Origin: Longimicrobiales bacterium
Lineage (GTDB): Bacteria; Gemmatimonadota; Gemmatimonadetes; Longimicrobiales; Gaopeijiaceae
Assembly (NCBI GenBank): GCA_965202985.1
Contig: CBDBCF010000001.1
Span: 1,760,001 to 1,824,000 of the forward strand
Direction: 5' to 3'
DNA length: 64,000 bases
Part shown: positions 1 to 64,000 of the stretch, piece by piece
Layout: every line of letters begins with the position of its first letter
How positions within the stretch are numbered: the stretch's first letter is position 1
Translations under genes and position numbers: made by a program
The notes under the pieces: generated by a model
What the model was told of the DNA's origin: nothing
Databases searched by the model: none
The model's input: the letters and a program-made list of their open reading frames with translations, nothing else

Positions 1-1287
1 GCCGAAGAGTACTTGGCGGCTCGGTCCGCCGTTGCCGAACGCCGCTTTCTGGCAGCTCTGCGCAACGAGTACCCGGGCCAGACCGTCTTGGAGCTTGCCG
101 TCGGCTACGCCAACCGCGGACTGCCGGAGGACGCGCTGGCGCTGCTGGAGTTGGCGCTGGTGCGGGGTACGGACGCGGGCGCAGGCGCAGATGGCACGGA
201 CGCACGCGCGGCCGCCGGCAGCGGCGTCGGCTCGGCCGGACTTGCGGGCGCGGCCATGACCGCTTGGCGCGCCTACCTCTTGCAGGACCCGTCGCTGCTT
301 GCCGATCCAGGGGAGCCGGCGTTCGCCTTTCCGTTTCGCGTCGAGACGCTGCCGGTTCTGCGTTGGGCGGCCGCGCAAAGCCGGGCCGCGGGCCAGCCGG
401 GCAGTTGGGTCTGGACGTACCTGCTGGGACTGAACTTGTGGGCGCTGAACCGCGAAGAAGAAGCCGCCCAGGCCATGGAGTCGCTGGCGGACGAACCGGA
501 CTACGGTCCATCCTACGCGGCCCGCGGCCTCTTGTTGCAGGCGTGGCGGGGCCGGAACCCGGAAGTGGACCTTTCGCGGGCCGCGGCGCTGGACCCCGAG
601 AGTCGCGTCCTGCGGATCGCGCTGATCCGCCATCGTCAGAGCGAAGGCGACTGGGAGCGTGCGCTGGTTGCGTCGGTGGAAGCCCGTCGCGCATTCCCGG
701 ACGACTTCGACCTGGAGCTGCTGCACGCGCGCGGGCTCGTGAACACGGACCAGCCGCTCGCGGCGTTGGAGATCCTGGCCGCCGTCCGAGTCCTCCCCTC
801 CGAGAACTCGCGCGAGAGCCATCGGCTGTTCGAGCTGGCCCACATCGCCGCGGCGCTGGACGCCTTGGCTCCCGGCGGCGGCGGACACGCCGCGGCGCGC
901 GCCCACCTGGAAGCCGCCCTCGATTGGCCGGAGTCGCTGGGCCAAGGGCGCCCCTACGACCCGGACGAGCGCTGGGTCCGGTACCTGTTGGGCGTCGCGG
1001 CCACACAAGCGGGCGACCCCGCCGCGGCGCGGCGGCACTTCCAGGAGGTCGTGGACGCTACGCCAATCCTGGGCCTCTCGGACGCAGACGCCGCGGCCGG
1101 CGCCGAACGGCCTGCCGGACCGCTTGCCCGGGCAGACCTGCCGGCGGTGCTGGCGATCCGCGCCCTGGGACGCGCGACCGCCGTCGGCGGCGTGGACGCG
1201 GTTGTTGCCGCCGTCGCGGCCGCCGGGAACGACCCCCGCGACCTGGAAGGCAGGCTGCTGGCGCGCACGCTGGCCCTGTCGCCCTGA
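1..1287 (+). CDS. TPR-rich protein, C-terminal part (DUF5107-like); 5' end outside window
   Basis: Frame open from base 1; helical TPR-like Ala/Leu pattern; WPESLGQGRPYDPDER motif; TGA at 1285-1287. Confidence 0.6.
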   Translation, partial: AEEYLAARSAVAERRFLAALRNEYPGQTVLELAVGYANRGLPEDALALLELALVRGTDAGAGADGTDARAAAGSGVGSAGLAGAAMTAWRAYLLQDPSLLADPGEPAFAFPFRVETLPVLRWAAAQSRAAGQPGSWVWTYLLGLNLWALNREEEAAQAMESLADEPDYGPSYAARGLLLQAWRGRNPEVDLSRAAALDPESRVLRIALIRHRQSEGDWERALVASVEARRAFPDDFDLELLHARGLVNTDQPLAALEILAAVRVLPSENSRESHRLFELAHIAAALDALAPGGGGHAAARAHLEAALDWPESLGQGRPYDPDERWVRYLLGVAATQAGDPAAARRHFQEVVDATPILGLSDADAAAGAERPAGPLARADLPAVLAIRALGRATAVGGVDAVVAAVAAAGNDPRDLEGRLLARTLALSP

Positions 1288-1311
1288 GCGCCCGAGCCCC
1301 GCCCCGAGCCG

Positions 1312-1938
1312 TCAGTTCCTGGCCGTGGTCCGCAGGGCCTCCGCCACCGACTCGGCGATCCTCCGCTCGAGCACGCCCTTGGATGTGCAGTGGAGCTGGT
1401 TGCCGCTGACCGCCCGAGGCCGGCACCAGGCGTCCACCAGCGTCGTCACCTCGGTGCTCTCCGGCCCGGCGGGCGCCAAGGTGGTCACCACCGTCAACGT
1501 GATGTCGTGCTGGTTGGCCAGCGGGCCGGCGAAGTCGGAGCCGCAGTCCAGAAATGCGGCCATCCGGTCTCCGTCGATGCGCCGGGCCAGGAATCCCGGA
1601 TTGCCCAGCCCGCTCGACCCGGGGTCGGCGTACTCGATCGGGATGCCCAGCTGGTCGTAGGTGTGGCCCAGCACGCCCCATGCGGCCTTGGGGTCGGCGT
1701 CCACCGTGAACTTGCGGATGCTGGGCTCGGTGTAGAGGTCGACGGGAGCGTATCCGCCGACGCGGACGACTTGGCGGTGCTCGCCGAACGCGGGGGCCGC
1801 GGGGGCGCCGTCACGTTGGGTGGGGACCGACGTGCAGCCGCTCGCGGCCGCCCAGACGACGGCGAGAGCCAGGAGGGCCAAGCGGCGGGCGAAGGCTAGG
1901 GGCCGATTGCGGCGGCCCCGTTCGAAGCGCGTGTCCAT
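1312..1938 (-). CDS. Putative lipoprotein, paralogue of 2033..2623
   Basis: ATG 1938 with GGAG RBS; signal ending AASGC; shares DCGSDF.GPLANQ and RPRAVSGN..HC.S.GVLE with neighbour. Confidence 0.75.
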   Translation of the reverse strand: MDTRFERGRRNRPLAFARRLALLALAVVWAAASGCTSVPTQRDGAPAAPAFGEHRQVVRVGGYAPVDLYTEPSIRKFTVDADPKAAWGVLGHTYDQLGIPIEYADPGSSGLGNPGFLARRIDGDRMAAFLDCGSDFAGPLANQHDITLTVVTTLAPAGPESTEVTTLVDAWCRPRAVSGNQLHCTSKGVLERRIAESVAEALRTTARN

Positions 1939-2032
1939 GCTGTATCTCCGTTGTGGATCGCGTGAAGAGGGATCGAACAACGGTGATACTCGGCAACCCC
2001 GGAAAAAGTTCCCGGGGGGCGCCGACGGGGGA

Positions 2033-2623
2033 TCAGCGCGTGTCGAGCGCCTCCGCCACCAACTGGGCGATGCGCATCTCCAGCACGCCGCGGGACTGAC
2101 AGTGGATCGGGTTGCCGCTTACCGCGCGAGGGCGCCCGTAGGCGTCCATGACCGTGAGCACCTCGGTGTTCTCGTCGTCCTGGGCGGTCAGCTTGGTCGA
2201 GACGGACAGGGTGACCTCGTACTGGTTCGCCAGCGGACCCGAGAAGTCCGAGCCGCAGTCGATGAACGCGTTCAAGCGATCGCCGCCGACGCGCCGAGCC
2301 CGGTAGCCCGGGTTGCCCAGCTGCATGGCCCGGGGGTCCGTGCGCGTGATCGGGATTCCCAGCTGCTCGTAGACGCCGCCGAGGACTCCCCAGGCGTTCC
2401 GGGCCGAAGCGGCCACGACGCGCGCACCGACGCCGGGCTCGTTGAAGATCTCCACGGGAGCGTAGTTCGCCACTCGGACCACGTTGCGGGTCTGGGCCGG
2501 CAGCGCCGCACTCTCGTCGGCGCCCGTCGCGCCGGAAGACGAGGCGCACCCGGCGGACGACGCGACCACGGCCGCCATGAGCAGGAAGAGCGAGCTTTCG
2601 ATCCAGCGGTGACGAACGTTCAT
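2033..2623 (-). CDS. Putative lipoprotein, paralogue of 1312..1938
   Basis: ATG 2623 with AAGGAG RBS; lipobox SAGC; same conserved motifs. Confidence 0.75.
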   Translation of the reverse strand: MNVRHRWIESSLFLLMAAVVASSAGCASSSGATGADESAALPAQTRNVVRVANYAPVEIFNEPGVGARVVAASARNAWGVLGGVYEQLGIPITRTDPRAMQLGNPGYRARRVGGDRLNAFIDCGSDFSGPLANQYEVTLSVSTKLTAQDDENTEVLTVMDAYGRPRAVSGNPIHCQSRGVLEMRIAQLVAEALDTR

Positions 2624-2825
2624 GTCGGCTCCTTCGAGGCTTGTTGCACGGCCGTTGCCGCCGATTCCCAGAACTCGGCGCGCCGTCCCGGCGCCAAGGG
2701 GAGGCGGGGCGGGCCGCCCTCCACGACCTGCACGAAGTGAATGTCGCCCAGTTTCGCCGGTCGGTCCACCTGGAAGCTCCTGCCCGCCCATGAGAACACG
2801 ACAGCACCGGCCCGCCCGTCGCGGG
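2620..2825 (-). pseudogene. 3' fragment of a second zincin-like metallopeptidase copy
   Basis: Translates AGAVVFSWAGRSFQVDRPAKLGDIHFVQV, matching the C-terminus of 6758..7489 with an internal deletion; its TGA overlaps the lipoprotein ATG. Confidence 0.85.
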
Positions 2826-4010
2826 TTACGTCTCCGCCGGCTCCAGCCTCACGATCGGCGTCTCGTTGCCCTCGCGACTGTCGATCGCCACGTAGATGAA
2901 GCCGTCGGGTCCTTGGCGGATGTCGCGGACGCGGCCCACGTCGCGCAAGAGGGTTTCGGACGCGACGACTCGGTTGCCCTCCAACGAAAGTCGGTCGATG
3001 CGCTGGCCGACCAAGCCGCCGGCGAACAAGCTGCCCTGCCACTCCGGGAACTTGTCGCCCGTGTAGAACATGAGGCCGGACGTTCCGATCGAGGGCACCC
3101 AGACGTGCAGCGGCTGCTCCATGCCGTCGGCGTGCGTGGCGGCGTGAATTGGGCTGCCGGAGCGGTAGTTGACGCCGTAGCCGATCACCGGCCAGCCGTA
3201 GTTCTTGCCGGGCTCGGAGACGTTCACTTCGTCGCCGCCCTTGGGGCCGTGTTCGGTGAGCCAGACGGCGCCGGTCTCGGGGTGCACGGCGAGTCCTTGG
3301 GGATTGCGGTGTCCGTAGCTCCAAATCTCGGGCCGGGCGCCTTTCCAGCCTATGAAGGGATTGTCGTCGGGCACGCGGCCGTCGTCGTGAATGCGGACGA
3401 CGACGCCGTCGTGGTTCGACACGTCCTGGGCCGGATGGGCGGCAAGGTCGCCATCCAGGGATGCATAGTGGTCGCCTACTGTTACGAACAGGTGGCCCTC
3501 TGCGCCGAAGGCCAGCCTGCAACCGAAGTGCGCGGGGATGGTCCCGACCGACAAGGCCTTGAATATCTCGTCGACGAGCGTGAATCGGTCGTTCTCGAAG
3601 GTGCCGCGCACCACCGCCGTGGTGGCTTGGCGTCGGTCGGTGTCGGACCCCGCTCCGACCGGCTTGGAGTAGCTGATGTACAGAAGCCGGTTGGACGCGA
3701 ACTCCGGGTGAGCCGTCACTTCCATGAGCCCGCCCTGGCTGATCGCCACCACCTCGGGAACGCCCGGAACGGGATCGGGAAGCAACACCCCGTCGCGGAT
3801 GAGGCGAAGTCGTCCGGGACGCTCGGTGACCAGCATGTCGCCTCCGGGCAAGAACGCCATCGACCACGGATGAACCAGCCCGTCCGCAACCGCGACCACC
3901 CGATAGTCGTGATGCGCCGAACGCATGACGTCCTCGGCGCCCGTGCCGCATCCGGCCGTTGCCGCCACGACCACGACCATCACAGTCTGGATGAACAAGG
4001 ATCGGTTCAA
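2826..4010 (-). CDS. PQQ-dependent sugar dehydrogenase (glucose/sorbosone, YliI-like), lipoprotein
   Basis: GLVHPWSMAFLP, SYGHRNPQG, EHGPKGGDEVN, GRVRDIRQGPDG; TTG start 4010 (alternative ATG 4022 lies in the IS end); lipobox TAGC. Confidence 0.9.
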   Translation of the reverse strand: MNRSLFIQTVMVVVVAATAGCGTGAEDVMRSAHHDYRVVAVADGLVHPWSMAFLPGGDMLVTERPGRLRLIRDGVLLPDPVPGVPEVVAISQGGLMEVTAHPEFASNRLLYISYSKPVGAGSDTDRRQATTAVVRGTFENDRFTLVDEIFKALSVGTIPAHFGCRLAFGAEGHLFVTVGDHYASLDGDLAAHPAQDVSNHDGVVVRIHDDGRVPDDNPFIGWKGARPEIWSYGHRNPQGLAVHPETGAVWLTEHGPKGGDEVNVSEPGKNYGWPVIGYGVNYRSGSPIHAATHADGMEQPLHVWVPSIGTSGLMFYTGDKFPEWQGSLFAGGLVGQRIDRLSLEGNRVVASETLLRDVGRVRDIRQGPDGFIYVAIDSREGNETPIVRLEPAET

Positions 4011-4015
4011 GTCTA

Positions 4016-4864
4016 CCCGCATTATTCACGAGGTTTGTTGCGAGGGGAGTGGCGCGCGGCGGCGAGGCCATCAGGCTCAAGGTTCGCGGCCGAGAACCGG
4101 CGGCCTGCCGCACGCGACGCCAAGATGAAGATATTGGGTGCTCCGTTTCGGTACAACAAAGTCGGTGCGGGTCGAGGTGCGGCCCACAAGGTGACGGGCG
4201 ACGCGGGCGTTCTCTTGTGTCGCGAGGTGTTGAGCGCGAGCGGCGTGGACCGCTGGCTGAGCAAGCGGATCGACGACGCTCGGGACCCGCGCAGGACACG
4301 GCATTCGCTGGCGGAGCTGGTGCGGATGGCATGCCTGCTGGCGGCTCAGTGTCGTCGGGACCACGCCGACGCGACGATGTTGCGGGACGATCCGGCGTTC
4401 CGGCTGGCGGCGAGCGGGCGGGCGGGCACGACGCCGCTGGCGGCGGGGCGTGTGCTGGCGTCGCAGCCGACGCTGTCGCGGCTGGTGGCGATGCTGTCGC
4501 GGGGGGACAACCCGGAGGTGTTGCGGGAGGGGCTGGCGCGGCTGGCGGCTGCGGGCGTGCAACGGCGGGCGTCGGCTGGCGGAGATGGTGGTGGATGTGG
4601 ACAGCCTGCCGATCGAGGTTCACGGCGAGCAGCCGGGCGTCGGCTGGAACGGCTGTTGCAAGGCGACGGTGTACCATCCGCTGGTGGCGTCGTCGGCGGA
4701 GACGGGCGACTTGCTGGACGCTCGGCTGCGGGCGGGCAAGGCGCACACGGCTGCGGGCGGGACGGAGTTGGCCCCGCTCGCGCACTCGTCTTGCGGTACT
4801 CGCCTTGTGCACGTCCGCAATCTCGCCCCAACCACAACTTCACACGAGTCATGAATAAGGCGGG
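4016..4864 (+). mobile_element. Internally deleted IS1380-family element, copy 1
   Basis: 16-bp imperfect terminal IRs cccgcattattcacga (4016-4031) / tcatgaataaggcggg (4849-4864); encloses a transposase remnant. Confidence 0.85.
4125..4854 (+). pseudogene. IS1380-family transposase, frameshifted and 3'-truncated
   Basis: TGDAGVLL, LRDDPAF, LASQPTLSR; frameshift near 4560-4580 into DVDSLPIEVHGEQ..YHPL; C-terminal half missing. Confidence 0.85.
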
Positions 4865-4937
4865 ATCATGGTCGTGGTCCGAGCCGTGTATTCGACGGCG
4901 GAGGCGTGAAGCAGAGCGGAACTGCGGGGTCCAACGG

Positions 4938-6347
4938 CTACGGGTCGAGCACATAGCGTGGTCCCGGGGTCCCCGACAACCGAACGACTTGCCCGTCTCC
5001 TGCGAAGTCGCCGAAGGGGGTCGGAGTCAGGTCGTGCACCGAGGTGAACTCGGTCAGCACCATGCCGGTAGCGATCTCGATCTCCAAGGCCTTTGAACGG
5101 TTACCGAAGGTGGCGATCAGCCTTTGCCGGTCCGGGGAGATCGACAAGAGACCCTGCCAGTGCGTAAAGAAGTTGCGGGGTCGCCCGGCGTCGAGGGCGA
5201 CGGGGAAGACGGTCGTCTCGCTGCCGTCGGCCAAGTCGATCGTCAGCACTCGCGAAGGTCCGTCTCGGTCTGCTTCGACGCCCCAGTTGTCGAAGACGAG
5301 AAACCGGGAGTCGCTCAAGTGCTTGACGGAATGCTGCCCGGCGAAGGTTCCCCGCACCAGCGTCTTGACGTCGAAGCCGTCCCGGTCGAGCACGGCGAAG
5401 GCGTTCAAGTTCCGCAGCGACACCACGAGGTCGCCCGGACCGATGCCCGACGGTCCCGTCGCGTCGGGCCCCAGCTCGTGCACCGAGTTCACGTGGAGCG
5501 GGCTACATGGATCGCCCGCGTGCCGCAGCAAGAACCGATAGCGGGAAGCAGCCAGCTTCTCCCAGATCGAGACCTCTTCGAGAAGCTCGCCGTCGGGTCC
5601 GATCTTGCGCACAGTATCGACGTAGGGCTTCGCGCAAGGCAGCTCGAAGCCGAGGTTATGCTTGGGGGCTTGGTAGTGCACGCGGAGCGGGCCTTGGCCG
5701 ATGCGCAGGCCGGGAACCCAGGCCACGTCGTCGGCCGCGAGATGGGGTTCGTGATGACTGTAGTCTCTTCGATACCAGGCCGCCGTGCCGTCGGGTCGAA
5801 TCCGCGCGACGCCCCCGGCGAAGGGGAAGGCGCCATTGTAGTGGAAGACCGCGAGCAGGTCGCCGTTGGGATACGTGTCCACGGCGAACACGTAGGCGTC
5901 GTCGACCAGCTTGATGTCGAACAGGGACTCGTAAGGCAGGTCCACGATCGTCGCTTGCTCGATCTCGCTCGGGCGATAGGGATAGGCGCGAGCGACTTGG
6001 CCTTGGCCGACGTACTCGACGGCCACGCATCCGGGATGCCCCGGACACAGCTCGGCAAACCGTCCGACGCTTCCCGGCCACACGATGCGATCCGTCAGTC
6101 CGCTCTGGTTGTGAAACACGATGCGCGCAGCCTCCACTTCGCTGGAAGACAGGTCTACGGGCGCGGATCTCCGCAGATCCTGCGGCGGTTCGCGCCACTT
6201 GTCACGGATAGCATCGGCAGTTCTCCAGGCCGACCGGAACAGTTCGTAGGGGAATGCCTTCGTTAGCCCGACCTGCACGCCGCCCAAGAACACGACCACG
6301 GCCAGCGCCGCCCCGAACAAGACCACAGGAGTGCGGCGGCGGCGCAA
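4938..6347 (-). CDS. Arylsulfotransferase-family (ASST-like beta-propeller) protein with N-terminal membrane anchor; start uncertain
   Basis: HVNSV..GDLVVSLRNLN..GQHSV..LVFDN motifs; ORF-track N-terminal extension is IS sequence; TTG 6347 or out-of-frame ATG 6367. Confidence 0.75.
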   Translation of the reverse strand: MRRRRTPVVLFGAALAVVVFLGGVQVGLTKAFPYELFRSAWRTADAIRDKWREPPQDLRRSAPVDLSSSEVEAARIVFHNQSGLTDRIVWPGSVGRFAELCPGHPGCVAVEYVGQGQVARAYPYRPSEIEQATIVDLPYESLFDIKLVDDAYVFAVDTYPNGDLLAVFHYNGAFPFAGGVARIRPDGTAAWYRRDYSHHEPHLAADDVAWVPGLRIGQGPLRVHYQAPKHNLGFELPCAKPYVDTVRKIGPDGELLEEVSIWEKLAASRYRFLLRHAGDPCSPLHVNSVHELGPDATGPSGIGPGDLVVSLRNLNAFAVLDRDGFDVKTLVRGTFAGQHSVKHLSDSRFLVFDNWGVEADRDGPSRVLTIDLADGSETTVFPVALDAGRPRNFFTHWQGLLSISPDRQRLIATFGNRSKALEIEIATGMVLTEFTSVHDLTPTPFGDFAGDGQVVRLSGTPGPRYVLDP

Positions 6348-6367
6348 CCACTTTGGGGGGGCCTCAT

Positions 6368-6730
6368 CGCGCCTTATCACGAGAGGTTTGTTGCGAGGGG
6401 AGTGGCGTGCGGCGGCGAGGCCATCAGGTTCAAGGTTCGCGGCCGAGAGCCGGCGGCGCAACGCCAAGGTGAAGATAATCGCCTGCTCGAACGCGTGTGC
6501 TGCGCGCGCCCGCTCGGTTCACCGTGTCCGGACGCCGCGTCGTCACGATCGTCGGCCGCTCCGCGCGCCACTGGACGCTGGCCACCCGACAGCTCGCACT
6601 GCTGCCGGACCCGGGCGGCTAGCGCCGCACCTGCGCCCGTCGCCGTTCCGGCCTCGACGGCCGCTCCGACGCACCAGTGCGTCCAGCACGCGCAGCAGCG
6701 CCCTCCGAACGTCCAAAATCCTGTGGCGGG
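6368..6730 (+). mobile_element. Internally deleted IS1380-family element, copy 2 (left end plus transposase C-terminal remnant)
   Basis: 6368-6480 repeats 4016-4135; then VLRAPARFTVSGRRVVTIVG..PDPGG-stop; degraded right end ggcggg at 6725-6730. Confidence 0.75.
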
Positions 6731-6757
6731 ATCTAAACTCCTCAACGCCCTCCTCCG

Positions 6758-7489
6758 TCATGGTTGTTCCACCGCTGTTGCCGCGGATTCCCCCCAGACC
6801 TCGCTGCCTTCCCGGCGCCAAATGCGGCGCGCGCGCTCCATCCAAGACGCCTTCCTAATCAGCACCAGCTCCAGATGGGGAGGCGGGGGCGGGCCGCCCT
6901 TCGCGACCTGCACGAAGTGAATGTCGCCCAGTTTCGCAGGTCGTTCCACCTGGAAGCTCCTGCCCGCCCACGAGAACGCGACCGCGCCGGCCCGCCCGAA
7001 GTCGCGGGCGTTCCACGTTTGCTCGATGTAGACGTCGTCCTCGACGGCGTAGACGCCCGGCGCCATTTGATCGCCGTGGCGGTAGTACGCCAGGTCGAAT
7101 TCGCGCCCGTGGTCGCGCAGAAAGGTCTGCTCCATGGCGTAGTCCACGCCCAGCAGGTCGTCCCGGTCGGCCAGCGACTCCAAGTGATGGCGCAGCTCGT
7201 GGGTCAGCGTCTCCCATATCTGTCCCTCCCAGTCGAAGGTCGGGTCCAGCTTGGCCAGGGCTTCGAACGAGCCCCAGTGCAGGACCACCAGCGACCGAAT
7301 GGTGTCGGGTCCGCCCCAGCCCGACGGGTAGCTCTCCGTGGCGCACTCGCCCAGCGTGTAGATGTCCCGAAACCGAGGATGGGCAAGCGCGTCGCGACGC
7401 ACCGTCAGGCCGTCCACGCCCGCCTTGTACCGGGCCGGAATCTCCTCGAAGGCGCGGCGCGCGGCCGCCTCGAAGGCGTCGAAGTTCAC
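6758..7489 (-). CDS. Zincin-like metallopeptidase (Zincin_1/DUF1025-like)
   Basis: TLTHELRHHLE (HExxH); GTG start overlaps the upstream TGA (GTGA). Confidence 0.8.
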   Translation of the reverse strand: MNFDAFEAAARRAFEEIPARYKAGVDGLTVRRDALAHPRFRDIYTLGECATESYPSGWGGPDTIRSLVVLHWGSFEALAKLDPTFDWEGQIWETLTHELRHHLESLADRDDLLGVDYAMEQTFLRDHGREFDLAYYRHGDQMAPGVYAVEDDVYIEQTWNARDFGRAGAVAFSWAGRSFQVERPAKLGDIHFVQVAKGGPPPPPHLELVLIRKASWMERARRIWRREGSEVWGESAATAVEQP

Positions 7490-8487
7490 TGGGAACGGCG
7501 CTTCCGCTCCCGAATGAACGCCTCCGCGCCCTTGGGCAACAGCAGGTTGTCGGAGATCGCCGCGATCTCTTCGGCGTTCCGCCACGCCTGCTCCAGCAAC
7601 CATAGCTCGCCCTCCAGCGCCCGGCGCTCCTGTTCCTCGTGGAGCGCCATTTCGAACGCCAGCCTAGTGGCCTTGGGCATCCTGCTCACGTAACCGGGCA
7701 ACCCCTTCTTGCCATGGAACCTCGGGCTGCCCGCCACGTTCGCCAGAAACCGCTCGGGGTCGCCCTGGGCCTCGATTCGATCCACCGCCAGCCGCACCGT
7801 CTCCTTCCTGCCGCCCATCGCGTTGATCGCGGGCAGGATCGTCGCGGCGAAGCGCCGGGCCTCTTCGCCCTCGTGCCACGTCTTCTTCTTGCCCTTCTTG
7901 ATCTCCAGCTTGAAGCCCGAGTCGCCGAGCGCAGGACGAACCCGGATGCCCGCCAGCTCCGGGCGCTTCAGCTTCACGGTCCGCCCCTCGTCCGTGCGCA
8001 GCTTGACCACCGTGCGCGCGTTGAACACGACATTGTAGAGGTTGCCGACCTGGGTGAGCGCGGTGCCGCTGATTATCCCCGCCGCGGCCCCGCCGGCCAA
8101 GACGCCGCCCACCACGGCGGTGGCTGCGACGCCGTAAATGATCGTGCGCCGCCGTCGCCGGCCGAACTGGTCTCCGTAGCGCCAAGCCGCGAACTCCGGG
8201 CGCAGGGGCCGGCCTATGCGCACCAGCTCCAGTCCTTCGGCGTGGCGGGCCAGGCCAACGTTCTCGCTGGACACGCGCACTCGGGTCTCGCGAAAGATGA
8301 GTTCGCACGCCTCCACGGCCTCCCAGCGCTCTTCGATGGGGGACAGGTTCCATCGTTCGCACTTGCCGCAGACGACCCACAGGCGTCCTCGCTCCTCGTC
8401 GAAGGCCAGGCGACGCCCAACGGGGAACGTCTCGATCACCTCGTTGGTCCCGAGCGACTTGTTGCAGAACATGCAGGCGGCGTACAA
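7486..8487 (-). CDS. Hypothetical membrane protein with N-terminal Zn ribbon, paralogue of 9185..10174
   Basis: CMFC..CGKC; hydrophobic segment after RRRRR; C-terminal EMALHEEQERRALEGEL; TTG start with GGGAG RBS. Confidence 0.75.
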   Translation of the reverse strand: MYAACMFCNKSLGTNEVIETFPVGRRLAFDEERGRLWVVCGKCERWNLSPIEERWEAVEACELIFRETRVRVSSENVGLARHAEGLELVRIGRPLRPEFAAWRYGDQFGRRRRRTIIYGVAATAVVGGVLAGGAAAGIISGTALTQVGNLYNVVFNARTVVKLRTDEGRTVKLKRPELAGIRVRPALGDSGFKLEIKKGKKKTWHEGEEARRFAATILPAINAMGGRKETVRLAVDRIEAQGDPERFLANVAGSPRFHGKKGLPGYVSRMPKATRLAFEMALHEEQERRALEGELWLLEQAWRNAEEIAAISDNLLLPKGAEAFIRERKRRSQ

Positions 8488-8653
8488 CGGCGTGTCTCCC
8501 TTCGAGTTCCGGGACAAGAGGCGGGCCGGGGGCGGACCCATTTAAGAATACGACTTCGGGCGTCCGTTCGTTCGCGGCGCGTGGTGGCGACTGCTTGTTG
8601 GGTGCGCGGGCGGGCCGCTTGCGCGACACGGTCTCGGGCGATACAACGGTTCC

Positions 8654-9112
8654 ATGAGGATCGACGATGTCTTTCGCGTCGACGCGCCCGCCGAGGCCGT
8701 GTGGCGGTTTCTTGCCGACCCGGAGCGCGTGGCCGCTGCCCTGCCGGGCGCCGAGATCACGCGCGATCTGGGCGGCGGGACCTACGAAGGCGCCATGTCG
8801 ATGAAGGTGGGCCCGCTGGCGGCGGCCTACAAGGGAACCGTGGCCTTCGAGTTCGACGGAGAGGCGCGCTCGGCGGTGGTCCGGGCCCGGGGGAAGGGCA
8901 AGGCCGGCATGGGCAACGCGGACATGACGATGACGAGCCGAGTCGCGGCGATCTCCGGCAGCGAGACGGAGGTGACGATCGGCGCCGACATCGCCGTCAC
9001 GGGAGTCCTGGCCCAGCTGGGGCGCGGCATGATCCAGCACGTGTCCAAGAAGATGATCCGGGAGTTCGCGGAGATCGTGGCCCGAGAGATCGCAAGGAAG
9101 GCGGGCGAGTGA
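8654..9112 (+). CDS. CoxG/SRPBCC-family protein
   Basis: VWRFLADPERVAAALPGA, KVGP..Y.G, G.LAQLGRGMI motifs. Confidence 0.85.
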   Translation: MRIDDVFRVDAPAEAVWRFLADPERVAAALPGAEITRDLGGGTYEGAMSMKVGPLAAAYKGTVAFEFDGEARSAVVRARGKGKAGMGNADMTMTSRVAAISGSETEVTIGADIAVTGVLAQLGRGMIQHVSKKMIREFAEIVAREIARKAGE

Positions 9113-9140
9113 ACCGGGGCGGGCGGGCCGCCGCGTGCCC

Positions 9141-9188
9141 CTCCTCGAAGGCCCGGCAGGCTGCCGCTTCGAAGGGGTCGAAGTTCAC
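9141..9188 (-). pseudogene. 5' fragment of a second zincin-like gene
   Basis: VNFDPFEAAACRAFEE vs VNFDAFEAAARRAFEE of the full copy; same GTGA overlap with the upstream paralogue. Confidence 0.8.
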
Positions 9189-10174
9189 CGGCGCGCCGTC
9201 TTCTGCTTTCGAACGAACGCTTCCGCGCCCTTGGGCAACAGCAAGTTGTCGGAGATCGCCGCAATCTCTTCGGCGTCCCTCCACGCCCTTTCCAGCAGCC
9301 ACAGCTCGCCCTCCAGCGCCCGGCGCTCCTGTTCCTCGTGGAGGGCCATTTCAAGCGCTAGCCTCGTAGCCTTGGGCATCTTGTACACGTAGCCGGGCAC
9401 GCCCCATTTGCCCTGGAATCGGTTGCCTTCGACCACGTTCGCCACGAACCGCTCGGGGTTGCCCTGGGTCTCGATCTGGTGCACCGCCTGCCGCACCGCC
9501 TCCTTGGCGCCGCCCATGGCGTTGATCGCCGGCAAGATCGTCGCGGCGAAGCGCCGAGCTTCTTCGCCTCGGTACCAGGTATTCTTCCCGCCCTTCACGA
9601 TCTCCAGCTTGAACCCCGAATCACCCGATCCGGGACGAACGCGGGTCTTCTCTAGATTGGCGCGAGTCAGCTTCAAAGGCGTGCCGTCGTCGGGTTTCAG
9701 CTTGACCAAAGTCTCATAGCGCCAGGTAGTGACGATGCTTCCGATTACCCCGCCGGTGCTTACCCCAACAACAGCACCGCCCACCAAGACGCCTCCCACG
9801 ACGGCAGTCGCGCCAACGCCAGAAAGGATCCTGCGTCGTCGTCGCCGACCGAACTGGTCGCCGTAACGCCAAGCCGCGAACTCCGGGCGCGGGGCTCGGC
9901 CAATGCGCACCAGCTCCAGCCCCTCGGGATGGCGGGCCAAGCCGACGTTCTCGCTTGACACGCGCACGCGGGTTTCGCGAAAGATGCGTTCGCAGGCCTC
10001 CACGGCCTCCCATCGCTCCTCGATGGGGGTAAGGTTCCATCGCTCGCACTTCCTACACACGACCCACAAGCGACCTCGCGCCTCGTCAAAGGCCAAGCGG
10101 CGTCCGACGGGGAACGTCTCGATCACCTCGTTGGTCCCGAGGGACTTGTTGCAGAACATGCAAGCGGCGTACAC
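9185..10174 (-). CDS. Hypothetical membrane protein with N-terminal Zn ribbon, paralogue of 7486..8487
   Basis: Near-identical N- and C-termini to 7486..8487; divergent centre. Confidence 0.8.
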   Translation of the reverse strand: MYAACMFCNKSLGTNEVIETFPVGRRLAFDEARGRLWVVCRKCERWNLTPIEERWEAVEACERIFRETRVRVSSENVGLARHPEGLELVRIGRAPRPEFAAWRYGDQFGRRRRRRILSGVGATAVVGGVLVGGAVVGVSTGGVIGSIVTTWRYETLVKLKPDDGTPLKLTRANLEKTRVRPGSGDSGFKLEIVKGGKNTWYRGEEARRFAATILPAINAMGGAKEAVRQAVHQIETQGNPERFVANVVEGNRFQGKWGVPGYVYKMPKATRLALEMALHEEQERRALEGELWLLERAWRDAEEIAAISDNLLLPKGAEAFVRKQKTARR

Positions 10175-11752
10175 TTACATTCCCCAAACGTGCACCTTGT
10201 CTCCGCTTGCGGCCGTTCGGCTCTCGCGAAACACCTTCTCTTCCCATCTCAGCCCCTCGCTGCGATCGAAGACGATCAAGTGCCCGGCCTCGGCGCCGCA
10301 TCGGTCCATGTAGTCCGCCGTCTGCTCCACGCCTTCGGCCACAGTGCGCTCCCGGCTGCGCTTCTCGTGCCGAAGCTTGCACTCGACGACGAACTTGCCC
10401 GCGCCCGCGCCCTGCGGCCAGACGATCAGCAGGTCGGCCCGCCCGCGCCCCAGCCCTTGTTCCCGCTCGACGCGCCCGCCGCTGTTGACGATCCGCTGCA
10501 GAAACGCCTGAAGCAGCAGGTGCGGTCCGGCCTCTTTGTAGTCGAAGCGCTCCACCCAGCTCTCCGAGTTGGCGCGGAAGAACTCTTGGAAGCGCTCCAG
10601 CAGCTTGTCCAGTTGCAAGGCGCCTGAATCGTCCACGTACCACGCGGGGTCGTCCTGGAGCTTGACTTGTGCGCGCCACGCGAGCTGGCGAGGCACCACC
10701 TCGGCGTAGATCGGGTTGGCCAGACGCACAGGAAGGTCGCGTGCGATCAAACCCAGGTCCTGAACGTATTCGATGTCGTCGATCGTCGATTCCCAGCCGT
10801 GGCCGCCTACAAGAAGCGGCTCGATCACTCGACGGACTCTCTCCTCCTGGAGCTTGTCCGTCAGCTGGTCCAGATGCGTGTCGCGCCGAAGGATGAGCGC
10901 CTCTCGAGCCTCCAGGACATCGGCTTCGGATATCGTGTGGGAGCGATCCCGGCCCTTGTCGTTTCGGAAGCACGCCTGATAAGCCAGCGCATTGACCAAC
11001 CAGGGCTGACCAAGCGTTTGGCTCCAGACGGCGTCGATGGCGTCTTCGCTGAACGGCTGGCCCGCTTCCTCCGTGTGCTGCCGCAGCAGCGCGGCGACAT
11101 GATCGGGCGAGAAGTTGCCCAGGAGCAGGGATTCGGACTTGATGTTGAATGCGCTGCCGCCGGCGATCATGGTGTTGGCGGAGCCCGAATGAATGCGATA
11201 GTCGCGCACGTCTCGGACTCCGCACAGCACGATGCAGTGTGGAAACCCCGCCGGCCGCAAGTGATGGGAAGCCCGCAGCTGCCGCAGCACCGCCAACAGA
11301 GAATCGCCCACCAGGGAGTCGATCTCGTCCACCAGCAACACCAGCGGCTTGTCGGAGGCCAGGGACCAACGCGCCAAAGACTCGCTCAGCGCCCCCGGCC
11401 CGTACTCCGTCCAGATGCCGGACCAGGCGTCGGACAGAAAGTCGTCGCCGACCAGCCTTGCTTGCAGCGCCATCTGCCCGAGGATCATCCTGACGGCCTG
11501 CTCTACGTCCTCGCGCATCGCCTGGGCGCCTTTGACGTTTACGTACACGCAACGATAGCGATCCTCTTCGTTCAACAAGCGCTGAAGCGACAGGAGGGCC
11601 GTTGTCTTGCCGGTCTGCCGAGGCGCGTGAAGCACGAAGTACTGCTTGTCCGCAATCAGCTCCCGGAGTTCGTCGAGGTTCATGCGGGAGAGGGGAGGAA
11701 CGTAGTAGTGGTCTTCCGCCACGATCGGACCGGACCGGTTGAAGCGACGCAT
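10175..11752 (-). CDS. AAA-like ATPase with C-terminal PD-(D/E)XK-like domain
   Basis: Walker A APRQTGKT, Walker B LLVDEID, C-terminal GRADL..VVECK; ATG 11752 (MRRFNRSGP). Confidence 0.85.
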   Translation of the reverse strand: MRRFNRSGPIVAEDHYYVPPLSRMNLDELRELIADKQYFVLHAPRQTGKTTALLSLQRLLNEEDRYRCVYVNVKGAQAMREDVEQAVRMILGQMALQARLVGDDFLSDAWSGIWTEYGPGALSESLARWSLASDKPLVLLVDEIDSLVGDSLLAVLRQLRASHHLRPAGFPHCIVLCGVRDVRDYRIHSGSANTMIAGGSAFNIKSESLLLGNFSPDHVAALLRQHTEEAGQPFSEDAIDAVWSQTLGQPWLVNALAYQACFRNDKGRDRSHTISEADVLEAREALILRRDTHLDQLTDKLQEERVRRVIEPLLVGGHGWESTIDDIEYVQDLGLIARDLPVRLANPIYAEVVPRQLAWRAQVKLQDDPAWYVDDSGALQLDKLLERFQEFFRANSESWVERFDYKEAGPHLLLQAFLQRIVNSGGRVEREQGLGRGRADLLIVWPQGAGAGKFVVECKLRHEKRSRERTVAEGVEQTADYMDRCGAEAGHLIVFDRSEGLRWEEKVFRESRTAASGDKVHVWGM

Positions 11753-11787
11753 GGCTACGTCCCTCGACTTTGCGGGAGTGGGCGACG

Positions 11788-12639
11788 TCAAGCTGGCAAC
11801 GGCGGGAGCGTGGGGCAAGGCGGCAAGGCGGTCCAGCCGATCGGCATGAGCGGAGCGCACGACGGGACGCGGACAATCTCCGACGGCGTGGTACACAACG
11901 TGCCAGCGGACCTGTGCGAAGCGATCCTGTCGGATGCGAAGGCGCTGGCGACCTGGGAGGACATCACCCGCTTCCGCCCCGCCACCACCGCCATCGGCGG
12001 CCGATGCCACGGACATTCGGCCTCGAAGCCGGCGGTCCGCAGTGCCGCAAGCTCGTCTTCGAGCGGGAAGTAGGTGTCTTCTTCGGCCCACTCCTCGAAG
12101 TGCTGGAAAGCTTGGGGCCGCTCGATTCCGTGCTTGGCCATGTGTTGGGCCCAGGCATCGTAGGTTGCGGACCGCCCGACCGGGTCCGAGGGCATCACAG
12201 CGTCGGCGTTGACGAAGACGCCGCCTGGGTTCAGGGCGTTGAAGATGCGCCGGTACAGGTTCTGCTTCTCAGCGAGCGTGGGGACATGGTGGAGCGAGAG
12301 CGAGGCGGCGATGGCGTCGCAGGGCGGGAGCGGGTCGTGGAAGGACTGCTCCAGGAAGCGCGCCCGGTCGCCGAACGGGGCCAGCCGCTCCCGGGCTTGG
12401 TCCAGCATCTCCGGGTCCACGTCCACGAGGGCCACGGAACCCGTGTCCGAAGGCTCCAGCAGGGCCGCCGAAAGGGCCCCCGTTCCGGCCCCGAGATCGA
12501 GAACCAAGCGGGGCCGGACGGCCGCCACGGCCTCTGCCGCGACTTGCAACATCGTCTCGTAGCCGGGGATGAAGCGGCGGATCGCGTCGTCGTAGGCGGC
12601 GGTCTCGACGCGGAGGTGCCGGCGCACGGAGTGGGACAT
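11788..12639 (-). CDS. Class I SAM-dependent methyltransferase with aberrant read-through C-terminus
   Basis: VLDLGAGTG, SLSLHHV, LNPGGVFVNAD; natural end probably near 11965 (VVAGRKR). Confidence 0.85.
   Translation of the reverse strand: MSHSVRRHLRVETAAYDDAIRRFIPGYETMLQVAAEAVAAVRPRLVLDLGAGTGALSAALLEPSDTGSVALVDVDPEMLDQARERLAPFGDRARFLEQSFHDPLPPCDAIAASLSLHHVPTLAEKQNLYRRIFNALNPGGVFVNADAVMPSDPVGRSATYDAWAQHMAKHGIERPQAFQHFEEWAEEDTYFPLEDELAALRTAGFEAECPWHRPPMAVVAGRKRVMSSQVASAFASDRIASHRSAGTLCTTPSEIVRVPSCAPLMPIGWTALPPCPTLPPLPA
11846..11970 (+). pseudogene. Truncated YdeI/OmpD-associated family gene (N-terminal part)
   Basis: MSGAHDGTRTISDGVVHNVPADLCEAILSDAKALATWEDIT resembles the family N-terminus, then runs into antisense methyltransferase sequence. 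Confidence 0.6.
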
Positions 12640-12765
12640 GATCGATCACGCTAAGCGGTGGGCGCGGGTGCGCAACCCTCGCTATCTTCCCATAGCCGAC
12701 GCCCCCCGGAGACTCGGGCGGCGCCGAATGCTTTGCGTGCGAGGCCTCCCCAACCCAAGCCTGCC

Positions 12766-14616
12766 ATGGATTCGTCACGCAGTTTTCCGGGGCTGGTCGT
12801 TCTCGCCCTGGGCGTCGCTACAGGCTGCGCGCCCCCGGACGCCCGCCCGACGCCTGCCGCCCGACGCAGCGCCCCCGAGCCGCCGCCGGTGGAGGCCGGC
12901 CAGCCGGGCAAGCCCGGCGAGTACGACTTGGCCGCGGACGTGTTGCACTACGAGATCGAGCTTGCACTGGGCAGCCCCGAGATCGAAGCCCTCGCAACGC
13001 TTTCCGTGCGTCCCAACGGCGCGAGCCGGCTTCCCTTGGACTTGACCGGGCTGGGCGTCCGGAGCGTCCGAGTCGACGATCAGCCGGTGGCCTTCGAGTA
13101 CGAGGACGGCAAGTTGCGAGTCCCGCTGGGAGGGCAAGGCCGAGGGGCTGGCGCCGCCCCCGCAGGGTCCGCCGAAGACCAACTCCGCGTGACCGTCGCC
13201 TATCACGGCGTCCCGGACGACGGGCTGATCCTTCGCGACAACGTGCACGGCGACCCCGCCGCCTTCGTGGACAACTGGCCCAATCGCACGCGCTTCTGGC
13301 TGCCCTCGGTGGACCACCCGACCGACAAGGCCACGGCGGCGTTCACGGTCCATGCGCCGTCGGCTTGGCAGGTGATCGCCAACGGTGCGCTTGCCGCCCC
13401 GCCGGAACCGGCCGCCGCCGATGCGCTGGGCCACGCGGAAAACGCCGGGCGACGAACGACTTGGCGCTGGGCCAGCCGAGTGCCCCATCCCACGTACACG
13501 CTGGTCGTGGGGGCCGCGGACTTTGCCGTCGAATCCCTTGGTCGGGCGGCGTGCGGCGCGGCTCCGGCAAGCCCGGACGCCGACGGCTGCATCGACGTGT
13601 CGTACTGGGTCTTCCCGGAGGACACGGCCTTCGCCCGCCAAGTCTTCCGGCGCGCGCCCGCCATGGTGGACTACTTCACCGACCTGATCGGACCGTATCC
13701 CTTCGAGAAGCTGGCCCACGTCCAGTCGGCCACGCGCTTCGGCGGCATGGAGAACTCGTCGGCGATCTTCTACTCGGAGCGCGCGATCGCCGAAGGCGCG
13801 TTGAGCGAAGGCACCGTCTCCCACGAAATCGCCCACCAGTGGTTCGGCGACGCGGCCACGCAGTCGGACTGGAACCATCTGTGGTTGTCCGAAGGCTTCG
13901 CCACCTACTTCGGCGCCCTCTTCTTCGAGGCGGCCGACGGAGACGAAGACTTTCGCGGCCGCATGGAACGGAGCCGCCGGGGCTACCTGGATTCGGACGA
14001 CGTGGCCCGCCCCATCGTGGACCCCGCAGGTGCCGACAACCTTTTCGACCTGCTGAACCGCAACAACTACAACAAGGGCGCCTGGGTGCTGCACATGCTG
14101 CGAGGCGTGGTCGGCGACGACACTTTCTTCCGCGCGATCCGCACCTACTACGAACGCCACGCCTTCGCGAACGCCCTGACCGAGGACCTGCGACGCGCCT
14201 TCGAAGACGCGATTGCGACCCAAGCGACGGGCGCCGCCGAAGAGGCTGCCGCCGCCACCGAGCTGGACTGGTTCTTCGACCAATGGGTTCACCAGCCCGG
14301 CTACCCGACCCTGGAACACTCTTGGGAACGGACGGCGGACGACGCCGAAATCGTGCTTTCGGTCTCCCAGGTTCAGCCGAGCGAGTGGCCCACGTTCCGG
14401 TTGCCGATGGAGGTGGAAGTTCGCGGCCCGGCGGGCGTTCGGCGCCATCGCGTCGTGGTCGAGTCCCGCTCCCAGACCTTCCGCCTGCCGTTGGTTGCAC
14501 CAGACGGCGAGGGCGCGCCTGCCGGCGTCGGCGCCTCCACCCGCGAAGTCGGACCCACCGAAATTGTGCTTGACCCTGGCGGCTGGGTGCTCAAGGGCTA
14601 TGTTGCACCTCCGTGA
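12766..14616 (+). CDS. M1-family aminopeptidase, lipoprotein
   Basis: GGMEN, HEIAH-x18-E (WLSEGFATY), YNKGAWVLHMLR; lipobox ATGC. Confidence 0.92.
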   Translation: MDSSRSFPGLVVLALGVATGCAPPDARPTPAARRSAPEPPPVEAGQPGKPGEYDLAADVLHYEIELALGSPEIEALATLSVRPNGASRLPLDLTGLGVRSVRVDDQPVAFEYEDGKLRVPLGGQGRGAGAAPAGSAEDQLRVTVAYHGVPDDGLILRDNVHGDPAAFVDNWPNRTRFWLPSVDHPTDKATAAFTVHAPSAWQVIANGALAAPPEPAAADALGHAENAGRRTTWRWASRVPHPTYTLVVGAADFAVESLGRAACGAAPASPDADGCIDVSYWVFPEDTAFARQVFRRAPAMVDYFTDLIGPYPFEKLAHVQSATRFGGMENSSAIFYSERAIAEGALSEGTVSHEIAHQWFGDAATQSDWNHLWLSEGFATYFGALFFEAADGDEDFRGRMERSRRGYLDSDDVARPIVDPAGADNLFDLLNRNNYNKGAWVLHMLRGVVGDDTFFRAIRTYYERHAFANALTEDLRRAFEDAIATQATGAAEEAAAATELDWFFDQWVHQPGYPTLEHSWERTADDAEIVLSVSQVQPSEWPTFRLPMEVEVRGPAGVRRHRVVVESRSQTFRLPLVAPDGEGAPAGVGASTREVGPTEIVLDPGGWVLKGYVAPP

Positions 14617-14644
14617 CCGAATCCAGTCCCGCTAGGAGGCGCGC

Positions 14645-15640
14645 GTGCCCCCAGCTTCCCACGTCCCCTTCGAGCGACACATCGTCGAGATGGAGGACCA
14701 GATCGCCAAGCTCCGCGAGATGGCGTCGCAACGGGGCTTGGACGTGTCCGCCGAACTGCGGGACCTGACGGCGAAGCTGGACAAGCTGAGACGCGACACC
14801 TACCGCAACTTGGGCGCCATGGAGCAGGTGCAGGTCGCCCGGCATCCGCGACGCCCCTACACGCTGGACTACGTGGCCGGCGTCTTCACGGACTGGTTCG
14901 AGCTCAAGGGCGACCGCCGCTTTCGCGACGACGAAGCCGTGGTGGGCGGATGGGCGCGCCTGGACGGCAAATCGGTCATGGTGATTGGCCACCAGAAGGG
15001 GCGCGACATGAAGGAAAACCTGCGCCGCAACTTCGGAATGCCGCACCCCGAGGGCTACCGCAAGGCGCTGCGCCTCATGAAGATGGCGGAGAAGTTCGGG
15101 CGGCCCGTGATCACGCTCATCGACACGCCCGGCGCCTATCCGGGCTTCGGCGCCGAGGAGCGCGGGCAGGCCGAGGCGATCGCCACCAACCTTCGCGAGA
15201 TGGCGCGCCTGCGCACGCCCACGGTCTCGCTGGTGATCGGCGAAGGCGGGTCCGGCGGGGCGCTGGCCCTGGGCGTCACCGACCGAATCCTGCTGCTGGA
15301 GCACTCCATCTACTCGGTGATTTCACCGGAAGGCTGCGCGGCGATCTTGTGGCGGTCCGCCGAGCACAAGAACGCGGCGGCGCGGGCGTTGCGGCTTACG
15401 TCCAAGGACCTGCTCGCCCTGGGCGTGGCCGACGAGGTGATCCCCGAACCCGCAGGCGGTGCGCACGCCGGCCAGGACGCTGCCATGCGAACCGTGACCG
15501 AGGCGCTGACGCGGCACTTGGTCGAGTTGGCGGAGGTGGAGCCGGGGCAGCTCGTGGCGAAGCGCTGGGAGAAGTACGAGGCCATGGGCGCCTGGACCGA
15601 GCCGCGCACCGTGGACGCGACCGCAGCGGGGGAAGCGTAG
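14645..15640 (+). CDS. accA: Acetyl-CoA carboxylase carboxyltransferase alpha subunit
   Basis: ARHPRRPYTLDY, FGMPHPEGYRKA, IDTPGAYPG, GEGGSGGALA, YSVISPEGCAAIL. Confidence 0.97.
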   Translation: MPPASHVPFERHIVEMEDQIAKLREMASQRGLDVSAELRDLTAKLDKLRRDTYRNLGAMEQVQVARHPRRPYTLDYVAGVFTDWFELKGDRRFRDDEAVVGGWARLDGKSVMVIGHQKGRDMKENLRRNFGMPHPEGYRKALRLMKMAEKFGRPVITLIDTPGAYPGFGAEERGQAEAIATNLREMARLRTPTVSLVIGEGGSGGALALGVTDRILLLEHSIYSVISPEGCAAILWRSAEHKNAAARALRLTSKDLLALGVADEVIPEPAGGAHAGQDAAMRTVTEALTRHLVELAEVEPGQLVAKRWEKYEAMGAWTEPRTVDATAAGEA

Positions 15641-15641
15641 C

Positions 15642-16505
15642 GTGAACCGGGCGAAGGCGCGCAGCAAGACCGCCGGTTTTGCCGAAGTGACGTTCAAGGC
15701 GACGCGTCGCGGCTACTTCCGATACGACTCCTTGGACCTGTCGCCCGGGGATCGCGTCATCGTGGAGGCGGAAAGGGGCGAAGACATGGGCGAAATTACT
15801 GCGTTGGGCAAGATCGCCGAGCGAAAGTGTTCGTCGTCCGGGGGTTGCGCCACGCCCGTCCCCGAGAGGCGCGTGATCCGCCGAGCCGGCGCGGGCGAAA
15901 TCGACCGGGCCAAGCACATGAGCACCGACGAAGACATCGCTCGACACGAGACGAAGAAGCACGTGGCCCGGCGCGGCCTCCGCATGAAGATCACCGAAGC
16001 GGAGTGGCAGTTCGACAGGAAGAAGCTCTACATCTACTTCACCGCGGAAAAGCGCGTGGATTTTCGGGCACTCGTGCGCGACTTGGCAAAGGCTTTTCGC
16101 ACGCGGATCGAACTCAAGCAGATCGGCGTGCGCGACGAGGCCGCACTGCTGGGCGGCGTGGGCCGCTGCGGTCGCGAACTGTGCTGCTCCACGTGGTTGC
16201 CGGCCGTGAAGCCCGTCAGCCTGCAGCTGGCCAAGGACCAGCGCCTGTCGCTGAACCCCGCTCACATCTCGGGTTGCTGCGGTCGCCTGATGTGCTGCCT
16301 CATGTACGAACACGACACCTACGTGGCGGCCCGCCGAAAGTTCCCCCGGGAAGGACGCAAGATCAACACGGCCCAAGGCGCCGAAAAGGTCGTCGGCATG
16401 AACATCTTCAAGGAGACGATCACGCTCCAGGACGCCGCCGGCAACCGACGCATCGTGAGCGTCGAAGACCTCAAGCAGGAGATGTCTGCGCTGAAGGGGG
16501 ACTGA
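15642..16505 (+). CDS. PSP1-domain protein (RicT/YaaT-like)
   Basis: FTAEKRVDFRALV, RIELKQIGVRDEA, CGRELCC, SGCCGRLMCCL. Confidence 0.92.
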   Translation: MNRAKARSKTAGFAEVTFKATRRGYFRYDSLDLSPGDRVIVEAERGEDMGEITALGKIAERKCSSSGGCATPVPERRVIRRAGAGEIDRAKHMSTDEDIARHETKKHVARRGLRMKITEAEWQFDRKKLYIYFTAEKRVDFRALVRDLAKAFRTRIELKQIGVRDEAALLGGVGRCGRELCCSTWLPAVKPVSLQLAKDQRLSLNPAHISGCCGRLMCCLMYEHDTYVAARRKFPREGRKINTAQGAEKVVGMNIFKETITLQDAAGNRRIVSVEDLKQEMSALKGD

Positions 16506-16520
16506 CAACGGGGTGGGGAA

Positions 16521-16670
16521 CTAGCGGGAGGGTGGTGTGGGACGCCATTCAAGCGCTTCCGGCACGTCCTTGAAGAGCCTCTGCAGCTCTGGAATGCGTG
16601 AGTGCCAGCGTTGCATCTCGTGCCAAACCGTCGGGTGGGCGCTTGTCACAATTGCTTGCGACATGGTGCG
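16521..16670 (-). pseudogene. Possible C-terminal remnant of the ATPase's partner gene
   Basis: Start-less protein-like tail AIVTSAHPTVWHEMQRWHSRIPELQRLFKDVPEALEW..stop directly behind the ATPase, same lower-GC composition. Confidence 0.35.
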
Positions 16671-17909
16671 GCTTCCTCGCTAGCTTCCAGTTTGCCAACG
16701 AGCTTCTTCTGGTTGAGGTTCGCCAGCTTCTCGAGCATCTCCCTGGATTCGATTGACCGATCGAGGTTTTGCCCAAACAAGTCCGTGTCGTATGCCTCCA
16801 GCAAATTGCCGTACAGCAGCCGATCCAAGGTCGTTGCCGTCAACTCGTCGTGCAGCGTCACCGGTTCCGGGGGTTGGAAGCAGCCACACGCTTCCCCTGG
16901 ACGCTGGGCGACAGATAATGGGGCTATGCGTCGTGACGAAGAATTGAATGTTGGGGAAGTGCTTCACAAACCAGTCACCGATTCTGGCCTGCCATTCTGG
17001 ATGAAGGTGGGCGTCGACTTCGTCTATGGCAACAACGCCAGGGAGCTTTACGACTCCGGTCTCGGAATCTATCCCCCTTGAGGCTGCCGACGGACCGAAG
17101 GCTGCAAACAGGAGACGCAGCAGTTCGAACACCAAGCTCATGATCGATCGATACCCGTCGCTCATATCTTCAACGTCCACTAAGGAGCCGCGACCGTCAA
17201 CGATTATTACTCGCTCCGACGTTACCTCTTTGATGCGTGTCCCGTGCGGCAGTAGGTCAGCTTGGTTCGTAAACGAAATCACGGTTCTCAGAACATCCGA
17301 TGCGTGCGGCTCGTCGGTTAGTTCCTGAATCTTCAGCATCTGCAACCACCGAAGACTTTCGCCAAGGGCGACGTTCTCGCCAAACGCAGACAGGTGGGCG
17401 GCCAAGCGTGGATGGCTGAAGTACAGCCGATCCATGGCGGGGTCGGAGCCCGCGAACCTTCGGAAGGCTCCAAACGAAGCAGAGAACCACCCGGAACCGT
17501 CGCCCCATATCGTTCGCCATGCGTATCGCTGGTTGAAGAACTTGATGTGAGTGCGGTTGCCGTTTTCGCCGTTCGTGGGCCCTGCCGAGATCCGTACTCC
17601 AAATGCTGCGGGGTCATAATATCCGCGACGACCCTGGCCAGTCCAGTAGTCGTTGTCGTGCGGCACAAGCGTCACGCGAATCTCGGCGCTGTCCTTTCCC
17701 GCCGAGAGCCACCGGGACCAGTCCTGCCGGCTGGCGTGAGCATTTGCTTCGCCGACGAGTGCAATAGCAAGCGCCCGAACCACCGTGGTCTTGCCGGCTC
17801 CGTTGTCGCCCAAGAGAACATGCCAGCCGGCCTGTTCGCCGGGCCCGAGCTGCAGATCCAAGCGGTCGATGGAACGGATGTTCTTGACCGTCAGGCGCTC
17901 GACATGCAT
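16646..17909 (-). pseudogene. AAA_21/ABC-type ATPase (PtuA-like defence ATPase), frameshifted near the 3' end
   Basis: GDNGAGKT, MSDGY, IDEVDAHLHPEWQ, TTHSP; shift near 16826 separates the DRLLYGNLLEAYDTDLFG tail; visibly lower GC. Confidence 0.75.
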
Positions 17910-17915
17910 GGCGGG

Positions 17916-18425
17916 CTAGTTATTCGGCGCCCCTGCTTCGATCCAGGCGCGGATGACGGCGATCTCGTCAGCGGGCACGGGGTCGCCCTCCTCGGGCATG
18001 TCGCCCTCGACGATCATCTCCAGCAGGTAGCTGTTCTCGGCGCTGCCGGCCTCGATCACGGTGCCGAACTCCGAGCCGGCCATGACCCGGTTGTAGTTCA
18101 GGAGATTGAGACTGGCTTCGGCGCGGACTTCGCCGCTGTCGTCCACGGCGCCGTGGCACTTGGCGCAACGCTGCTCGAATATGGGGAGCACGTTTGCCGA
18201 AAAGCTGACGGTGTCCTGGACGGCGGCGATGCCCGGGCGATCCGACCCCGGCAACGACAGTTCCGAGTCGTTGGGCGCCGGGCGGGTGATCTCAATGGCC
18301 GCCCCGTGCGCCGTCGCGCCGGTCAGGGTGGCTGCGACGACGGCGATCGCGATGCCGGCCGCGACGCCGAGCGCGACGATGCCTCGTGCCGCGCCCGACG
18401 CCAGACCTGCTCGACGTTCGAACAC
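17916..18425 (-). CDS. Secreted mono-heme c-type cytochrome (planctomycete cytochrome C-like domain)
   Basis: VSFSANVLPIFEQRCAKCHG..MP..IRAWIEAGA; hydrophobic N-terminus; start uncertain (GTG 18425). Confidence 0.8.
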   Translation of the reverse strand: MFERRAGLASGAARGIVALGVAAGIAIAVVAATLTGATAHGAAIEITRPAPNDSELSLPGSDRPGIAAVQDTVSFSANVLPIFEQRCAKCHGAVDDSGEVRAEASLNLLNYNRVMAGSEFGTVIEAGSAENSYLLEMIVEGDMPEEGDPVPADEIAVIRAWIEAGAPNN

Positions 18426-18427
18426 CG

Positions 18428-19084
18428 TCAGCCGATCCCCTCGGCTTCCCTCATCAGACGAAGGTGAGTTGCCGCCTGCGCCAAGCCGCCCTCGCCTTCG
18501 CCCCACGAAATCCGCCCGTCTCCGTCGGCGTCCGTGCCGTTCATGATCGCCTGGGTCATGTCGGCGATCTCGCCAGCCAGTGTCAGCGCGGCCTCCAGGT
18601 CGTCCGTGCCGGCCACCTCTTCCGCCTTCGCCAAGACTTCTTCGACCCACGCCGCCACGTTCTCGGCGCTGGTCTTGACGTGGTTGGCGTGCGCCTTGAC
18701 GGCGTCGGAAGCGTCGTCGGCCTCGCCGGCCATTCCGATGTGACGGGCCACGCCGGTAGCGGCCTTGCCCAGCCCGTAGCCCTTGCCGGGGCCGCGCTCG
18801 GCTTCGGCGGTCAGCGCGTGCACGACGTGTGTGACGTGACGCTTCACGGCGTCCAGCGACTCGGACTGCGCCGCCAAGCCGGCGTGCTGCGCGGCGACTT
18901 CAGCCTCTGCCTGGGCGGCGGCCAGGAGGCCCATGTTGTCGGGCGTGTCGTTCCACCGCTCGGCGACGTGTCCGATGTGGCGGTGCGCCACGCTCTGGGC
19001 GGAGGCTTCGACCGCGGTCGCTGCGGCAAGGACGGATGCCAGGGCGGCGACGGTCGCGGAGCCTGCGAGTCTCGACATCTGCAT
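18428..19084 (-). CDS. Secreted His/Ala-rich helical protein with EF-hand-like motif
   Basis: ATG 19084 with CAGGAG RBS; signal ending ASA-Q; AHRHIGHV, RHVTHVVH; DADGDGRISWGE. Confidence 0.7.
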   Translation of the reverse strand: MQMSRLAGSATVAALASVLAAATAVEASAQSVAHRHIGHVAERWNDTPDNMGLLAAAQAEAEVAAQHAGLAAQSESLDAVKRHVTHVVHALTAEAERGPGKGYGLGKAATGVARHIGMAGEADDASDAVKAHANHVKTSAENVAAWVEEVLAKAEEVAGTDDLEAALTLAGEIADMTQAIMNGTDADGDGRISWGEGEGGLAQAATHLRLMREAEGIG

Positions 19085-19392
19085 GATTTCGTTCTCCTGT
19101 TTGGCGGAGGGCTTGCTTCCCCACGACGGGGAACCTAGGACGGTCAAGCTACGAAGTGAGCAGGCGGCAGGCCAGCCTCGTCAGGCGGCGAGCTGGCCTC
19201 GAACGCCGGCGAAAATCCCGGGGCAACCGGAGGGCCCGGCCAACGCGCTTGCCCCGGCGTTGCCCGAGAGAGTACCGTTCGCGGTCGGCAATCCGCAAGT
19301 CTACCGGCTTCGCGAATCCGTGCCCGGTCGCAGGCCCGGCCTTCTTCGCGCGTGTCGCCCGCGACCCTGATTCCACCACGAGGACCGCCCCT

Positions 19393-20292
19393 GTGACAAC
19401 GTGCATTCAACCGCTGATTCCGACCGTCGCCCGACTCGTTCTGGCGATCTCCGGCGCCGCCCTCGCTGCGTGTTCGGGAGGGGCCGAATCGGCCGACGCC
19501 GACCCGGACGCCGACCGCGCTGGCGGCGAGAGGGTGCCCGGCGTTGAGACAGCGCCCGGCCATGACGCCGCCCCGTCGCCTGCTCCGCACTCCGCACCGC
19601 TCGTCCACTTGCTGTCGGAGGGTCAAGTCGCGTTCGGCATCTTCTCGGGTCCCACGACGCGGGAGCAGGGGGCCGAAATGGGACGCAACCGAGGGCTCGA
19701 CTTCGTGTTCTACTCCCTGGAGTCGGGTCCGTTCGACCTGGAGACGATGGCGGAGTACATGGCTGGCGTCGCCGACGGTTCCGGGGTCGATCCCGCCCAT
19801 CCGCTGGTGTTGCGCGTGCCGCCGATTCGGGACGACGAGGCCCAGGCTCGCGAGAACGTGGCGCGGGCGCTGGATGCGGGAGTTGCGGGCGTCGTGTTTC
19901 CCCACGTGGAGTCGGCGGAGGACGCGGTTGCGGCGGTGTCGGCGATGGGGGCGTCGTCGTGGCCGGGCAACGCTGACGGCACGCTGGTGAACATGCTCAT
20001 CGTGGAGGACAGGGCGGGCGTGGAGCGCGTTGACGAGATCGTGGGCACGCCGGGCGCGAGCGTGGTCTTCGCCGGCCCCGGCGACCTGCGGCGGGCGTAC
20101 GAAGGCGACATGACCGCCGTTGAAGACGCCATCCAAACCATCCTGAACGCCTGCAAGACGCACGTCGTTCCGTGCGGCATCACGGCCGGCGCCGACGATA
20201 TCGGAGATCGGATCGCACAGGGCTTTCGCGTGTTCATCGTAAGCGACACGGCCGCCGTGACGGCTGGGCGCTTGGCTGAAGAGGGGAGATGA
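19393..20292 (+). CDS. HpcH/HpaI aldolase-family protein with lipoprotein signal
   Basis: ALDAGVAGVVFPHVES, LIVED..GVERVDEI, VFAGPGDL; lipobox LAAC. Confidence 0.75.
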   Translation: MTTCIQPLIPTVARLVLAISGAALAACSGGAESADADPDADRAGGERVPGVETAPGHDAAPSPAPHSAPLVHLLSEGQVAFGIFSGPTTREQGAEMGRNRGLDFVFYSLESGPFDLETMAEYMAGVADGSGVDPAHPLVLRVPPIRDDEAQARENVARALDAGVAGVVFPHVESAEDAVAAVSAMGASSWPGNADGTLVNMLIVEDRAGVERVDEIVGTPGASVVFAGPGDLRRAYEGDMTAVEDAIQTILNACKTHVVPCGITAGADDIGDRIAQGFRVFIVSDTAAVTAGRLAEEGR

Positions 20293-20296
20293 AGAC

Positions 20297-23140
20297 ATGA
20301 GAATTCGTACAGGAAGCGCGGCCACGGCCAGCTTGAACCGCTCGTTTGCGCTGGTTCGACTGGGCGCGCTCGCCCGTCCGTCGCGCGCGTTGGCAACGCC
20401 GAGCTTGCCGTTCGAGGGTTCGCGTACGCTCGCCGGCTCGTTCGCGTTGGCCGCGGCGCTCGTGCTGGCGCCGATGCCCGCCCGCGTCGTCGGCCAAGAG
20501 GTCGTCGGCCAAGGGCCCGCGCCGGAGATCCCGTCGCCCGAGGCCTTCTTCGGCCATCCGATGGGCGCGGATCGCAAGCTGGCCCGCTGGGACCGGCTGG
20601 TCGCCTACTACGAGCTGATCGGCGAACGCAGCGACCGCGTGCAGGTCGTGCACATGGGGCCGTCGACCTTGGGCGAGCCGTTCCTGGCGCTGTTCGTGTC
20701 GTCGCCCGAGAACTTGGCCCGGCTGGGCGAGCTTCGGGAGATGAACGCCGTCCTTCAGGACCCGCGAGGACGCTCCCAGTCCGAGATCGACGCGGCGGTA
20801 GCCGGCAGCAAGGTCGTGTTCGTCCAGTCGTATGCGCTGCACTCCACGGAGGTCGCAGGCAGCCAGTCGGCGGCGGAGGTCACGTATCTGTTCGCCGTCC
20901 GAGACGACCCGGAGATCCACGAAATACTGGACAACACGGTGTCGATCTTGATCCCGGCGTTCAACCCCGACGGCGTCGACATCGTGACCGAATGGTACGA
21001 TCGCTGGGCGGGCACCGAGTACGAAGGCGCAAGCCCGCCAGAGCTGTACCACCACTACATCGGGCACGACAACAACCGCGACGCCTTCATGCAGAACACG
21101 ATCGAATCGCAGTACGGAGCGCAGATCATCTTTCGCGAGTGGGTGCCGCAAGCCTACATCGATCACCATCAAATGGGCGCGTACACGGCGCGCATCTACC
21201 TGCCGCCCTACGCCGAGCCCATCCGCCCCGGCGCCGATCCGCTGGTGTGGCGCGAAATGTCCTGGTACGGCGCCCACATGGCGTACCGCATGGAGGAAGC
21301 CGGCTTCCAGGGCACGGTGAACGCCGCGATCTACTCGGGCTGGGGGCACTTCGGCTTTCACTGGATCACGCCGTTCCACAATATCGCCGGGATGCTGACA
21401 GAGTCCGCGAGCGCTCGATTGGCCACGCCGCTGTACGTGCATCCGGACCAGCTTCGGGGTTCGCGACAGCTGCCCGAGTACGAAGCGCAGACGACGTTCC
21501 CCAACCCCTGGCCCGGCGGCTGGTGGCGCGTGCGCGACATCGTGGACCGGCAGGTTGCGGCCACGTTCACGCCCTTGGAGCTTGCCGCCAAGAACCGCGA
21601 AACCGTGTTGCGCAACGCCTACCACAAGGCCAGCCGACAAGTCCAGCGCGGGCTGGAGGGCGACGTCAAGGCGTACATCGTGCCCGCGACGCAGCACGAC
21701 CCGCTCACGATGCGGAAGATGGTGCACAAGTTGCTGCTGCAGGGGATCTCCGTCGAGCGTGCGCCCTCCGAGTTTGCGCACGAAGGCCGGTTGTACGGCC
21801 CCGGCAGCTACGTGGTGTCGATGGGCCAGCCCAAGCAGGGCGTGATCCGCTGGCTGCTGGGGCGCACCTTCTATCCGGACAACAGCTATACGCGCAACGC
21901 GGAGGGCGACCCGATTCGGCCCTACGACATGTCCGGCGACGTGCTCGCCGAGTTCATGGGCGTCCGCGTGGACCCGGTCGGGACGCATGTGGAGGCGCGG
22001 TTGGAATCGGTGGCGCTTGCAGACGGGGCGTCGGGCGCTGGGGCGTTGGGCGACCAAGCGTTCACACCCACATCGGACCGGGCGGGCGCGCCGAGCGGCC
22101 CGTGGCACGACCGCTCGGGGCCGTTGTTCGTGGCAGGCGCCGTGGCCGAGTCTGTGCCGGACGGCTACATGATCGACGGGTCGCTGAACGACGCCTTCAA
22201 GGCCGTGAACCTGCTCTTCGACGCGGGCGTGGCCGTGGAGCGGGTCGTGGAGGACGGCGACGGCGCGGCGCGGGGCGACTTCGTGGCCAGCGCCGACGCG
22301 GACCGCGAGACCTTGCAGGAAGTGGCCGCCGCAACCGGCGTGGACTTCGATGCTTTGGACGCCGCCGCCGCGCGCGTTCGCCGTCCCCTGACCCGCCAGC
22401 GCATCGGCATGTACAAGCGCTACTACAACGGCAACATGGACGAAGGCTGGACTCGTTGGCTGCTGGAAGACTTCGGCTTCCCGTACACCAGCCTGTTCGA
22501 CCAGGAGATCTTGGCCGGCGACCTGCACGAGCGGTGGGACGTGATCATTCTGCCGTCGGACAGCAAGACGATGATGCTGGGTCCCACGGAACGGCCCGCC
22601 GGCGGGCGGGGTCCCGATCCCATGTCCACGCCGCCCGACTACCGAAGCGGCTTCGGCGAGGCGGGCGCCGACGCACTGGAATCTTTCGTGCGGAACGGCG
22701 GCACGCTGGTCACCTTCGCCCAGGCCGGCAGCCTTGTCGTGGACGAGTTCGACGTGCCCGTGCGCGACGCCGTGGCCGGCATGTGGGGCAACGACTTCTG
22801 GGCGCCCGGCTCCACGCTGAAGGTCGACGTGGACACCTCCAGTCCCTTCGCCTACGGGATGCCCGAAGACGCGCTGGTCGCCTACTTGGCCGGCGGACAG
22901 GTGTACGAAACCGTCCCCGGCGCCCGAAGCGCCCGAGTGCGCCGCGTCGTCACCTATCGAGAGCGCGACATCTTGCAGAGCGGCTGGCTGCTGGGCGAAG
23001 AAGCGATCGCCAAGAAAGCCGCCATGGTGTCGGTGGAGCACGGCGAAGGCGTCGTCGTGATGATCGGCTTCCGTGCCCAGCACCGTGCCCAGACGCACGG
23101 CACGTTCAAGCTCCTGTTCAACGCGCTGATGGGAGGGTGA
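20297..23140 (+). CDS. M14-family zinc carboxypeptidase-like protein with C-terminal GATase-like domain
   Basis: LHSTE, FNPDG, DNNRD, DHHQMG; C-terminal MDEGWTRWLLE, FVRNGGTLV, GFRAQHRAQTHGTFKLLFN. Confidence 0.88.
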   Translation: MRIRTGSAATASLNRSFALVRLGALARPSRALATPSLPFEGSRTLAGSFALAAALVLAPMPARVVGQEVVGQGPAPEIPSPEAFFGHPMGADRKLARWDRLVAYYELIGERSDRVQVVHMGPSTLGEPFLALFVSSPENLARLGELREMNAVLQDPRGRSQSEIDAAVAGSKVVFVQSYALHSTEVAGSQSAAEVTYLFAVRDDPEIHEILDNTVSILIPAFNPDGVDIVTEWYDRWAGTEYEGASPPELYHHYIGHDNNRDAFMQNTIESQYGAQIIFREWVPQAYIDHHQMGAYTARIYLPPYAEPIRPGADPLVWREMSWYGAHMAYRMEEAGFQGTVNAAIYSGWGHFGFHWITPFHNIAGMLTESASARLATPLYVHPDQLRGSRQLPEYEAQTTFPNPWPGGWWRVRDIVDRQVAATFTPLELAAKNRETVLRNAYHKASRQVQRGLEGDVKAYIVPATQHDPLTMRKMVHKLLLQGISVERAPSEFAHEGRLYGPGSYVVSMGQPKQGVIRWLLGRTFYPDNSYTRNAEGDPIRPYDMSGDVLAEFMGVRVDPVGTHVEARLESVALADGASGAGALGDQAFTPTSDRAGAPSGPWHDRSGPLFVAGAVAESVPDGYMIDGSLNDAFKAVNLLFDAGVAVERVVEDGDGAARGDFVASADADRETLQEVAAATGVDFDALDAAAARVRRPLTRQRIGMYKRYYNGNMDEGWTRWLLEDFGFPYTSLFDQEILAGDLHERWDVIILPSDSKTMMLGPTERPAGGRGPDPMSTPPDYRSGFGEAGADALESFVRNGGTLVTFAQAGSLVVDEFDVPVRDAVAGMWGNDFWAPGSTLKVDVDTSSPFAYGMPEDALVAYLAGGQVYETVPGARSARVRRVVTYRERDILQSGWLLGEEAIAKKAAMVSVEHGEGVVVMIGFRAQHRAQTHGTFKLLFNALMGG

Positions 23141-24325
23141 AGGGGGTCGACGTCAACCCGGAAGTCCTGCGGTGGGCGCGCGAGACTGCCGGGCTCGGTC
23201 TCGCCGACGCTGTCGGCAAGCTGCAGTTGAGGAGTGCCCGGGGAGTCGATGCCGTTGATCGGCTTGAGGCACTGGAGGCCGGTCGTCAAGCCCCCACACG
23301 CGCCATGCTGTCCAAGATGGCTCTTGTGTATCGTCGCCCGCTTGTCGTCTTCTATCTGGACCAGCCTCCAAGACGAGCGAACAGAGGTGAAGACTATCGG
23401 ACCGACTCGTCCGAGCGCTCGGCGCGGGACGAGGCCCGGCTGGATGCGCTGATTCGAGGGGTTCGCGCCAGACAGGGCATCCTTAAGTCCGCCATGCTCG
23501 ACCAAGACGATACGGAGCCAGTCGCGTTCGTCGGCTCGGCTTCGCTGAACGACGGCATCCAAAGAGTCGTTGCATCGGCTCACGCAACCCTTGACTTGTC
23601 GCTTGCCCAATTCCGCGAAGCTCCTACTCCGGAGAAGGCTTTCGGGCTCCTGCGTGGCCAGGCCGAGCGCGCCGGAGTGTTCGTGTTGCTGCAGGGCGAT
23701 CTCGGAAGTCATCACACCCGCATCGGGGCCGGTGTCTTCCGAGGAATAGCGCTCTCCGACACTATTGCCCCATTCGTGGTGCTCAATCCCAACGACCACC
23801 GTCGAGCCTGGGCATTTACTCTCCTACACGAACTGGCGCACCTGTGGCTGGGCGAGACCAGTGTGAGCGGCGGCTTTCCGCCGGCGCGTACTGTCGAAAA
23901 GTTCTGCAACGATGTCGCCTCGAGGTTCTTGTTGCCACCCGCCGACTTGCAGCAGATCGATCCGCCAAGCGGATGCAGCATCACAACCCTCGCCTCGGCA
24001 CTGCGCGGTTATGCGAAGGATCGAAACGTCAGCACCTCGATGATGGCCTACCGACTTCATCGCTACGGCAAGATCGACCACCCCACGTGGCAGAGATTTG
24101 TTGCCTATTGGGAGGATTCGCACGAATCGGAATCGGGAGGCCTCGTTAGAGCAGTCTGGTGCCCCTACCTACTACGTGATCCGACGACATCACCTGGGTT
24201 CGAGGCTGTTGCGGTTGACCGACCACCTTATGGCCACGGGGGATCTGACCACTACCAAAGCTGCTCAGGTATTGAACGTAAGTCCACACCTGGTTCATCG
24301 AATTGCCGACGCTGTATCTTCTTGA
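23137..24325 (+). pseudogene. XRE-HTH + ImmA/IrrE metallopeptidase, frameshifted near 24110
   Basis: VNPEVLRWARETAGL HTH; FTLLHELAHLW; plausible tail GAPTYYVIRRHHLG..LTTTKAAQVL lies in another frame. Confidence 0.8.
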
Positions 24326-24546
24326 TGCCAATGTACTCATTGGCGCAAGTAGGGACTACTATCCCATGGATCGTGTCCCGGAATTCTGGAAGTGGCTGTT
24401 GCACTTGGGAGAAACCGACCGGGTCAAGATGCCCGCGGAAATTCACGAAGAAGTGGGACGCGGCAACGACGTCTTGTCCAAGTGGATTCGCCAGCCCGAC
24501 AACAAGCGACGCTTGATCTTGAATAGAGCTGCGGATCGTCATCTAG

Positions 24547-26075
24547 CAGCCCGTGGATAAAGTCCTTCCGGGCGGCGTTGGGGATAGGGGTTAGATTGGA
24601 GGGAGGCGACGATTCCCTGGAAGGAGGACGGCGATGGCGTTGGGCAAGCGTCCGAGCGTGCGCCAGGAGGCGCTGTTCGTGGCGACCAGCGAGATCAGCG
24701 TGACCGAGCATCCGTTCTACCGCGCGCTGGACAAGCTGTTGCGGGAGGACGGGTTCGACGAGTTCGCGGAGGAGGTGTGCGCCGAGTTCTACGCGGGCAA
24801 CGTGGGTCGGCCGGGAGTTCCTCCGAGTGTGTACTTCCGGGCGCTGATGGTGGGGTACTTGGAGGGCATCTCGTCGGAGCGGGGCATCGCCTGGCGGTGC
24901 AGGGACTCGTTTTCGGTGCGGGCGTTCCTGGGGTACGAGCTGACGAGGAACCCGCCGGACCATTCGAGCCTGTCGAAGACGCGCAAGCGGCTGAGCGTGG
25001 AGGCGCACGTCGCGGTGTTCGCGCGCGTGCTGCGGCTGGTGGACGACTCGGGGCTGCTGGGGGGCGGGACGCTGGGGGTGGACTCGACGACTTTGGAGGC
25101 GAACGCGGCGATGCGCTCGATCGTGCGTCGGGACGCGGGCACGGGCTACGAGGCGTGGCTGCGGGAGCTGGCGCGGGCGTCGGGGATCGAGACGCCGACG
25201 CGCGCGGAGTTGGCGAAGCTGGACCGGAGGCGTCCGAAGAAGGGGTCGAACGCGGAGTGGGTGCATCCGGGGGACCCGGAGGCGCGGATCACGAAGATGA
25301 AGGACGGGCGCACGCGGCTTGGTCACAAGCTGGAGCAGGCGGTGGACCTGGAGTCGGGCGCGGTGGTGGGCGTGACGGTGCAGACGACGGACGGGGGCGA
25401 CGCGGCGTCGCTGCCGGAGACGCTGGACGAGGCGGAGCGGCGGCTGGCGGAGCTGGGTGCTGGGGCGGCGGAAGTGGTGTGCGACAAGGGCTATCACTCG
25501 AACAGGACGATGACGGAGTTGGAGGACCGCGGGCTGCGCGGCTACGTGAGCGAGCCCGAGCGCGGTCGGCGGAGCTGGAAGCAGAACAAGGAAGCCCAGA
25601 AGCCGGTCTACGCGAACCGGCGGCGGATTCGGGGCGAGCGCGGCAAGGCGCTGCTGAGGATGCGGGGCGAGAAGCTCGAGCGCTCGTTCGCGCACCTGCT
25701 GGAGACGGGCGGGCTTCGCCGCGTGCACGTTCGCGGCCACGAGGACATCCGCAAGCGGATGCTGATTCACGTCGCCGCCTTCAACCTCGGACTGCTCATG
25801 CGAAGACGCTTCGGCGTCGGCACGCCTCGGGGCCTGCAGGGCCGCCCCGCCGCAGCGCAAGCTGTGCTCGATTCCTGCGCGACGGGTGCCACATCCCGCG
25901 TTTTGCGCCGATTTTGCCGCCCATTGGCCGCTCCCGGGCCGCTCGAGCGCCTCCTGGGGCCGCTTCGAGCCCAATTCCGCGAATTCCGCGCGTTCGCGCC
26001 GTCGAGAGCCCGGTAAACGCCCGTGTCCCGCCAAGTTCCGTCGCGCACGCGCCAAACCCGTTTATCCACGGGCTG
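24547..26075 (+). mobile_element. Intact 1529-bp insertion sequence (IS1182-like)
   Basis: Perfect 15-bp IRs cagcccgtggataaa / tttatccacgggctg; CTAG duplicated at 24543-24546 and 26076-26079. Confidence 0.95.
24634..26016 (+). CDS. DDE transposase (IS1182/IS5-like)
   Basis: GRP..P, PDHSSLS, VDSTTLEANA, CDKGY, LERSFAH; GGAGG RBS; uninterrupted 460 aa. Confidence 0.92.
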   Translation: MALGKRPSVRQEALFVATSEISVTEHPFYRALDKLLREDGFDEFAEEVCAEFYAGNVGRPGVPPSVYFRALMVGYLEGISSERGIAWRCRDSFSVRAFLGYELTRNPPDHSSLSKTRKRLSVEAHVAVFARVLRLVDDSGLLGGGTLGVDSTTLEANAAMRSIVRRDAGTGYEAWLRELARASGIETPTRAELAKLDRRRPKKGSNAEWVHPGDPEARITKMKDGRTRLGHKLEQAVDLESGAVVGVTVQTTDGGDAASLPETLDEAERRLAELGAGAAEVVCDKGYHSNRTMTELEDRGLRGYVSEPERGRRSWKQNKEAQKPVYANRRRIRGERGKALLRMRGEKLERSFAHLLETGGLRRVHVRGHEDIRKRMLIHVAAFNLGLLMRRRFGVGTPRGLQGRPAAAQAVLDSCATGATSRVLRRFCRPLAAPGPLERLLGPLRAQFREFRAFAPSRAR

Positions 26076-26484
26076 CTAGTGAATCGTGCGGTGACGGAAG
26101 GATACGCCCCCGACTTGTCCGACGAGGAGCTCGAAAAGGTGGGGCGAGATCCGTTCCTGATCGCTTATGCACTTCGAAAACGTCGCTTTTCACTGTATCG
26201 TCACAACCGAGACATCCCGGCCGAACAAGGAGCGTGCAAACCGAAAGCTACCTGACGTAGCAGCTCACTTCGGAATTCGTACTTGCGATACTTTCGCACT
26301 AGTGCGGGAACTGGATTTCACGACCGAACGGTACCAGGGCCATGTGGACGGCCCGCTGTTCTCGACCTAGCCGCGTGTCAGTCGTTTGCCTGGCGTCTTC
26401 TTCCACGGGTACAAGTCCGGGATAAAGAAGCTAGCGCGCCGCCACCGGACGACGAGGACGGCCCGCCGCCGCCGTCGGCCATCG

Positions 26485-28140
26485 TCAGTTCGCAACGACG
26501 ACCGCCGCTTCCGCGACCGTGATCGCCGAGGCAGCGGCCATTTCGCGGTAGTAGCGGACGAAGCGGCGAGTCTCGAAGGCGTCGTACGAGGCCAGGTTCT
26601 CGGCCCAGCGGTAGCCGATCGGCTGGAAGCGAAGGCGGGCGGCGACGGTGAAGGGTCCGCCGGCGCGCCCCACGTCCACGGAGTAGCGGACCCGGTCGCC
26701 GCCGGGACCGAAGTCGTCGTCGGAACGGGCCGCGCCCCGAACGGCCGCCCTCTCCCCGGCAACCCCTGCGTCGAAGCCCTCGGGGAGCAGCCGGTTGTCC
26801 TTGGCCCATGCCTCCGCGGACATCAAGCCCGTCGTGACCTGCCCGGCGCGGTCGATCATCACCGACTGGTAGACCTGCACTTGGTCCGGCGAACGGATCA
26901 CGACGTGGTGCGGCTCGTAGGCGGAGCTGTCGCGGTCGTGGTCGTCGCCCTCGATGCTGCCGTCCGCGGCGATCGCCCCCGACTCCAAGACCGTCCTGCC
27001 GTCGGCGCCGGTCACGACGACGTGAAGCCAAGCGCGCCGAGACGGGTAGCCCGTGGGGAACTTGTGGCCGGCGTGGTTGCGCACTTTCACGTCGAAAACC
27101 AGCCGCGCGTCCCGTCCCTCGCCGGCCTGCACTTGCGCGCCGGTCACGGTCACGCTTGCGGTGGCGCTTCTCAGGTGGTCCTCGGTGCGAAGCGCGGACA
27201 GCTCCATCTCGGCGGGAAGGGCCGCGGTGCCCAGCTCGTCGCGATAGCGGTCCAGCATCCGAAGCATGAAGAAGTTGCCGCCCCTGAAGACGTGGCGAGA
27301 GACCTCGGGCCGTGCGCGTCCCAGCACCATCGTCACAGGCAAGTCCTCCTCCACTTCGGGCATGTGGCAGTCTTGGCAGCTCTGCCGTCCGGCGAAGGCG
27401 CTCGCCTGCCACTCCAAGTAGGGGACCTGCTCTGGGAACTCGGGGCCCGCTTCGCCGTCCGGGCGAACGGCGTGGGTGAAGAGGGTGTGGCACGTCGCGC
27501 ACAGCTTTGACGACTGGACGTGCTCGCCTTCCCGGGGGCGAAAGCCCGTGGCCGAGTGCATGATCCCGGCCCCGCCCGAGTCGGGTTCGAAGGGACCGTA
27601 GACCGGCATTCCCTCCGGCGGCGCCGACAGGTCGACGACGAAGCCGCCCGAGAAGCTCTCCTCTGCACCGAAGTTGTCGGGCCTCACGCGGTGGCAGACG
27701 GTGCACGACACGCCGTCGGCGGCCAGCCTGGCCATCTCGCCGTCGCTTCCCGCGGGCAGGTGGGCGAAGACTTGGCCCGCGCCGCCCCGGCGCTCGGTCG
27801 CGACGCTCGCCATCGGCATGTGGCAGCGCGAGCACTCGGCCTCGATCCGCGCCGTCGCCTCCGGGTAGTCCATGACCTCGCGCCGTACGGCCGCCTGCCA
27901 GTAGGGGTCGCGGGCGCTGTTGGCCATCATCGACGCGCGCCAGTCGTGGCCGATCGACGCCCCGACGCCGTCGCTCGTGGTCACGCCCTGGTGGCAGGCG
28001 ATGCACCGGTCGGCGGTGGCGAACGGCTCGGCGTCCTGGGCGGCGGCGCGGGCGAGCATGAAGGGGCCGGGCAACACCAGAAGGCAGCCCCCGGCCAACG
28101 CCAAGCCGGCGAATCGGACACGCGCGTGTCGGGTCGCCAC
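26485..28140 (-). CDS. Secreted pentaheme c-type cytochrome
   Basis: Five CxxCH (CIACH, CSRCH, CTVCH, CATCH, CQDCH); signal peptide; AGHKFPTG C-terminal domain. Confidence 0.9.
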   Translation of the reverse strand: MATRHARVRFAGLALAGGCLLVLPGPFMLARAAAQDAEPFATADRCIACHQGVTTSDGVGASIGHDWRASMMANSARDPYWQAAVRREVMDYPEATARIEAECSRCHMPMASVATERRGGAGQVFAHLPAGSDGEMARLAADGVSCTVCHRVRPDNFGAEESFSGGFVVDLSAPPEGMPVYGPFEPDSGGAGIMHSATGFRPREGEHVQSSKLCATCHTLFTHAVRPDGEAGPEFPEQVPYLEWQASAFAGRQSCQDCHMPEVEEDLPVTMVLGRARPEVSRHVFRGGNFFMLRMLDRYRDELGTAALPAEMELSALRTEDHLRSATASVTVTGAQVQAGEGRDARLVFDVKVRNHAGHKFPTGYPSRRAWLHVVVTGADGRTVLESGAIAADGSIEGDDHDRDSSAYEPHHVVIRSPDQVQVYQSVMIDRAGQVTTGLMSAEAWAKDNRLLPEGFDAGVAGERAAVRGAARSDDDFGPGGDRVRYSVDVGRAGGPFTVAARLRFQPIGYRWAENLASYDAFETRRFVRYYREMAAASAITVAEAAVVVAN

Positions 28141-28141
28141 C

Positions 28142-29356
28142 CTACCAGCCCTCCCAGAAGCCGCCGTCGAACCAGTCCAGGAGCACGTAGCTCACCAGGC
28201 GCGTCCCGCGTCCTCGCCGGTCCGACACCGGGACCAGCACGCCCACGTTGGCCAGCACGTGTTGGCGCGTGTTCAGGGCGATCTGCATCTGCGGCACCAA
28301 GTCGGCGTAGACCTCCGCGTCGTCGGAGCCCAGGGCGCGGTTGGCCACGAACTCCACCATCGGCGTCCAGGACCGACCCCACGCGCCGCTGGCGAAGCCG
28401 CGCCCAAGGACCAGTCGGCCGTAGGCGCGCACCTCCCCGCCGTCGTGAAGCGGCACTCGCGCCCCGGTCTGTCCCTGCAGGAACGAGTCCTCGCCCAGAA
28501 GCTGCCCGAAGTGCAGGAAGCCGCCCAGCGACGCGCCCCGTGGTTCCGTCGCGTCCGGGTCCGCGCTGGCGGGGAAGTGCACGTCGCCCGACACTGAGAC
28601 GATCGAGCCCGACTCGATGCTGTGAAAGAAGGCGTGCTTGACGGCGATCTCCACCTCGCCCAGCCTCGCCCGCCCGCCTTCGCCGCCCTCTCCGCGCTCC
28701 CACTCGTACGGAATCGCGACTTCCCACTGGCTTCTGGGCCCGAACCGCTGCTCGTAGACGAACTCCGCGCCGCCCCGTCCGCTCCCGTCGACGGGCAAGC
28801 TGGCCGAGACCACCCATTCGTCCTCCGGGTACGCCTTCTCGGTGATCAGCGGGCGGGGCAGGTTGAGCTCGCCTCGGGGCCAAGCCGCGTCGGTGCACAT
28901 CGTGCGGATGTAGTCCATGACCCGCTGCAGCTGCTCCGGCGACAGTGCGCCCCGGAACGCCGGCATCATCTCGCTGAACCCCCGCACCGGCCCGCCTTCG
29001 TGGGCCACGGCGACCCAGTCGGCGTTGGGCTCCCTGGCGGCGAAGTCGCAGTCGGTGAAGTCCGGGACCTCTTCCTCGAAGGCGAGAAGGGCCGGGTCGG
29101 TTCCGCGTCCGTCGGCCCCGTGACAGTTTGCGCACGACGCTTGGTAGATGACCTCTCCCGTGGCGGACGCCAGGTCGTCGGGCGGCTGGGCTGCGAGCGC
29201 CGGGGACGACAGGGCGATGGCCAAGGCCAGAAGGGACAGCCCGCGCGCTCGGGAGCCGAGCGTCCGGCGGCCGAGCAGAGGTCGAGGTCGAACGATGGCG
29301 GCCGTCGCGGGAGGGAGTCCCTGGGCTGGATTCGGATTCGAGCGGATCAAGGCCAT
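28142..29356 (-). CDS. Mono-heme cytochrome c fused to a predicted beta-barrel domain
   Basis: Signal ALAAQ; CANCHG..MMPAF; C-terminal ~250 aa of alternating hydrophobic strands ending in Trp; start uncertain. Confidence 0.75.
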   Translation of the reverse strand: MALIRSNPNPAQGLPPATAAIVRPRPLLGRRTLGSRARGLSLLALAIALSSPALAAQPPDDLASATGEVIYQASCANCHGADGRGTDPALLAFEEEVPDFTDCDFAAREPNADWVAVAHEGGPVRGFSEMMPAFRGALSPEQLQRVMDYIRTMCTDAAWPRGELNLPRPLITEKAYPEDEWVVSASLPVDGSGRGGAEFVYEQRFGPRSQWEVAIPYEWERGEGGEGGRARLGEVEIAVKHAFFHSIESGSIVSVSGDVHFPASADPDATEPRGASLGGFLHFGQLLGEDSFLQGQTGARVPLHDGGEVRAYGRLVLGRGFASGAWGRSWTPMVEFVANRALGSDDAEVYADLVPQMQIALNTRQHVLANVGVLVPVSDRRGRGTRLVSYVLLDWFDGGFWEGW

Positions 29357-29491
29357 CGGTGGGTTGCTTGGCGTCCTTCGTGGGCGTGTCCAGGGGGCTC
29401 CGAGGGGCAACGTAGACCCCGGTCCGTGGTCCGTGAAAGTCTGTCCCATCCAGCTATGGAGTGTCCCAAAACGGATCGCAAATTGGCCCGC

Positions 29492-30025
29492 ATGGACCAC
29501 GACCTCTCGTACCGCGACCTATTCGCCTTCGTTCGGATGATGGAGCTGGCGGCCAAGCTGGACCTCGCCTCCCTGGCGCGGGTCGAAAACGTCTTCGTCT
29601 CCGACAGCGGCCGGCGCCGTGCGACCGACGTGGTGTGGCGGGCCCGCCTGAAAGCGGACCCCAACGTGTGGGTACTGATTCCCTTCGACTTCTAGTCCAC
29701 CGTGGACCCTGGCATGCATCGTCGGGCGGACACCTACGCCGCCCTGTTGCGCGAGGAGGCGGCCCGGCAACCGTGGGGCAAGCGCCCGAATCGAGTGCTG
29801 GTGGCGCCGGTGGTGGTCTACAACGGCCCGCTGGCTGGCGACACAGACGTCGGCCCCGGCCTGGACCGGCGAGCAGTCCGAGCGGGTGGTCAGCTATCAC
29901 TTGGTTGACGTAGGTCCCCACGGTCGGTACGATCCGAAGTGGCGAGGCCCGGCCGCGGCGCTGAGCCACTTCGAGCGGGCGCGGACACTCGTCGAGGACC
30001 TGCCGAAGCCCGGCGATCCGGATCT
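29492..30025 (+). pseudogene. Rpn/YhgA-like recombination-promoting nuclease, inactivated
   Basis: HDLSYRDLF..FVSD..DVVWR..DF*STVDPGM (TAG 29693 in place of Q of EFQS)..PVVVYNG, then frameshifts. Confidence 0.8.
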
Positions 30026-30250
30026 CACTTCGCCAAGTTGGCGGGGCTCTACGCCCTGTACGTTGCCTGGGCGTTCTTGCACGACTACCCGGCGTCCGTG
30101 TCGTACTTGCATCGTGTCGCCTTGCTGTTCGGCGGGGCTTCGTTCGCGCTGGCGCTGCTGGTCGCTCCCGTCGCGTTCGCCGCGGCCGTCAACCACTTCG
30201 GTTTCTTCGGCGAGCGGGCGATCGAGACCCGAAAGCGCGAACGGACGCGG

Positions 30251-31639
30251 CTAGCCTTGCTGGGGCTGGCGGCCCACGCCCGCCAGCTCGTCGTACAGAT
30301 GGATCACCGTCTCGATTCCCTTCTCGAAGCAGTCGGTGGCGAACCACTCGTTGGGCGCGTGCATGTTGGCTCCGGGCAGGGCGAACCCGAGCAGCAGGGT
30401 TTCGGCGCCCAGGATCTCTTCCAGTTCGACCACGATGGGAATGCTGCCGCCTTCGCCGACCAGCACCGGACGGACGCCGAACGAGCGCTCCAGGGCGCGC
30501 GACGCGGCGTCGAACACGGGACCGCTCAACGAAGCCCGCCAGGGCCGGCCGCCGTGAAGCTCCACTAGGCGGAGTTCGATCCCCGGCGGTGCGACCCGTT
30601 CCAAGTGGGTCTCCAGCAGCTGCCGGACCCGGCCGGGCGTCTGGTCGGGCACCAACCGGAAGCTGACCTTCGCCACGGCCCGGGCCGGAAGCACGGTCTT
30701 GGCGCCTTCGCCCGTGTAGCCCGAGAGCAGGCCGTTCACGTCGCAACAGGGCCGCGTCCAGAGGCGCTCGAGGGGCGAGCAGTCCGCCTCGCCGCCGACC
30801 GGTGCCGTGCCCGCCTCCTTGGCGTACTCGTCCGCGTCGAAGGGAAGCGCCCGCATCCCCTCCAAGATCCCCGGCGGGGGCTCCGCCATGTCGTCGTAGA
30901 AACCGTCCACCGCGATTTGCCCGGCCTGGTCGTGAAGGCCGGCCAGCACGCGGGCCAGGGCGTTGGCCGGGTTCGGCACCGCACCCCCGTAGGCGCCCGA
31001 ATGCAGGTCCGACGACGGCCCCGAGGCGTGGATCTCGAAGTAGGCCAAGCCGCGCAGCGAGAACAGGAGCGACGGCTGCCCCGGCGCGAACATGGCCGAG
31101 TCGGAGATCACCACCACGTCGGCCTGCAGCTGCTCCCGGCGCTCGCGGACGAAGGGCGTCAGGTTCGGCGAGCCCACTTCCTCTTCGCCCTCCGCCAGCA
31201 CCACCACGTTGACGGGCAGGCGGCCCCGGGCGGCCAAGTGGGACTCCAGCGCTTTGAGGTGGACGAACAGCTGCCCCTTGTCGTCGGCGGCGCCTCGGGC
31301 GTAGATGCGGCCGTCCCGGATGTCCGGCTCGAACGGCGGCGACTGCCACAGGTCCAAGGGCTCCGGCGGCTGCACATCGTAGTGGCCGTACACCAGCACG
31401 GTCGGCGCGTCGGGTCCCGCGCCTCGCCACTCCCCCAGCACCACCGGGTGCCCCGCCGTGTCCTTCACTGCGGCGTCCAGGCCCGCCCCGGCCAGCTGAT
31501 CGCGGACCCAGCGAGCGGCGCGCCGCACGTCGCCGTCGTGTTCGGTCTTGGCGGACACCGACGGGATGCGCAGGAACTCGCGAAGCTCGTCGTAGAAGCG
31601 GGGCCGGTGCTCGCGGGCGAAGTCGACCGGACCCGTCAA
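30251..31639 (-). CDS. M20-family dipeptidase
   Basis: YGHYDVQP, RGAADDKGQ, EGEEEVGS, DLHSG, GGSIP, HAPNE. Confidence 0.93.
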   Translation of the reverse strand: MTGPVDFAREHRPRFYDELREFLRIPSVSAKTEHDGDVRRAARWVRDQLAGAGLDAAVKDTAGHPVVLGEWRGAGPDAPTVLVYGHYDVQPPEPLDLWQSPPFEPDIRDGRIYARGAADDKGQLFVHLKALESHLAARGRLPVNVVVLAEGEEEVGSPNLTPFVRERREQLQADVVVISDSAMFAPGQPSLLFSLRGLAYFEIHASGPSSDLHSGAYGGAVPNPANALARVLAGLHDQAGQIAVDGFYDDMAEPPPGILEGMRALPFDADEYAKEAGTAPVGGEADCSPLERLWTRPCCDVNGLLSGYTGEGAKTVLPARAVAKVSFRLVPDQTPGRVRQLLETHLERVAPPGIELRLVELHGGRPWRASLSGPVFDAASRALERSFGVRPVLVGEGGSIPIVVELEEILGAETLLLGFALPGANMHAPNEWFATDCFEKGIETVIHLYDELAGVGRQPQQG

Positions 31640-31914
31640 GTCAGGCCCTTTACTCCCCAGCGGTAGACCCAGGTCATGAGGGCCGCGAAGAACAGCGCGC
31701 CGCCCATGCCGCCGGCGCTCAACGCAACCGGGTCGTCGAACTCGAAGATGCCCACGCCCAGCATTCCGCCGATGGCCGCGGCGAACGCCCCCAACACGGC
31801 CAGAAGCACCGAGTGCCCCGGGGTTTCGTCCGGGTGCTTGACCACGACCTTCATGGAGAGGCCCACGGCTCCTCCCATCACGATCCAGATTGCGGCGCCG
31901 ATCCAGTTTTCCAT
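31636..31914 (-). CDS. Small 3-TM membrane protein (GlsB/YeaQ/YmgE-like)
   Basis: 92 aa, three Gly-rich hydrophobic segments; stop overlaps the next start. Confidence 0.65.
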   Translation of the reverse strand: MENWIGAAIWIVMGGAVGLSMKVVVKHPDETPGHSVLLAVLGAFAAAIGGMLGVGIFEFDDPVALSAGGMGGALFFAALMTWVYRWGVKGLT

Positions 31915-31923
31915 GTCGTCAAT

Positions 31924-32595
31924 CTACTTCCTTCCCATGCGCCGTTTCAACTCGTCCAACTGGGCGTCCACGGCCTCGGCGCGACGCGACGCCAGCAGTT
32001 CGTCGTCGAAGTCGGCCGTCCCGCCCCGGTAGCCGCCCGCCGGCGTCTCTTCCCCCGCCGCCTCTCCCGTCGCCTTCTCCGCCATCCGGTCGAACTCCCC
32101 GAACAGATCGTCCGGGTCGTTCAGCGCCTCTCGGGCGCGCACCCGCGACGCCCCCGCCTCCACGGCGCTTCGCTTGGACCGGGCTTCCTTGATCTGGCGC
32201 AGCATGTCGCGGTACTCGGACTTGGCCAGCCGCGCCTCGGCCTCCAACGCGTCAGCCTTCTCCGCGAGCACGCGTTGCCGTTCCTCGTGCTTTGCGCCGA
32301 AGCGGGCGGCCACGTCCGCCGTGTCCTGGTCGCCGATCTCGCGGGCCATGGCCTCTCGGCGTCGGCACGTCTCGGCCTCTCGACCCTCGGCGCCCGCGCG
32401 TTCCCGGGCGTGCGCCAAGTCCTTCTCGACGGCGTCCAGCGCAGTCTTGGCGTCCACGGCCTCGCGCTCCATGCCGCGAAGCAGCGAATCGACGGTCTCG
32501 GACACCCGATTCCGCCCCAGGGACTGATCCCGCCCAATCTCTTGGTGGAAGTTCTCCACCGCCTCCTTGAACGCGCGGCGCAGGTTGTCGAACAT
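31924..32595 (-). CDS. PspA/IM30-like coiled-coil protein
   Basis: MFDNLRRAF N-terminus, long coiled coil, FDRMAEK, VDAQLDELKRRMG tail. Confidence 0.7.
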   Translation of the reverse strand: MFDNLRRAFKEAVENFHQEIGRDQSLGRNRVSETVDSLLRGMEREAVDAKTALDAVEKDLAHARERAGAEGREAETCRRREAMAREIGDQDTADVAARFGAKHEERQRVLAEKADALEAEARLAKSEYRDMLRQIKEARSKRSAVEAGASRVRAREALNDPDDLFGEFDRMAEKATGEAAGEETPAGGYRGGTADFDDELLASRRAEAVDAQLDELKRRMGRK

Positions 32596-32628
32596 GACCG
32601 ACAAGATAGGCGGTTCGGGCGGGGTTCG

Positions 32629-33753
32629 TCACCCGGCGCCCAGGCGACCGGACAGCCCGCACAGCACGCCGCCCTCCGAGAACCCCTCGTACAGCGCGCG
32701 CTCGGGCGGGGGCAGGCGATCCTTCGATTCCAAGGCGCGGCCGGCCGCCGCCGACACGTCCTGCACGGCCACGGCCTCCACTTCCGCCATCTCTTCCGCG
32801 GAGACGCCTTCGCCGGCCAGATGGGCCTCGAACGCGCCCAGCGGGTCCCGGCTTCCCCACTCGCGGAAACGCTCCGACGAGAAGGTGGCTCGGGCCTCCC
32901 GCTCGTCGTGCGTGGCGTGGCCGCCCATGCGAAAGGTCTCGGCCACCACGGCCGCTGGGCCGCACCCGTCCAGGCAGCGCCTGCGGGCCAGCGTCGCGGC
33001 AGCCAAGACATCCAGCACGTTGTTCCCGTCGCAGGCGAACGATTCGATGCCGTAGGCCGCCGGCAGGTCTTCCATGGCTCCCCGGGCGTGCTGGTCCAGG
33101 CGCGTTCCCAGCGCGACCTGGTTGTTCTGGATCACGAACACGGCGGGCACGCCCAGGCGAGCCGCGAAGACCAGCCCCTCGTGGCAAGCCGCGGTCCGCG
33201 TGGCCCCGTCGCCGGTCCACGTCAGCGCGACCCGGCGCTCTTGCCGGTTCCGGAATGCCAAGGCCGCGCCCGCCACGATCGTCACGCTGGTCCCCATGTG
33301 GCTGATCGGCTGGATCACGCCGCGGCGAAGGTCGCCCGCGTGAAGGTCCCGCCCGCCGCTGGGTCCGTCGGCGGCCCCCAGGTAGCTCAGGAAGCCGTCC
33401 TCCATCGCCATGCCCATCATGTGGCAGGCGCCGGCGTTGCGGATCATCGGCGCCACGACGTCTCGGCCCCGGTCCAAGGCCGCGACCGCCCCCACGGTGA
33501 CCGCTTCCTCTCCGGTGCCCAGCCACGCCTTGCTGATCACGCCGTGCCGCACCCAGCGCTTCAGCTCCAGGTCCTGAAGGCGCACCAGCAGCAGGTCCCG
33601 ATAGAGCGCGAGCAGGCCCGGCCGCCCCAGCGCCTGCACGACCTCGCGGCGAGCCGGATCGTCCTCGACCCGGCGTCGGTATTCGCGCACGCGCTCCGGG
33701 TCCGGGGTCCAGTTCGCGTATTCGGGCGGGTCGAGAGCCGGGTAGCGCTTCAA
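32629..33753 (-). CDS. TPP-dependent 2-oxoacid dehydrogenase E1 alpha-like subunit
   Basis: GEEA, GDGA..QNN TPP motif, CDGNNV, FRMGGHATHD. Confidence 0.88.
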   Translation of the reverse strand: MKRYPALDPPEYANWTPDPERVREYRRRVEDDPARREVVQALGRPGLLALYRDLLLVRLQDLELKRWVRHGVISKAWLGTGEEAVTVGAVAALDRGRDVVAPMIRNAGACHMMGMAMEDGFLSYLGAADGPSGGRDLHAGDLRRGVIQPISHMGTSVTIVAGAALAFRNRQERRVALTWTGDGATRTAACHEGLVFAARLGVPAVFVIQNNQVALGTRLDQHARGAMEDLPAAYGIESFACDGNNVLDVLAAATLARRRCLDGCGPAAVVAETFRMGGHATHDEREARATFSSERFREWGSRDPLGAFEAHLAGEGVSAEEMAEVEAVAVQDVSAAAGRALESKDRLPPPERALYEGFSEGGVLCGLSGRLGAG

Positions 33754-33926
33754 GGGCGGGCGGGGTCGGGGGCGGGGCCAGCGGGGCGCGTGAAACGGTC
33801 CTCGGGCGACGGGCGACGGGACCTTGCGGCCCGAACTATCGGGCGGAGGCTGCCGACGTGCAACGGGGGATTGCCGACGCGCAACCGGGATTTGCTCCCG
33901 TGCCCGGATGCGCCGACATTAGCCCC

Positions 33927-34532
33927 ATGAGCGCCGAGCCCCAAGGGCAGATCGCCGCCGACGTCCTCGTGGCCTTGTTCGAGGCGATTCGGGACCGGGA
34001 TCGCCCCGACGAAGTCATGGAAGAGGAAGACGTCCATCGGACGATGCCGCACAGGCTGGGCCTGAGCGAGATCGTGCCGCGCCAGCTCCAGCTTCAGCGC
34101 GAAAACGTGCGGCGGGGGCGCAGGCTGACGGTCGAAGAGCTGGCGGAGTTCGTGCGACTGGTGCTGAAGCGGTCCGACGCCGAGCAGGTCTTCTTCGACA
34201 TGGGGGCGCGACTGGCCGCGGGGCCGGGTTGGGCCGCCCGGTGCCTTCCTCGGGCAGGTCGGTTGGGCGTCGCCAAGCGCCGGGTTCGCCGCCGGCTTCA
34301 GAAGCTCTTTGGACGGCGGCTGGGCGGGTTCATCTCGGGTCCGTTCACGCTGGAGGTCTCCGCGTCGCCGCTGGTGCAGGCCGATCCCACGGGCGTCGCC
34401 TGCGCGTTCGTCTCCGGGTTCTGCCAACAGGTGTTGCGCGACGTGGTCTCGAGCAGCTTGGTGGTGGACAAGCGCTCGTGCGAGACGGCGGGCGATCCGA
34501 CTTGCCGCTGGACGCTGGCGGAGGACAGATAG
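33927..34532 (+). CDS. V4R-domain-like protein
   Basis: ACAFVSGF..CETAGDPTCRW pattern typical of V4R. Confidence 0.6.
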   Translation: MSAEPQGQIAADVLVALFEAIRDRDRPDEVMEEEDVHRTMPHRLGLSEIVPRQLQLQRENVRRGRRLTVEELAEFVRLVLKRSDAEQVFFDMGARLAAGPGWAARCLPRAGRLGVAKRRVRRRLQKLFGRRLGGFISGPFTLEVSASPLVQADPTGVACAFVSGFCQQVLRDVVSSSLVVDKRSCETAGDPTCRWTLAEDR

Positions 34533-34543
34533 GCGGCCGCTAG

Positions 34544-34981
34544 CTAGCGCGCGGTCGGCAGGTGGTACAACAGGAGGTAGACGACCAGCCCGGTCACGGA
34601 CACGTAGAGCCACATGGGAAAGGTCCATCGCGCCAGCTTGCGGTGGGCGGAGAAGCGGCGGCGGCGGACCAGGTAGAGAAGCCGTCCCGCCAGGGGGAGC
34701 ACCACCACGGCGAGCCCCATGTGGCTGAACAGGATCGCCAAGTAGATCGTCCGCAGGACCGGAGGGCCCTCGAACCTGTGAGTGCCCGTCAAGGAAAAGC
34801 GCACGACGTACAGGACAAGGAAGACGGAGGCTGCCGCGACTGCTCCGATCATGCACCGCATGTGCGCGCTCAGGTTCCGCCGGCGCACGAAGCGCACGCC
34901 CGCCAGCAGAAAGACGGCGCTGGCCAGGTTCAGGCATGCGTTCACCGACGCCAGGGCGTTTCCTACGGCTTCGGCGGTCAG
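34544..34981 (-). CDS. DUF420-family membrane protein
   Basis: VNACLN, HMRCM, FLVLY, ILFSH, HRKLARWT.P.WLYVSVTG; start uncertain. Confidence 0.85.
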   Translation of the reverse strand: MTAEAVGNALASVNACLNLASAVFLLAGVRFVRRRNLSAHMRCMIGAVAAASVFLVLYVVRFSLTGTHRFEGPPVLRTIYLAILFSHMGLAVVVLPLAGRLLYLVRRRRFSAHRKLARWTFPMWLYVSVTGLVVYLLLYHLPTAR

Positions 34982-35862
34982 GACGAGCTCTCCGCGGCGT
35001 CGGCCGTCCAGGCGTAGCTGAACAAGGCCGTCGAGAGGGCGACGAGAACGCCCGCCAGCAGGGTGTGGGCCGACACCCACGGCGCCCGAAGCTGGAACGC
35101 GACCGACGCGAAGCCCAGGACGACCTGGGCCGCCGCCACGGTGCCCAGCGCTGCCGCGAACCTCTTGGGCACGGAGTGGGACACCCGCGTCGCGACGCGC
35201 CACAGACACGCCAGGGCCGTTGCGGCCACGACCAAGCCGAGCGCCCGGTGCAGGAAGTGGAGTCGAACCAGCGGGTGGTCGAGCGGCGGCACGATGCGAC
35301 CCAGGCACAGCGGCACGTCGGGGCACGCCGCGCCCGCGTCGGTGTGGCGCACGAGCGCACCCACGACGGACTGGACGAAGACCAGAGCCCCGGTCCACGC
35401 CCCGCATCGCAACGCCAGTCGCCGCTCCGCGGGACCGCCCCCCCGCCAGGGCGAACCGGTTCGCGCGACCATGACCACCAGCAGCGCCAGGAACAGGAAC
35501 GCCAGCGCCAGGTGCGACGTGGAGATCGCGTCGGGGAGCCGGTAGAGGACGGTCACGCCGCCCAGCACCGACTGCACCACGAGCAGCGCCAGCCCGACCA
35601 GCCCGAGCCTGAACAGCCCGCGCTCGGCGGGCAGCCGCCTGCGGACCAAGAGCACCCCGCCCGCGAAGAGCAGCACGAGTGCGCCCGCCCACAAGCGGTG
35701 AAGGTGTTCCCAGAAGACGCCCCCCTTCATCTCGGGCATCATCGTGCCGAAGCAGGTGGGCCAGTCGGGGCAGGCCAAGCTGGACTCGGTGGCGTGCACC
35801 ACGCTGCCGAGCAGGAGCAGCGCCAGCGTCCACGCCAACACGAACAGCAGGTAGAGGCGCAC
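34978..35862 (-). CDS. ctaA: Heme A synthase (COX15/CtaA)
   Basis: CPDWPTC, EHLHRL, SHL, CPDVPLC, HFLHR, AHT: four His plus two Cys pairs. Confidence 0.85.
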   Translation of the reverse strand: MRLYLLFVLAWTLALLLLGSVVHATESSLACPDWPTCFGTMMPEMKGGVFWEHLHRLWAGALVLLFAGGVLLVRRRLPAERGLFRLGLVGLALLVVQSVLGGVTVLYRLPDAISTSHLALAFLFLALLVVMVARTGSPWRGGGPAERRLALRCGAWTGALVFVQSVVGALVRHTDAGAACPDVPLCLGRIVPPLDHPLVRLHFLHRALGLVVAATALACLWRVATRVSHSVPKRFAAALGTVAAAQVVLGFASVAFQLRAPWVSAHTLLAGVLVALSTALFSYAWTADAAESSS

Positions 35863-35870
35863 CGCGAGGG

Positions 35871-37811
35871 TTACGACTCGGCGCCGACCCGTTCGCGCAC
35901 GCCGTCCGCCACGCGCGCGCTCTCGTCCGCCCGGCTCTCCGACTCGCGCGGCCCCGTCGTCCCGTCCGCCGCCGCCACGATCCCCGCCTCCAGCCACGCG
36001 TACCGTCCCTCCATGGCGCGGCGCGCGACCCGATAGGTGCTCCCGTCGTCGTTGCGTCGCACCTTGCGGAAGCTCTCGGCGATCCGGCGACGCGCCAGGC
36101 GGCACGCTTGGTCGGCGAGCTCGGTCGGCGTCCGGTCGCCCGGGTCGTCCTTGGCCTGCTTCATGGCGCGGACGCAGCACGCCACCACGACGAACAGGTC
36201 GCAGCCGATGTCCACCAGCCGCCCCAGGACCGCTTGGCGCTGCTCCAGCTTGGGGCCGAACCGCACCATGCAGTGGAAGATCGTCCGTGCCAGCTTGCGC
36301 GAAGTCCGGTTCGCGTACCGGACATGCCTTGCCAGCGGCCCGAAGCTTGCGTAGCGGGGCCAGCGTCCCCAGCCGAACCAGCGCGCCGGATACCAGACGG
36401 CGTACCTGGCCGCCGCCCGAAGCGCCGCCGCCGCGCGCTTGGACGCCGGCGCCCGGGGATCGATCATGGCGCCGGCCACGGCCAGGTGCTGGTCCACGGC
36501 CTCTCGGGCGATGAACAGCCGCATGATCTCGCTGGACCCCTCGAAGATCATGTTGATGCGCGAGTCCCGAAGCGCGCGCTCCAGAGGGGCCGGGTCCTCG
36601 CCCCGCCGGCGCAGCGAGTCGGCGGTCTCGTAGCCGCGCCCGCCCCGGATCTGCACGGCGTCGTTCACCATCTGCCATGCGGTCTCGCTGTGCCACAGCT
36701 TGCCGATCGCCGCCTCCAGCCGGATGTCCACCTTCTTGGCGTCCGACATCGCCGCCGCCAGGTCCACCACCGCCTCCATGGCGTAGGTCTCGGCGGCCAT
36801 CCGCCCCAGCATCTGCGCCACGGCGTCGTGCTTGCCCACTGGCGCGCCCCACTGCACGCGCTCCGCCGCCCACTTCCGGCACGTGCGCAGGTAGCCCTTC
36901 CCGGCCGCCGCGCAGAATGCCGGCAGCGCCAGCCGCCCGGTGTTCAGCGTGATCAGGGCCAGCTTCAGCCCCATCCCTTCGCCCCAGAGCAGGTTCTCCT
37001 TGGGCACCTTCACGTCGCGGAACCGGAGCACGCCGTTCGAGATGCCGTTCAGCCCCATGAAGCGGCAGATCTCGCCCGTCTCCACCCCCGGCCACGCCGT
37101 CTCCACGATGAAGGCGCTGATCGGCCGCTTGCCGCGCACCCCTTCCCGCGCCGGCGTGCGGGCCATGACCACGAGCAGCTCGGCCCGGGGGCCGTTGGTC
37201 GTCCACAGCTTCTCGCCGTTCAGCACCCAGTGGCTGCCGTCTTCGGACGGTTGGGCGAAGGTGGACATGTTGGCCGGGTCCGAGCCGACCATCGGTTCAG
37301 TCAGCGCGAACGCCGACAGAGCGCCCGACGCCGCGCGGGGCAGGTACTTGCGCTTCTGCTCCTCGGTGCCGAAGAGGACCACGGGCGTGGGCACCCCGAT
37401 TGACTGGTGAGCCGACAGGAACGCCCCGGTCGCGCCGCAGCGGCTCGAGACCAGCGCCAGCGCGCGGTTGTACGAGAGCTGGGACAGGCCCAGGCCGCCG
37501 TACTTGCGCGGCACCTTGACGCCGAACGCCCCCAGCTCGGCCAAGCCCTTCAGGATCTCGTCGGGAACCCACCCCTCGCGGTCCACGGCGTCGCCGTCCA
37601 GCTCTTCGTCCACGAACTTGGCCAGCCGCTCCAGGAACGGGGCGGCGCGCGCGGCCTCCTCCGGGTCCTGTTCGGGGTGCGGGTGGACCAGCTCCAGGGA
37701 CAGGCGCCCTCCGAACAGCTCCTTCATGAAGCTGCGCTTGCTCCACTCGGATTCGCGGGCGCTCTCGGCAACCTCGCGGGACTGGGCGGCGTCGCTCACG
37801 TGCGTGCTCAT
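35871..37811 (-). CDS. Acyl-CoA dehydrogenase (long, VLCAD-like)
   Basis: FALTEP..GSD, LNGEKLWTTNG, QIRGGRGY, IFEGSSEI; ATGA overlap with patatin gene. Confidence 0.93.
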   Translation of the reverse strand: MSTHVSDAAQSREVAESARESEWSKRSFMKELFGGRLSLELVHPHPEQDPEEAARAAPFLERLAKFVDEELDGDAVDREGWVPDEILKGLAELGAFGVKVPRKYGGLGLSQLSYNRALALVSSRCGATGAFLSAHQSIGVPTPVVLFGTEEQKRKYLPRAASGALSAFALTEPMVGSDPANMSTFAQPSEDGSHWVLNGEKLWTTNGPRAELLVVMARTPAREGVRGKRPISAFIVETAWPGVETGEICRFMGLNGISNGVLRFRDVKVPKENLLWGEGMGLKLALITLNTGRLALPAFCAAAGKGYLRTCRKWAAERVQWGAPVGKHDAVAQMLGRMAAETYAMEAVVDLAAAMSDAKKVDIRLEAAIGKLWHSETAWQMVNDAVQIRGGRGYETADSLRRRGEDPAPLERALRDSRINMIFEGSSEIMRLFIAREAVDQHLAVAGAMIDPRAPASKRAAAALRAAARYAVWYPARWFGWGRWPRYASFGPLARHVRYANRTSRKLARTIFHCMVRFGPKLEQRQAVLGRLVDIGCDLFVVVACCVRAMKQAKDDPGDRTPTELADQACRLARRRIAESFRKVRRNDDGSTYRVARRAMEGRYAWLEAGIVAAADGTTGPRESESRADESARVADGVRERVGAES

Positions 37812-39001
37812 GGTCGTGGTCCTCGCTTGGGGGAGTCGTCGGACGGCGCCAGCAACGCCGCCAGCTCGTCGTGCCGGGCCGCGGCGTCGGCTTCGCCGGT
37901 TCGGATCAGCTCGGCCAGATAATCGGGCTGAAACATGATCATGCTCAAGAAGTCCGGGGCTTCCGTCTGCCGGGTGCCCAGTCCGCGGGTCAGGAACCGA
38001 AAGCCCTTGGGCAACGCCGCTTCGTAGCGGTTCGCCAGACGGCCCAAGTCCACCGACGGGCGGATCGTGACCAGGCGAACCGGCTTGAACCCCATGCGCG
38101 ATTCCGGCGGCAACCGGTGCACGAGTTCGTTGATGCGGCCCAGCAGGTGGCCGTCCTGCTCCATCTGGTCCAGGAAGACCGCGTTCAGCAGCACCCCGGC
38201 CACCTGGGCGGGCGGCGGGTATCCGCTCACGGTGGCGGCGTCGGCGTCCGGGCGCGAGCGTCGCCGGCGGGTGCTGATCGCCAGGATGCGGCCCGCCCCC
38301 AAGTGCAGCGCGGGAGAGAGAGGGGCGGTCAGGCGGATGCCGCCGTCGCCGAACCAGTGGGCGCCGATCCGGACTGCGGGGAAGACGATCGGCAGCGCCG
38401 CCGAGGCCATGACGTGGTCGATCGACAGGACGGTCTGCCGGGAGCGCCGGTCGGGCCGCTCCCACTCCCGAATGTCGCGTCCCTGGCTCCACATGACCGA
38501 CTGCCCGGTCGAGTAGTTGGTGGTGCTCAGGGCGGCGGCCTTCAGTCGGCCCGTGCGCAGGTTGTAGCGGATGCCCGTCAGTTCGCCTCCGACGGCGTGA
38601 AGCGCTTCGGTCAGGTACTCCCGAAGGGGCTCCGTGTCCACCAGTCCACGCACCTTGGGAGACCCGCGGCCGCCGCCCGACGCCAGCTGTCGCAGCCACC
38701 GCAGGACGTGGCCCCACAGCGAGCGCAGGTCGGTCCGGAAGACCTTCTCGGGCGTCAGGTCCGACCACAGGTGGACCAGCTCGTCCGCCGCCTGCTCGAA
38801 GGTGCCGTGGTGGGCGGCCAAGTGGGCCGCGTTGATCGCGCCCGCGCTCACGCCGGTCACGATCGAGACCTCGAGGTCCGGGAAGCGCCGGGCTAGGTGG
38901 CGCACCACGCCCACCTGATAGGCGGCCCGCGCGCCTCCGCCCCCCATGACGATCGCCAAGTCGCCGCCCGCCCCTTCCAGGTTGGCCCGCAAGTGCCGCA
39001 T
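37808..39001 (-). CDS. Patatin-like phospholipase
   Basis: GGGARAAYQVG, GVSAG, ASAALP, DGG; start uncertain. Confidence 0.9.
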   Translation of the reverse strand: MRHLRANLEGAGGDLAIVMGGGGARAAYQVGVVRHLARRFPDLEVSIVTGVSAGAINAAHLAAHHGTFEQAADELVHLWSDLTPEKVFRTDLRSLWGHVLRWLRQLASGGGRGSPKVRGLVDTEPLREYLTEALHAVGGELTGIRYNLRTGRLKAAALSTTNYSTGQSVMWSQGRDIREWERPDRRSRQTVLSIDHVMASAALPIVFPAVRIGAHWFGDGGIRLTAPLSPALHLGAGRILAISTRRRRSRPDADAATVSGYPPPAQVAGVLLNAVFLDQMEQDGHLLGRINELVHRLPPESRMGFKPVRLVTIRPSVDLGRLANRYEAALPKGFRFLTRGLGTRQTEAPDFLSMIMFQPDYLAELIRTGEADAAARHDELAALLAPSDDSPKRGPRP

Positions 39002-39039
39002 CCATCCAATGTACACGCCTTGTTACCTTGCAAGCATCC

Positions 39040-39558
39040 ATGACGCGCTTCCACCGACCAACCTGCGCCCCCGCGCTCCCGGCGCGCCTCCGACGTCTTC
39101 GCCCGGGGTTCGCGGCCGCCTTGGCCGCGCCGGCGTTGACGGCGGCCTGCCACGCATACGCGCCCAGCCGGCTGGGGCAGGTCAACCCGGGCGACCAAGT
39201 TCGGGCACTCCTGACCCAGGACCAGTTTCACCACTTCTCCGAGAGCTTGCCGGCGGACGGCGAGCGGCTGATCGAAGGCTTGGTCCTCGAAACCGGCCCT
39301 GGGGAGCTGCTCCTGGAGGTCCCCGTCGTGACTCGGCTGGAGGGCATCCGCGTGACGTCGTACAGCCAGCGCCTGCGCGTGCCGGAAGCCGGCATCGCGG
39401 ACTTGGAGTTGCGCTCGCTGGCTAGGGGCCGCACCTACGGGCTGGCGGCCGCGGCCGCCGCGTTGGTCGGCTGGATCGTGTGGGATCAGTTCCTGTCGGA
39501 CTCCGGACGAGGCCCGGACCCGGGGCCTCCGTCGATCATCGATTTCACAAGCCGCTAG
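39040..39558 (+). CDS. Hypothetical lipoprotein with C-terminal hydrophobic segment
   Basis: LTAAC lipobox; RTYGLAAAAAALVGWIVW. Confidence 0.65.
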   Translation: MTRFHRPTCAPALPARLRRLRPGFAAALAAPALTAACHAYAPSRLGQVNPGDQVRALLTQDQFHHFSESLPADGERLIEGLVLETGPGELLLEVPVVTRLEGIRVTSYSQRLRVPEAGIADLELRSLARGRTYGLAAAAAALVGWIVWDQFLSDSGRGPDPGPPSIIDFTSR

Positions 39559-39726
39559 CGTGCCTCGGCGGGAGCGCGGCTTGACCCTGTCGCGGTCGGG
39601 TCGCATCTTCCTGTGCTGTCCGCCGGGCGAAGCCGTCCGGGGCGCGAACGCACCGGACCGGGAAGCGCGGGAAGCCGCCCTGCTCCCGGGAGCGGACAGC
39701 GACCACCAAGGCCAAGGAGCCTCGAC

Positions 39727-42705
39727 ATGATCAAACCGCTTGTACGAACCTTCTCCCTGCTCGTCGGGGCCGCGCTGGCCCTGTCGCCGGAGGTCGGAGC
39801 CCAAGACGCCGGCACGGTTACGGGCGCGGTCACCGACGCCACCAGCCAGCGCACGCTGGGCTCGGTCCAGGTCCACCTGGTCGGCACCGGCTTGGGCACT
39901 CTGACCCGGGACAACGGCCGCTACGTCATCCTGAACGTGCCGGCCGGGACCTATACGCTCCGCGCCGAGCGCATCGGCTACGAAATGGCGGAGGCCGAGA
40001 TCACCGTGACCGGCGGCGGCACCGTCCAGCAGGACTTCGTCATCCAGGCGCAGGCCTTGGGCCTCGACGAGATCGTGGTGACGGGGACCGCCGGGGCCGC
40101 GCGACGCCGCGAGATCGGCAATACCGTCTCGCAGCTGAACGTGGCCCAGGACGTGGTCGAGCCGCCCACCAACGTGGACGCCCTGCTTCAGGCGCGAGTG
40201 CCGGGCATGTCGATCACGCAGAGTTCGGCCAGCTCGGGAGGCGGCGCCATGATCCGCCTGCGCGGCAACGTGTCGATGACCCAGTCGAACCAGCCGCTCA
40301 TCTACGTGGACGGGGTTCGCGTGCGCAGCGAGGGCTTCGCCAAGAACGTGCCTCCGGTCGGGTACTCGGGCCGCAGCAACAACGACGTGTCCAGCCCGCT
40401 CAACAGCATCAACCCGCAGGACATCGAGCGCGTCGAGGTCATCAAGGGCGCGGCGGCCACCACCCTCTACGGCACGGAAGCGTCGGCGGGCGTCATCCAG
40501 ATCTTCACCAAGCGGGGCAACGTGGGCCAAGCCCGCTGGACCGGCCAGGTCGAGCAGGGCGTGTCGCGCAACCTGACCTTCGGCCCCGACCCGTCGGTTC
40601 GCCCGCCCTCGGAGAACCCGACCTCGCTTTCGGGCGGCCGCTCGGACTTCCTGTTCATCAACCCGTGGCTGCGGGGCCACAAGCCGATGTGCGACGACGC
40701 CGTCGTGGTGGAGGGCCAGCCCTGCGACAGCGGCCTGTTCAGCGACATGGGCGCCCATCAGCAGAAGTACGCCTTGAACGTGGGCGGCGGCGCGGAGAAC
40801 GTGCAGTACTTCGTGTCCGGTTCCTACGAAAACGACGACGGCGTGCTGCCGAACGACAACGAGAAAAAGGTCATCCTCCGGGGCAACTTCACCTTCAGCC
40901 CGCTGGAAACCCTTCAGCTTCAGTGGAACACGTCGTACACCAACGACCAGCTGTCCCACACGGCCGCCGGCAACAACGCCCACGGAATGACGCTCAACAC
41001 CTTCCGTCGGGACCGGAACTACCTGAACGACGAGTCCTTCAACGCCATCGACCCCTTCCTGAACCAGGAGATCACGACGCAGATCGACCACGTGATCACG
41101 GGGCTGACGGCCACGTACTCGCCGCTGGCCAACTTCAGCAACCGACTCGCCGTAGGGTACGACTTGGCGCAGCAGGACAACCGCAACCTGCGGCCCTTCG
41201 GCTTCATCCGGGCGCCCAGAGGCATCCTGGCCACTTCGCGCCACGAGTTCAACACGCTGACCGTGGACTACGTGGGCTCGCTGGACTTCCAGCTCACCAG
41301 CGACATCCGCTCGGCGCTCTCGTTCGGCGGTCAGAGCGTGACCACGCGCACCGAGCAGACGATCGCCTACGGGGAGAACTTCCCCGGGCCCGGCGAACCC
41401 GACGTGGACAACGGCGGCAACACGCAGGGCTTCGAGAGCCGAGAGCGGGTGGTCAACGCCGGCTTCTTCGTCCAGAACATCTTCGACCTGTACAACAAGT
41501 ACTTCATTACGGCCGGGCTTCGCGTGGACGGAAACTCGGCGTTCGGCGCCGACTTCGGTCTGCAGGCCTACCCCAAGGTGTCGGGCTCCTACGTCGTCTC
41601 CGACGAGGACTTCTGGAGCGACGGCTGGGGCACCATGAAGCTTCGGGCGGCCTGGGGCCAGGCGGGCCGAGCGCCCGGCGCCTTCGACGCGGTTCGGACC
41701 TTCGCCGCCGCGGGCTGGGGCCCCGAGCCGGCGTTCCTGCCCAACAACGTGGGCAACCCCAACATCGGCCCCGAGACCACGTCGGAGCTCGAGTTCGGCG
41801 TGGAAGGGTCGTTCATCGACGACAGGCTGGGCGTGGACGCGACGTACTTCATGCAAACCACGTCGGACGCCCTCTTCAGCGTTCGCCAAGTCCCGTCTCT
41901 GGGCTTCACCACCTCGCAGCTGGCCAACGTCGGCGAACTCACCAACAACGGCGTGGAGCTCGGGCTCAACTACTCCGTGGTGCGAAACGACACCTGGACG
42001 TGGGATGTGGGCGCCAACCTGTCCCTGACGGACTCGGAGATCATCTCCTTGAGCGGCAACCCGGAGTTCAGCATCGGCGGCTTCGGCTGGGTGATCGAGG
42101 GCCATCCTGCGCCGGTGGTCCGCTCCGACCGCGTGAGCAACCCGGACGAGCGCGCCCGTCCGATCATCGTGCAGGACAGCGTGCACGGTCCCAACCAGCC
42201 CACCACGATCGCCGGGTTCAGCACTACGGTGGGGTTCCCCAAGGGGATCCTGGTCACGGCGCGGGGCGAGTACCAGGGCGGCGCCTTCATGTACAACGGC
42301 GCCCAGGCGGCGGCGACGCGCCGGTCGGTGCGGTGGGCCGGTTGCTTCGAGGCGTACAATACGTGGGAGACCCAGGGCTACGAGGCGCTGACCGCCGAGG
42401 AGCGGTCCCGGTGCGACGTGAACCTGTACCAGTCCGACTTCGCCGTGCAGCCTTCCGATTTCTTCAAGATCCGGGAGGTGAGCGTGCAGGCGCCGTTGCC
42501 CGAAGCCTGGGCGAGCCGAATGGGAGCGTCGCGGGCCAGCTTCACGCTTTCCGGCCGGAACTTCTTCCGCTGGGTCAGCCCGCTCATGCGGACGCTTGAC
42601 CCCGAAGTCGGCGGCAACGTGGGCTACAACACGCGCGTGCGCAGCATGCTGGAGCATGTGCCGCCGCCGGCGTTCTACACCGTTTCCTTCCAAGTCGTCT
42701 TCTAG
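39727..42705 (+). CDS. SusC/RagA-type TonB-dependent receptor
   Basis: AGGAG RBS; LDEIVVTG, PLIYVDGV, DIERVEVIKGAAATTLYG..GVIQIFTK; terminal Phe. Confidence 0.95.
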   Translation: MIKPLVRTFSLLVGAALALSPEVGAQDAGTVTGAVTDATSQRTLGSVQVHLVGTGLGTLTRDNGRYVILNVPAGTYTLRAERIGYEMAEAEITVTGGGTVQQDFVIQAQALGLDEIVVTGTAGAARRREIGNTVSQLNVAQDVVEPPTNVDALLQARVPGMSITQSSASSGGGAMIRLRGNVSMTQSNQPLIYVDGVRVRSEGFAKNVPPVGYSGRSNNDVSSPLNSINPQDIERVEVIKGAAATTLYGTEASAGVIQIFTKRGNVGQARWTGQVEQGVSRNLTFGPDPSVRPPSENPTSLSGGRSDFLFINPWLRGHKPMCDDAVVVEGQPCDSGLFSDMGAHQQKYALNVGGGAENVQYFVSGSYENDDGVLPNDNEKKVILRGNFTFSPLETLQLQWNTSYTNDQLSHTAAGNNAHGMTLNTFRRDRNYLNDESFNAIDPFLNQEITTQIDHVITGLTATYSPLANFSNRLAVGYDLAQQDNRNLRPFGFIRAPRGILATSRHEFNTLTVDYVGSLDFQLTSDIRSALSFGGQSVTTRTEQTIAYGENFPGPGEPDVDNGGNTQGFESRERVVNAGFFVQNIFDLYNKYFITAGLRVDGNSAFGADFGLQAYPKVSGSYVVSDEDFWSDGWGTMKLRAAWGQAGRAPGAFDAVRTFAAAGWGPEPAFLPNNVGNPNIGPETTSELEFGVEGSFIDDRLGVDATYFMQTTSDALFSVRQVPSLGFTTSQLANVGELTNNGVELGLNYSVVRNDTWTWDVGANLSLTDSEIISLSGNPEFSIGGFGWVIEGHPAPVVRSDRVSNPDERARPIIVQDSVHGPNQPTTIAGFSTTVGFPKGILVTARGEYQGGAFMYNGAQAAATRRSVRWAGCFEAYNTWETQGYEALTAEERSRCDVNLYQSDFAVQPSDFFKIREVSVQAPLPEAWASRMGASRASFTLSGRNFFRWVSPLMRTLDPEVGGNVGYNTRVRSMLEHVPPPAFYTVSFQVVF

Positions 42706-42720
42706 AGGAGGGTGACGCGA

Positions 42721-44034
42721 ATGAAAGGCACAACGATGATGAAGACAACGTTCTTCCGACTCCGGGGCGCGGCGGCCGTCGCCGCTCTCTCGGGCACGCT
42801 CTTTGCGGCGTGCGACACCGACGTCGTTAACCCCGGCCGAGTCCAGGAAGTCTTCCTGTTCGAGACCGAGGCCCAAAGCGCGATCGTCCACGGGATCGGG
42901 CGGGCCGTCGCCGAGGCCCAGAACTGGGTCGGATACACGGGCGCGGCGGTCACGCGCGAAATCCACCCCTCCGGCTCCACGGGAAGCTTCGGCATCCAGG
43001 TGGAGTGGCAGAACGGCTTCCTCGAACACGAGACGATCAACACGCACTGGAATCTGTCCCAGCGCGCCCGTTGGTGGGGCAACGACGGAATCGCCAAGAT
43101 CAACGAGACGGGCGCCGAAGATCAGGCGCTGCTGGCGGAGGCGCACTTGTGGGCGGGGTACGCCCATCGGCTCATGGGCGAGAACTTCTGCCTGTCCGTG
43201 ATCGACGGCGGCTCCGCCGGCCCGCGAAGCGCCTACTTGGACGGCGCCATGAGCCACTTCGACCAAGCCGCCTCCATCGGCTCGGGCGACTTGGCCATGG
43301 CGGCCCGGGCCGCGCGCGCCGCCGTGAAGGCGTTCAACGGCGACTGGGCGGGCGCCGCGTCCGACGCGGCGGGGGTGCCCGACGACTTCGTGTGGCACCT
43401 GCCGTACTACTCGGACAGGGACGACCCGACCAAGAATCGAATCCAGTGGGCCAGCCAGGCCGAACCCTACAAGGCTCATACGCAGAAGTACACCAAGTAC
43501 GAGGAGATGGGCCTGAGCGAGAACAACCCGGACGGCGACCCCCGGGTGCCCTTCCGCATAACCGAGGAGACCGGCGATGCGGCCGTCCAGTGTTGCGGGC
43601 GGGTGCCGTGGTGGCCGCAGGACAAGTACACCGAGCCGGGCGCCGACATCCCCATGTCCAAGGGCGCCGAGATGCGCATGATCGAGGCCGAAGCAATGCT
43701 GACCGGCGGCGACTGGCAGGGGGCCCTGGCCAAGATCAACGAGGTGCGCGCGGCGGCCGGGGCGCGACTGTGGCGGGACGACGAGGTGGACAGTGCCGCC
43801 GACGCATGGGCCGTGCTCAAGCACGAGCGGGGCGTGGTTACGTGGCTGGAGGGTCGTCGTCTGGGGGACTTCTTCCGCTGGAACCGGGACAACACGCCCG
43901 GCCTCCTGCATGACCTGGAAATAGTGACGGGCGGACAGGAGGTGGGCTCCCACTTGGTCACGCAGGACCTGTGCTTCCCAATCGCGCGCAGCGAGGTGGA
44001 CACAAACGACAACATCAGCGGTCCCACGGGCTGA
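42721..44034 (+). CDS. SusD/RagB-type outer-membrane lipoprotein
   Basis: Follows the susC-like gene; lipobox FAAC; MIEAEA, INEVR, LEGRRLGD, FPIARSE. Confidence 0.9.
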   Translation: MKGTTMMKTTFFRLRGAAAVAALSGTLFAACDTDVVNPGRVQEVFLFETEAQSAIVHGIGRAVAEAQNWVGYTGAAVTREIHPSGSTGSFGIQVEWQNGFLEHETINTHWNLSQRARWWGNDGIAKINETGAEDQALLAEAHLWAGYAHRLMGENFCLSVIDGGSAGPRSAYLDGAMSHFDQAASIGSGDLAMAARAARAAVKAFNGDWAGAASDAAGVPDDFVWHLPYYSDRDDPTKNRIQWASQAEPYKAHTQKYTKYEEMGLSENNPDGDPRVPFRITEETGDAAVQCCGRVPWWPQDKYTEPGADIPMSKGAEMRMIEAEAMLTGGDWQGALAKINEVRAAAGARLWRDDEVDSAADAWAVLKHERGVVTWLEGRRLGDFFRWNRDNTPGLLHDLEIVTGGQEVGSHLVTQDLCFPIARSEVDTNDNISGPTG

Positions 44035-44080
44035 CCGGCGGCGTGGCGTGGGGGTTGTTTGCCCCCGAGTCCGCAGTTCA

Positions 44081-44117
44081 CGAGCCCGGACCGACCGGAA
44101 ACGGCGGTCCGGGCTCG
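44081..44117 (+). terminator. Strong hairpin downstream of the susD-like gene
   Basis: 13-bp stem cgagcccggaccg / cggtccgggctcg; weak U-tail. Confidence 0.5.
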
Positions 44118-44170
44118 GTTCGCTGGGGGGTTGCCCCCCTTGCGTTTCCGGTGTTTTGAGGCAGTTGCCC

Positions 44171-44200
44171 TTGCTTGTGGTCGCACGCCAAGGGTAAGAT
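44171..44200 (+). promoter_or_regulatory. Candidate sigma70 promoter for the giant gene
   Basis: TTGCTT-N18-TAAGAT in the intergenic region. Confidence 0.4.
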
Positions 44201-44393
44201 GGACGACTGGCTATAAGTCCCGGTGCGTTCTCCTTGCGGCCAGATCCGGTACGCAGGGCGTCGTGCCAACTAACCCGATTCCCCTCGGATCATCGTGTGC
44301 TCCTTGATCGGCGACCCCCCTTCCGTTCGGCCTAGCACGTGCGTCACGGTTCGGTGCGGCTTGGACGCAACGACCGAGCGGCGGGACCAAACT

Positions 44394-44405
44394 GGGGGGG
44401 GGGGG
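44394..44405 (+). repeat. G12 homopolymer tract
   Basis: 12 consecutive G ending 44 bp before the giant ORF's GTG. Confidence 0.95.
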
Positions 44406-44449
44406 CTTGCGGGCGACGTGAGTCGTCCCGTCTCGTCGCGAATCCAGCC

Positions 44450-47400
44450 GTGAGCCGGCGAGGACGGTTCTCCGCGATCGTGGCGCTTGCCGCGTCGGCG
44501 TCCGCCCTGGCAGGCCCCGTCGCTGCTCAGGCGCCTGCGGCGCCGACCGGGTTCTGGGCCCACCAAGCCACCACCTCGTCGATCGATCTGGGCTGGGACA
44601 ACCCGGGCAACGCGGCGATCACCAGGTACCAGTACCGCTACGCCTTTTACAGATCCAATCTCCCCAATCAATGGACGGACGTCGCAAACAGCGACAGCAG
44701 CACGACTTCGGCCACGGTCGGAGGCTTGAGCAGCCCCAGGCGGTACCAATTCGAAATCAGGGCCTGCGCCGGCGCCGCATGCGGCGGGGCGAGCAGGACG
44801 AGAGTCAGTACGGCCAACGTGCCGATCAGCGGCGTTTCGATCACGAGTTCGCCGACGGGCGACACGTACGCCGCTGGCGAGACGATTGTGGTAGCGGTCA
44901 CGTGGACCAACAGCGTCCGCTACGCTCGTGGAGCCCATCCGTACCTGGACATCACGATCGGCGGCGCCAGCCGACGGGCGTCATGGAACTACACCGTTCG
45001 TAATCAGCCCACTCATACGTTCCGCTACACCGCCCAAACGGCGGACGTGGACAGCGACGGGATCAGCATCGGTCCCAATGCGCTGAGCGACCTCGATCTC
45101 TTCTGGGCCTGGGGCGGCCACCCCACCATGACGATCGGCAAGCACCGCATCGTCGACGCCGCCGGGCACAAGGTCAACGGCGCGCTGGCCGCCCCGGCCG
45201 CCCCCGCCGGGCTGGCCGCGACGGCGGCGCCGGGCCAAGCGACGCTGACGTGGACCGACCCCGGGAACTCCACCATCGGCAGCTACGAGGTTCGCCACGC
45301 CCTGGACACGGCCAGCTACCCGTCGAGCTGGACGACGATCGCGGGCAGCGACGCCACCACCACCCGCCACGTGGTCCGTCCGCTGACGAACGACAGCAAG
45401 TACAAGTTCCAGCTCCGGGCCAGGAACGGCGCCGGGGCCGGCTCGACGAGCGAAGCCAAGGCGACGCCGACCACCCTTCCGCTGGTGTCGGCAGTGCGCT
45501 TCGTCGGCACGCCTCTTGCGGGCGACACCTACGGCGCCGGCGAGGTCGTCCAACTGGAGGTGCAGTTCAGCGCGCCCATCGCGTTGACCGGTGCGCCTCG
45601 GCTGGCGCTGGCGGTCGGCAGCGCCGTGCGCCACGCGGCCTACGAGAGCGTCGGGGCGAACAGCATCCGCTTTCGGTACGTCGTGCAGGCGGGGGATTCG
45701 GACTTGGACGGGATCGGCGTCGCCGCCAACGCGCTCGCGCTCAACGGCGGGACGATCAAGGAGGTCGGCGGAACGCGGAATGCCGGGCTCGGCCTGGGGG
45801 CCGCCGCCTTCTCGGCCAACGCGAGCCACAAGGTGAACGGCGCTTCGGCGACCGCGCCGAGCGTGAGCGGCGTGCGCATCACCAGCGCTCCTTCGTTGAG
45901 TGCCCAAGTGTACGGGGGCGGCGAGCTGATCGAGGTGGAGGTCGAGTTCGCCGCCGCGGTTCCGATCCGGGTCGTCGGAAGTCCCCGGCTGCAGATCGCT
46001 TTCGGCGGGGGGCCCGCGTTCGCGACGTTGCGCAGAACGTCCGGCCGGTCGCTGCACTTCGGGTACGTGGTGACCAGCGGCGATCTCGACCCCGACGGGA
46101 TCAGCATCAGGACGACCGCCCTGCAGCTGAACGGCGGGACGATTCGGAGCACGGCCGGCGCCGCCGCGAACCTGGACCTGGGAAGCCACGCCATCTCCAA
46201 TGCGTCGGGCCACCGGGTGATCGGGACGACCACCACCACGCCCACCGTGAGTTCGGTGGCGGTCGTCGGCGCGCCGGCGAGCGGAGACACCTACGGCGCC
46301 GGCGAGGCGGTTCGCGTGGAAGTCGGGTTCACGGTGCCGGTGACGGTCACCGGGAGCCCCACCGTCTCCTTGAGGGTTGGTTCGCTGGCCAAGACGGCCG
46401 CATATCAGAGCGGGAGCGGCGGCAAGAAGCTGACCTTCCGCTACGTCGTGCGGTCGGCGGACAGGGACGCGGACGGCGTCTCAGTGTTCGCCATGGCGCT
46501 CAACTCCGGCACGATCCGGAGCGCGGCCGGGGCGAACGCCACCTTGGCGCTGGGCGCGCACGCGGTCACCAACGCCTCGGGCCACAAGGTGAACGGCAGC
46601 ACGGCGACGGTTCCCGCGGTGCGCGCGGCGTCGATTGCGAGCGCGCCGGCCAGCGGGGACACCTACGGCGCGGGCGACACGATCTCGGTGCAGATCGGCT
46701 TCACCACGCCGGTGAGCGTGACGGGCACGCCCCGCGTGGCGCTGGGAATTGGCGAGAGGACCCAGTACGCCGAGTACGCCAGCGGAAGCGGGACCAGCAC
46801 GCTGACGTTCAGCTACGTTGCGCGGGCGACGGACCGGGATCGCGACGGGATCAGCGTCGGGTCCGGCGCGCTGACGCTCAACGGCGGGTCGATCGTCAGC
46901 GAGTCGGCCCAGAACGCCACGCTCGCCCTGGGCACGCACGCGCTCAGGGCCGCCTCGGGCCACAAGGTGGACGGGAGCAGGACGATGCCTGCGGTGACCA
47001 ACGTACTCGTCACGAGCAGGCCGGACAGCGGGGACACCTACGCGGCGGCCGAGACGATCTCGGTGCAGGTGTCGTTCGGGTTCGCCGTGACGGTCACGGG
47101 CACGCCCCGGCTGGCCCTGACGATCGGGAGCGCTACCCGCCACGCGGCCTACGCGAGCGGGAACGGAACGAGCGCGTTGACGTTCAGCTACGAGACCTCG
47201 GCGACGGACTTGGACGCGGACGGGATCAGCGTGGGCGCGAACGCGCTGGCGCTGAACGGCGGAAGCATCCGGAGCGGGACGGGCGCCGCCGCGACGCTGG
47301 GGCTGGGAAGCCACGCATTCTCCAACGTGCCCGCCCACAAGGTAAACGGGACCAGGACGGTGCCGGCGGTCGCCTCCGTCGCGATCGCGAGCAGCCCGGC

Positions 47401-50400
47401 GAGCGACAGCACCTACGGGGCGGGAGAGACGATCTCGGTGCAGGTCGCGTTCAATCTGGCGGTGACGGTGACGGGCGCCCCTCGGCTGGCCCTGACCGTC
47501 GGGAGCGCCACGCGCTACGCGGCCTACGCGAGCGGAAGCGGCGCCAAGACGCTCACCTTCAGCTACGAGACGGTGGCCGGCGACCGGGACAACGACGGGA
47601 TCAGCATCGCGGCCGGCGCGCTGGGGCTGAACGGCGGTACGATCCGGAGCACGGGGGGCGCGACCGCCGCACTGGCCTTGGGCACGCACGCGATCTCGAA
47701 CTCGGCGGCGCACAAGGTGAACGGGAGCACGACGGCGCCGACGGTGGCGTCCGTGACGATCTCCAGCACGCCGAGAGGGGGCACGTACGCGCTGGGTACC
47801 ACGATCTCCGTGCAGGTCGGCTTCAGCATCGCCGTGACCGTAACCGGGACGCCTCGGTTGGCGCTGACGATCGGGAGCGCCACGCGACAGGCCTCGTACG
47901 CAAGCGGGAGCGGGACGAAGACGCTCACCTTCAGCTACACGGTGGTGGCGGCGGACAGGGACGGCAACGGGATCAGCGTCGGAGCGACCGCGCTGGGGCT
48001 CAACGGCGGCACGATCCGGAGCGCCACGGCAACCAACGCCACGCTGGGCCTGGGTGCCCACGCGGTCTCCGACGCCTCGGACCACGCGGTCGACGGCAGC
48101 ACGGTGGCGGCGGCACCCAGCGGGCTGACCGCCACGCCGACGAGCTCCACCCAGATCCGCTTGGACTGGAGAGACCCCGCCAACAGCCGAATTACGAAGT
48201 ATCAGTTTCGCTACCGGCAGACGCCCAATGGCAGGTTCAACAGTTGGGCGGACGTTCCTTCCAGCAATGCGAGGACGACCTCCCATACCGTTGGCGTAAC
48301 TGAAACGCGGCATCGCTACGCGATCGAGCTGCGAGCCGCGGTCGGTACCGTGGCGGGGAGCGCGGCTTCCGCAACGGCGAGCGTGTTCAACGCCTACATC
48401 AGCCGAATCGAGATTACAAGCAGGCCGGGGACCGGGAACAGCTACAGTACTGGAGAGACAATAACGGCGAGGTTCCATGTCGCTGGCGGATGGGACATCG
48501 ACGTGACTGGCGACTGGGGACCCAGTTTAAGCTGGCAAATCGGCAGCACGACGCGTACACCTACGGGTCGGAACAATGGCCTAAGGGTGTATCAAGCGCA
48601 AAGTGAAGCCTATTTCGACTACAGTTACACAGTCGCGGCAGGCGACCATGATCCGGACGGCATCAGCATCGGACCGAACGCGTTGGATTACGGCTTCTGG
48701 AATCCTAGATGGCGCCAATTCCAACACGGGATCGAGGTCTATCAACCGTCCCGCAGCCTCATTTCGCCGACCATCGGGAACAATCAGATCTTCAACGCCC
48801 CCGCTCACAAGGTAAACGCTTCTGCCACGGTTGGGGGCTCGGTTCCCGCGGCGCCCACGGGATTGACCGCGACTCCGGGCAATGCGCAAGCAACCTTGAA
48901 CTGGACCGATCCGCAGGACTCCACGATCGTCGGCTACCAAGTCCGGCACGGGCCGGCGGCTGGTTCGTACTCGGGCTGGACCGACATCTCGGGAAGCAGC
49001 GCGACCACGACCAGCTACACGGCGGGGTCGCTGACCAACGGCGCCGCGTACAAGTTCCAGGTGCGAGCGGCGAACGCCAACGGGACCGGCTCGGAGAGCT
49101 CCGAAGTCAGGGCGACGCCGGTCGCCGTCACGGTCGTCAGCGGCGTGCGCTTCGCCAACGGGCCGCGCACCGGCGACACCTACGGGGCGGGAGAGGTCGT
49201 TCGGGTCGAAGTGGACTTCAGCGACTCGGTCGCCGTGACCGGCGAACCGCTGCTGGAGCTGACGATCGGGGACAGCGTCAAGCAAGCATTTGGCGTACGC
49301 CTGCCCTCTCGGCCCAATACGATCCACTTCCGCTACACGGTGGAGACGGCCGACGTGGACGCCGACGGAATCGGGATCGCCGCGGGCGCCCTGAAGCTGA
49401 ACGGCGGGACGATCATCGGCGTCAACAGCAGGGCGGCGCTGCTCGGCTTGGGGGCCTACGCGTACGCGGCCAACGCGAGCCACAAGGTGGACGGGAGCAC
49501 GGGCACCGTCCCGAACGTGGACCTGGTTCGGATCACCAGCACGCCCGTCAGCGGCGACGTTTACGGATCAGGCGAGCAGATCGAGGCCGAGGTGCGGTTC
49601 GGCGCCCTGGTGCCGATCCGAGTCGTGGGCGCGCCCCGGTTGGCGCTGGCGATCGGGGACTCGACCCGGCAGGCGACGCTGACCCGAACGGCGGGGCAGT
49701 CGCTGCACTTCCGCTACGCGGTGCGCTCCTCGGACTCGGACGCCGACGGGATCGGGATCGCCGCGGGCGCCCTGACGCTGAACGGCGGGACGATTCGGAA
49801 CACGGTCGGCACCAACGCGAGCCTGAACTTGGGCAGCCATGCGATCACCGCCGCCGCGACCCACAAGGTGACCGGCAGCAGCGCCACCGCGCCCGCCGTG
49901 ACGGGGGCCGCGGTCACCAGCACGCCCGTCAGCGCCGACACGTACGGAGCGGGCGAGAAGATCGGGGCGAGCGTCACCTTCAGGCTGCCGATCACCGTGA
50001 CCGGCAGCCCGCAGCTGGGGCTGACGATCGGGACGCAGACGCGCCAGGCCACGTACCTGCGGACGGCGGGCCGGACGCTCCACTTCGAGTATGCCGTGCA
50101 GGCGGCCGACCGGGACGCCAACGGGATCGGGATCGGCGCAAGCGCGCTGACGCTCAACGGCGGCACGATCCGGAGCGTCGCGGGGGCGGCGGCGACGCTG
50201 GGGCTGGGCAGCCATGCGCTATCGGACGCGTCCGGCCACAAGGTGAACGGCGCCGTCGCCCCGAACCCGTTCGTGAGCGCCGTTCGGATTGCGAGTCGGC
50301 CGCTGGCGTCCGCGGACAGCTACGGAGGCGGGGAGCGGATTGAGGCGGATGTGGAGTTTGCGGCGGCGATCGCGATCCGGGTCAGCGGCAGTCCGCAGCT

Positions 50401-53400
50401 GGCGATCGGCATCGGGAGCCAGACGCGCCAAGCGACGTTGCTCGAGACGACGGGTCAGGTGCTGCGCTTCGGCTACGTCGTGCAGCGGGCGGATTTGGAC
50501 GCGAACGGCATCAGCATCTTGGCGGACGCCTTGGCGTTGAACGGCGGGACGATCCGGAGCGCCGCCGGGGCCGGCGCGGTCCTGGGCTTGAGCGCCCACG
50601 CGATCACGGACGCCGTCGGCCATAAGGTGTTGGGCTCCAACAACGCCACTCCGGCCGCGACCTCGGTGGAGATCAGCAGCGCTCCGGACGACGGCGACAC
50701 CTACGGGGCCACCGAGACGATCTCCGTGGCCGTCGGGTTCAACGTGCCGGTGACCGTGACGGGAACGCCGCAGCTGGCGGTGACCATTGGAAGCGGCGCC
50801 GGGCAGGCGTCCTACTCGAGCGGCAGCCAGACGAAGACGCTGACGTTCGACTACGTAGTGGGCGCCACCGACGTGGACGCCGACGGGATCGGCGTCGGCG
50901 GGAGCGCCCTGACCCTGAACGGCGGGACGATACGGAGCGCCACGGCGGCGAACGCGACGCTGAGCTTGGCCGGCCACGCCATTGCGAACGCGGCCGGCCA
51001 CAAGGTGAACGGCACGACGACCGCGCCCGCCGTCTCGTCCGTGGGGGCCGCCAGCCAGCCGGCGATCGGCGGATCGTACGGGGCTGGCGAGACGATCTCG
51101 GTGCAGGTCGGGTTCGACTTGGCCGTGACGGTGACGGGGACGCCGCAGCTGGCGCTGTCGCTGGACGCCGACACGGTGCAGGCGGCCTACGCCGGCGGGA
51201 GCGGGACGAAGACGCTGACCTTCGGCTACACGGTGCGGGCGACGGACCGGGACGCGGACGGGTTCACCGTCGAGCGCGGGGCGTTGACCCTGAACGGCGG
51301 GACGATCCAGAGCGCCGGCGGGGCCGATGCGGCGCTGAGGTTGAACGTTGAGTTGCTGAGCGACCAGATCGACGGGAGCGTGACGCCGCCCGAGGTCGCC
51401 TCGGCGCGATTCGACACCAGCCCGGCCTCGGGAGACACGTACGGCGCCGGCGAGCTGATCGCGGTGCGGATCGGCTTCCAGATCCCGGTGACTGTGACGG
51501 GGAGCCCGCAGCTGGCGCTGGGGATCGGGGTCGCCACGGTGCAGGCGTCGTACGCGGGCGGGAGCGGGAGCAAGTTGCTGGCGTTCAGCTACGTGGTGCA
51601 GTCCGCCGACGTGGACGCGGACGGCGTCAGCGTGGGGTCCACCGCGTTGGCGCTGAACGGCGGGACGATCCGGAGCGCGGCTGGAACCAACGCCAGGCTG
51701 GAGCTGGGAAGGACCCACCAGATCACGAACTCCAGCGGCCACAAGGTGGACGGATCCATGGCGACGCCGCCGTCGGTGACGGGGGCGAGGGTCGTGAGCA
51801 GGCCGGCCAGCGGCGACACCTACGGGGGCGGCGAGCGGATCGAGGTGGCCATCGAGTTCAGCATCCCCGTGGTCGTGACGGGCGCGCCCGAGTTGGCGCT
51901 GACGATTGGAGACTCGACGCGGCAGGCGGCGTACCTGAGCGGCAGCCGGACGGAGACCGTGACGTTCGGCTACGTCGTTCGGGCGACGGACGTGGACGCC
52001 GACGGATTCGCCGTCGCAGACAGCGCTTTGTCGCTGGCCGGTGGAACGTTGCAGAGCTCTTTCGGGGCCGCGGCGACGCTGAGCTTGGGCAGCCACGCCC
52101 TTGCCGGCGTCGCCGCCGGGAAGGTGAGCGGCGCGACGGCGACGGTGCCGGCCGTGGCCTCGGCAGCGATATTCAGCGACGCGGGAAGCGACAGCACGTA
52201 CGGCGCAGGCGACGGGATCGCGGTGCGGATCGTCTTCCAGATCCCGGTGACGGTGACGGGGAGCCCGCAGCTGGCGCTGGGAATCGGGACCGGCACGGCG
52301 CAAGCGTCGTACGCCGGCGGGAGCGGGACGAAGACGCTGACGTTCCGCTACACGGTGCGGGCGACGGACGTGGACAGCGCCGGGATCAGCGTGGGCGCGG
52401 GCGCGCTGTCGCTGAACGGCGGGACGATCCGGAGCGGCACTGGCACGAACGCCACGTTGGGGCTGGGCGCGAATGCGGTTGCGAACGCGGCCGCCCACAA
52501 GGTGGACGGCACCACGACGGTTCCTGCCGTGCTTGCGGTGGTGATCGCCAGCGACGCGGGCGCCGACAGCACGTACACGGCGGGCGACACGATCTCGGTG
52601 CAGGTCGTCTTCCAGATCCCGGTGACGGTGACGGGGAGCCCGCAGCTGGCGCTGGGGATCGGGACCGGCACGGCGCAGGCGACGTACGCCGGCGGGAGCG
52701 GGACGAAGACGCTGACGTTCGACTACGTGGTGCAGGCGGCGGACGTGGACAGCGCCGGGATCAGCGTGGGCGCGAGCGCGCTGGCACTGAACGGCGGGAC
52801 GATCCGGAGCGGCTCCGGCACGAACGCGGCGCTGGGGCTGGGCGCGCACGCGATCGCGAACGCCGCCGCCCACAAGGTGAACGGCCCTGGGAGCCCGCCG
52901 CGGGTGACGGGGGTGGTCGTCGGGTCGCCGGTGGTGGGCGACACCTTCGAGCGGGGCGAGGCGATTTCCGCGACGCTGACGTTCGACAAGGCGGTGGACG
53001 TGACGGGGACGCCGCAGTTGGCGCTGACGATCGGCTCGACGACGCGGCAGGCGGGCTATACAAGTGGGACGGGAACGACGTCGCTGGTCTTCCGCTACGT
53101 GGTGGTGGCGGCCGACGCGGACGCGGACGGAATCAGCATCGCCGCCGCCGCGCTGGCGCTGAACGGCGGGACGATCGACGCGGCGGGCGGGACGACGGAC
53201 GCCGTGCTGGGGCTGGGCTCTCATGCGCTGTCGAACAGTTCGGGCCACAAGGTGGCGGGCGGGATGTTCACGGCGGCTGCTGCGAGCGGCGTGACGATCA
53301 CGAGCAGTCCGGCCGGCGACAGCACCTACGTCCTGGGCGAGCAGATCCAGGTCGAAGTGACCTTTGCCCGGCCCGTCGCGGTGACGGGGACGCCGCAGTT

Positions 53401-56400
53401 GGCGCTGACGATCGGCGCGGCGACGCGCCAAGCCGACTACGCCTCTGGGACGGGCACGAAGACGCTGGCGTTCGCTTACGCGGTGGCGGCGGCGGACACC
53501 GACGCCGACGGGATCAGCATCGGCGCGAGTGCGCTGGGGCTGAATGGCGGGGCGATCGCCGACGCCCGGGACGGGGCGACGGCGGCGAGCCTGGGTCTGG
53601 GCGCGAACGCAATCGCGAACAGTGCGGCGCACAAGGTGAACGGCGCGCGCGGGCCGCCGGGGGTGACGGGGTTGGCTGTTGCGTCGCCGGTGGTGGGCGA
53701 CACCTTCGAACGCGGCGACACGATTGCTGCGACCGTGACGTTCAACAAGGTGGTGGACGTGACTGGGACGCCGCAGTTGGCGCTCACGATCGGCACGGCG
53801 ACGCGGCAGGCGGGTTATGCCAGCGGGACGGGGACGGCGTCGCTGGTCTTCCGCTACGTGGTGGCGTCGGGCGACGCGGACGCGGACGGGCTCAGCATCG
53901 GGGCGGGCGCGCTGGCGCTGAACGGCGGGACGATCGACGTGGCGGGCGGGACCACGGACGCGCTTCTGGGGCTGGGCGCGCATGTGCTCTCGAACAGCTC
54001 CGGCCACAAGGTGGCGGGGGGCACGTTCACGGCGGCGGCGGTGACCGGCGTGGCGATCGCGAGCAGCCCGGCCAGCGACAGCACCTACGGTCTGAACGAG
54101 CGGATCGAAGTGAAGGTGGCGTTCAGCCGTCGCGTGAGCGTGACGGGGACGCCGCAGCTGGCGCTGACGATCGGCGCGGCGACGCGGCAGGCCGACTACG
54201 CCTCGGGCACGGGGACGGACACGCTGTCGTTCGCCTACGTCGTGGGGGCCGCGGACGCCGACAGCGACGGGCTGGGGGTCGGCGCGAGCGCGCTGACCTT
54301 GAACGGCGGGGCGATTGCCGACGCCCGCGACGGGACCACGGCGGCCGGCCTGGGGTTGGGCGCGAACGCCATCGCCGCTGCCGCGGCGCACAAGGTGGAC
54401 GGGACGCGCGGTCCGCCGACGGTGACGGGCGTGGCGGTCGGGTTGCCGGTGGTGGGCGACACGTTCGAGCGGGGCGACACGATTGCGGCGACGGTGACGT
54501 TCAACAAGGCGGTGGACGTGACGGGGACGCCGCAGTTGGCGCTGACGATCGGCGCGGCTACGAAGCAGGCCTCCTACGCTTCCGGCACGGGGACGGCATC
54601 GCTGGTCTTCCGCTACGTGGTGGCGAGTGGCGACGCGGACGCGGACGGGCTCAGCATCGGCGCGAGCGCACTGGCCCTGAACGGCGGTACGATCGACGAG
54701 GCTGGCGAGACGACGGACGCTGCCCTCGGGCTGGGCAGTCACGCGGTGAGCAACAGCTCGGGCCACAAGGTGGCGGGCGCGACCTTCACGGCGGCGGCGG
54801 TGACGGGCGTGTCGATCACCAGCAGCCCGGCCAGCGACAGCACCTACGGCCTGAACGAGCGGATCGAGGTGAAGGTGGCGTTCGGCCGTCGCGTGAGCGT
54901 GACGGGGACGCCGCAGCTGGCGCTGACGATCGGCGCGGCGACGCGGCAGGCCGACTACGCCTCGGGCACGGGCACGGACACGCTGTCGTTCGCCTACGTC
55001 GTGGGGGCCGCGGACGCCGACAGCGATGGGATCGGGGTCGGCGCGAGCGCGCTGACCTTGAACGGCGGGGCGATCGCCGACGCCCGGGACGGGGCGACGG
55101 CGGCCGGCCTGGGGTTGGGCGCGAACGCCATCGCCGCTGCCGCGGCGCACAAGGTGGACGGGACGCGCGGTCCGCCGACGGTGACGGGCGTGGCCGTCGG
55201 ATCGCCCGAGGTGGGCGACACCTTCGAGCGGGGCGAGGCGATTTCGGCGACGCTGACGTTCAACAAGGCGGTGGACGTGACGGGGACGCCGCAGCTGGCG
55301 CTGACGATCGGCGCGGCGACGCGGCAGGCGGATTATGCCAGCGGGACGGGGACGGCGTCGCTGGTCTTCCGCTACGTGGTGGCGAGTGGCGATGCGGACG
55401 CGGACGGGCTCAGCATCGGCGCGAGAGCGCTGGCGCTGAACGGCGGGACGATCGATGTGGCGGGCGGGACGACGGACGCCGTGCTGGGGCTGGGCTCTCA
55501 TGCGCTGTCGAACAGCTCGGGCCACAAGGTGGCGGGCGGGACGTTCACGGCGGCGGCGGCGAGCGGCGTCGCGATCACGAGCAGCCCGGCCGGCGACAGC
55601 ACCTACGTCCTGGGCGAGCAGATCGAGGTCGAGGTGACGTTCGCCCGCCCGGTGGCGGTGACGGGGACGCCGCAGCTGGCGCTGACGATCGGCGCGGCGA
55701 CGCGCCAGGCCGACTACGCCTCTGGGACGGGCACGAAGACGCTGGCGTTCGCTTACGCGGTGGCGGTTGCGGACATCGACACGGTCGGGCTCAGCATCGG
55801 CGCGAGCGCGCTGGGGCTGAACGGCGGGGCGATTGCCGACGCTCGGGACAGCACGACGGCGGCAAGCCTGGGGCTGGGCGCGAACGCGATCTCGAACAGT
55901 GCGGCGCACAAGGTGAACGGCGCGCGGGGGCCGCCGGGGGTGACGGGCTTGGCCGTAGGGTCGCCGGTGGTGGGCGACACCTTCGAGCGGGGCGACACCG
56001 TTGCCGCGACGGTGACATTCAACAAGGCGGTGGACGTGACGGGGACGCCGCAGCTGGCGCTGACGATCGGGTCGGCGACGCGGCAGGCGGGCTATGCCAG
56101 CGGGACGGGGACGGAGTCGCTGGTCTTCCGCTACGTAGTGGCGAGTGGCGACGCGGATTCGGACGGGCTCAGCATCGAGGCGGGCGCGCTGGCGCTGAAC
56201 GGCGGGACGATCGACGTGGCGGGCGGGACCACGGACGCGCTTCTGGGGCTGGGCGCGCATGTGCTCTCGAACAGCTCCGGCCACAAGGTGGCGGGGGGCA
56301 CGTTCACGGCGGCGGCGGTGACCGGCGTGGCGATCGCGAGCAGCCCGGCCAGCGACAGCACCTACGGTCTGAACGAGCGGATCGAAGTGAAGGTGGCGTT

Positions 56401-59400
56401 CAGCCGTCGCGTGAGCGTGACGGGGACGCCGCAGCTGGCGCTGACGATCGGCGCGGCGACGCGCCAGGCGGAGTACGCCTCGGGCACGGGGACGGACACG
56501 CTGTCGTTCGCCTACACGGTGGGGGCCGCGGACGCTGACAGCGACGGCCTGGGGATCGGCGCGAGCGCGCTGACCTTGAACGGCGGGGCGATCGCCGACG
56601 CCCGGGACGGGGCTGCGGCGGCCGGCCTGGGTTTGGGTGCGAACGCAATCACCGCCGCCGCGGCCCACAAGGTGGACGGAACGCGGGGTCCGCCGACGGT
56701 GACGGGCGTGGCCGTGGGGTCGCCGGTGGTGGGCGACACCTTCGAGCGGGGCGACACGATTGCGGCGACGGTGACGTTCAACAAGGCGGTGGACGTGACG
56801 GGGACGCCGCAGCTGGCGCTGACGATCGGCGCGGCGACGCGGCAGGCGGATTATGCCAGCGGGACGGGGACGGCGTCGCTGGTCTTCCGCTACGTGGTGG
56901 CGAGTGGCGATGCGGACGCGGACGGGCTCAGCATCGGCGCGAGCGCGTTGGGGCTGAACGGCGGTACGATCGACGAGGCGGGCGGGACGACGGACGCCGC
57001 CCTCGGGCTGGGTTCTCACGCGGTGTCGAACAGCTCGGGCCACAAGGTGGCGGGCGCGACCTTCACGGCGGCGGCGGTGACGGGCGTGTCGATCGCGAGC
57101 AGCCCGGCCAGCGACAGCACGTACGGCGCGGGTGACCGGATCGAGGTGGAGGTGACGTTCGCCCGCTCCGTCGCGGTGACGGGGACGCCGCAGCTGGCGC
57201 TGACGATCGGCGCGGCGACGCGGCAGGCGGATTACGCCAGCGGCACGGGCACTTCGACGCTGGCGTTCCGCTACGCGGTGGCGGCGGCGGACAGCGACTC
57301 CGACGGGATCAGCATCGGGGCTGGCGCGCTGACGCTGAACGGCGGCGGAATCGCCGACGCGCGGGACGGCGCCACGGCAGCCGGCCTGGGTTTGGGCGCG
57401 AACGCCGTCTCGAACAGCGCGGCGCACAAGGTGAACGGCAGCCTCGCGACCCCGGCGGCGCCCAGCGGTCTCACGGCGACGCCCTCCGCCAGCGGCGCAG
57501 TTCAGTTGCGCTGGACCGACCCCAGCGACACGACGATCACCAAGTACCAGGTCCGGCACCGCAACCAGTCGGGCTCGGGCAGCTTCACCGCATGGGCGGA
57601 CGTGCCGAGCAGCAGCGCGAGCACCACCAGGCACACCGTCTCGTCGCTGACCGACCAAGTGGACTACCGCTTCGAGCTCCGAGCCGTGGCCGGCTCCAGG
57701 GCGGGACGCGCGAGCTTCGCCCTGGCCCGGCCCAGCGACATCTGGGTCACCGGCGTGCGGATCACGAGTTCGCCGACCTCCGACAACACGTACGGACCCG
57801 GCCAGACGATCGAAGTCACGGTCTCGTTCTCGGCGTTCCGCCCCCGCGTCACGGGCTCGCCGGTGCTGAAGATCGGCGTGGGGACCGCCACACGGGACGC
57901 GGCCTACTCCGGCACCGGCCTCACGAGCGCGCGCTTCCAGTACACCGTCACGGCCGCCGACGCGGACAGCGATGGGATCACCATCGGTCCCAACGCCCTG
58001 GACTTCACCAACGGCTGGGTGAACACGCGCTTCAGCATCGCTTCTCCGACGATTGGCCGGTACGCCATTGCCAACAGCGCCAGCCACAAGGTGGACGGAC
58101 TGCTGGGAACGCCGGCGGCCCCCACCGGCTTCTCGGCGAGTCCGGGCAACGCCCAGGTCACGTTGAACTGGACCGACCCGTCGGACACGACGCTCACCGG
58201 CTACCAGTTCCGCCAGGCGATCGCCACCGAGCCGTTTTCCCGCTGGACGGACATATCGGGAAGCGACGCCAGCACGACGAGCCACATCGTCCCGTCGCTG
58301 TCGAACGGAACCGAGTACAAGTTCCAGGTTCGGGCGCAGAACTCGGTGGGGGCGGGACACGCGAGCGAGGAGGCGAAAGCGACTCCGACGTCGGCGCCCG
58401 TCGTCGCGGCGGTGCGGTTCATGGGCGCGCCGGTGAGCGGCGACACCTACGGCGCGGGCGAAGTCGTGCGCGTGGACGTGGAGTTCAGCGCTGTGCTCAC
58501 CGTCACGGGGACGCCCCGGCTGGCGCTGACGGTCGGCGCCAACGCGCGGCAGGCCGCCATGGAACGCGTGCAGGAACGCTCGATCCGGTTCGCGTACACG
58601 GTGCGGAGCGTGGACGTGGACGCCGACGGGATCGGGGTCGCGGCGGCGGCGCTGACGCTCAACGGCGGCACCATATCGGGTCCCGGCGGCGCCTCCGCCC
58701 AGCTCTCTTTGGGCGCCCGCGCCTTCACCGCGAACGCCGCCCACAAGGTGAACGGCGCCACGGCCACGGCCCCGTTCGTCGACTTCGTCCAGATCACGAG
58801 CAGTCCGTCCAGCGGCGACACGTACGGCGGCGGGGAGCGGATCGACGTGCACGTTCGGTTCGGCGCGGCGGTTCCGATCACGGTCGCCGGCAGTCCCCGG
58901 CTGGCGCTGACCGTCGGAGCGCAGACGCGCCAAGCGACGTTGAGCGGCGCGTCGGGGCAGTCGCTCCACTTCGGCTACGTGGTGCAGGCCGCGGACGCAG
59001 ACGCGGACGGGATCTCCATCGGGGCGAGCGCGCTGACGCTGAACGGCGCGACGATTCGCAGCGGGACCGGGGCCGCCGCGGGTCTGGGGCTGGGCACCCA
59101 CGCAGTGGCCGACGCCTCGGGCCACAAGGTCTCGGGCAGCACGGCGACCGCGCCGGCCGTGAGCGCCGTGTCGATCAGGAGCGCGCCCGCGAGCGGCGAC
59201 ACCTACGGTGCCGGCGAGAAGATCACGGCCAGGGTGACGTTCCAGCTGCCGATCGTGGCCACGGGGGTGCCCCGGCTGGCGCTGACGGTCGGCGCGCAGA
59301 CGCGGCAGGCCGAATTCGCCCGTCTTTCGGGCCAGTCGCTGTACTTCGACTACACGGTGCTGTCGTCCGACGCCGACGCCGACGGCATCTCCATCGCCGC

Positions 59401-62400
59401 GAACGCCCTTTCCCTCAACGGCGGCACGATCCTAAGCACGATCGGGACGGCGGCCGCGCTGGGCTTGGGCGCCCACGCGGTGACCAACGCGTCCGGCCAC
59501 AAGGTGTCGGGCAGCACGGCCACGACGCCGGAGGCGACGTCGGTTTCGGTGACGAGCGCGCCGGTGAGCGGCGACACCTACGGCGCCGGCGAGCGGATCG
59601 AAGTCAAGGTCGGCTTCAACCTCGAGGTGCGCGCGACCGGAAGCCCGCAGCTGGCCCTGGGCGTGGGGGCGGCCACCCGCCAAGCAGCGCTCCTGGGCAG
59701 GGACGGCGCCGGTCTGACGTTCGGCTACGTGGTCCAGTCGGCGGACGTGGACGCGGACGGAATCAGCGTCGGGGCGAGCGCGCTCGGGCTGAACGGCGGC
59801 TCGATCGCCAGCACGGCGGGCGCGGCGGCGGCGCTCGGCCTGAGCGGCCACACCGTAGCCAACGCTTCGGCCCACAAGGTGAACGGTGCCAGCGCCACTA
59901 CGCCGGCGGTGGTCTCGGCGGCGGTGACCAGCGCGCCGGCCAGCGGCGACACCTACTACGCCGGAGAGGCGATCGCCGTGGCCGTCGGCTTCGACGTTCC
60001 CGTGGCGGTGACGGGAGCCCCCCAGCTGGCCCTGACGATCGGCTCGCAGACGCGCCAAGCGGCGTACGCCTCGGGCACGAACACGAAGACGTTGACGTTC
60101 CGCTACACGGTGGTTCTGGCGGATTCGGACTCGAACGGGATCGCCGTGGGGGCAAGTGCGCTCGGGCTGAACGGCGGCGCGATCCGGAGCGGCGTGGGAA
60201 CTGCAGCCGGGCTCGGGCTGGGCGCGCACGCCATCGCGGACGCGACCGGCCACAAGGTGGACGGAACCTCCACGTCGCCGACCGTGAACGCCGCCTCGAT
60301 ATCGAGCACGCCGGCCAGCGGCGACAGCTACGGCGCGGGCGAGACGATCGCGGTCGAGATCGGGTTCAACTTCCCGGTGACGGTGACGGGCACGCCTCGC
60401 GTGGCGCTGACGATCGGCTCGGCGACCCGGCACGCCGACTACGTGAGCGGCAGCGGCAACACCAGCCTTCGGTTCGAGTACGTGGTGGACGCGACCGACG
60501 CCGACGCCAACGGCATCTCGCTGGGCGCGAGCGCGCTGGCCCTGAACGGCGGCACGATGCGGAGTTCGCTGGGCACCGACGCCGCGCTCGGGCTGGGCGC
60601 CCACGCCATTGCCGACGCCTCGGCCCACAAGGTGAACGGGGCCGCTACGGTGCCAGCCGTGACCGGCGCGACGATCGTCAGCGACGCAGGGAACGACAGC
60701 ACCTACGCCGCCGGCGACGAGGTGTCGATCGAGGTCGCGTTCCAGATTCCGGTGACGGTGACGGGCACGCCGCAGCTGGCGCTGACGATCGGGGCGGGCG
60801 CCGGGCAAGCGGCGTACGCGAGCGGGTCGGAGACCAAGACCCTGACGTTCAGCTACACCGTCCGGGCCACGGACGTGGACGCCAACGGGATCGCCGTTGC
60901 GGCGAACGCGCTGACGCTGAACGGCGGCGCGCTTCAGAGCGGGGCCGGCACCAACGCGGCCCTGAGCCTGGGGACGAACGCGATCGCCGACGCGGCGGCC
61001 CACAAGGTGGACGGAACCTCGACGGTCCCGGTGGTGACTGGCGCTTCGGTCGCCAGCTCGCCGGCCGGCGGCGACACCTACGGCGCGGGCGAGACGATCT
61101 CGGTGCGCATCGGGTTCAGCATTCCGGTGACGGTGACCGGCGCCCCGCAGCTCGCCGTCGCGGTGGGGAGCGCGACCCGGCAGGTGGCCTACGCCAGCGG
61201 GAGCGGAACGACGGCGCTGGTCTTCGACTACGTGACGCTGGCGACGGACCGCGACAACGACGGCATCAGCGTGGGCGCCGGCGCCCTGACGTTGAACGGC
61301 GGCACGATCCAAAGCGGTTCCGGCACCAACGCCACGCTGACGCTGGGCGGCCACGCCATCGCGAACGCCGGGGGCCACAAGGTGAACGGCGCCTCGACGG
61401 CCCCGCTCGTGAGCTCGATGTCGATCTCCAGCGCGCCGGCGAGCGGCGACACCTACGGCGGAGGCGAGAAGATCACGGTCTCGGTCGTCTTCCAAATACC
61501 GGTGACGGTGACCGGAACCCCGCAACTGGCGCTGACGGTCGGGAGCGCGACCCGCCAGGCCAACTACGCGAGCGGAAACGGGACCGCGGCGCTCGCCTTC
61601 GACTACGTGGTGCAGACGGCGGACTCGGATTCGAACGGGATCGGCGTCGGCCCCACGGCCCTGACGCTCAACGGCGGCACGATCCGCAGCGCCGCCGGGA
61701 CGAACGCGAACCTCAGCCTCTTCCTGAACGCGTTCTCGAACTCCCAGGACCACAAAGTGGACGGCTCCTCGGCAACAACGCCCACGGTGCGCGCCGTGAC
61801 GATCCGCAGCGACGCCGGGACCGACAGCACGTACTTCGCCCACGACGCGATCGTGGTGGAGGTCGGGTTCAGCGTTCCCGTGACCGCGACCGGCGCGCCG
61901 CAGCTGGCGCTGACGATCGGCGCCCAGACCCGCCAGGCCGCCTACGCCGCCGGGAGCGGCACGACGGCGCTGACGTTCCGCTACGTGGTGACGGCGGCGG
62001 ACTCGGACTCGGACGGGATCGACGTCGGTGCGAGCGCGCTGGCGCTGAACGGCGGCACGATTCGGAGCAGCGTGGGCGCCGACGCGACGCTGGGCCTGGG
62101 CGCGAACGCGATTGCTGCCGCCGCGGCCCACAAGGTGGACGGCTCCCAAGGTCCGCCGGGAGTGGCGGGCGTGGCCGTCGGCTCGCCGGTGGTGGGCGAC
62201 GCCTTCGAGCGGCTCGACACGATTTCCGTGACGGTGACGTTCGACCAGGCGGTGGACGTGACGGGCACGCCGCAGCTGGCGCTGACGATCGGGGCGGCGA
62301 CGAAGCAGGCGGCCTACGCCAGCGGGACCGGGACGACGGCGCTGGTCTTCCGCTACGTGGTGGCGTCGGGCGACATGGACGCGGACGGGCTCAGCATCGG

Positions 62401-64000
62401 GGCGGGAGCGCTGGCGCTGAACGGCGGGACGATCGACGTGGCGGGCGGGACGATGGACGCGGCGCTGGGCCTGGGCGCCCACGCGGTGTCGAACAGCTCC
62501 GGCCACAAGGTGGCGGGCGCCACCTTGACGGCGCCGTCGGTGGCGGGCGTCGCGATCACGAGCAGTCCTCCGGGCAACGACAGCACCTACGGGCTGGGCG
62601 ACATGATCGAAGTGCAGGTGACGTACACGCGGCCGGTGGTGGTGTCGGGCACCCACCTCCTCAAGCTTGCGGTGAACATCGGGACGCAGACCCCCTACGC
62701 GGCCTACGCCTCGGGCACGGGCACGAAGACGCTGACGTTCCGCTACGCCGTGCAGGCATCGGACTCGGATTCCGACGGAATCGGCCTGCCTGCCCGCGCG
62801 CTCACGCTGTCGGGCGCGACGATCTCCGACGCGCGGGACGGAACGACGGCGACGAGCAACGGCTTGGGTACGCACGTGATCACGGCCGCCGCGGCCCACA
62901 AGGTGGACGGCCGCCAGGGCGCGGCGGGCGTGACGGCGCTGGCGATCGGCTCGCCGCCGGTGGGCGACGCCTTCGAGCGGGGCGACACGATCGTCTCGAC
63001 GTTGACGTTCAACAAGGCGGTGGACGTGACGGGGACGCCGCAGCTGGCGCTGACGATCGGCGCGCAGACGCGCCAGGCGTCCTACGCTTCCGGCACGGGC
63101 AGCGCATTGCTCGTCTTCCGCTATGTGGTGGTGCAGACGGACGCGGACGCCGATGGGATCAGCATCGGGGCGGGAGCGCTGGCGCTGAACGGCGGCACGA
63201 TCCGGGTTGCGGGCGAGACGACGGACGCGCTTCTGGGTCTGGGCAGCCGAGCGGTGTCGAACAGCGCGGGCCACAAGGTGGCGGGCGGGACGTTCACGGC
63301 GGCGGCGGTCAGCGGCGTGTCGATCACGAGCAGCCCGTCCAGCGACAGCACCTACGGCTTCGGCGAGCAGATCGAGGTGCAGGTGGCGTTCAACCGCCGG
63401 GTGAGCGTGACGGGGACGCCGCAACTGGCGCTGACGATCGGGACGCGGACGCGCCAAGCGTCCTACGCCTCCGGCACGGGCACGAAGACGCTGACGTTCC
63501 GCTACGCGGTGGGGACGGTGGACGCGGACTCCGACGGGATCGGGATCGGCGCGAGCGCCCTGGGGCTGAACGGGGGTACGATCGCCGACGCCCGGGACGG
63601 GAGCACGGCGGCCGGCCTGGGCCTGGGCACGAACGCGATCGTTGCCGACGCGGCTCACAAGGTGGACAGCGCACGGGGTCCGCCGGGCGTGGCCGGCGTG
63701 GCCGTTGCGTCGCCGGTGGTGGGCGACACCTTCGAGCGGGGCGACACCATTTGGGTGACGGTGACGTTCAACCGGGCGGTGGACGTGACGGGAACGCCGC
63801 GGATCTTCCTGACGATCGGGACGCAGACCCCCACCGCGTCCTACGCCTCGGGCACGGGCACGACGGCGTTGCGGTTCCGCTACGTGGTGGCGGCGGGCGA
63901 TGCGGACGCCGACGGGCTCAGCATCGCGGCCAGCGCGCTTCACCTGGCCGGCGGCACGATCGACATCGCGGGCGGCACGACGGACGCGCTGCTGGGCCTG
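44450..64000 (+). CDS. Giant repetitive secreted/surface protein (>6500 aa; FN3 plus Ig-like DxDxDG repeats), runs off the window
   Basis: GTG 44450 gives signal MSRRGRFSAIVALAASASALAGPVAA-Q; the same frame holds at spot checks (44522, 48362, 59402, 63962); no stop-terminated ORF in this frame in the track. Confidence 0.9.
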   Translation, partial: MSRRGRFSAIVALAASASALAGPVAAQAPAAPTGFWAHQATTSSIDLGWDNPGNAAITRYQYRYAFYRSNLPNQWTDVANSDSSTTSATVGGLSSPRRYQFEIRACAGAACGGASRTRVSTANVPISGVSITSSPTGDTYAAGETIVVAVTWTNSVRYARGAHPYLDITIGGASRRASWNYTVRNQPTHTFRYTAQTADVDSDGISIGPNALSDLDLFWAWGGHPTMTIGKHRIVDAAGHKVNGALAAPAAPAGLAATAAPGQATLTWTDPGNSTIGSYEVRHALDTASYPSSWTTIAGSDATTTRHVVRPLTNDSKYKFQLRARNGAGAGSTSEAKATPTTLPLVSAVRFVGTPLAGDTYGAGEVVQLEVQFSAPIALTGAPRLALAVGSAVRHAAYESVGANSIRFRYVVQAGDSDLDGIGVAANALALNGGTIKEVGGTRNAGLGLGAAAFSANASHKVNGASATAPSVSGVRITSAPSLSAQVYGGGELIEVEVEFAAAVPIRVVGSPRLQIAFGGGPAFATLRRTSGRSLHFGYVVTSGDLDPDGISIRTTALQLNGGTIRSTAGAAANLDLGSHAISNASGHRVIGTTTTTPTVSSVAVVGAPASGDTYGAGEAVRVEVGFTVPVTVTGSPTVSLRVGSLAKTAAYQSGSGGKKLTFRYVVRSADRDADGVSVFAMALNSGTIRSAAGANATLALGAHAVTNASGHKVNGSTATVPAVRAASIASAPASGDTYGAGDTISVQIGFTTPVSVTGTPRVALGIGERTQYAEYASGSGTSTLTFSYVARATDRDRDGISVGSGALTLNGGSIVSESAQNATLALGTHALRAASGHKVDGSRTMPAVTNVLVTSRPDSGDTYAAAETISVQVSFGFAVTVTGTPRLALTIGSATRHAAYASGNGTSALTFSYETSATDLDADGISVGANALALNGGSIRSGTGAAATLGLGSHAFSNVPAHKVNGTRTVPAVASVAIASSPASDSTYGAGETISVQVAFNLAVTVTGAPRLALTVGSATRYAAYASGSGAKTLTFSYETVAGDRDNDGISIAAGALGLNGGTIRSTGGATAALALGTHAISNSAAHKVNGSTTAPTVASVTISSTPRGGTYALGTTISVQVGFSIAVTVTGTPRLALTIGSATRQASYASGSGTKTLTFSYTVVAADRDGNGISVGATALGLNGGTIRSATATNATLGLGAHAVSDASDHAVDGSTVAAAPSGLTATPTSSTQIRLDWRDPANSRITKYQFRYRQTPNGRFNSWADVPSSNARTTSHTVGVTETRHRYAIELRAAVGTVAGSAASATASVFNAYISRIEITSRPGTGNSYSTGETITARFHVAGGWDIDVTGDWGPSLSWQIGSTTRTPTGRNNGLRVYQAQSEAYFDYSYTVAAGDHDPDGISIGPNALDYGFWNPRWRQFQHGIEVYQPSRSLISPTIGNNQIFNAPAHKVNASATVGGSVPAAPTGLTATPGNAQATLNWTDPQDSTIVGYQVRHGPAAGSYSGWTDISGSSATTTSYTAGSLTNGAAYKFQVRAANANGTGSESSEVRATPVAVTVVSGVRFANGPRTGDTYGAGEVVRVEVDFSDSVAVTGEPLLELTIGDSVKQAFGVRLPSRPNTIHFRYTVETADVDADGIGIAAGALKLNGGTIIGVNSRAALLGLGAYAYAANASHKVDGSTGTVPNVDLVRITSTPVSGDVYGSGEQIEAEVRFGALVPIRVVGAPRLALAIGDSTRQATLTRTAGQSLHFRYAVRSSDSDADGIGIAAGALTLNGGTIRNTVGTNASLNLGSHAITAAATHKVTGSSATAPAVTGAAVTSTPVSADTYGAGEKIGASVTFRLPITVTGSPQLGLTIGTQTRQATYLRTAGRTLHFEYAVQAADRDANGIGIGASALTLNGGTIRSVAGAAATLGLGSHALSDASGHKVNGAVAPNPFVSAVRIASRPLASADSYGGGERIEADVEFAAAIAIRVSGSPQLAIGIGSQTRQATLLETTGQVLRFGYVVQRADLDANGISILADALALNGGTIRSAAGAGAVLGLSAHAITDAVGHKVLGSNNATPAATSVEISSAPDDGDTYGATETISVAVGFNVPVTVTGTPQLAVTIGSGAGQASYSSGSQTKTLTFDYVVGATDVDADGIGVGGSALTLNGGTIRSATAANATLSLAGHAIANAAGHKVNGTTTAPAVSSVGAASQPAIGGSYGAGETISVQVGFDLAVTVTGTPQLALSLDADTVQAAYAGGSGTKTLTFGYTVRATDRDADGFTVERGALTLNGGTIQSAGGADAALRLNVELLSDQIDGSVTPPEVASARFDTSPASGDTYGAGELIAVRIGFQIPVTVTGSPQLALGIGVATVQASYAGGSGSKLLAFSYVVQSADVDADGVSVGSTALALNGGTIRSAAGTNARLELGRTHQITNSSGHKVDGSMATPPSVTGARVVSRPASGDTYGGGERIEVAIEFSIPVVVTGAPELALTIGDSTRQAAYLSGSRTETVTFGYVVRATDVDADGFAVADSALSLAGGTLQSSFGAAATLSLGSHALAGVAAGKVSGATATVPAVASAAIFSDAGSDSTYGAGDGIAVRIVFQIPVTVTGSPQLALGIGTGTAQASYAGGSGTKTLTFRYTVRATDVDSAGISVGAGALSLNGGTIRSGTGTNATLGLGANAVANAAAHKVDGTTTVPAVLAVVIASDAGADSTYTAGDTISVQVVFQIPVTVTGSPQLALGIGTGTAQATYAGGSGTKTLTFDYVVQAADVDSAGISVGASALALNGGTIRSGSGTNAALGLGAHAIANAAAHKVNGPGSPPRVTGVVVGSPVVGDTFERGEAISATLTFDKAVDVTGTPQLALTIGSTTRQAGYTSGTGTTSLVFRYVVVAADADADGISIAAAALALNGGTIDAAGGTTDAVLGLGSHALSNSSGHKVAGGMFTAAAASGVTITSSPAGDSTYVLGEQIQVEVTFARPVAVTGTPQLALTIGAATRQADYASGTGTKTLAFAYAVAAADTDADGISIGASALGLNGGAIADARDGATAASLGLGANAIANSAAHKVNGARGPPGVTGLAVASPVVGDTFERGDTIAATVTFNKVVDVTGTPQLALTIGTATRQAGYASGTGTASLVFRYVVASGDADADGLSIGAGALALNGGTIDVAGGTTDALLGLGAHVLSNSSGHKVAGGTFTAAAVTGVAIASSPASDSTYGLNERIEVKVAFSRRVSVTGTPQLALTIGAATRQADYASGTGTDTLSFAYVVGAADADSDGLGVGASALTLNGGAIADARDGTTAAGLGLGANAIAAAAAHKVDGTRGPPTVTGVAVGLPVVGDTFERGDTIAATVTFNKAVDVTGTPQLALTIGAATKQASYASGTGTASLVFRYVVASGDADADGLSIGASALALNGGTIDEAGETTDAALGLGSHAVSNSSGHKVAGATFTAAAVTGVSITSSPASDSTYGLNERIEVKVAFGRRVSVTGTPQLALTIGAATRQADYASGTGTDTLSFAYVVGAADADSDGIGVGASALTLNGGAIADARDGATAAGLGLGANAIAAAAAHKVDGTRGPPTVTGVAVGSPEVGDTFERGEAISATLTFNKAVDVTGTPQLALTIGAATRQADYASGTGTASLVFRYVVASGDADADGLSIGARALALNGGTIDVAGGTTDAVLGLGSHALSNSSGHKVAGGTFTAAAASGVAITSSPAGDSTYVLGEQIEVEVTFARPVAVTGTPQLALTIGAATRQADYASGTGTKTLAFAYAVAVADIDTVGLSIGASALGLNGGAIADARDSTTAASLGLGANAISNSAAHKVNGARGPPGVTGLAVGSPVVGDTFERGDTVAATVTFNKAVDVTGTPQLALTIGSATRQAGYASGTGTESLVFRYVVASGDADSDGLSIEAGALALNGGTIDVAGGTTDALLGLGAHVLSNSSGHKVAGGTFTAAAVTGVAIASSPASDSTYGLNERIEVKVAFSRRVSVTGTPQLALTIGAATRQAEYASGTGTDTLSFAYTVGAADADSDGLGIGASALTLNGGAIADARDGAAAAGLGLGANAITAAAAHKVDGTRGPPTVTGVAVGSPVVGDTFERGDTIAATVTFNKAVDVTGTPQLALTIGAATRQADYASGTGTASLVFRYVVASGDADADGLSIGASALGLNGGTIDEAGGTTDAALGLGSHAVSNSSGHKVAGATFTAAAVTGVSIASSPASDSTYGAGDRIEVEVTFARSVAVTGTPQLALTIGAATRQADYASGTGTSTLAFRYAVAAADSDSDGISIGAGALTLNGGGIADARDGATAAGLGLGANAVSNSAAHKVNGSLATPAAPSGLTATPSASGAVQLRWTDPSDTTITKYQVRHRNQSGSGSFTAWADVPSSSASTTRHTVSSLTDQVDYRFELRAVAGSRAGRASFALARPSDIWVTGVRITSSPTSDNTYGPGQTIEVTVSFSAFRPRVTGSPVLKIGVGTATRDAAYSGTGLTSARFQYTVTAADADSDGITIGPNALDFTNGWVNTRFSIASPTIGRYAIANSASHKVDGLLGTPAAPTGFSASPGNAQVTLNWTDPSDTTLTGYQFRQAIATEPFSRWTDISGSDASTTSHIVPSLSNGTEYKFQVRAQNSVGAGHASEEAKATPTSAPVVAAVRFMGAPVSGDTYGAGEVVRVDVEFSAVLTVTGTPRLALTVGANARQAAMERVQERSIRFAYTVRSVDVDADGIGVAAAALTLNGGTISGPGGASAQLSLGARAFTANAAHKVNGATATAPFVDFVQITSSPSSGDTYGGGERIDVHVRFGAAVPITVAGSPRLALTVGAQTRQATLSGASGQSLHFGYVVQAADADADGISIGASALTLNGATIRSGTGAAAGLGLGTHAVADASGHKVSGSTATAPAVSAVSIRSAPASGDTYGAGEKITARVTFQLPIVATGVPRLALTVGAQTRQAEFARLSGQSLYFDYTVLSSDADADGISIAANALSLNGGTILSTIGTAAALGLGAHAVTNASGHKVSGSTATTPEATSVSVTSAPVSGDTYGAGERIEVKVGFNLEVRATGSPQLALGVGAATRQAALLGRDGAGLTFGYVVQSADVDADGISVGASALGLNGGSIASTAGAAAALGLSGHTVANASAHKVNGASATTPAVVSAAVTSAPASGDTYYAGEAIAVAVGFDVPVAVTGAPQLALTIGSQTRQAAYASGTNTKTLTFRYTVVLADSDSNGIAVGASALGLNGGAIRSGVGTAAGLGLGAHAIADATGHKVDGTSTSPTVNAASISSTPASGDSYGAGETIAVEIGFNFPVTVTGTPRVALTIGSATRHADYVSGSGNTSLRFEYVVDATDADANGISLGASALALNGGTMRSSLGTDAALGLGAHAIADASAHKVNGAATVPAVTGATIVSDAGNDSTYAAGDEVSIEVAFQIPVTVTGTPQLALTIGAGAGQAAYASGSETKTLTFSYTVRATDVDANGIAVAANALTLNGGALQSGAGTNAALSLGTNAIADAAAHKVDGTSTVPVVTGASVASSPAGGDTYGAGETISVRIGFSIPVTVTGAPQLAVAVGSATRQVAYASGSGTTALVFDYVTLATDRDNDGISVGAGALTLNGGTIQSGSGTNATLTLGGHAIANAGGHKVNGASTAPLVSSMSISSAPASGDTYGGGEKITVSVVFQIPVTVTGTPQLALTVGSATRQANYASGNGTAALAFDYVVQTADSDSNGIGVGPTALTLNGGTIRSAAGTNANLSLFLNAFSNSQDHKVDGSSATTPTVRAVTIRSDAGTDSTYFAHDAIVVEVGFSVPVTATGAPQLALTIGAQTRQAAYAAGSGTTALTFRYVVTAADSDSDGIDVGASALALNGGTIRSSVGADATLGLGANAIAAAAAHKVDGSQGPPGVAGVAVGSPVVGDAFERLDTISVTVTFDQAVDVTGTPQLALTIGAATKQAAYASGTGTTALVFRYVVASGDMDADGLSIGAGALALNGGTIDVAGGTMDAALGLGAHAVSNSSGHKVAGATLTAPSVAGVAITSSPPGNDSTYGLGDMIEVQVTYTRPVVVSGTHLLKLAVNIGTQTPYAAYASGTGTKTLTFRYAVQASDSDSDGIGLPARALTLSGATISDARDGTTATSNGLGTHVITAAAAHKVDGRQGAAGVTALAIGSPPVGDAFERGDTIVSTLTFNKAVDVTGTPQLALTIGAQTRQASYASGTGSALLVFRYVVVQTDADADGISIGAGALALNGGTIRVAGETTDALLGLGSRAVSNSAGHKVAGGTFTAAAVSGVSITSSPSSDSTYGFGEQIEVQVAFNRRVSVTGTPQLALTIGTRTRQASYASGTGTKTLTFRYAVGTVDADSDGIGIGASALGLNGGTIADARDGSTAAGLGLGTNAIVADAAHKVDSARGPPGVAGVAVASPVVGDTFERGDTIWVTVTFNRAVDVTGTPRIFLTIGTQTPTASYASGTGTTALRFRYVVAAGDADADGLSIAASALHLAGGTIDIAGGTTDALLGL
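45480..64000 (+). repeat. Tandem ~375-bp (~125-aa) coding repeats; about 47 units including three divergent ones
   Basis: Recurring GDTYGAGE.I.V.V.F..PV.VTGTPQLALTIG..A.Y.SG.GT..L.F.Y.V..D.DADGIS.GA.AL.LNGGTI..HKV.G; counted by eye. Confidence 0.92.
52890..57444 (+). repeat. Higher-order repeat: six 759-bp A/B dimers forming two 2277-bp hexamers
   Basis: GDTFERG units at 52940, 53699, 54458, 55217, 55976, 56735; diagnostic variants recur at 2277 bp. Confidence 0.85.

Follow-up and report, generated by a model that had tools for sequence, protein, structure and literature searches.

The window analyzed here comprises 64,000 nucleotides from the genome of a sponge-associated Longimicrobiales bacterium (Gemmatimonadota; G000), which was compared with the genomes G001, G002, G003, G031, and G032. 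From position 44339 to its end at 64000, the forward strand of the window carries the first part of a giant ORF of 13,056 amino acids. This ORF runs on to 83509; beyond the window, it bears more repeats, cadherin domains in five stretches, and a putative barrel that is autotransporter-like but divergent. The protein contains 88 Ig-like repeats of ~125 amino acids and six FN3 domains (Pfam fn3: four stretches in amino acids 1–2000 and two in the second piece); when all 30,120 ORFs of a six-frame translation of the genome were searched with an HMM built from these six domains, no other ORF matched. The longest reading of the ORF starts at GTG 44339, ahead of the likely GTG start at 44450, from which a Sec-type signal peptide—by eye a hydrophobic stretch ending in VAA-Q—would extend to 44527. 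Homology of the giant gene to G001 begins at 44492 and to G031 at 44504.

The left insertion border is a susD-family gene (42712–44034, forward strand), which stands behind a susC-like gene and lies outside the system. In G001, G002, and G031, susD is followed within less than 1 kb by the gene that in G000 comes only after the giant gene, and the insertion site is empty in three of the four genomes searched. The neighborhood consists of susC/susD-like and metabolic genes, with an ISL3 transposase 9 kb downstream. At the far end, the putative barrel region aligns to PF03797 with an E-value of 1.8e-5 and 25.1 bits (cut-off 26) over profile positions 1–126 of 255; NCBIfam gave no match for this C-terminal region, and PF03797 is present in 3 of 120 listed homologues. 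The domain order—signal-like N terminus, repeat passenger, then autotransporter-like C terminus—would correspond to the type Va layout. The giant protein is presumably an outer-membrane-anchored, autotransporter-like adhesin of this sponge-associated Longimicrobiales bacterium.

Three FN3-bracketed heads and their fold

A preliminary description had placed the six FN3 domains in three pairs, each around one divergent repeat. This arrangement is confirmed, and the three FN3–repeat–FN3 cassettes could be refined to 44534–45472, 48107–49123, and 57452–58390, all on the forward strand; the three aromatic loops quoted earlier map to 45089–45130, 48686–48748, and 58001–58048. Cassette 1 opens with FN3a, the N-terminal tip of the mature protein (44534–44815, 94–95% amino acid identity among G000, G001, and G031), followed by head 1, a divergent and mildly accelerated Ig-like repeat (44804–45181, 89–92%), and FN3b (45194–45472, 97–99% among the same three). 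Seven stalk repeats (45464–48097)—a count identical in G001, G031, G003, and G032—lead to cassette 2. Its FN3a (48107–48388) lies inside a replaced allele and shares 57% with G001 and G031, which share 92% with each other; for this FN3a, dN is 0.37 and dS 0.40. Head 2 (48377–48820, 57–61% to G001/G031) is the most aromatic repeat of the genome, and FN3b (48845–49123, 98% to G001 and 91% to G031) is conserved and borders the replaced allele on the right. The following stretch of 22 stalk repeats (49115–57439; 16 in G001, 22 in G031) bears recent internal duplications, and one internal duplication in the giant gene spans 1,656 nucleotides at 92.8%. Cassette 3 comprises FN3a (57452–57736, 92% to G001), head 3 (57725–58099, 97–98%), which is divergent from the stalk and conserved across species, and FN3b (58112–58390, 99% to G001).

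The heads were said to lack the LNGG-type motif and to be rich in aromatics, and both statements hold. The motif is missing from 4 of the 88 repeats, namely from each of the heads and from repeat 4 of the stalk, and the aromatic content of heads 1, 2, and 3 is 8.7, 12.8, and 8.8% (median 4.7%), which ranks them 14th, 1st, and 13th among the genome's 429 repeats. The canonical motif is missing from 73 of these 429, with FN3 flanks only at the three heads; hence, repeats that are both divergent and aromatic are frequent in this family. The IGPNAL-type motif had been proposed to mark such heads. Of the 150 top database relatives, 10 contain it, but aromatic loops or FN3 flanks hardly ever accompany it, and it was rejected as a head marker. 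The FN3–repeat–FN3 order itself was found in 1 of these 150 relatives, at 7 of 74 genome loci, in 2 of 120 proteins, and in none of 49 loci in a JGI metagenome scan.

The three units are old duplicates of a multidomain block. The repeats after each cassette share 56–63% amino acid identity with their counterparts, whereas the heads share only 42–43% with one another, and these following repeats form a single branch (SH-aLRT 100) in a tree from a quick search over 126 columns, in which 13 of 84 branches are well supported. The tree of the heads does not establish a single origin for all of them: heads 1 and 2 group (91), and head 3 takes no settled position.

Head 2 is modeled as an Ig-like β-sandwich (pLDDT 92). 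Its best structural matches, all of them Ig-like domains, come from SbsC (Z 6.5, rmsd 3.0, 94 aligned), InvE (Z 6.0), and filamin (Z 5.8–6.0); all fold scores lie below Z 8 and may mean only a common arrangement. A five-domain model (pTM 0.50) does not fix the packing of the domains. Foldseek gave no match at an E-value of 0.001 or better, and its rows of antibody V-domains (TM 0.2–0.35) were not taken as support for the term "antibody-like." By sequence profile, the repeat yielded only chance rows in the PDB (E-value 0.66 or worse) and no match in the Pfam copy searched. It represents a large domain family of 19,515 cluster representatives; in the ESM Atlas, a stalk repeat falls into unnamed clusters with a minority of Big_5/Big_12 labels, which serve as a lead only.

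The repeat carries a long insertion before its last strand. It had been asked if the variable loops cluster on one face. With loops defined after the alignment was viewed, poles taken from strand order without coordinates, and genomes that are non-independent, loops assigned to the FN3a–head junction are more variable than those at the opposite pole in four of six comparisons (52/83 versus 15/52, 46/70 versus 8/52, 12/62 versus 3/51, and 29/70 versus 11/52) and show no enrichment in two (15/78 versus 11/52 and 4/61 versus 5/52).

Exchange among alleles, paralogues, and species

Between ~48,130 and 48,790, identity to the G001 allele is 40–82% per 60 nucleotides, whereas the flanks share 90–100%; within this stretch, synonymous and nonsynonymous divergence are both raised. 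Cassette 2 is a sharply bounded replaced allele of ~0.7 kb, the unit replaced being the upstream FN3 together with the head (57–61%). The proposal of swappable cassettes stands for cassette 2, while heads 1 and 3 are mildly accelerated and conserved, respectively. The search for allelic variants in reads, which had been suggested, returned a further head 2 variant in run X8. The allele differences include many synonymous ones, which does not fit the target of a diversity-generating retroelement (DGR).

The genome bears 19 repeat-bearing ORFs, or 16 genes once three contig-end fragments are set aside. This paralogue family of proteins of 1,400–13,000 amino acids, with Ig-like repeats and cadherins, covers 231 kb (6.0% of the genome). 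Genes A and B have 9,909 nucleotides in common at 97.8%, plus additional blocks. The constant–variable–constant layout envisaged for the cassettes is real in the N-terminal tips of paralogues F, G, and N, where a tip of 36–55% DNA identity lies between a signal region of 94–98% and downstream DNA of 92–100%. In G001 and G031, a tip of the F type is joined to a body of the I type, and head 3 is present in a second gene of G001, too, carried within a block of 6,712 nucleotides. Exchange of blocks of 0.4 to >10 kb has taken place between paralogues as well as between species that are only distantly related. The family offers seven candidate tip domains, and natural alleles exist for several of these. 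Across distant species, the tip and head classes retain 79–97% identity.

The giant gene matches G001 over amino acids 52–7249 in blocks at 92–96% DNA identity and G031 over amino acids 107–8516 at 91–95%, whereas the DNA flanking the insertion shares 77.4% and 75.0% with these genomes; the flanks were taken as background since a search did not find rpoB in the G000 assembly. The copies have no upstream DNA in common, and the version of the same-genus G003 reaches only 39–73% amino acid identity over the first 22 domains. High identity within the gene, low identity of its flanks, and different loci together indicate that the giant gene moves horizontally. Adhesin segments of 20 kb at 92–96% between genomes otherwise 75–77% alike point to a traffic of surface modules in the microbiome, as does the N-terminal part, which is collinear with a gene in a genome labeled gammaproteobacterium.

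Homopolymer tracts and competing explanations

A G12 homopolymer (44394–44405, forward strand) ends 44 nucleotides before the likely start codon and is a candidate phase-variation tract; no sigma-70-like promoter was found near it. The homologues bear upstream tracts of C21 (G001), G22 (G031), and C19 (G003) in nonhomologous DNA. Of the 15 paralogues whose 5′ end is intact, 11 have a poly-C/G tract of 12–28 nucleotides just before the start, where 0.02–0.2 are expected; a check of 12 homologous genes from other genomes found a tract in 9. The tracts described here are 12–31 nucleotides long, mostly C on the coding strand, and located 18–60 nucleotides ahead of the signal-peptide start; genome-wide, 20 of the 31 tracts of at least 11 nucleotides are located away from paralogue starts. 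An ATG lies within 30 nucleotides upstream of 9 of the 11 tracts, in mixed frames (three in frame). Since all 11 are followed by a complete signal-peptide start, a transcriptional effect is tentatively preferred over a frameshift model. The tracts may switch paralogues on and off, and they represent a testable candidate switch; neither PMC2831843, which concerns poly-A/T tracts, nor bioRxiv 10.64898/2026.03.19.712371 has a bearing here.

With a probability of roughly 60%, we regard the system as a phase-variable adhesin repertoire that is shuffled by recombination, in the mode of Chlamydia Pmp or Treponema Tpr proteins, where binding and switching are inferred. Exchange would proceed by ordinary homologous recombination between nearly identical stretches of stalk DNA, whether in the same gene or in paralogues, and not on FN3 pairs; the donors would be other genes or other cells instead of silent cassettes. 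The functional unit of each cassette would be the FN3a–head junction, with the BC, DE, and FG loops of the head placed against loops AB, CC′, and EF of FN3a. Ligands would be contacted at such junctions, spaced along the rod, and at the N-terminal paralogue tips, and slippage in the tract would tune transcription such that cells show different subsets.

The alternative that survives best, though unlikely, is a structural or neutral one: the heads would differ through FN3 packing and age, the aromatic loops would serve interdomain packing, and cassette 2 would be an ordinary import into a gene with recombination throughout. The variable loops are indeed inferred to face FN3a, and head 3 (97% amino acid identity; pN 0.011–0.022 versus 0.021–0.030 for the stalk) is under purifying selection and as conserved as the stalk across two other species, an outcome that the preliminary description itself had named as refuting its proposal of hypervariable heads. 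Raised-dS patches are present in the stalk as well (domain 54 versus G001, dS 0.53; domain 10 versus G031, pS 0.24), and in head 2, dN (0.32) lies below dS (0.86). However, head 2 marks the lowest point of all three pairwise comparisons (61, 57, and, for G001 versus G031, 78%; stalk 84–100%), falls into two deep allele classes, and has the additional variant in run X8, for which 8 of 11 codons in a partial list are nonsynonymous. For head 1, pN is at or above pS in two of three pairs (0.069 and 0.059 versus G001; stalk 0.021 and 0.070), with p-values for the nonsynonymous excess of 0.001, 0.011, and 0.27—significant in two of the three non-independent pairs. Furthermore, repeats of equal aromatic content exist without FN3 neighbors.

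In a more speculative and rather improbable reading, sponge symbionts would have a library of Ig-type binding modules in common, a bacterial antibody-like repertoire held by the community instead of a single genome, and the tracts would act both as switch and as trigger of tip replacement. FN3a–head junctions and tips, with loops at CDR positions, would cross species and even phyla and be joined by recombination to interchangeable stalks, and the tract would, as a G-quadruplex-forming run, trigger replacement of the adjoining tip—by analogy to Neisseria pilE, where such a run triggers replacement.

It is improbable, too, that the rods are targets and not binders, i.e., a coat whose alleles and switching are selected for escape from phages, predators, or sponge cells. 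Repertoire size, tracts, and allele replacement fit evasion as well as binding, and the pathogens treated in the pertinent passages of bioRxiv 10.1101/506121 and PMC7864442 evade immunity by phase variation. Yet tip and head classes kept across distant species fit conserved specificities better. Loops that contain aromatic residues and Cys, moreover, are a typical feature of binding sites.

Dedicated antibody-like cassettes with FN3 handles and hypervariable heads, as first proposed, are very unlikely and already largely refuted. One sharply bounded swap, the presence of cassette 3 in two genes of G001, and loops at CDR-like positions by strand order speak for them. However, the FN3 copies within the giant gene share only 47–69% DNA identity, with exact matches of at most 15 nucleotides, and are thus too dissimilar to serve as recombination handles; FN3a was itself replaced along with head 2, head 3 is conserved and moved in the 6.7-kb block, and the cassette order is nearly absent from the top relatives. 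Silent-cassette gene conversion (pilE/pilS, vlsE, and tprK) draws on an array of silent partial donor copies, and shufflons or site-specific inversion require an adjacent recombinase and conserved inverted sites around the cassettes. In this genome (92% complete), PF00078 found no reverse transcriptase, and no near-identical template of the heads was found, the best other genome repeat reaching 40–50% amino acid identity. All 19 repeat-bearing ORFs (at least 60 amino acids searched in this incomplete genome) are long genes or contig-end pieces and not silent donors. No recombinase lies beside the giant gene, the genome's tyrosine recombinase matches lying elsewhere, and no conserved inverted sites around the cassettes were found among the 25 longest inverted repeats, which reach 71–79%. 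DGR, silent-cassette conversion, and shufflon were rejected on these grounds.

That chimeric repeats of a mixed metagenome caused the mosaic and the cross-species identity is barely credible: paralogues do lie at contig ends of an incomplete genome and G001- and G031-like genes stem from the same sample type, but short-read contigs from 4 of 15 runs tile 44200–51156 (36, 31, and 4 differences) and 57211–59048 (5) in run X1 and match exactly over 47977–48788 in run X10, contigs of X5 (without cover at some head 2 positions and unused there) and X8 lose their match at 44492 and 44504, the same ends as the G001/G031 homology, and separately assembled orthologues show the same domain order and an uninterrupted frame across 13,000 codons.

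Relation to known systems

The favored repertoire reading has precedents in two families. Chlamydia Pmps, as covered in the passages of bioRxiv 10.1101/506121, take up 3–6% of coding capacity and combine poly-G/C tracts with phase variation and gene conversion; like the PmpG subfamily, the genes here form an expanded paralogous family (6% of the genome), here of putative autotransporters. In these passages, however, Pmp tracts frameshift the gene, whereas here they precede the signal-peptide start, and Pmps are shorter than 1,800 amino acids with Pmp repeats, whereas the proteins described here bear the Ig-like repeat and cadherins at up to 13,000 amino acids and exchange blocks across species. 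The Pmp domains PF02415 and PF07548 were absent from Pfam scans of amino acids 1–2000, amino acids 4101–5400, two stalk pieces, and the last 1,369 amino acids, the remainder of the giant protein consisting of the Ig-like repeat. The tpr genes of Treponema pallidum, in the parts of PMC7864442 that treat them, likewise encode a paralogous surface family, and the length of a poly-G tract ahead of the start sets their transcription; Tprs are putative porins with tracts of 7–11 G, unlike the longer, mostly C tracts here. Many paralogues (16 genes), 5′ tracts (11/15; 9/12 elsewhere), and exchange among paralogues are all found in the present family. TprK uses donor cassettes, which were not found here.

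Passages of PMC10947273 report an enrichment of cadherin- and FN3-bearing proteins in sponge microbiomes and suppose that they spread by lateral transfer; the domain types are identical to those here, but these passages give domain counts and no 13,000-amino acid genes, paralogue repertoire, tracts, or allele swaps. The literature searched, with most subscription papers outside its scope, holds no account of these genes. For the attachment of uncultured sponge symbionts and their discrimination by the host, the FN3a–head pairs and the seven tips represent small, expressible candidates.

With the Ig-repeat adhesins invasin, InvE, InvD, and FdeC and with RTX adhesins (relevant passages of PMC6555100), the giant protein shares a rod of Ig-like β-sandwiches and an outer membrane anchor, which is here predicted. 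The known adhesins belong to the inverse autotransporters or to the type I substrates, whereas the present repeat is without sequence match in PDB or the Pfam copy searched and has the long insertion before its last strand. The Periscope Proteins, as portrayed in parts of PMC8201768, are similar in their tandem similar domains, varying repeat number—between cassettes 2 and 3 it is 22, 16, and 22 in G000, G001, and G031—and a variable domain at the N terminus, which the rod here would keep at a distance from the surface. Unlike these, the system described here bears many diverged repeat types, places putative binding units also within the rod, and exchanges its domains instead of only gaining or losing them.

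Architecture and fold of the putative giant adhesin

The putative giant adhesin gene runs from position 44339 to 83509, past the end of the window, and encodes 13,056 residues with 88 repeats of about 125 residues each, six FN3 domains, and five cadherin stretches. Its C-terminus gives a weak autotransporter match (25.1 bits at a cut-off of 26, covering half the profile), and membership in the autotransporters is likely. As the preliminary description had it, the six FN3 domains form three pairs that each bracket a single repeat. These cassettes—an upstream FN3a, a central head, and a downstream FN3b—lie at 44534-45472 (cassette 1), 48107-49123 (cassette 2), and 57452-58390 (cassette 3), and the three loops quoted for the heads are located where they had been placed. 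The heads are indeed aromatic-rich and devoid of the LNGG-type motif: they make up three of the four motif-less repeats of the gene and rank 14th, first, and 13th in aromatic content among the 429 repeats of the genome.

The repeat has neither a Pfam match nor a sequence match in the PDB, and its profile matches 19,515 cluster representatives. From 90 repeats, the structure of head 2 could be modelled with confidence (pLDDT 92); in structural comparison, this model comes closest to Ig-like domains found in SbsC, InvE, filamin, and invasin (Z 5.8–6.5, about 95 of 148 residues). Such scores show a shared Ig-like arrangement, not family membership. From the strand order in the models and general Ig topology rather than from coordinates, we infer that the three head-specific segments correspond to loops BC, DE, and FG of the N-terminal pole, facing the preceding FN3a. 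A five-domain model reached a pTM of 0.50. In paralogues F, G, and J (C1:1473667, 725819, and 692004), the tips—the N-terminal domains of the mature proteins—have Cys pairs in the presumed DE loop, a feature that stalk repeats lack; the FN3a of cassette 1 likewise has a Cys pair.

Unequal divergence of the three heads

The stretch occurs in 15 sequencing runs, comprising five sponge metagenomes, four marine metagenomes, and six with coded organisms; contigs from four of these 15 were compared with the window. Contigs of run X1 cover 44200-51156 and 57211-59048 and differ at few positions, and run X10 matches 47977-48788 exactly, so the heads are correctly assembled.

Collinear genes with three cassettes are present in genomes G001 (13,587 aa) and G031 (13,412 aa), and with two cassettes in G003 and G032. 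The heads had been described as hypervariable throughout, but cassette 2 alone diverges strongly; head 1 is mildly accelerated and head 3 conserved. The latter shows 97% identity and, like the stalk, evolves under purifying selection—the very conservation that speaks against a swappable head. Head 1 is 89–92% identical; compared with G001, its pN and pS are 0.069 and 0.059, versus 0.021 and 0.070 in the stalk, and the nonsynonymous excess is significant in two of three pairs, which are non-independent.

For cassette 2, identity amounts to 57% in FN3a, 57–61% in the head, and 91–98% in FN3b. Against G001, in 60-nt windows, it falls from 0.92 to 0.40–0.82 over 48128-48847 and returns to 0.97. 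Synonymous divergence (dS) in the replaced part is 0.40 and 0.86, compared with 0.06 in both neighboring domains. Such a rise indicates that an old allele was imported and argues against point hypermutation. Head 2 also differs between G001 and G031 (78%), and run X8 carries a further version with 98 differences in 1,769 nt, where the residue is changed in eight of the 11 codons of a partial list for head 2. The junction loops—delimited after the alignment had been seen—are more variable than the opposite-pole loops in four of six comparisons and not in the other two.

Among each other, the heads are 42–43% identical, and the repeats downstream of each cassette are 52–63% identical to their counterparts. 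The first post-cassette repeats form, together with those of G003, one well-supported branch of the tree. Identity and shared branching thus indicate that FN3a–head–FN3b was duplicated long ago as a block with several repeats. Within the gene, the FN3a copies share 47–59% and the FN3b copies 67–69% DNA identity, with exact matches of 8–15 nt, and are hence poor handles for recombination between positions; the role of recombination handles ascribed to them was wrong. Silent copies of the heads were not found in the source genome, G000. The idea of swappable modules survives insofar as modules are exchanged, but both the unit and the handles had been wrongly identified.

Module exchange among paralogues and between genomes

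The repeat occurs in 19 ORFs of G000, namely 16 genes and three contig-end pieces, and the 16 paralogues span 231 kb or 6.0% of the genome. They are mosaics of common blocks: A and B have 9,909 nt in common at 97.8% and further blocks downstream, and in G001 the homologues of A and B share a 6,712-nt block with cassette 3 (97.0%). In G000, B bears no FN3. The clearest constant–variable–constant design is seen in F, G, and N, with a signal region at 94–98%, a first domain at 36–55%, and downstream sequence at 92–100%. Seven tips are mutually 42–57% identical, with the exception of C versus L (80%). Tip classes are found again in other genomes at 79–95%, and G001 and G031 carry an F-type tip on an I-type body; variation thus consists in reshuffling modules drawn from a stable set. 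Of the 73 noncanonical repeats in the genome, 70 have no FN3 flanks.

Paralogues M and O (C2:358271-370375 and C1:540137-546256) form a separate subtype with a different C-terminus and no homopolymer tract, and M has spacers of about 120 residues of another domain between its repeats. Both contigs of G000 start inside family genes (C1:1-7085 and C2:1-12651)—with N split into pieces in different frames at a contig start—which is probably an assembly break due to repeats. Of three tyrosine-recombinase loci, two are neighbors of paralogues E and F at a distance of less than 2 kb (C2:64871-65332 and C1:1459412-1459800), the one beside F split over two frames, and B ends less than 300 nt from tRNA-Gly and tRNA-Cys. 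Some paralogues may have entered on integrative elements.

The DNA of the giant gene is 92–96% identical to G001 over residues 52–7249 and 91–95% to G031 over residues 107–8516, whereas flanking DNA reaches 77.4% and 75.0%. In the rpoB region, identity is 72–76% for G031 and 85% for G001 versus G003, placing G031 as more distant than G003. Nevertheless, the G003 gene is only 39–73% identical over its first 22 domains. The RpoB domain PF00562 has no match in G000, consistent with its completeness of 92%. Homology to G001 and G031 begins at 44492 and 44504, both within the signal peptide, and contigs of runs X5 and X8 cease matching at these positions too. In G001, G002, and G031, susD is followed in less than 1 kb by the gene that in G000 lies beyond the giant gene, so the 39-kb gene is an insertion in G000. 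Judged by these comparisons, the giant gene moves between genomes. After the susD stop, the interval 44034-44150 contains hairpins, including a terminator-like one at 44125-44139; G001, G002, and G003 have a comparable GC-rich hairpin after susD.

The G032 gene (G032:C1:211626-247982; loci L161 and L162; 12,119 aa) comes from a genome labelled as that of a gammaproteobacterium (Candidatus Azotimanducaceae). Its first 22 domains are collinear with G003 (59–90%), its C-terminus is unrelated (23–28%), it bears no tract, and its flanks give a single match to G000 (64.6%). Upstream of this gene, at L163:5419-11200, at least five similar and probably Uma2-like ORFs are clustered in tandem; they share an SSDGEPMA..YPE motif and end in a coiled, charged tail.

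Homopolymer tracts and comparison with known systems

A G12 tract at 44394-44405 ends 44 nt before the likely start of the giant gene. Such C or G runs, here of 12–28 nt and 109–156 nt before the first domain, precede 11 of the 15 paralogues whose 5′ end is intact; long-run lengths in assemblies may be inexact. With 31 runs of 11 or more genome-wide, chance would place 0.02–0.2 in that position; 20 of the 31 are located away from paralogue 5′ ends. In other genomes, nine of 12 homologous genes checked have a tract, in either orientation and with unrelated upstream DNA. Runs of at least 13 C/G occur in all five compared genomes (G001, G002, G003, G031, and G032), and symbiont genomes of this kind may generally be rich in long G/C tracts. 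A 3,385-residue ORF (G000:C2:777913-788114, minus strand) with a signal-like start and a different repeat type has a C19 tract as well, 29 nt ahead of its frame, and looks like another kind of giant surface gene marked by a tract.

In the literature searched, no description of the giant gene and its paralogues was found; for sponge microbiomes, enrichment of such domains and their suspected lateral transfer have been reported (PMC10947273). New are the scale, the unmodelled Ig-like domain, the internal FN3a–head units, and the recent exchange between distant symbionts.

Among known systems, identity with the Pmp family was rejected. A DGR target was rejected as well, G000 (92% complete) showing no reverse transcriptase, and so was a shufflon, as neither a recombinase adjacent to the giant gene nor conserved inverted sites were found. 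In T. pallidum, upstream tracts are reported to vary in length and to set transcription (PMC7864442), and for Chlamydia PmpG, tracts combined with paralogy and gene conversion are described (10.1101/506121). With a probability of roughly 0.6, the closest functional parallel of the giant gene family would be an autotransporter family that combines phase variation, a candidate property here, with gene conversion.
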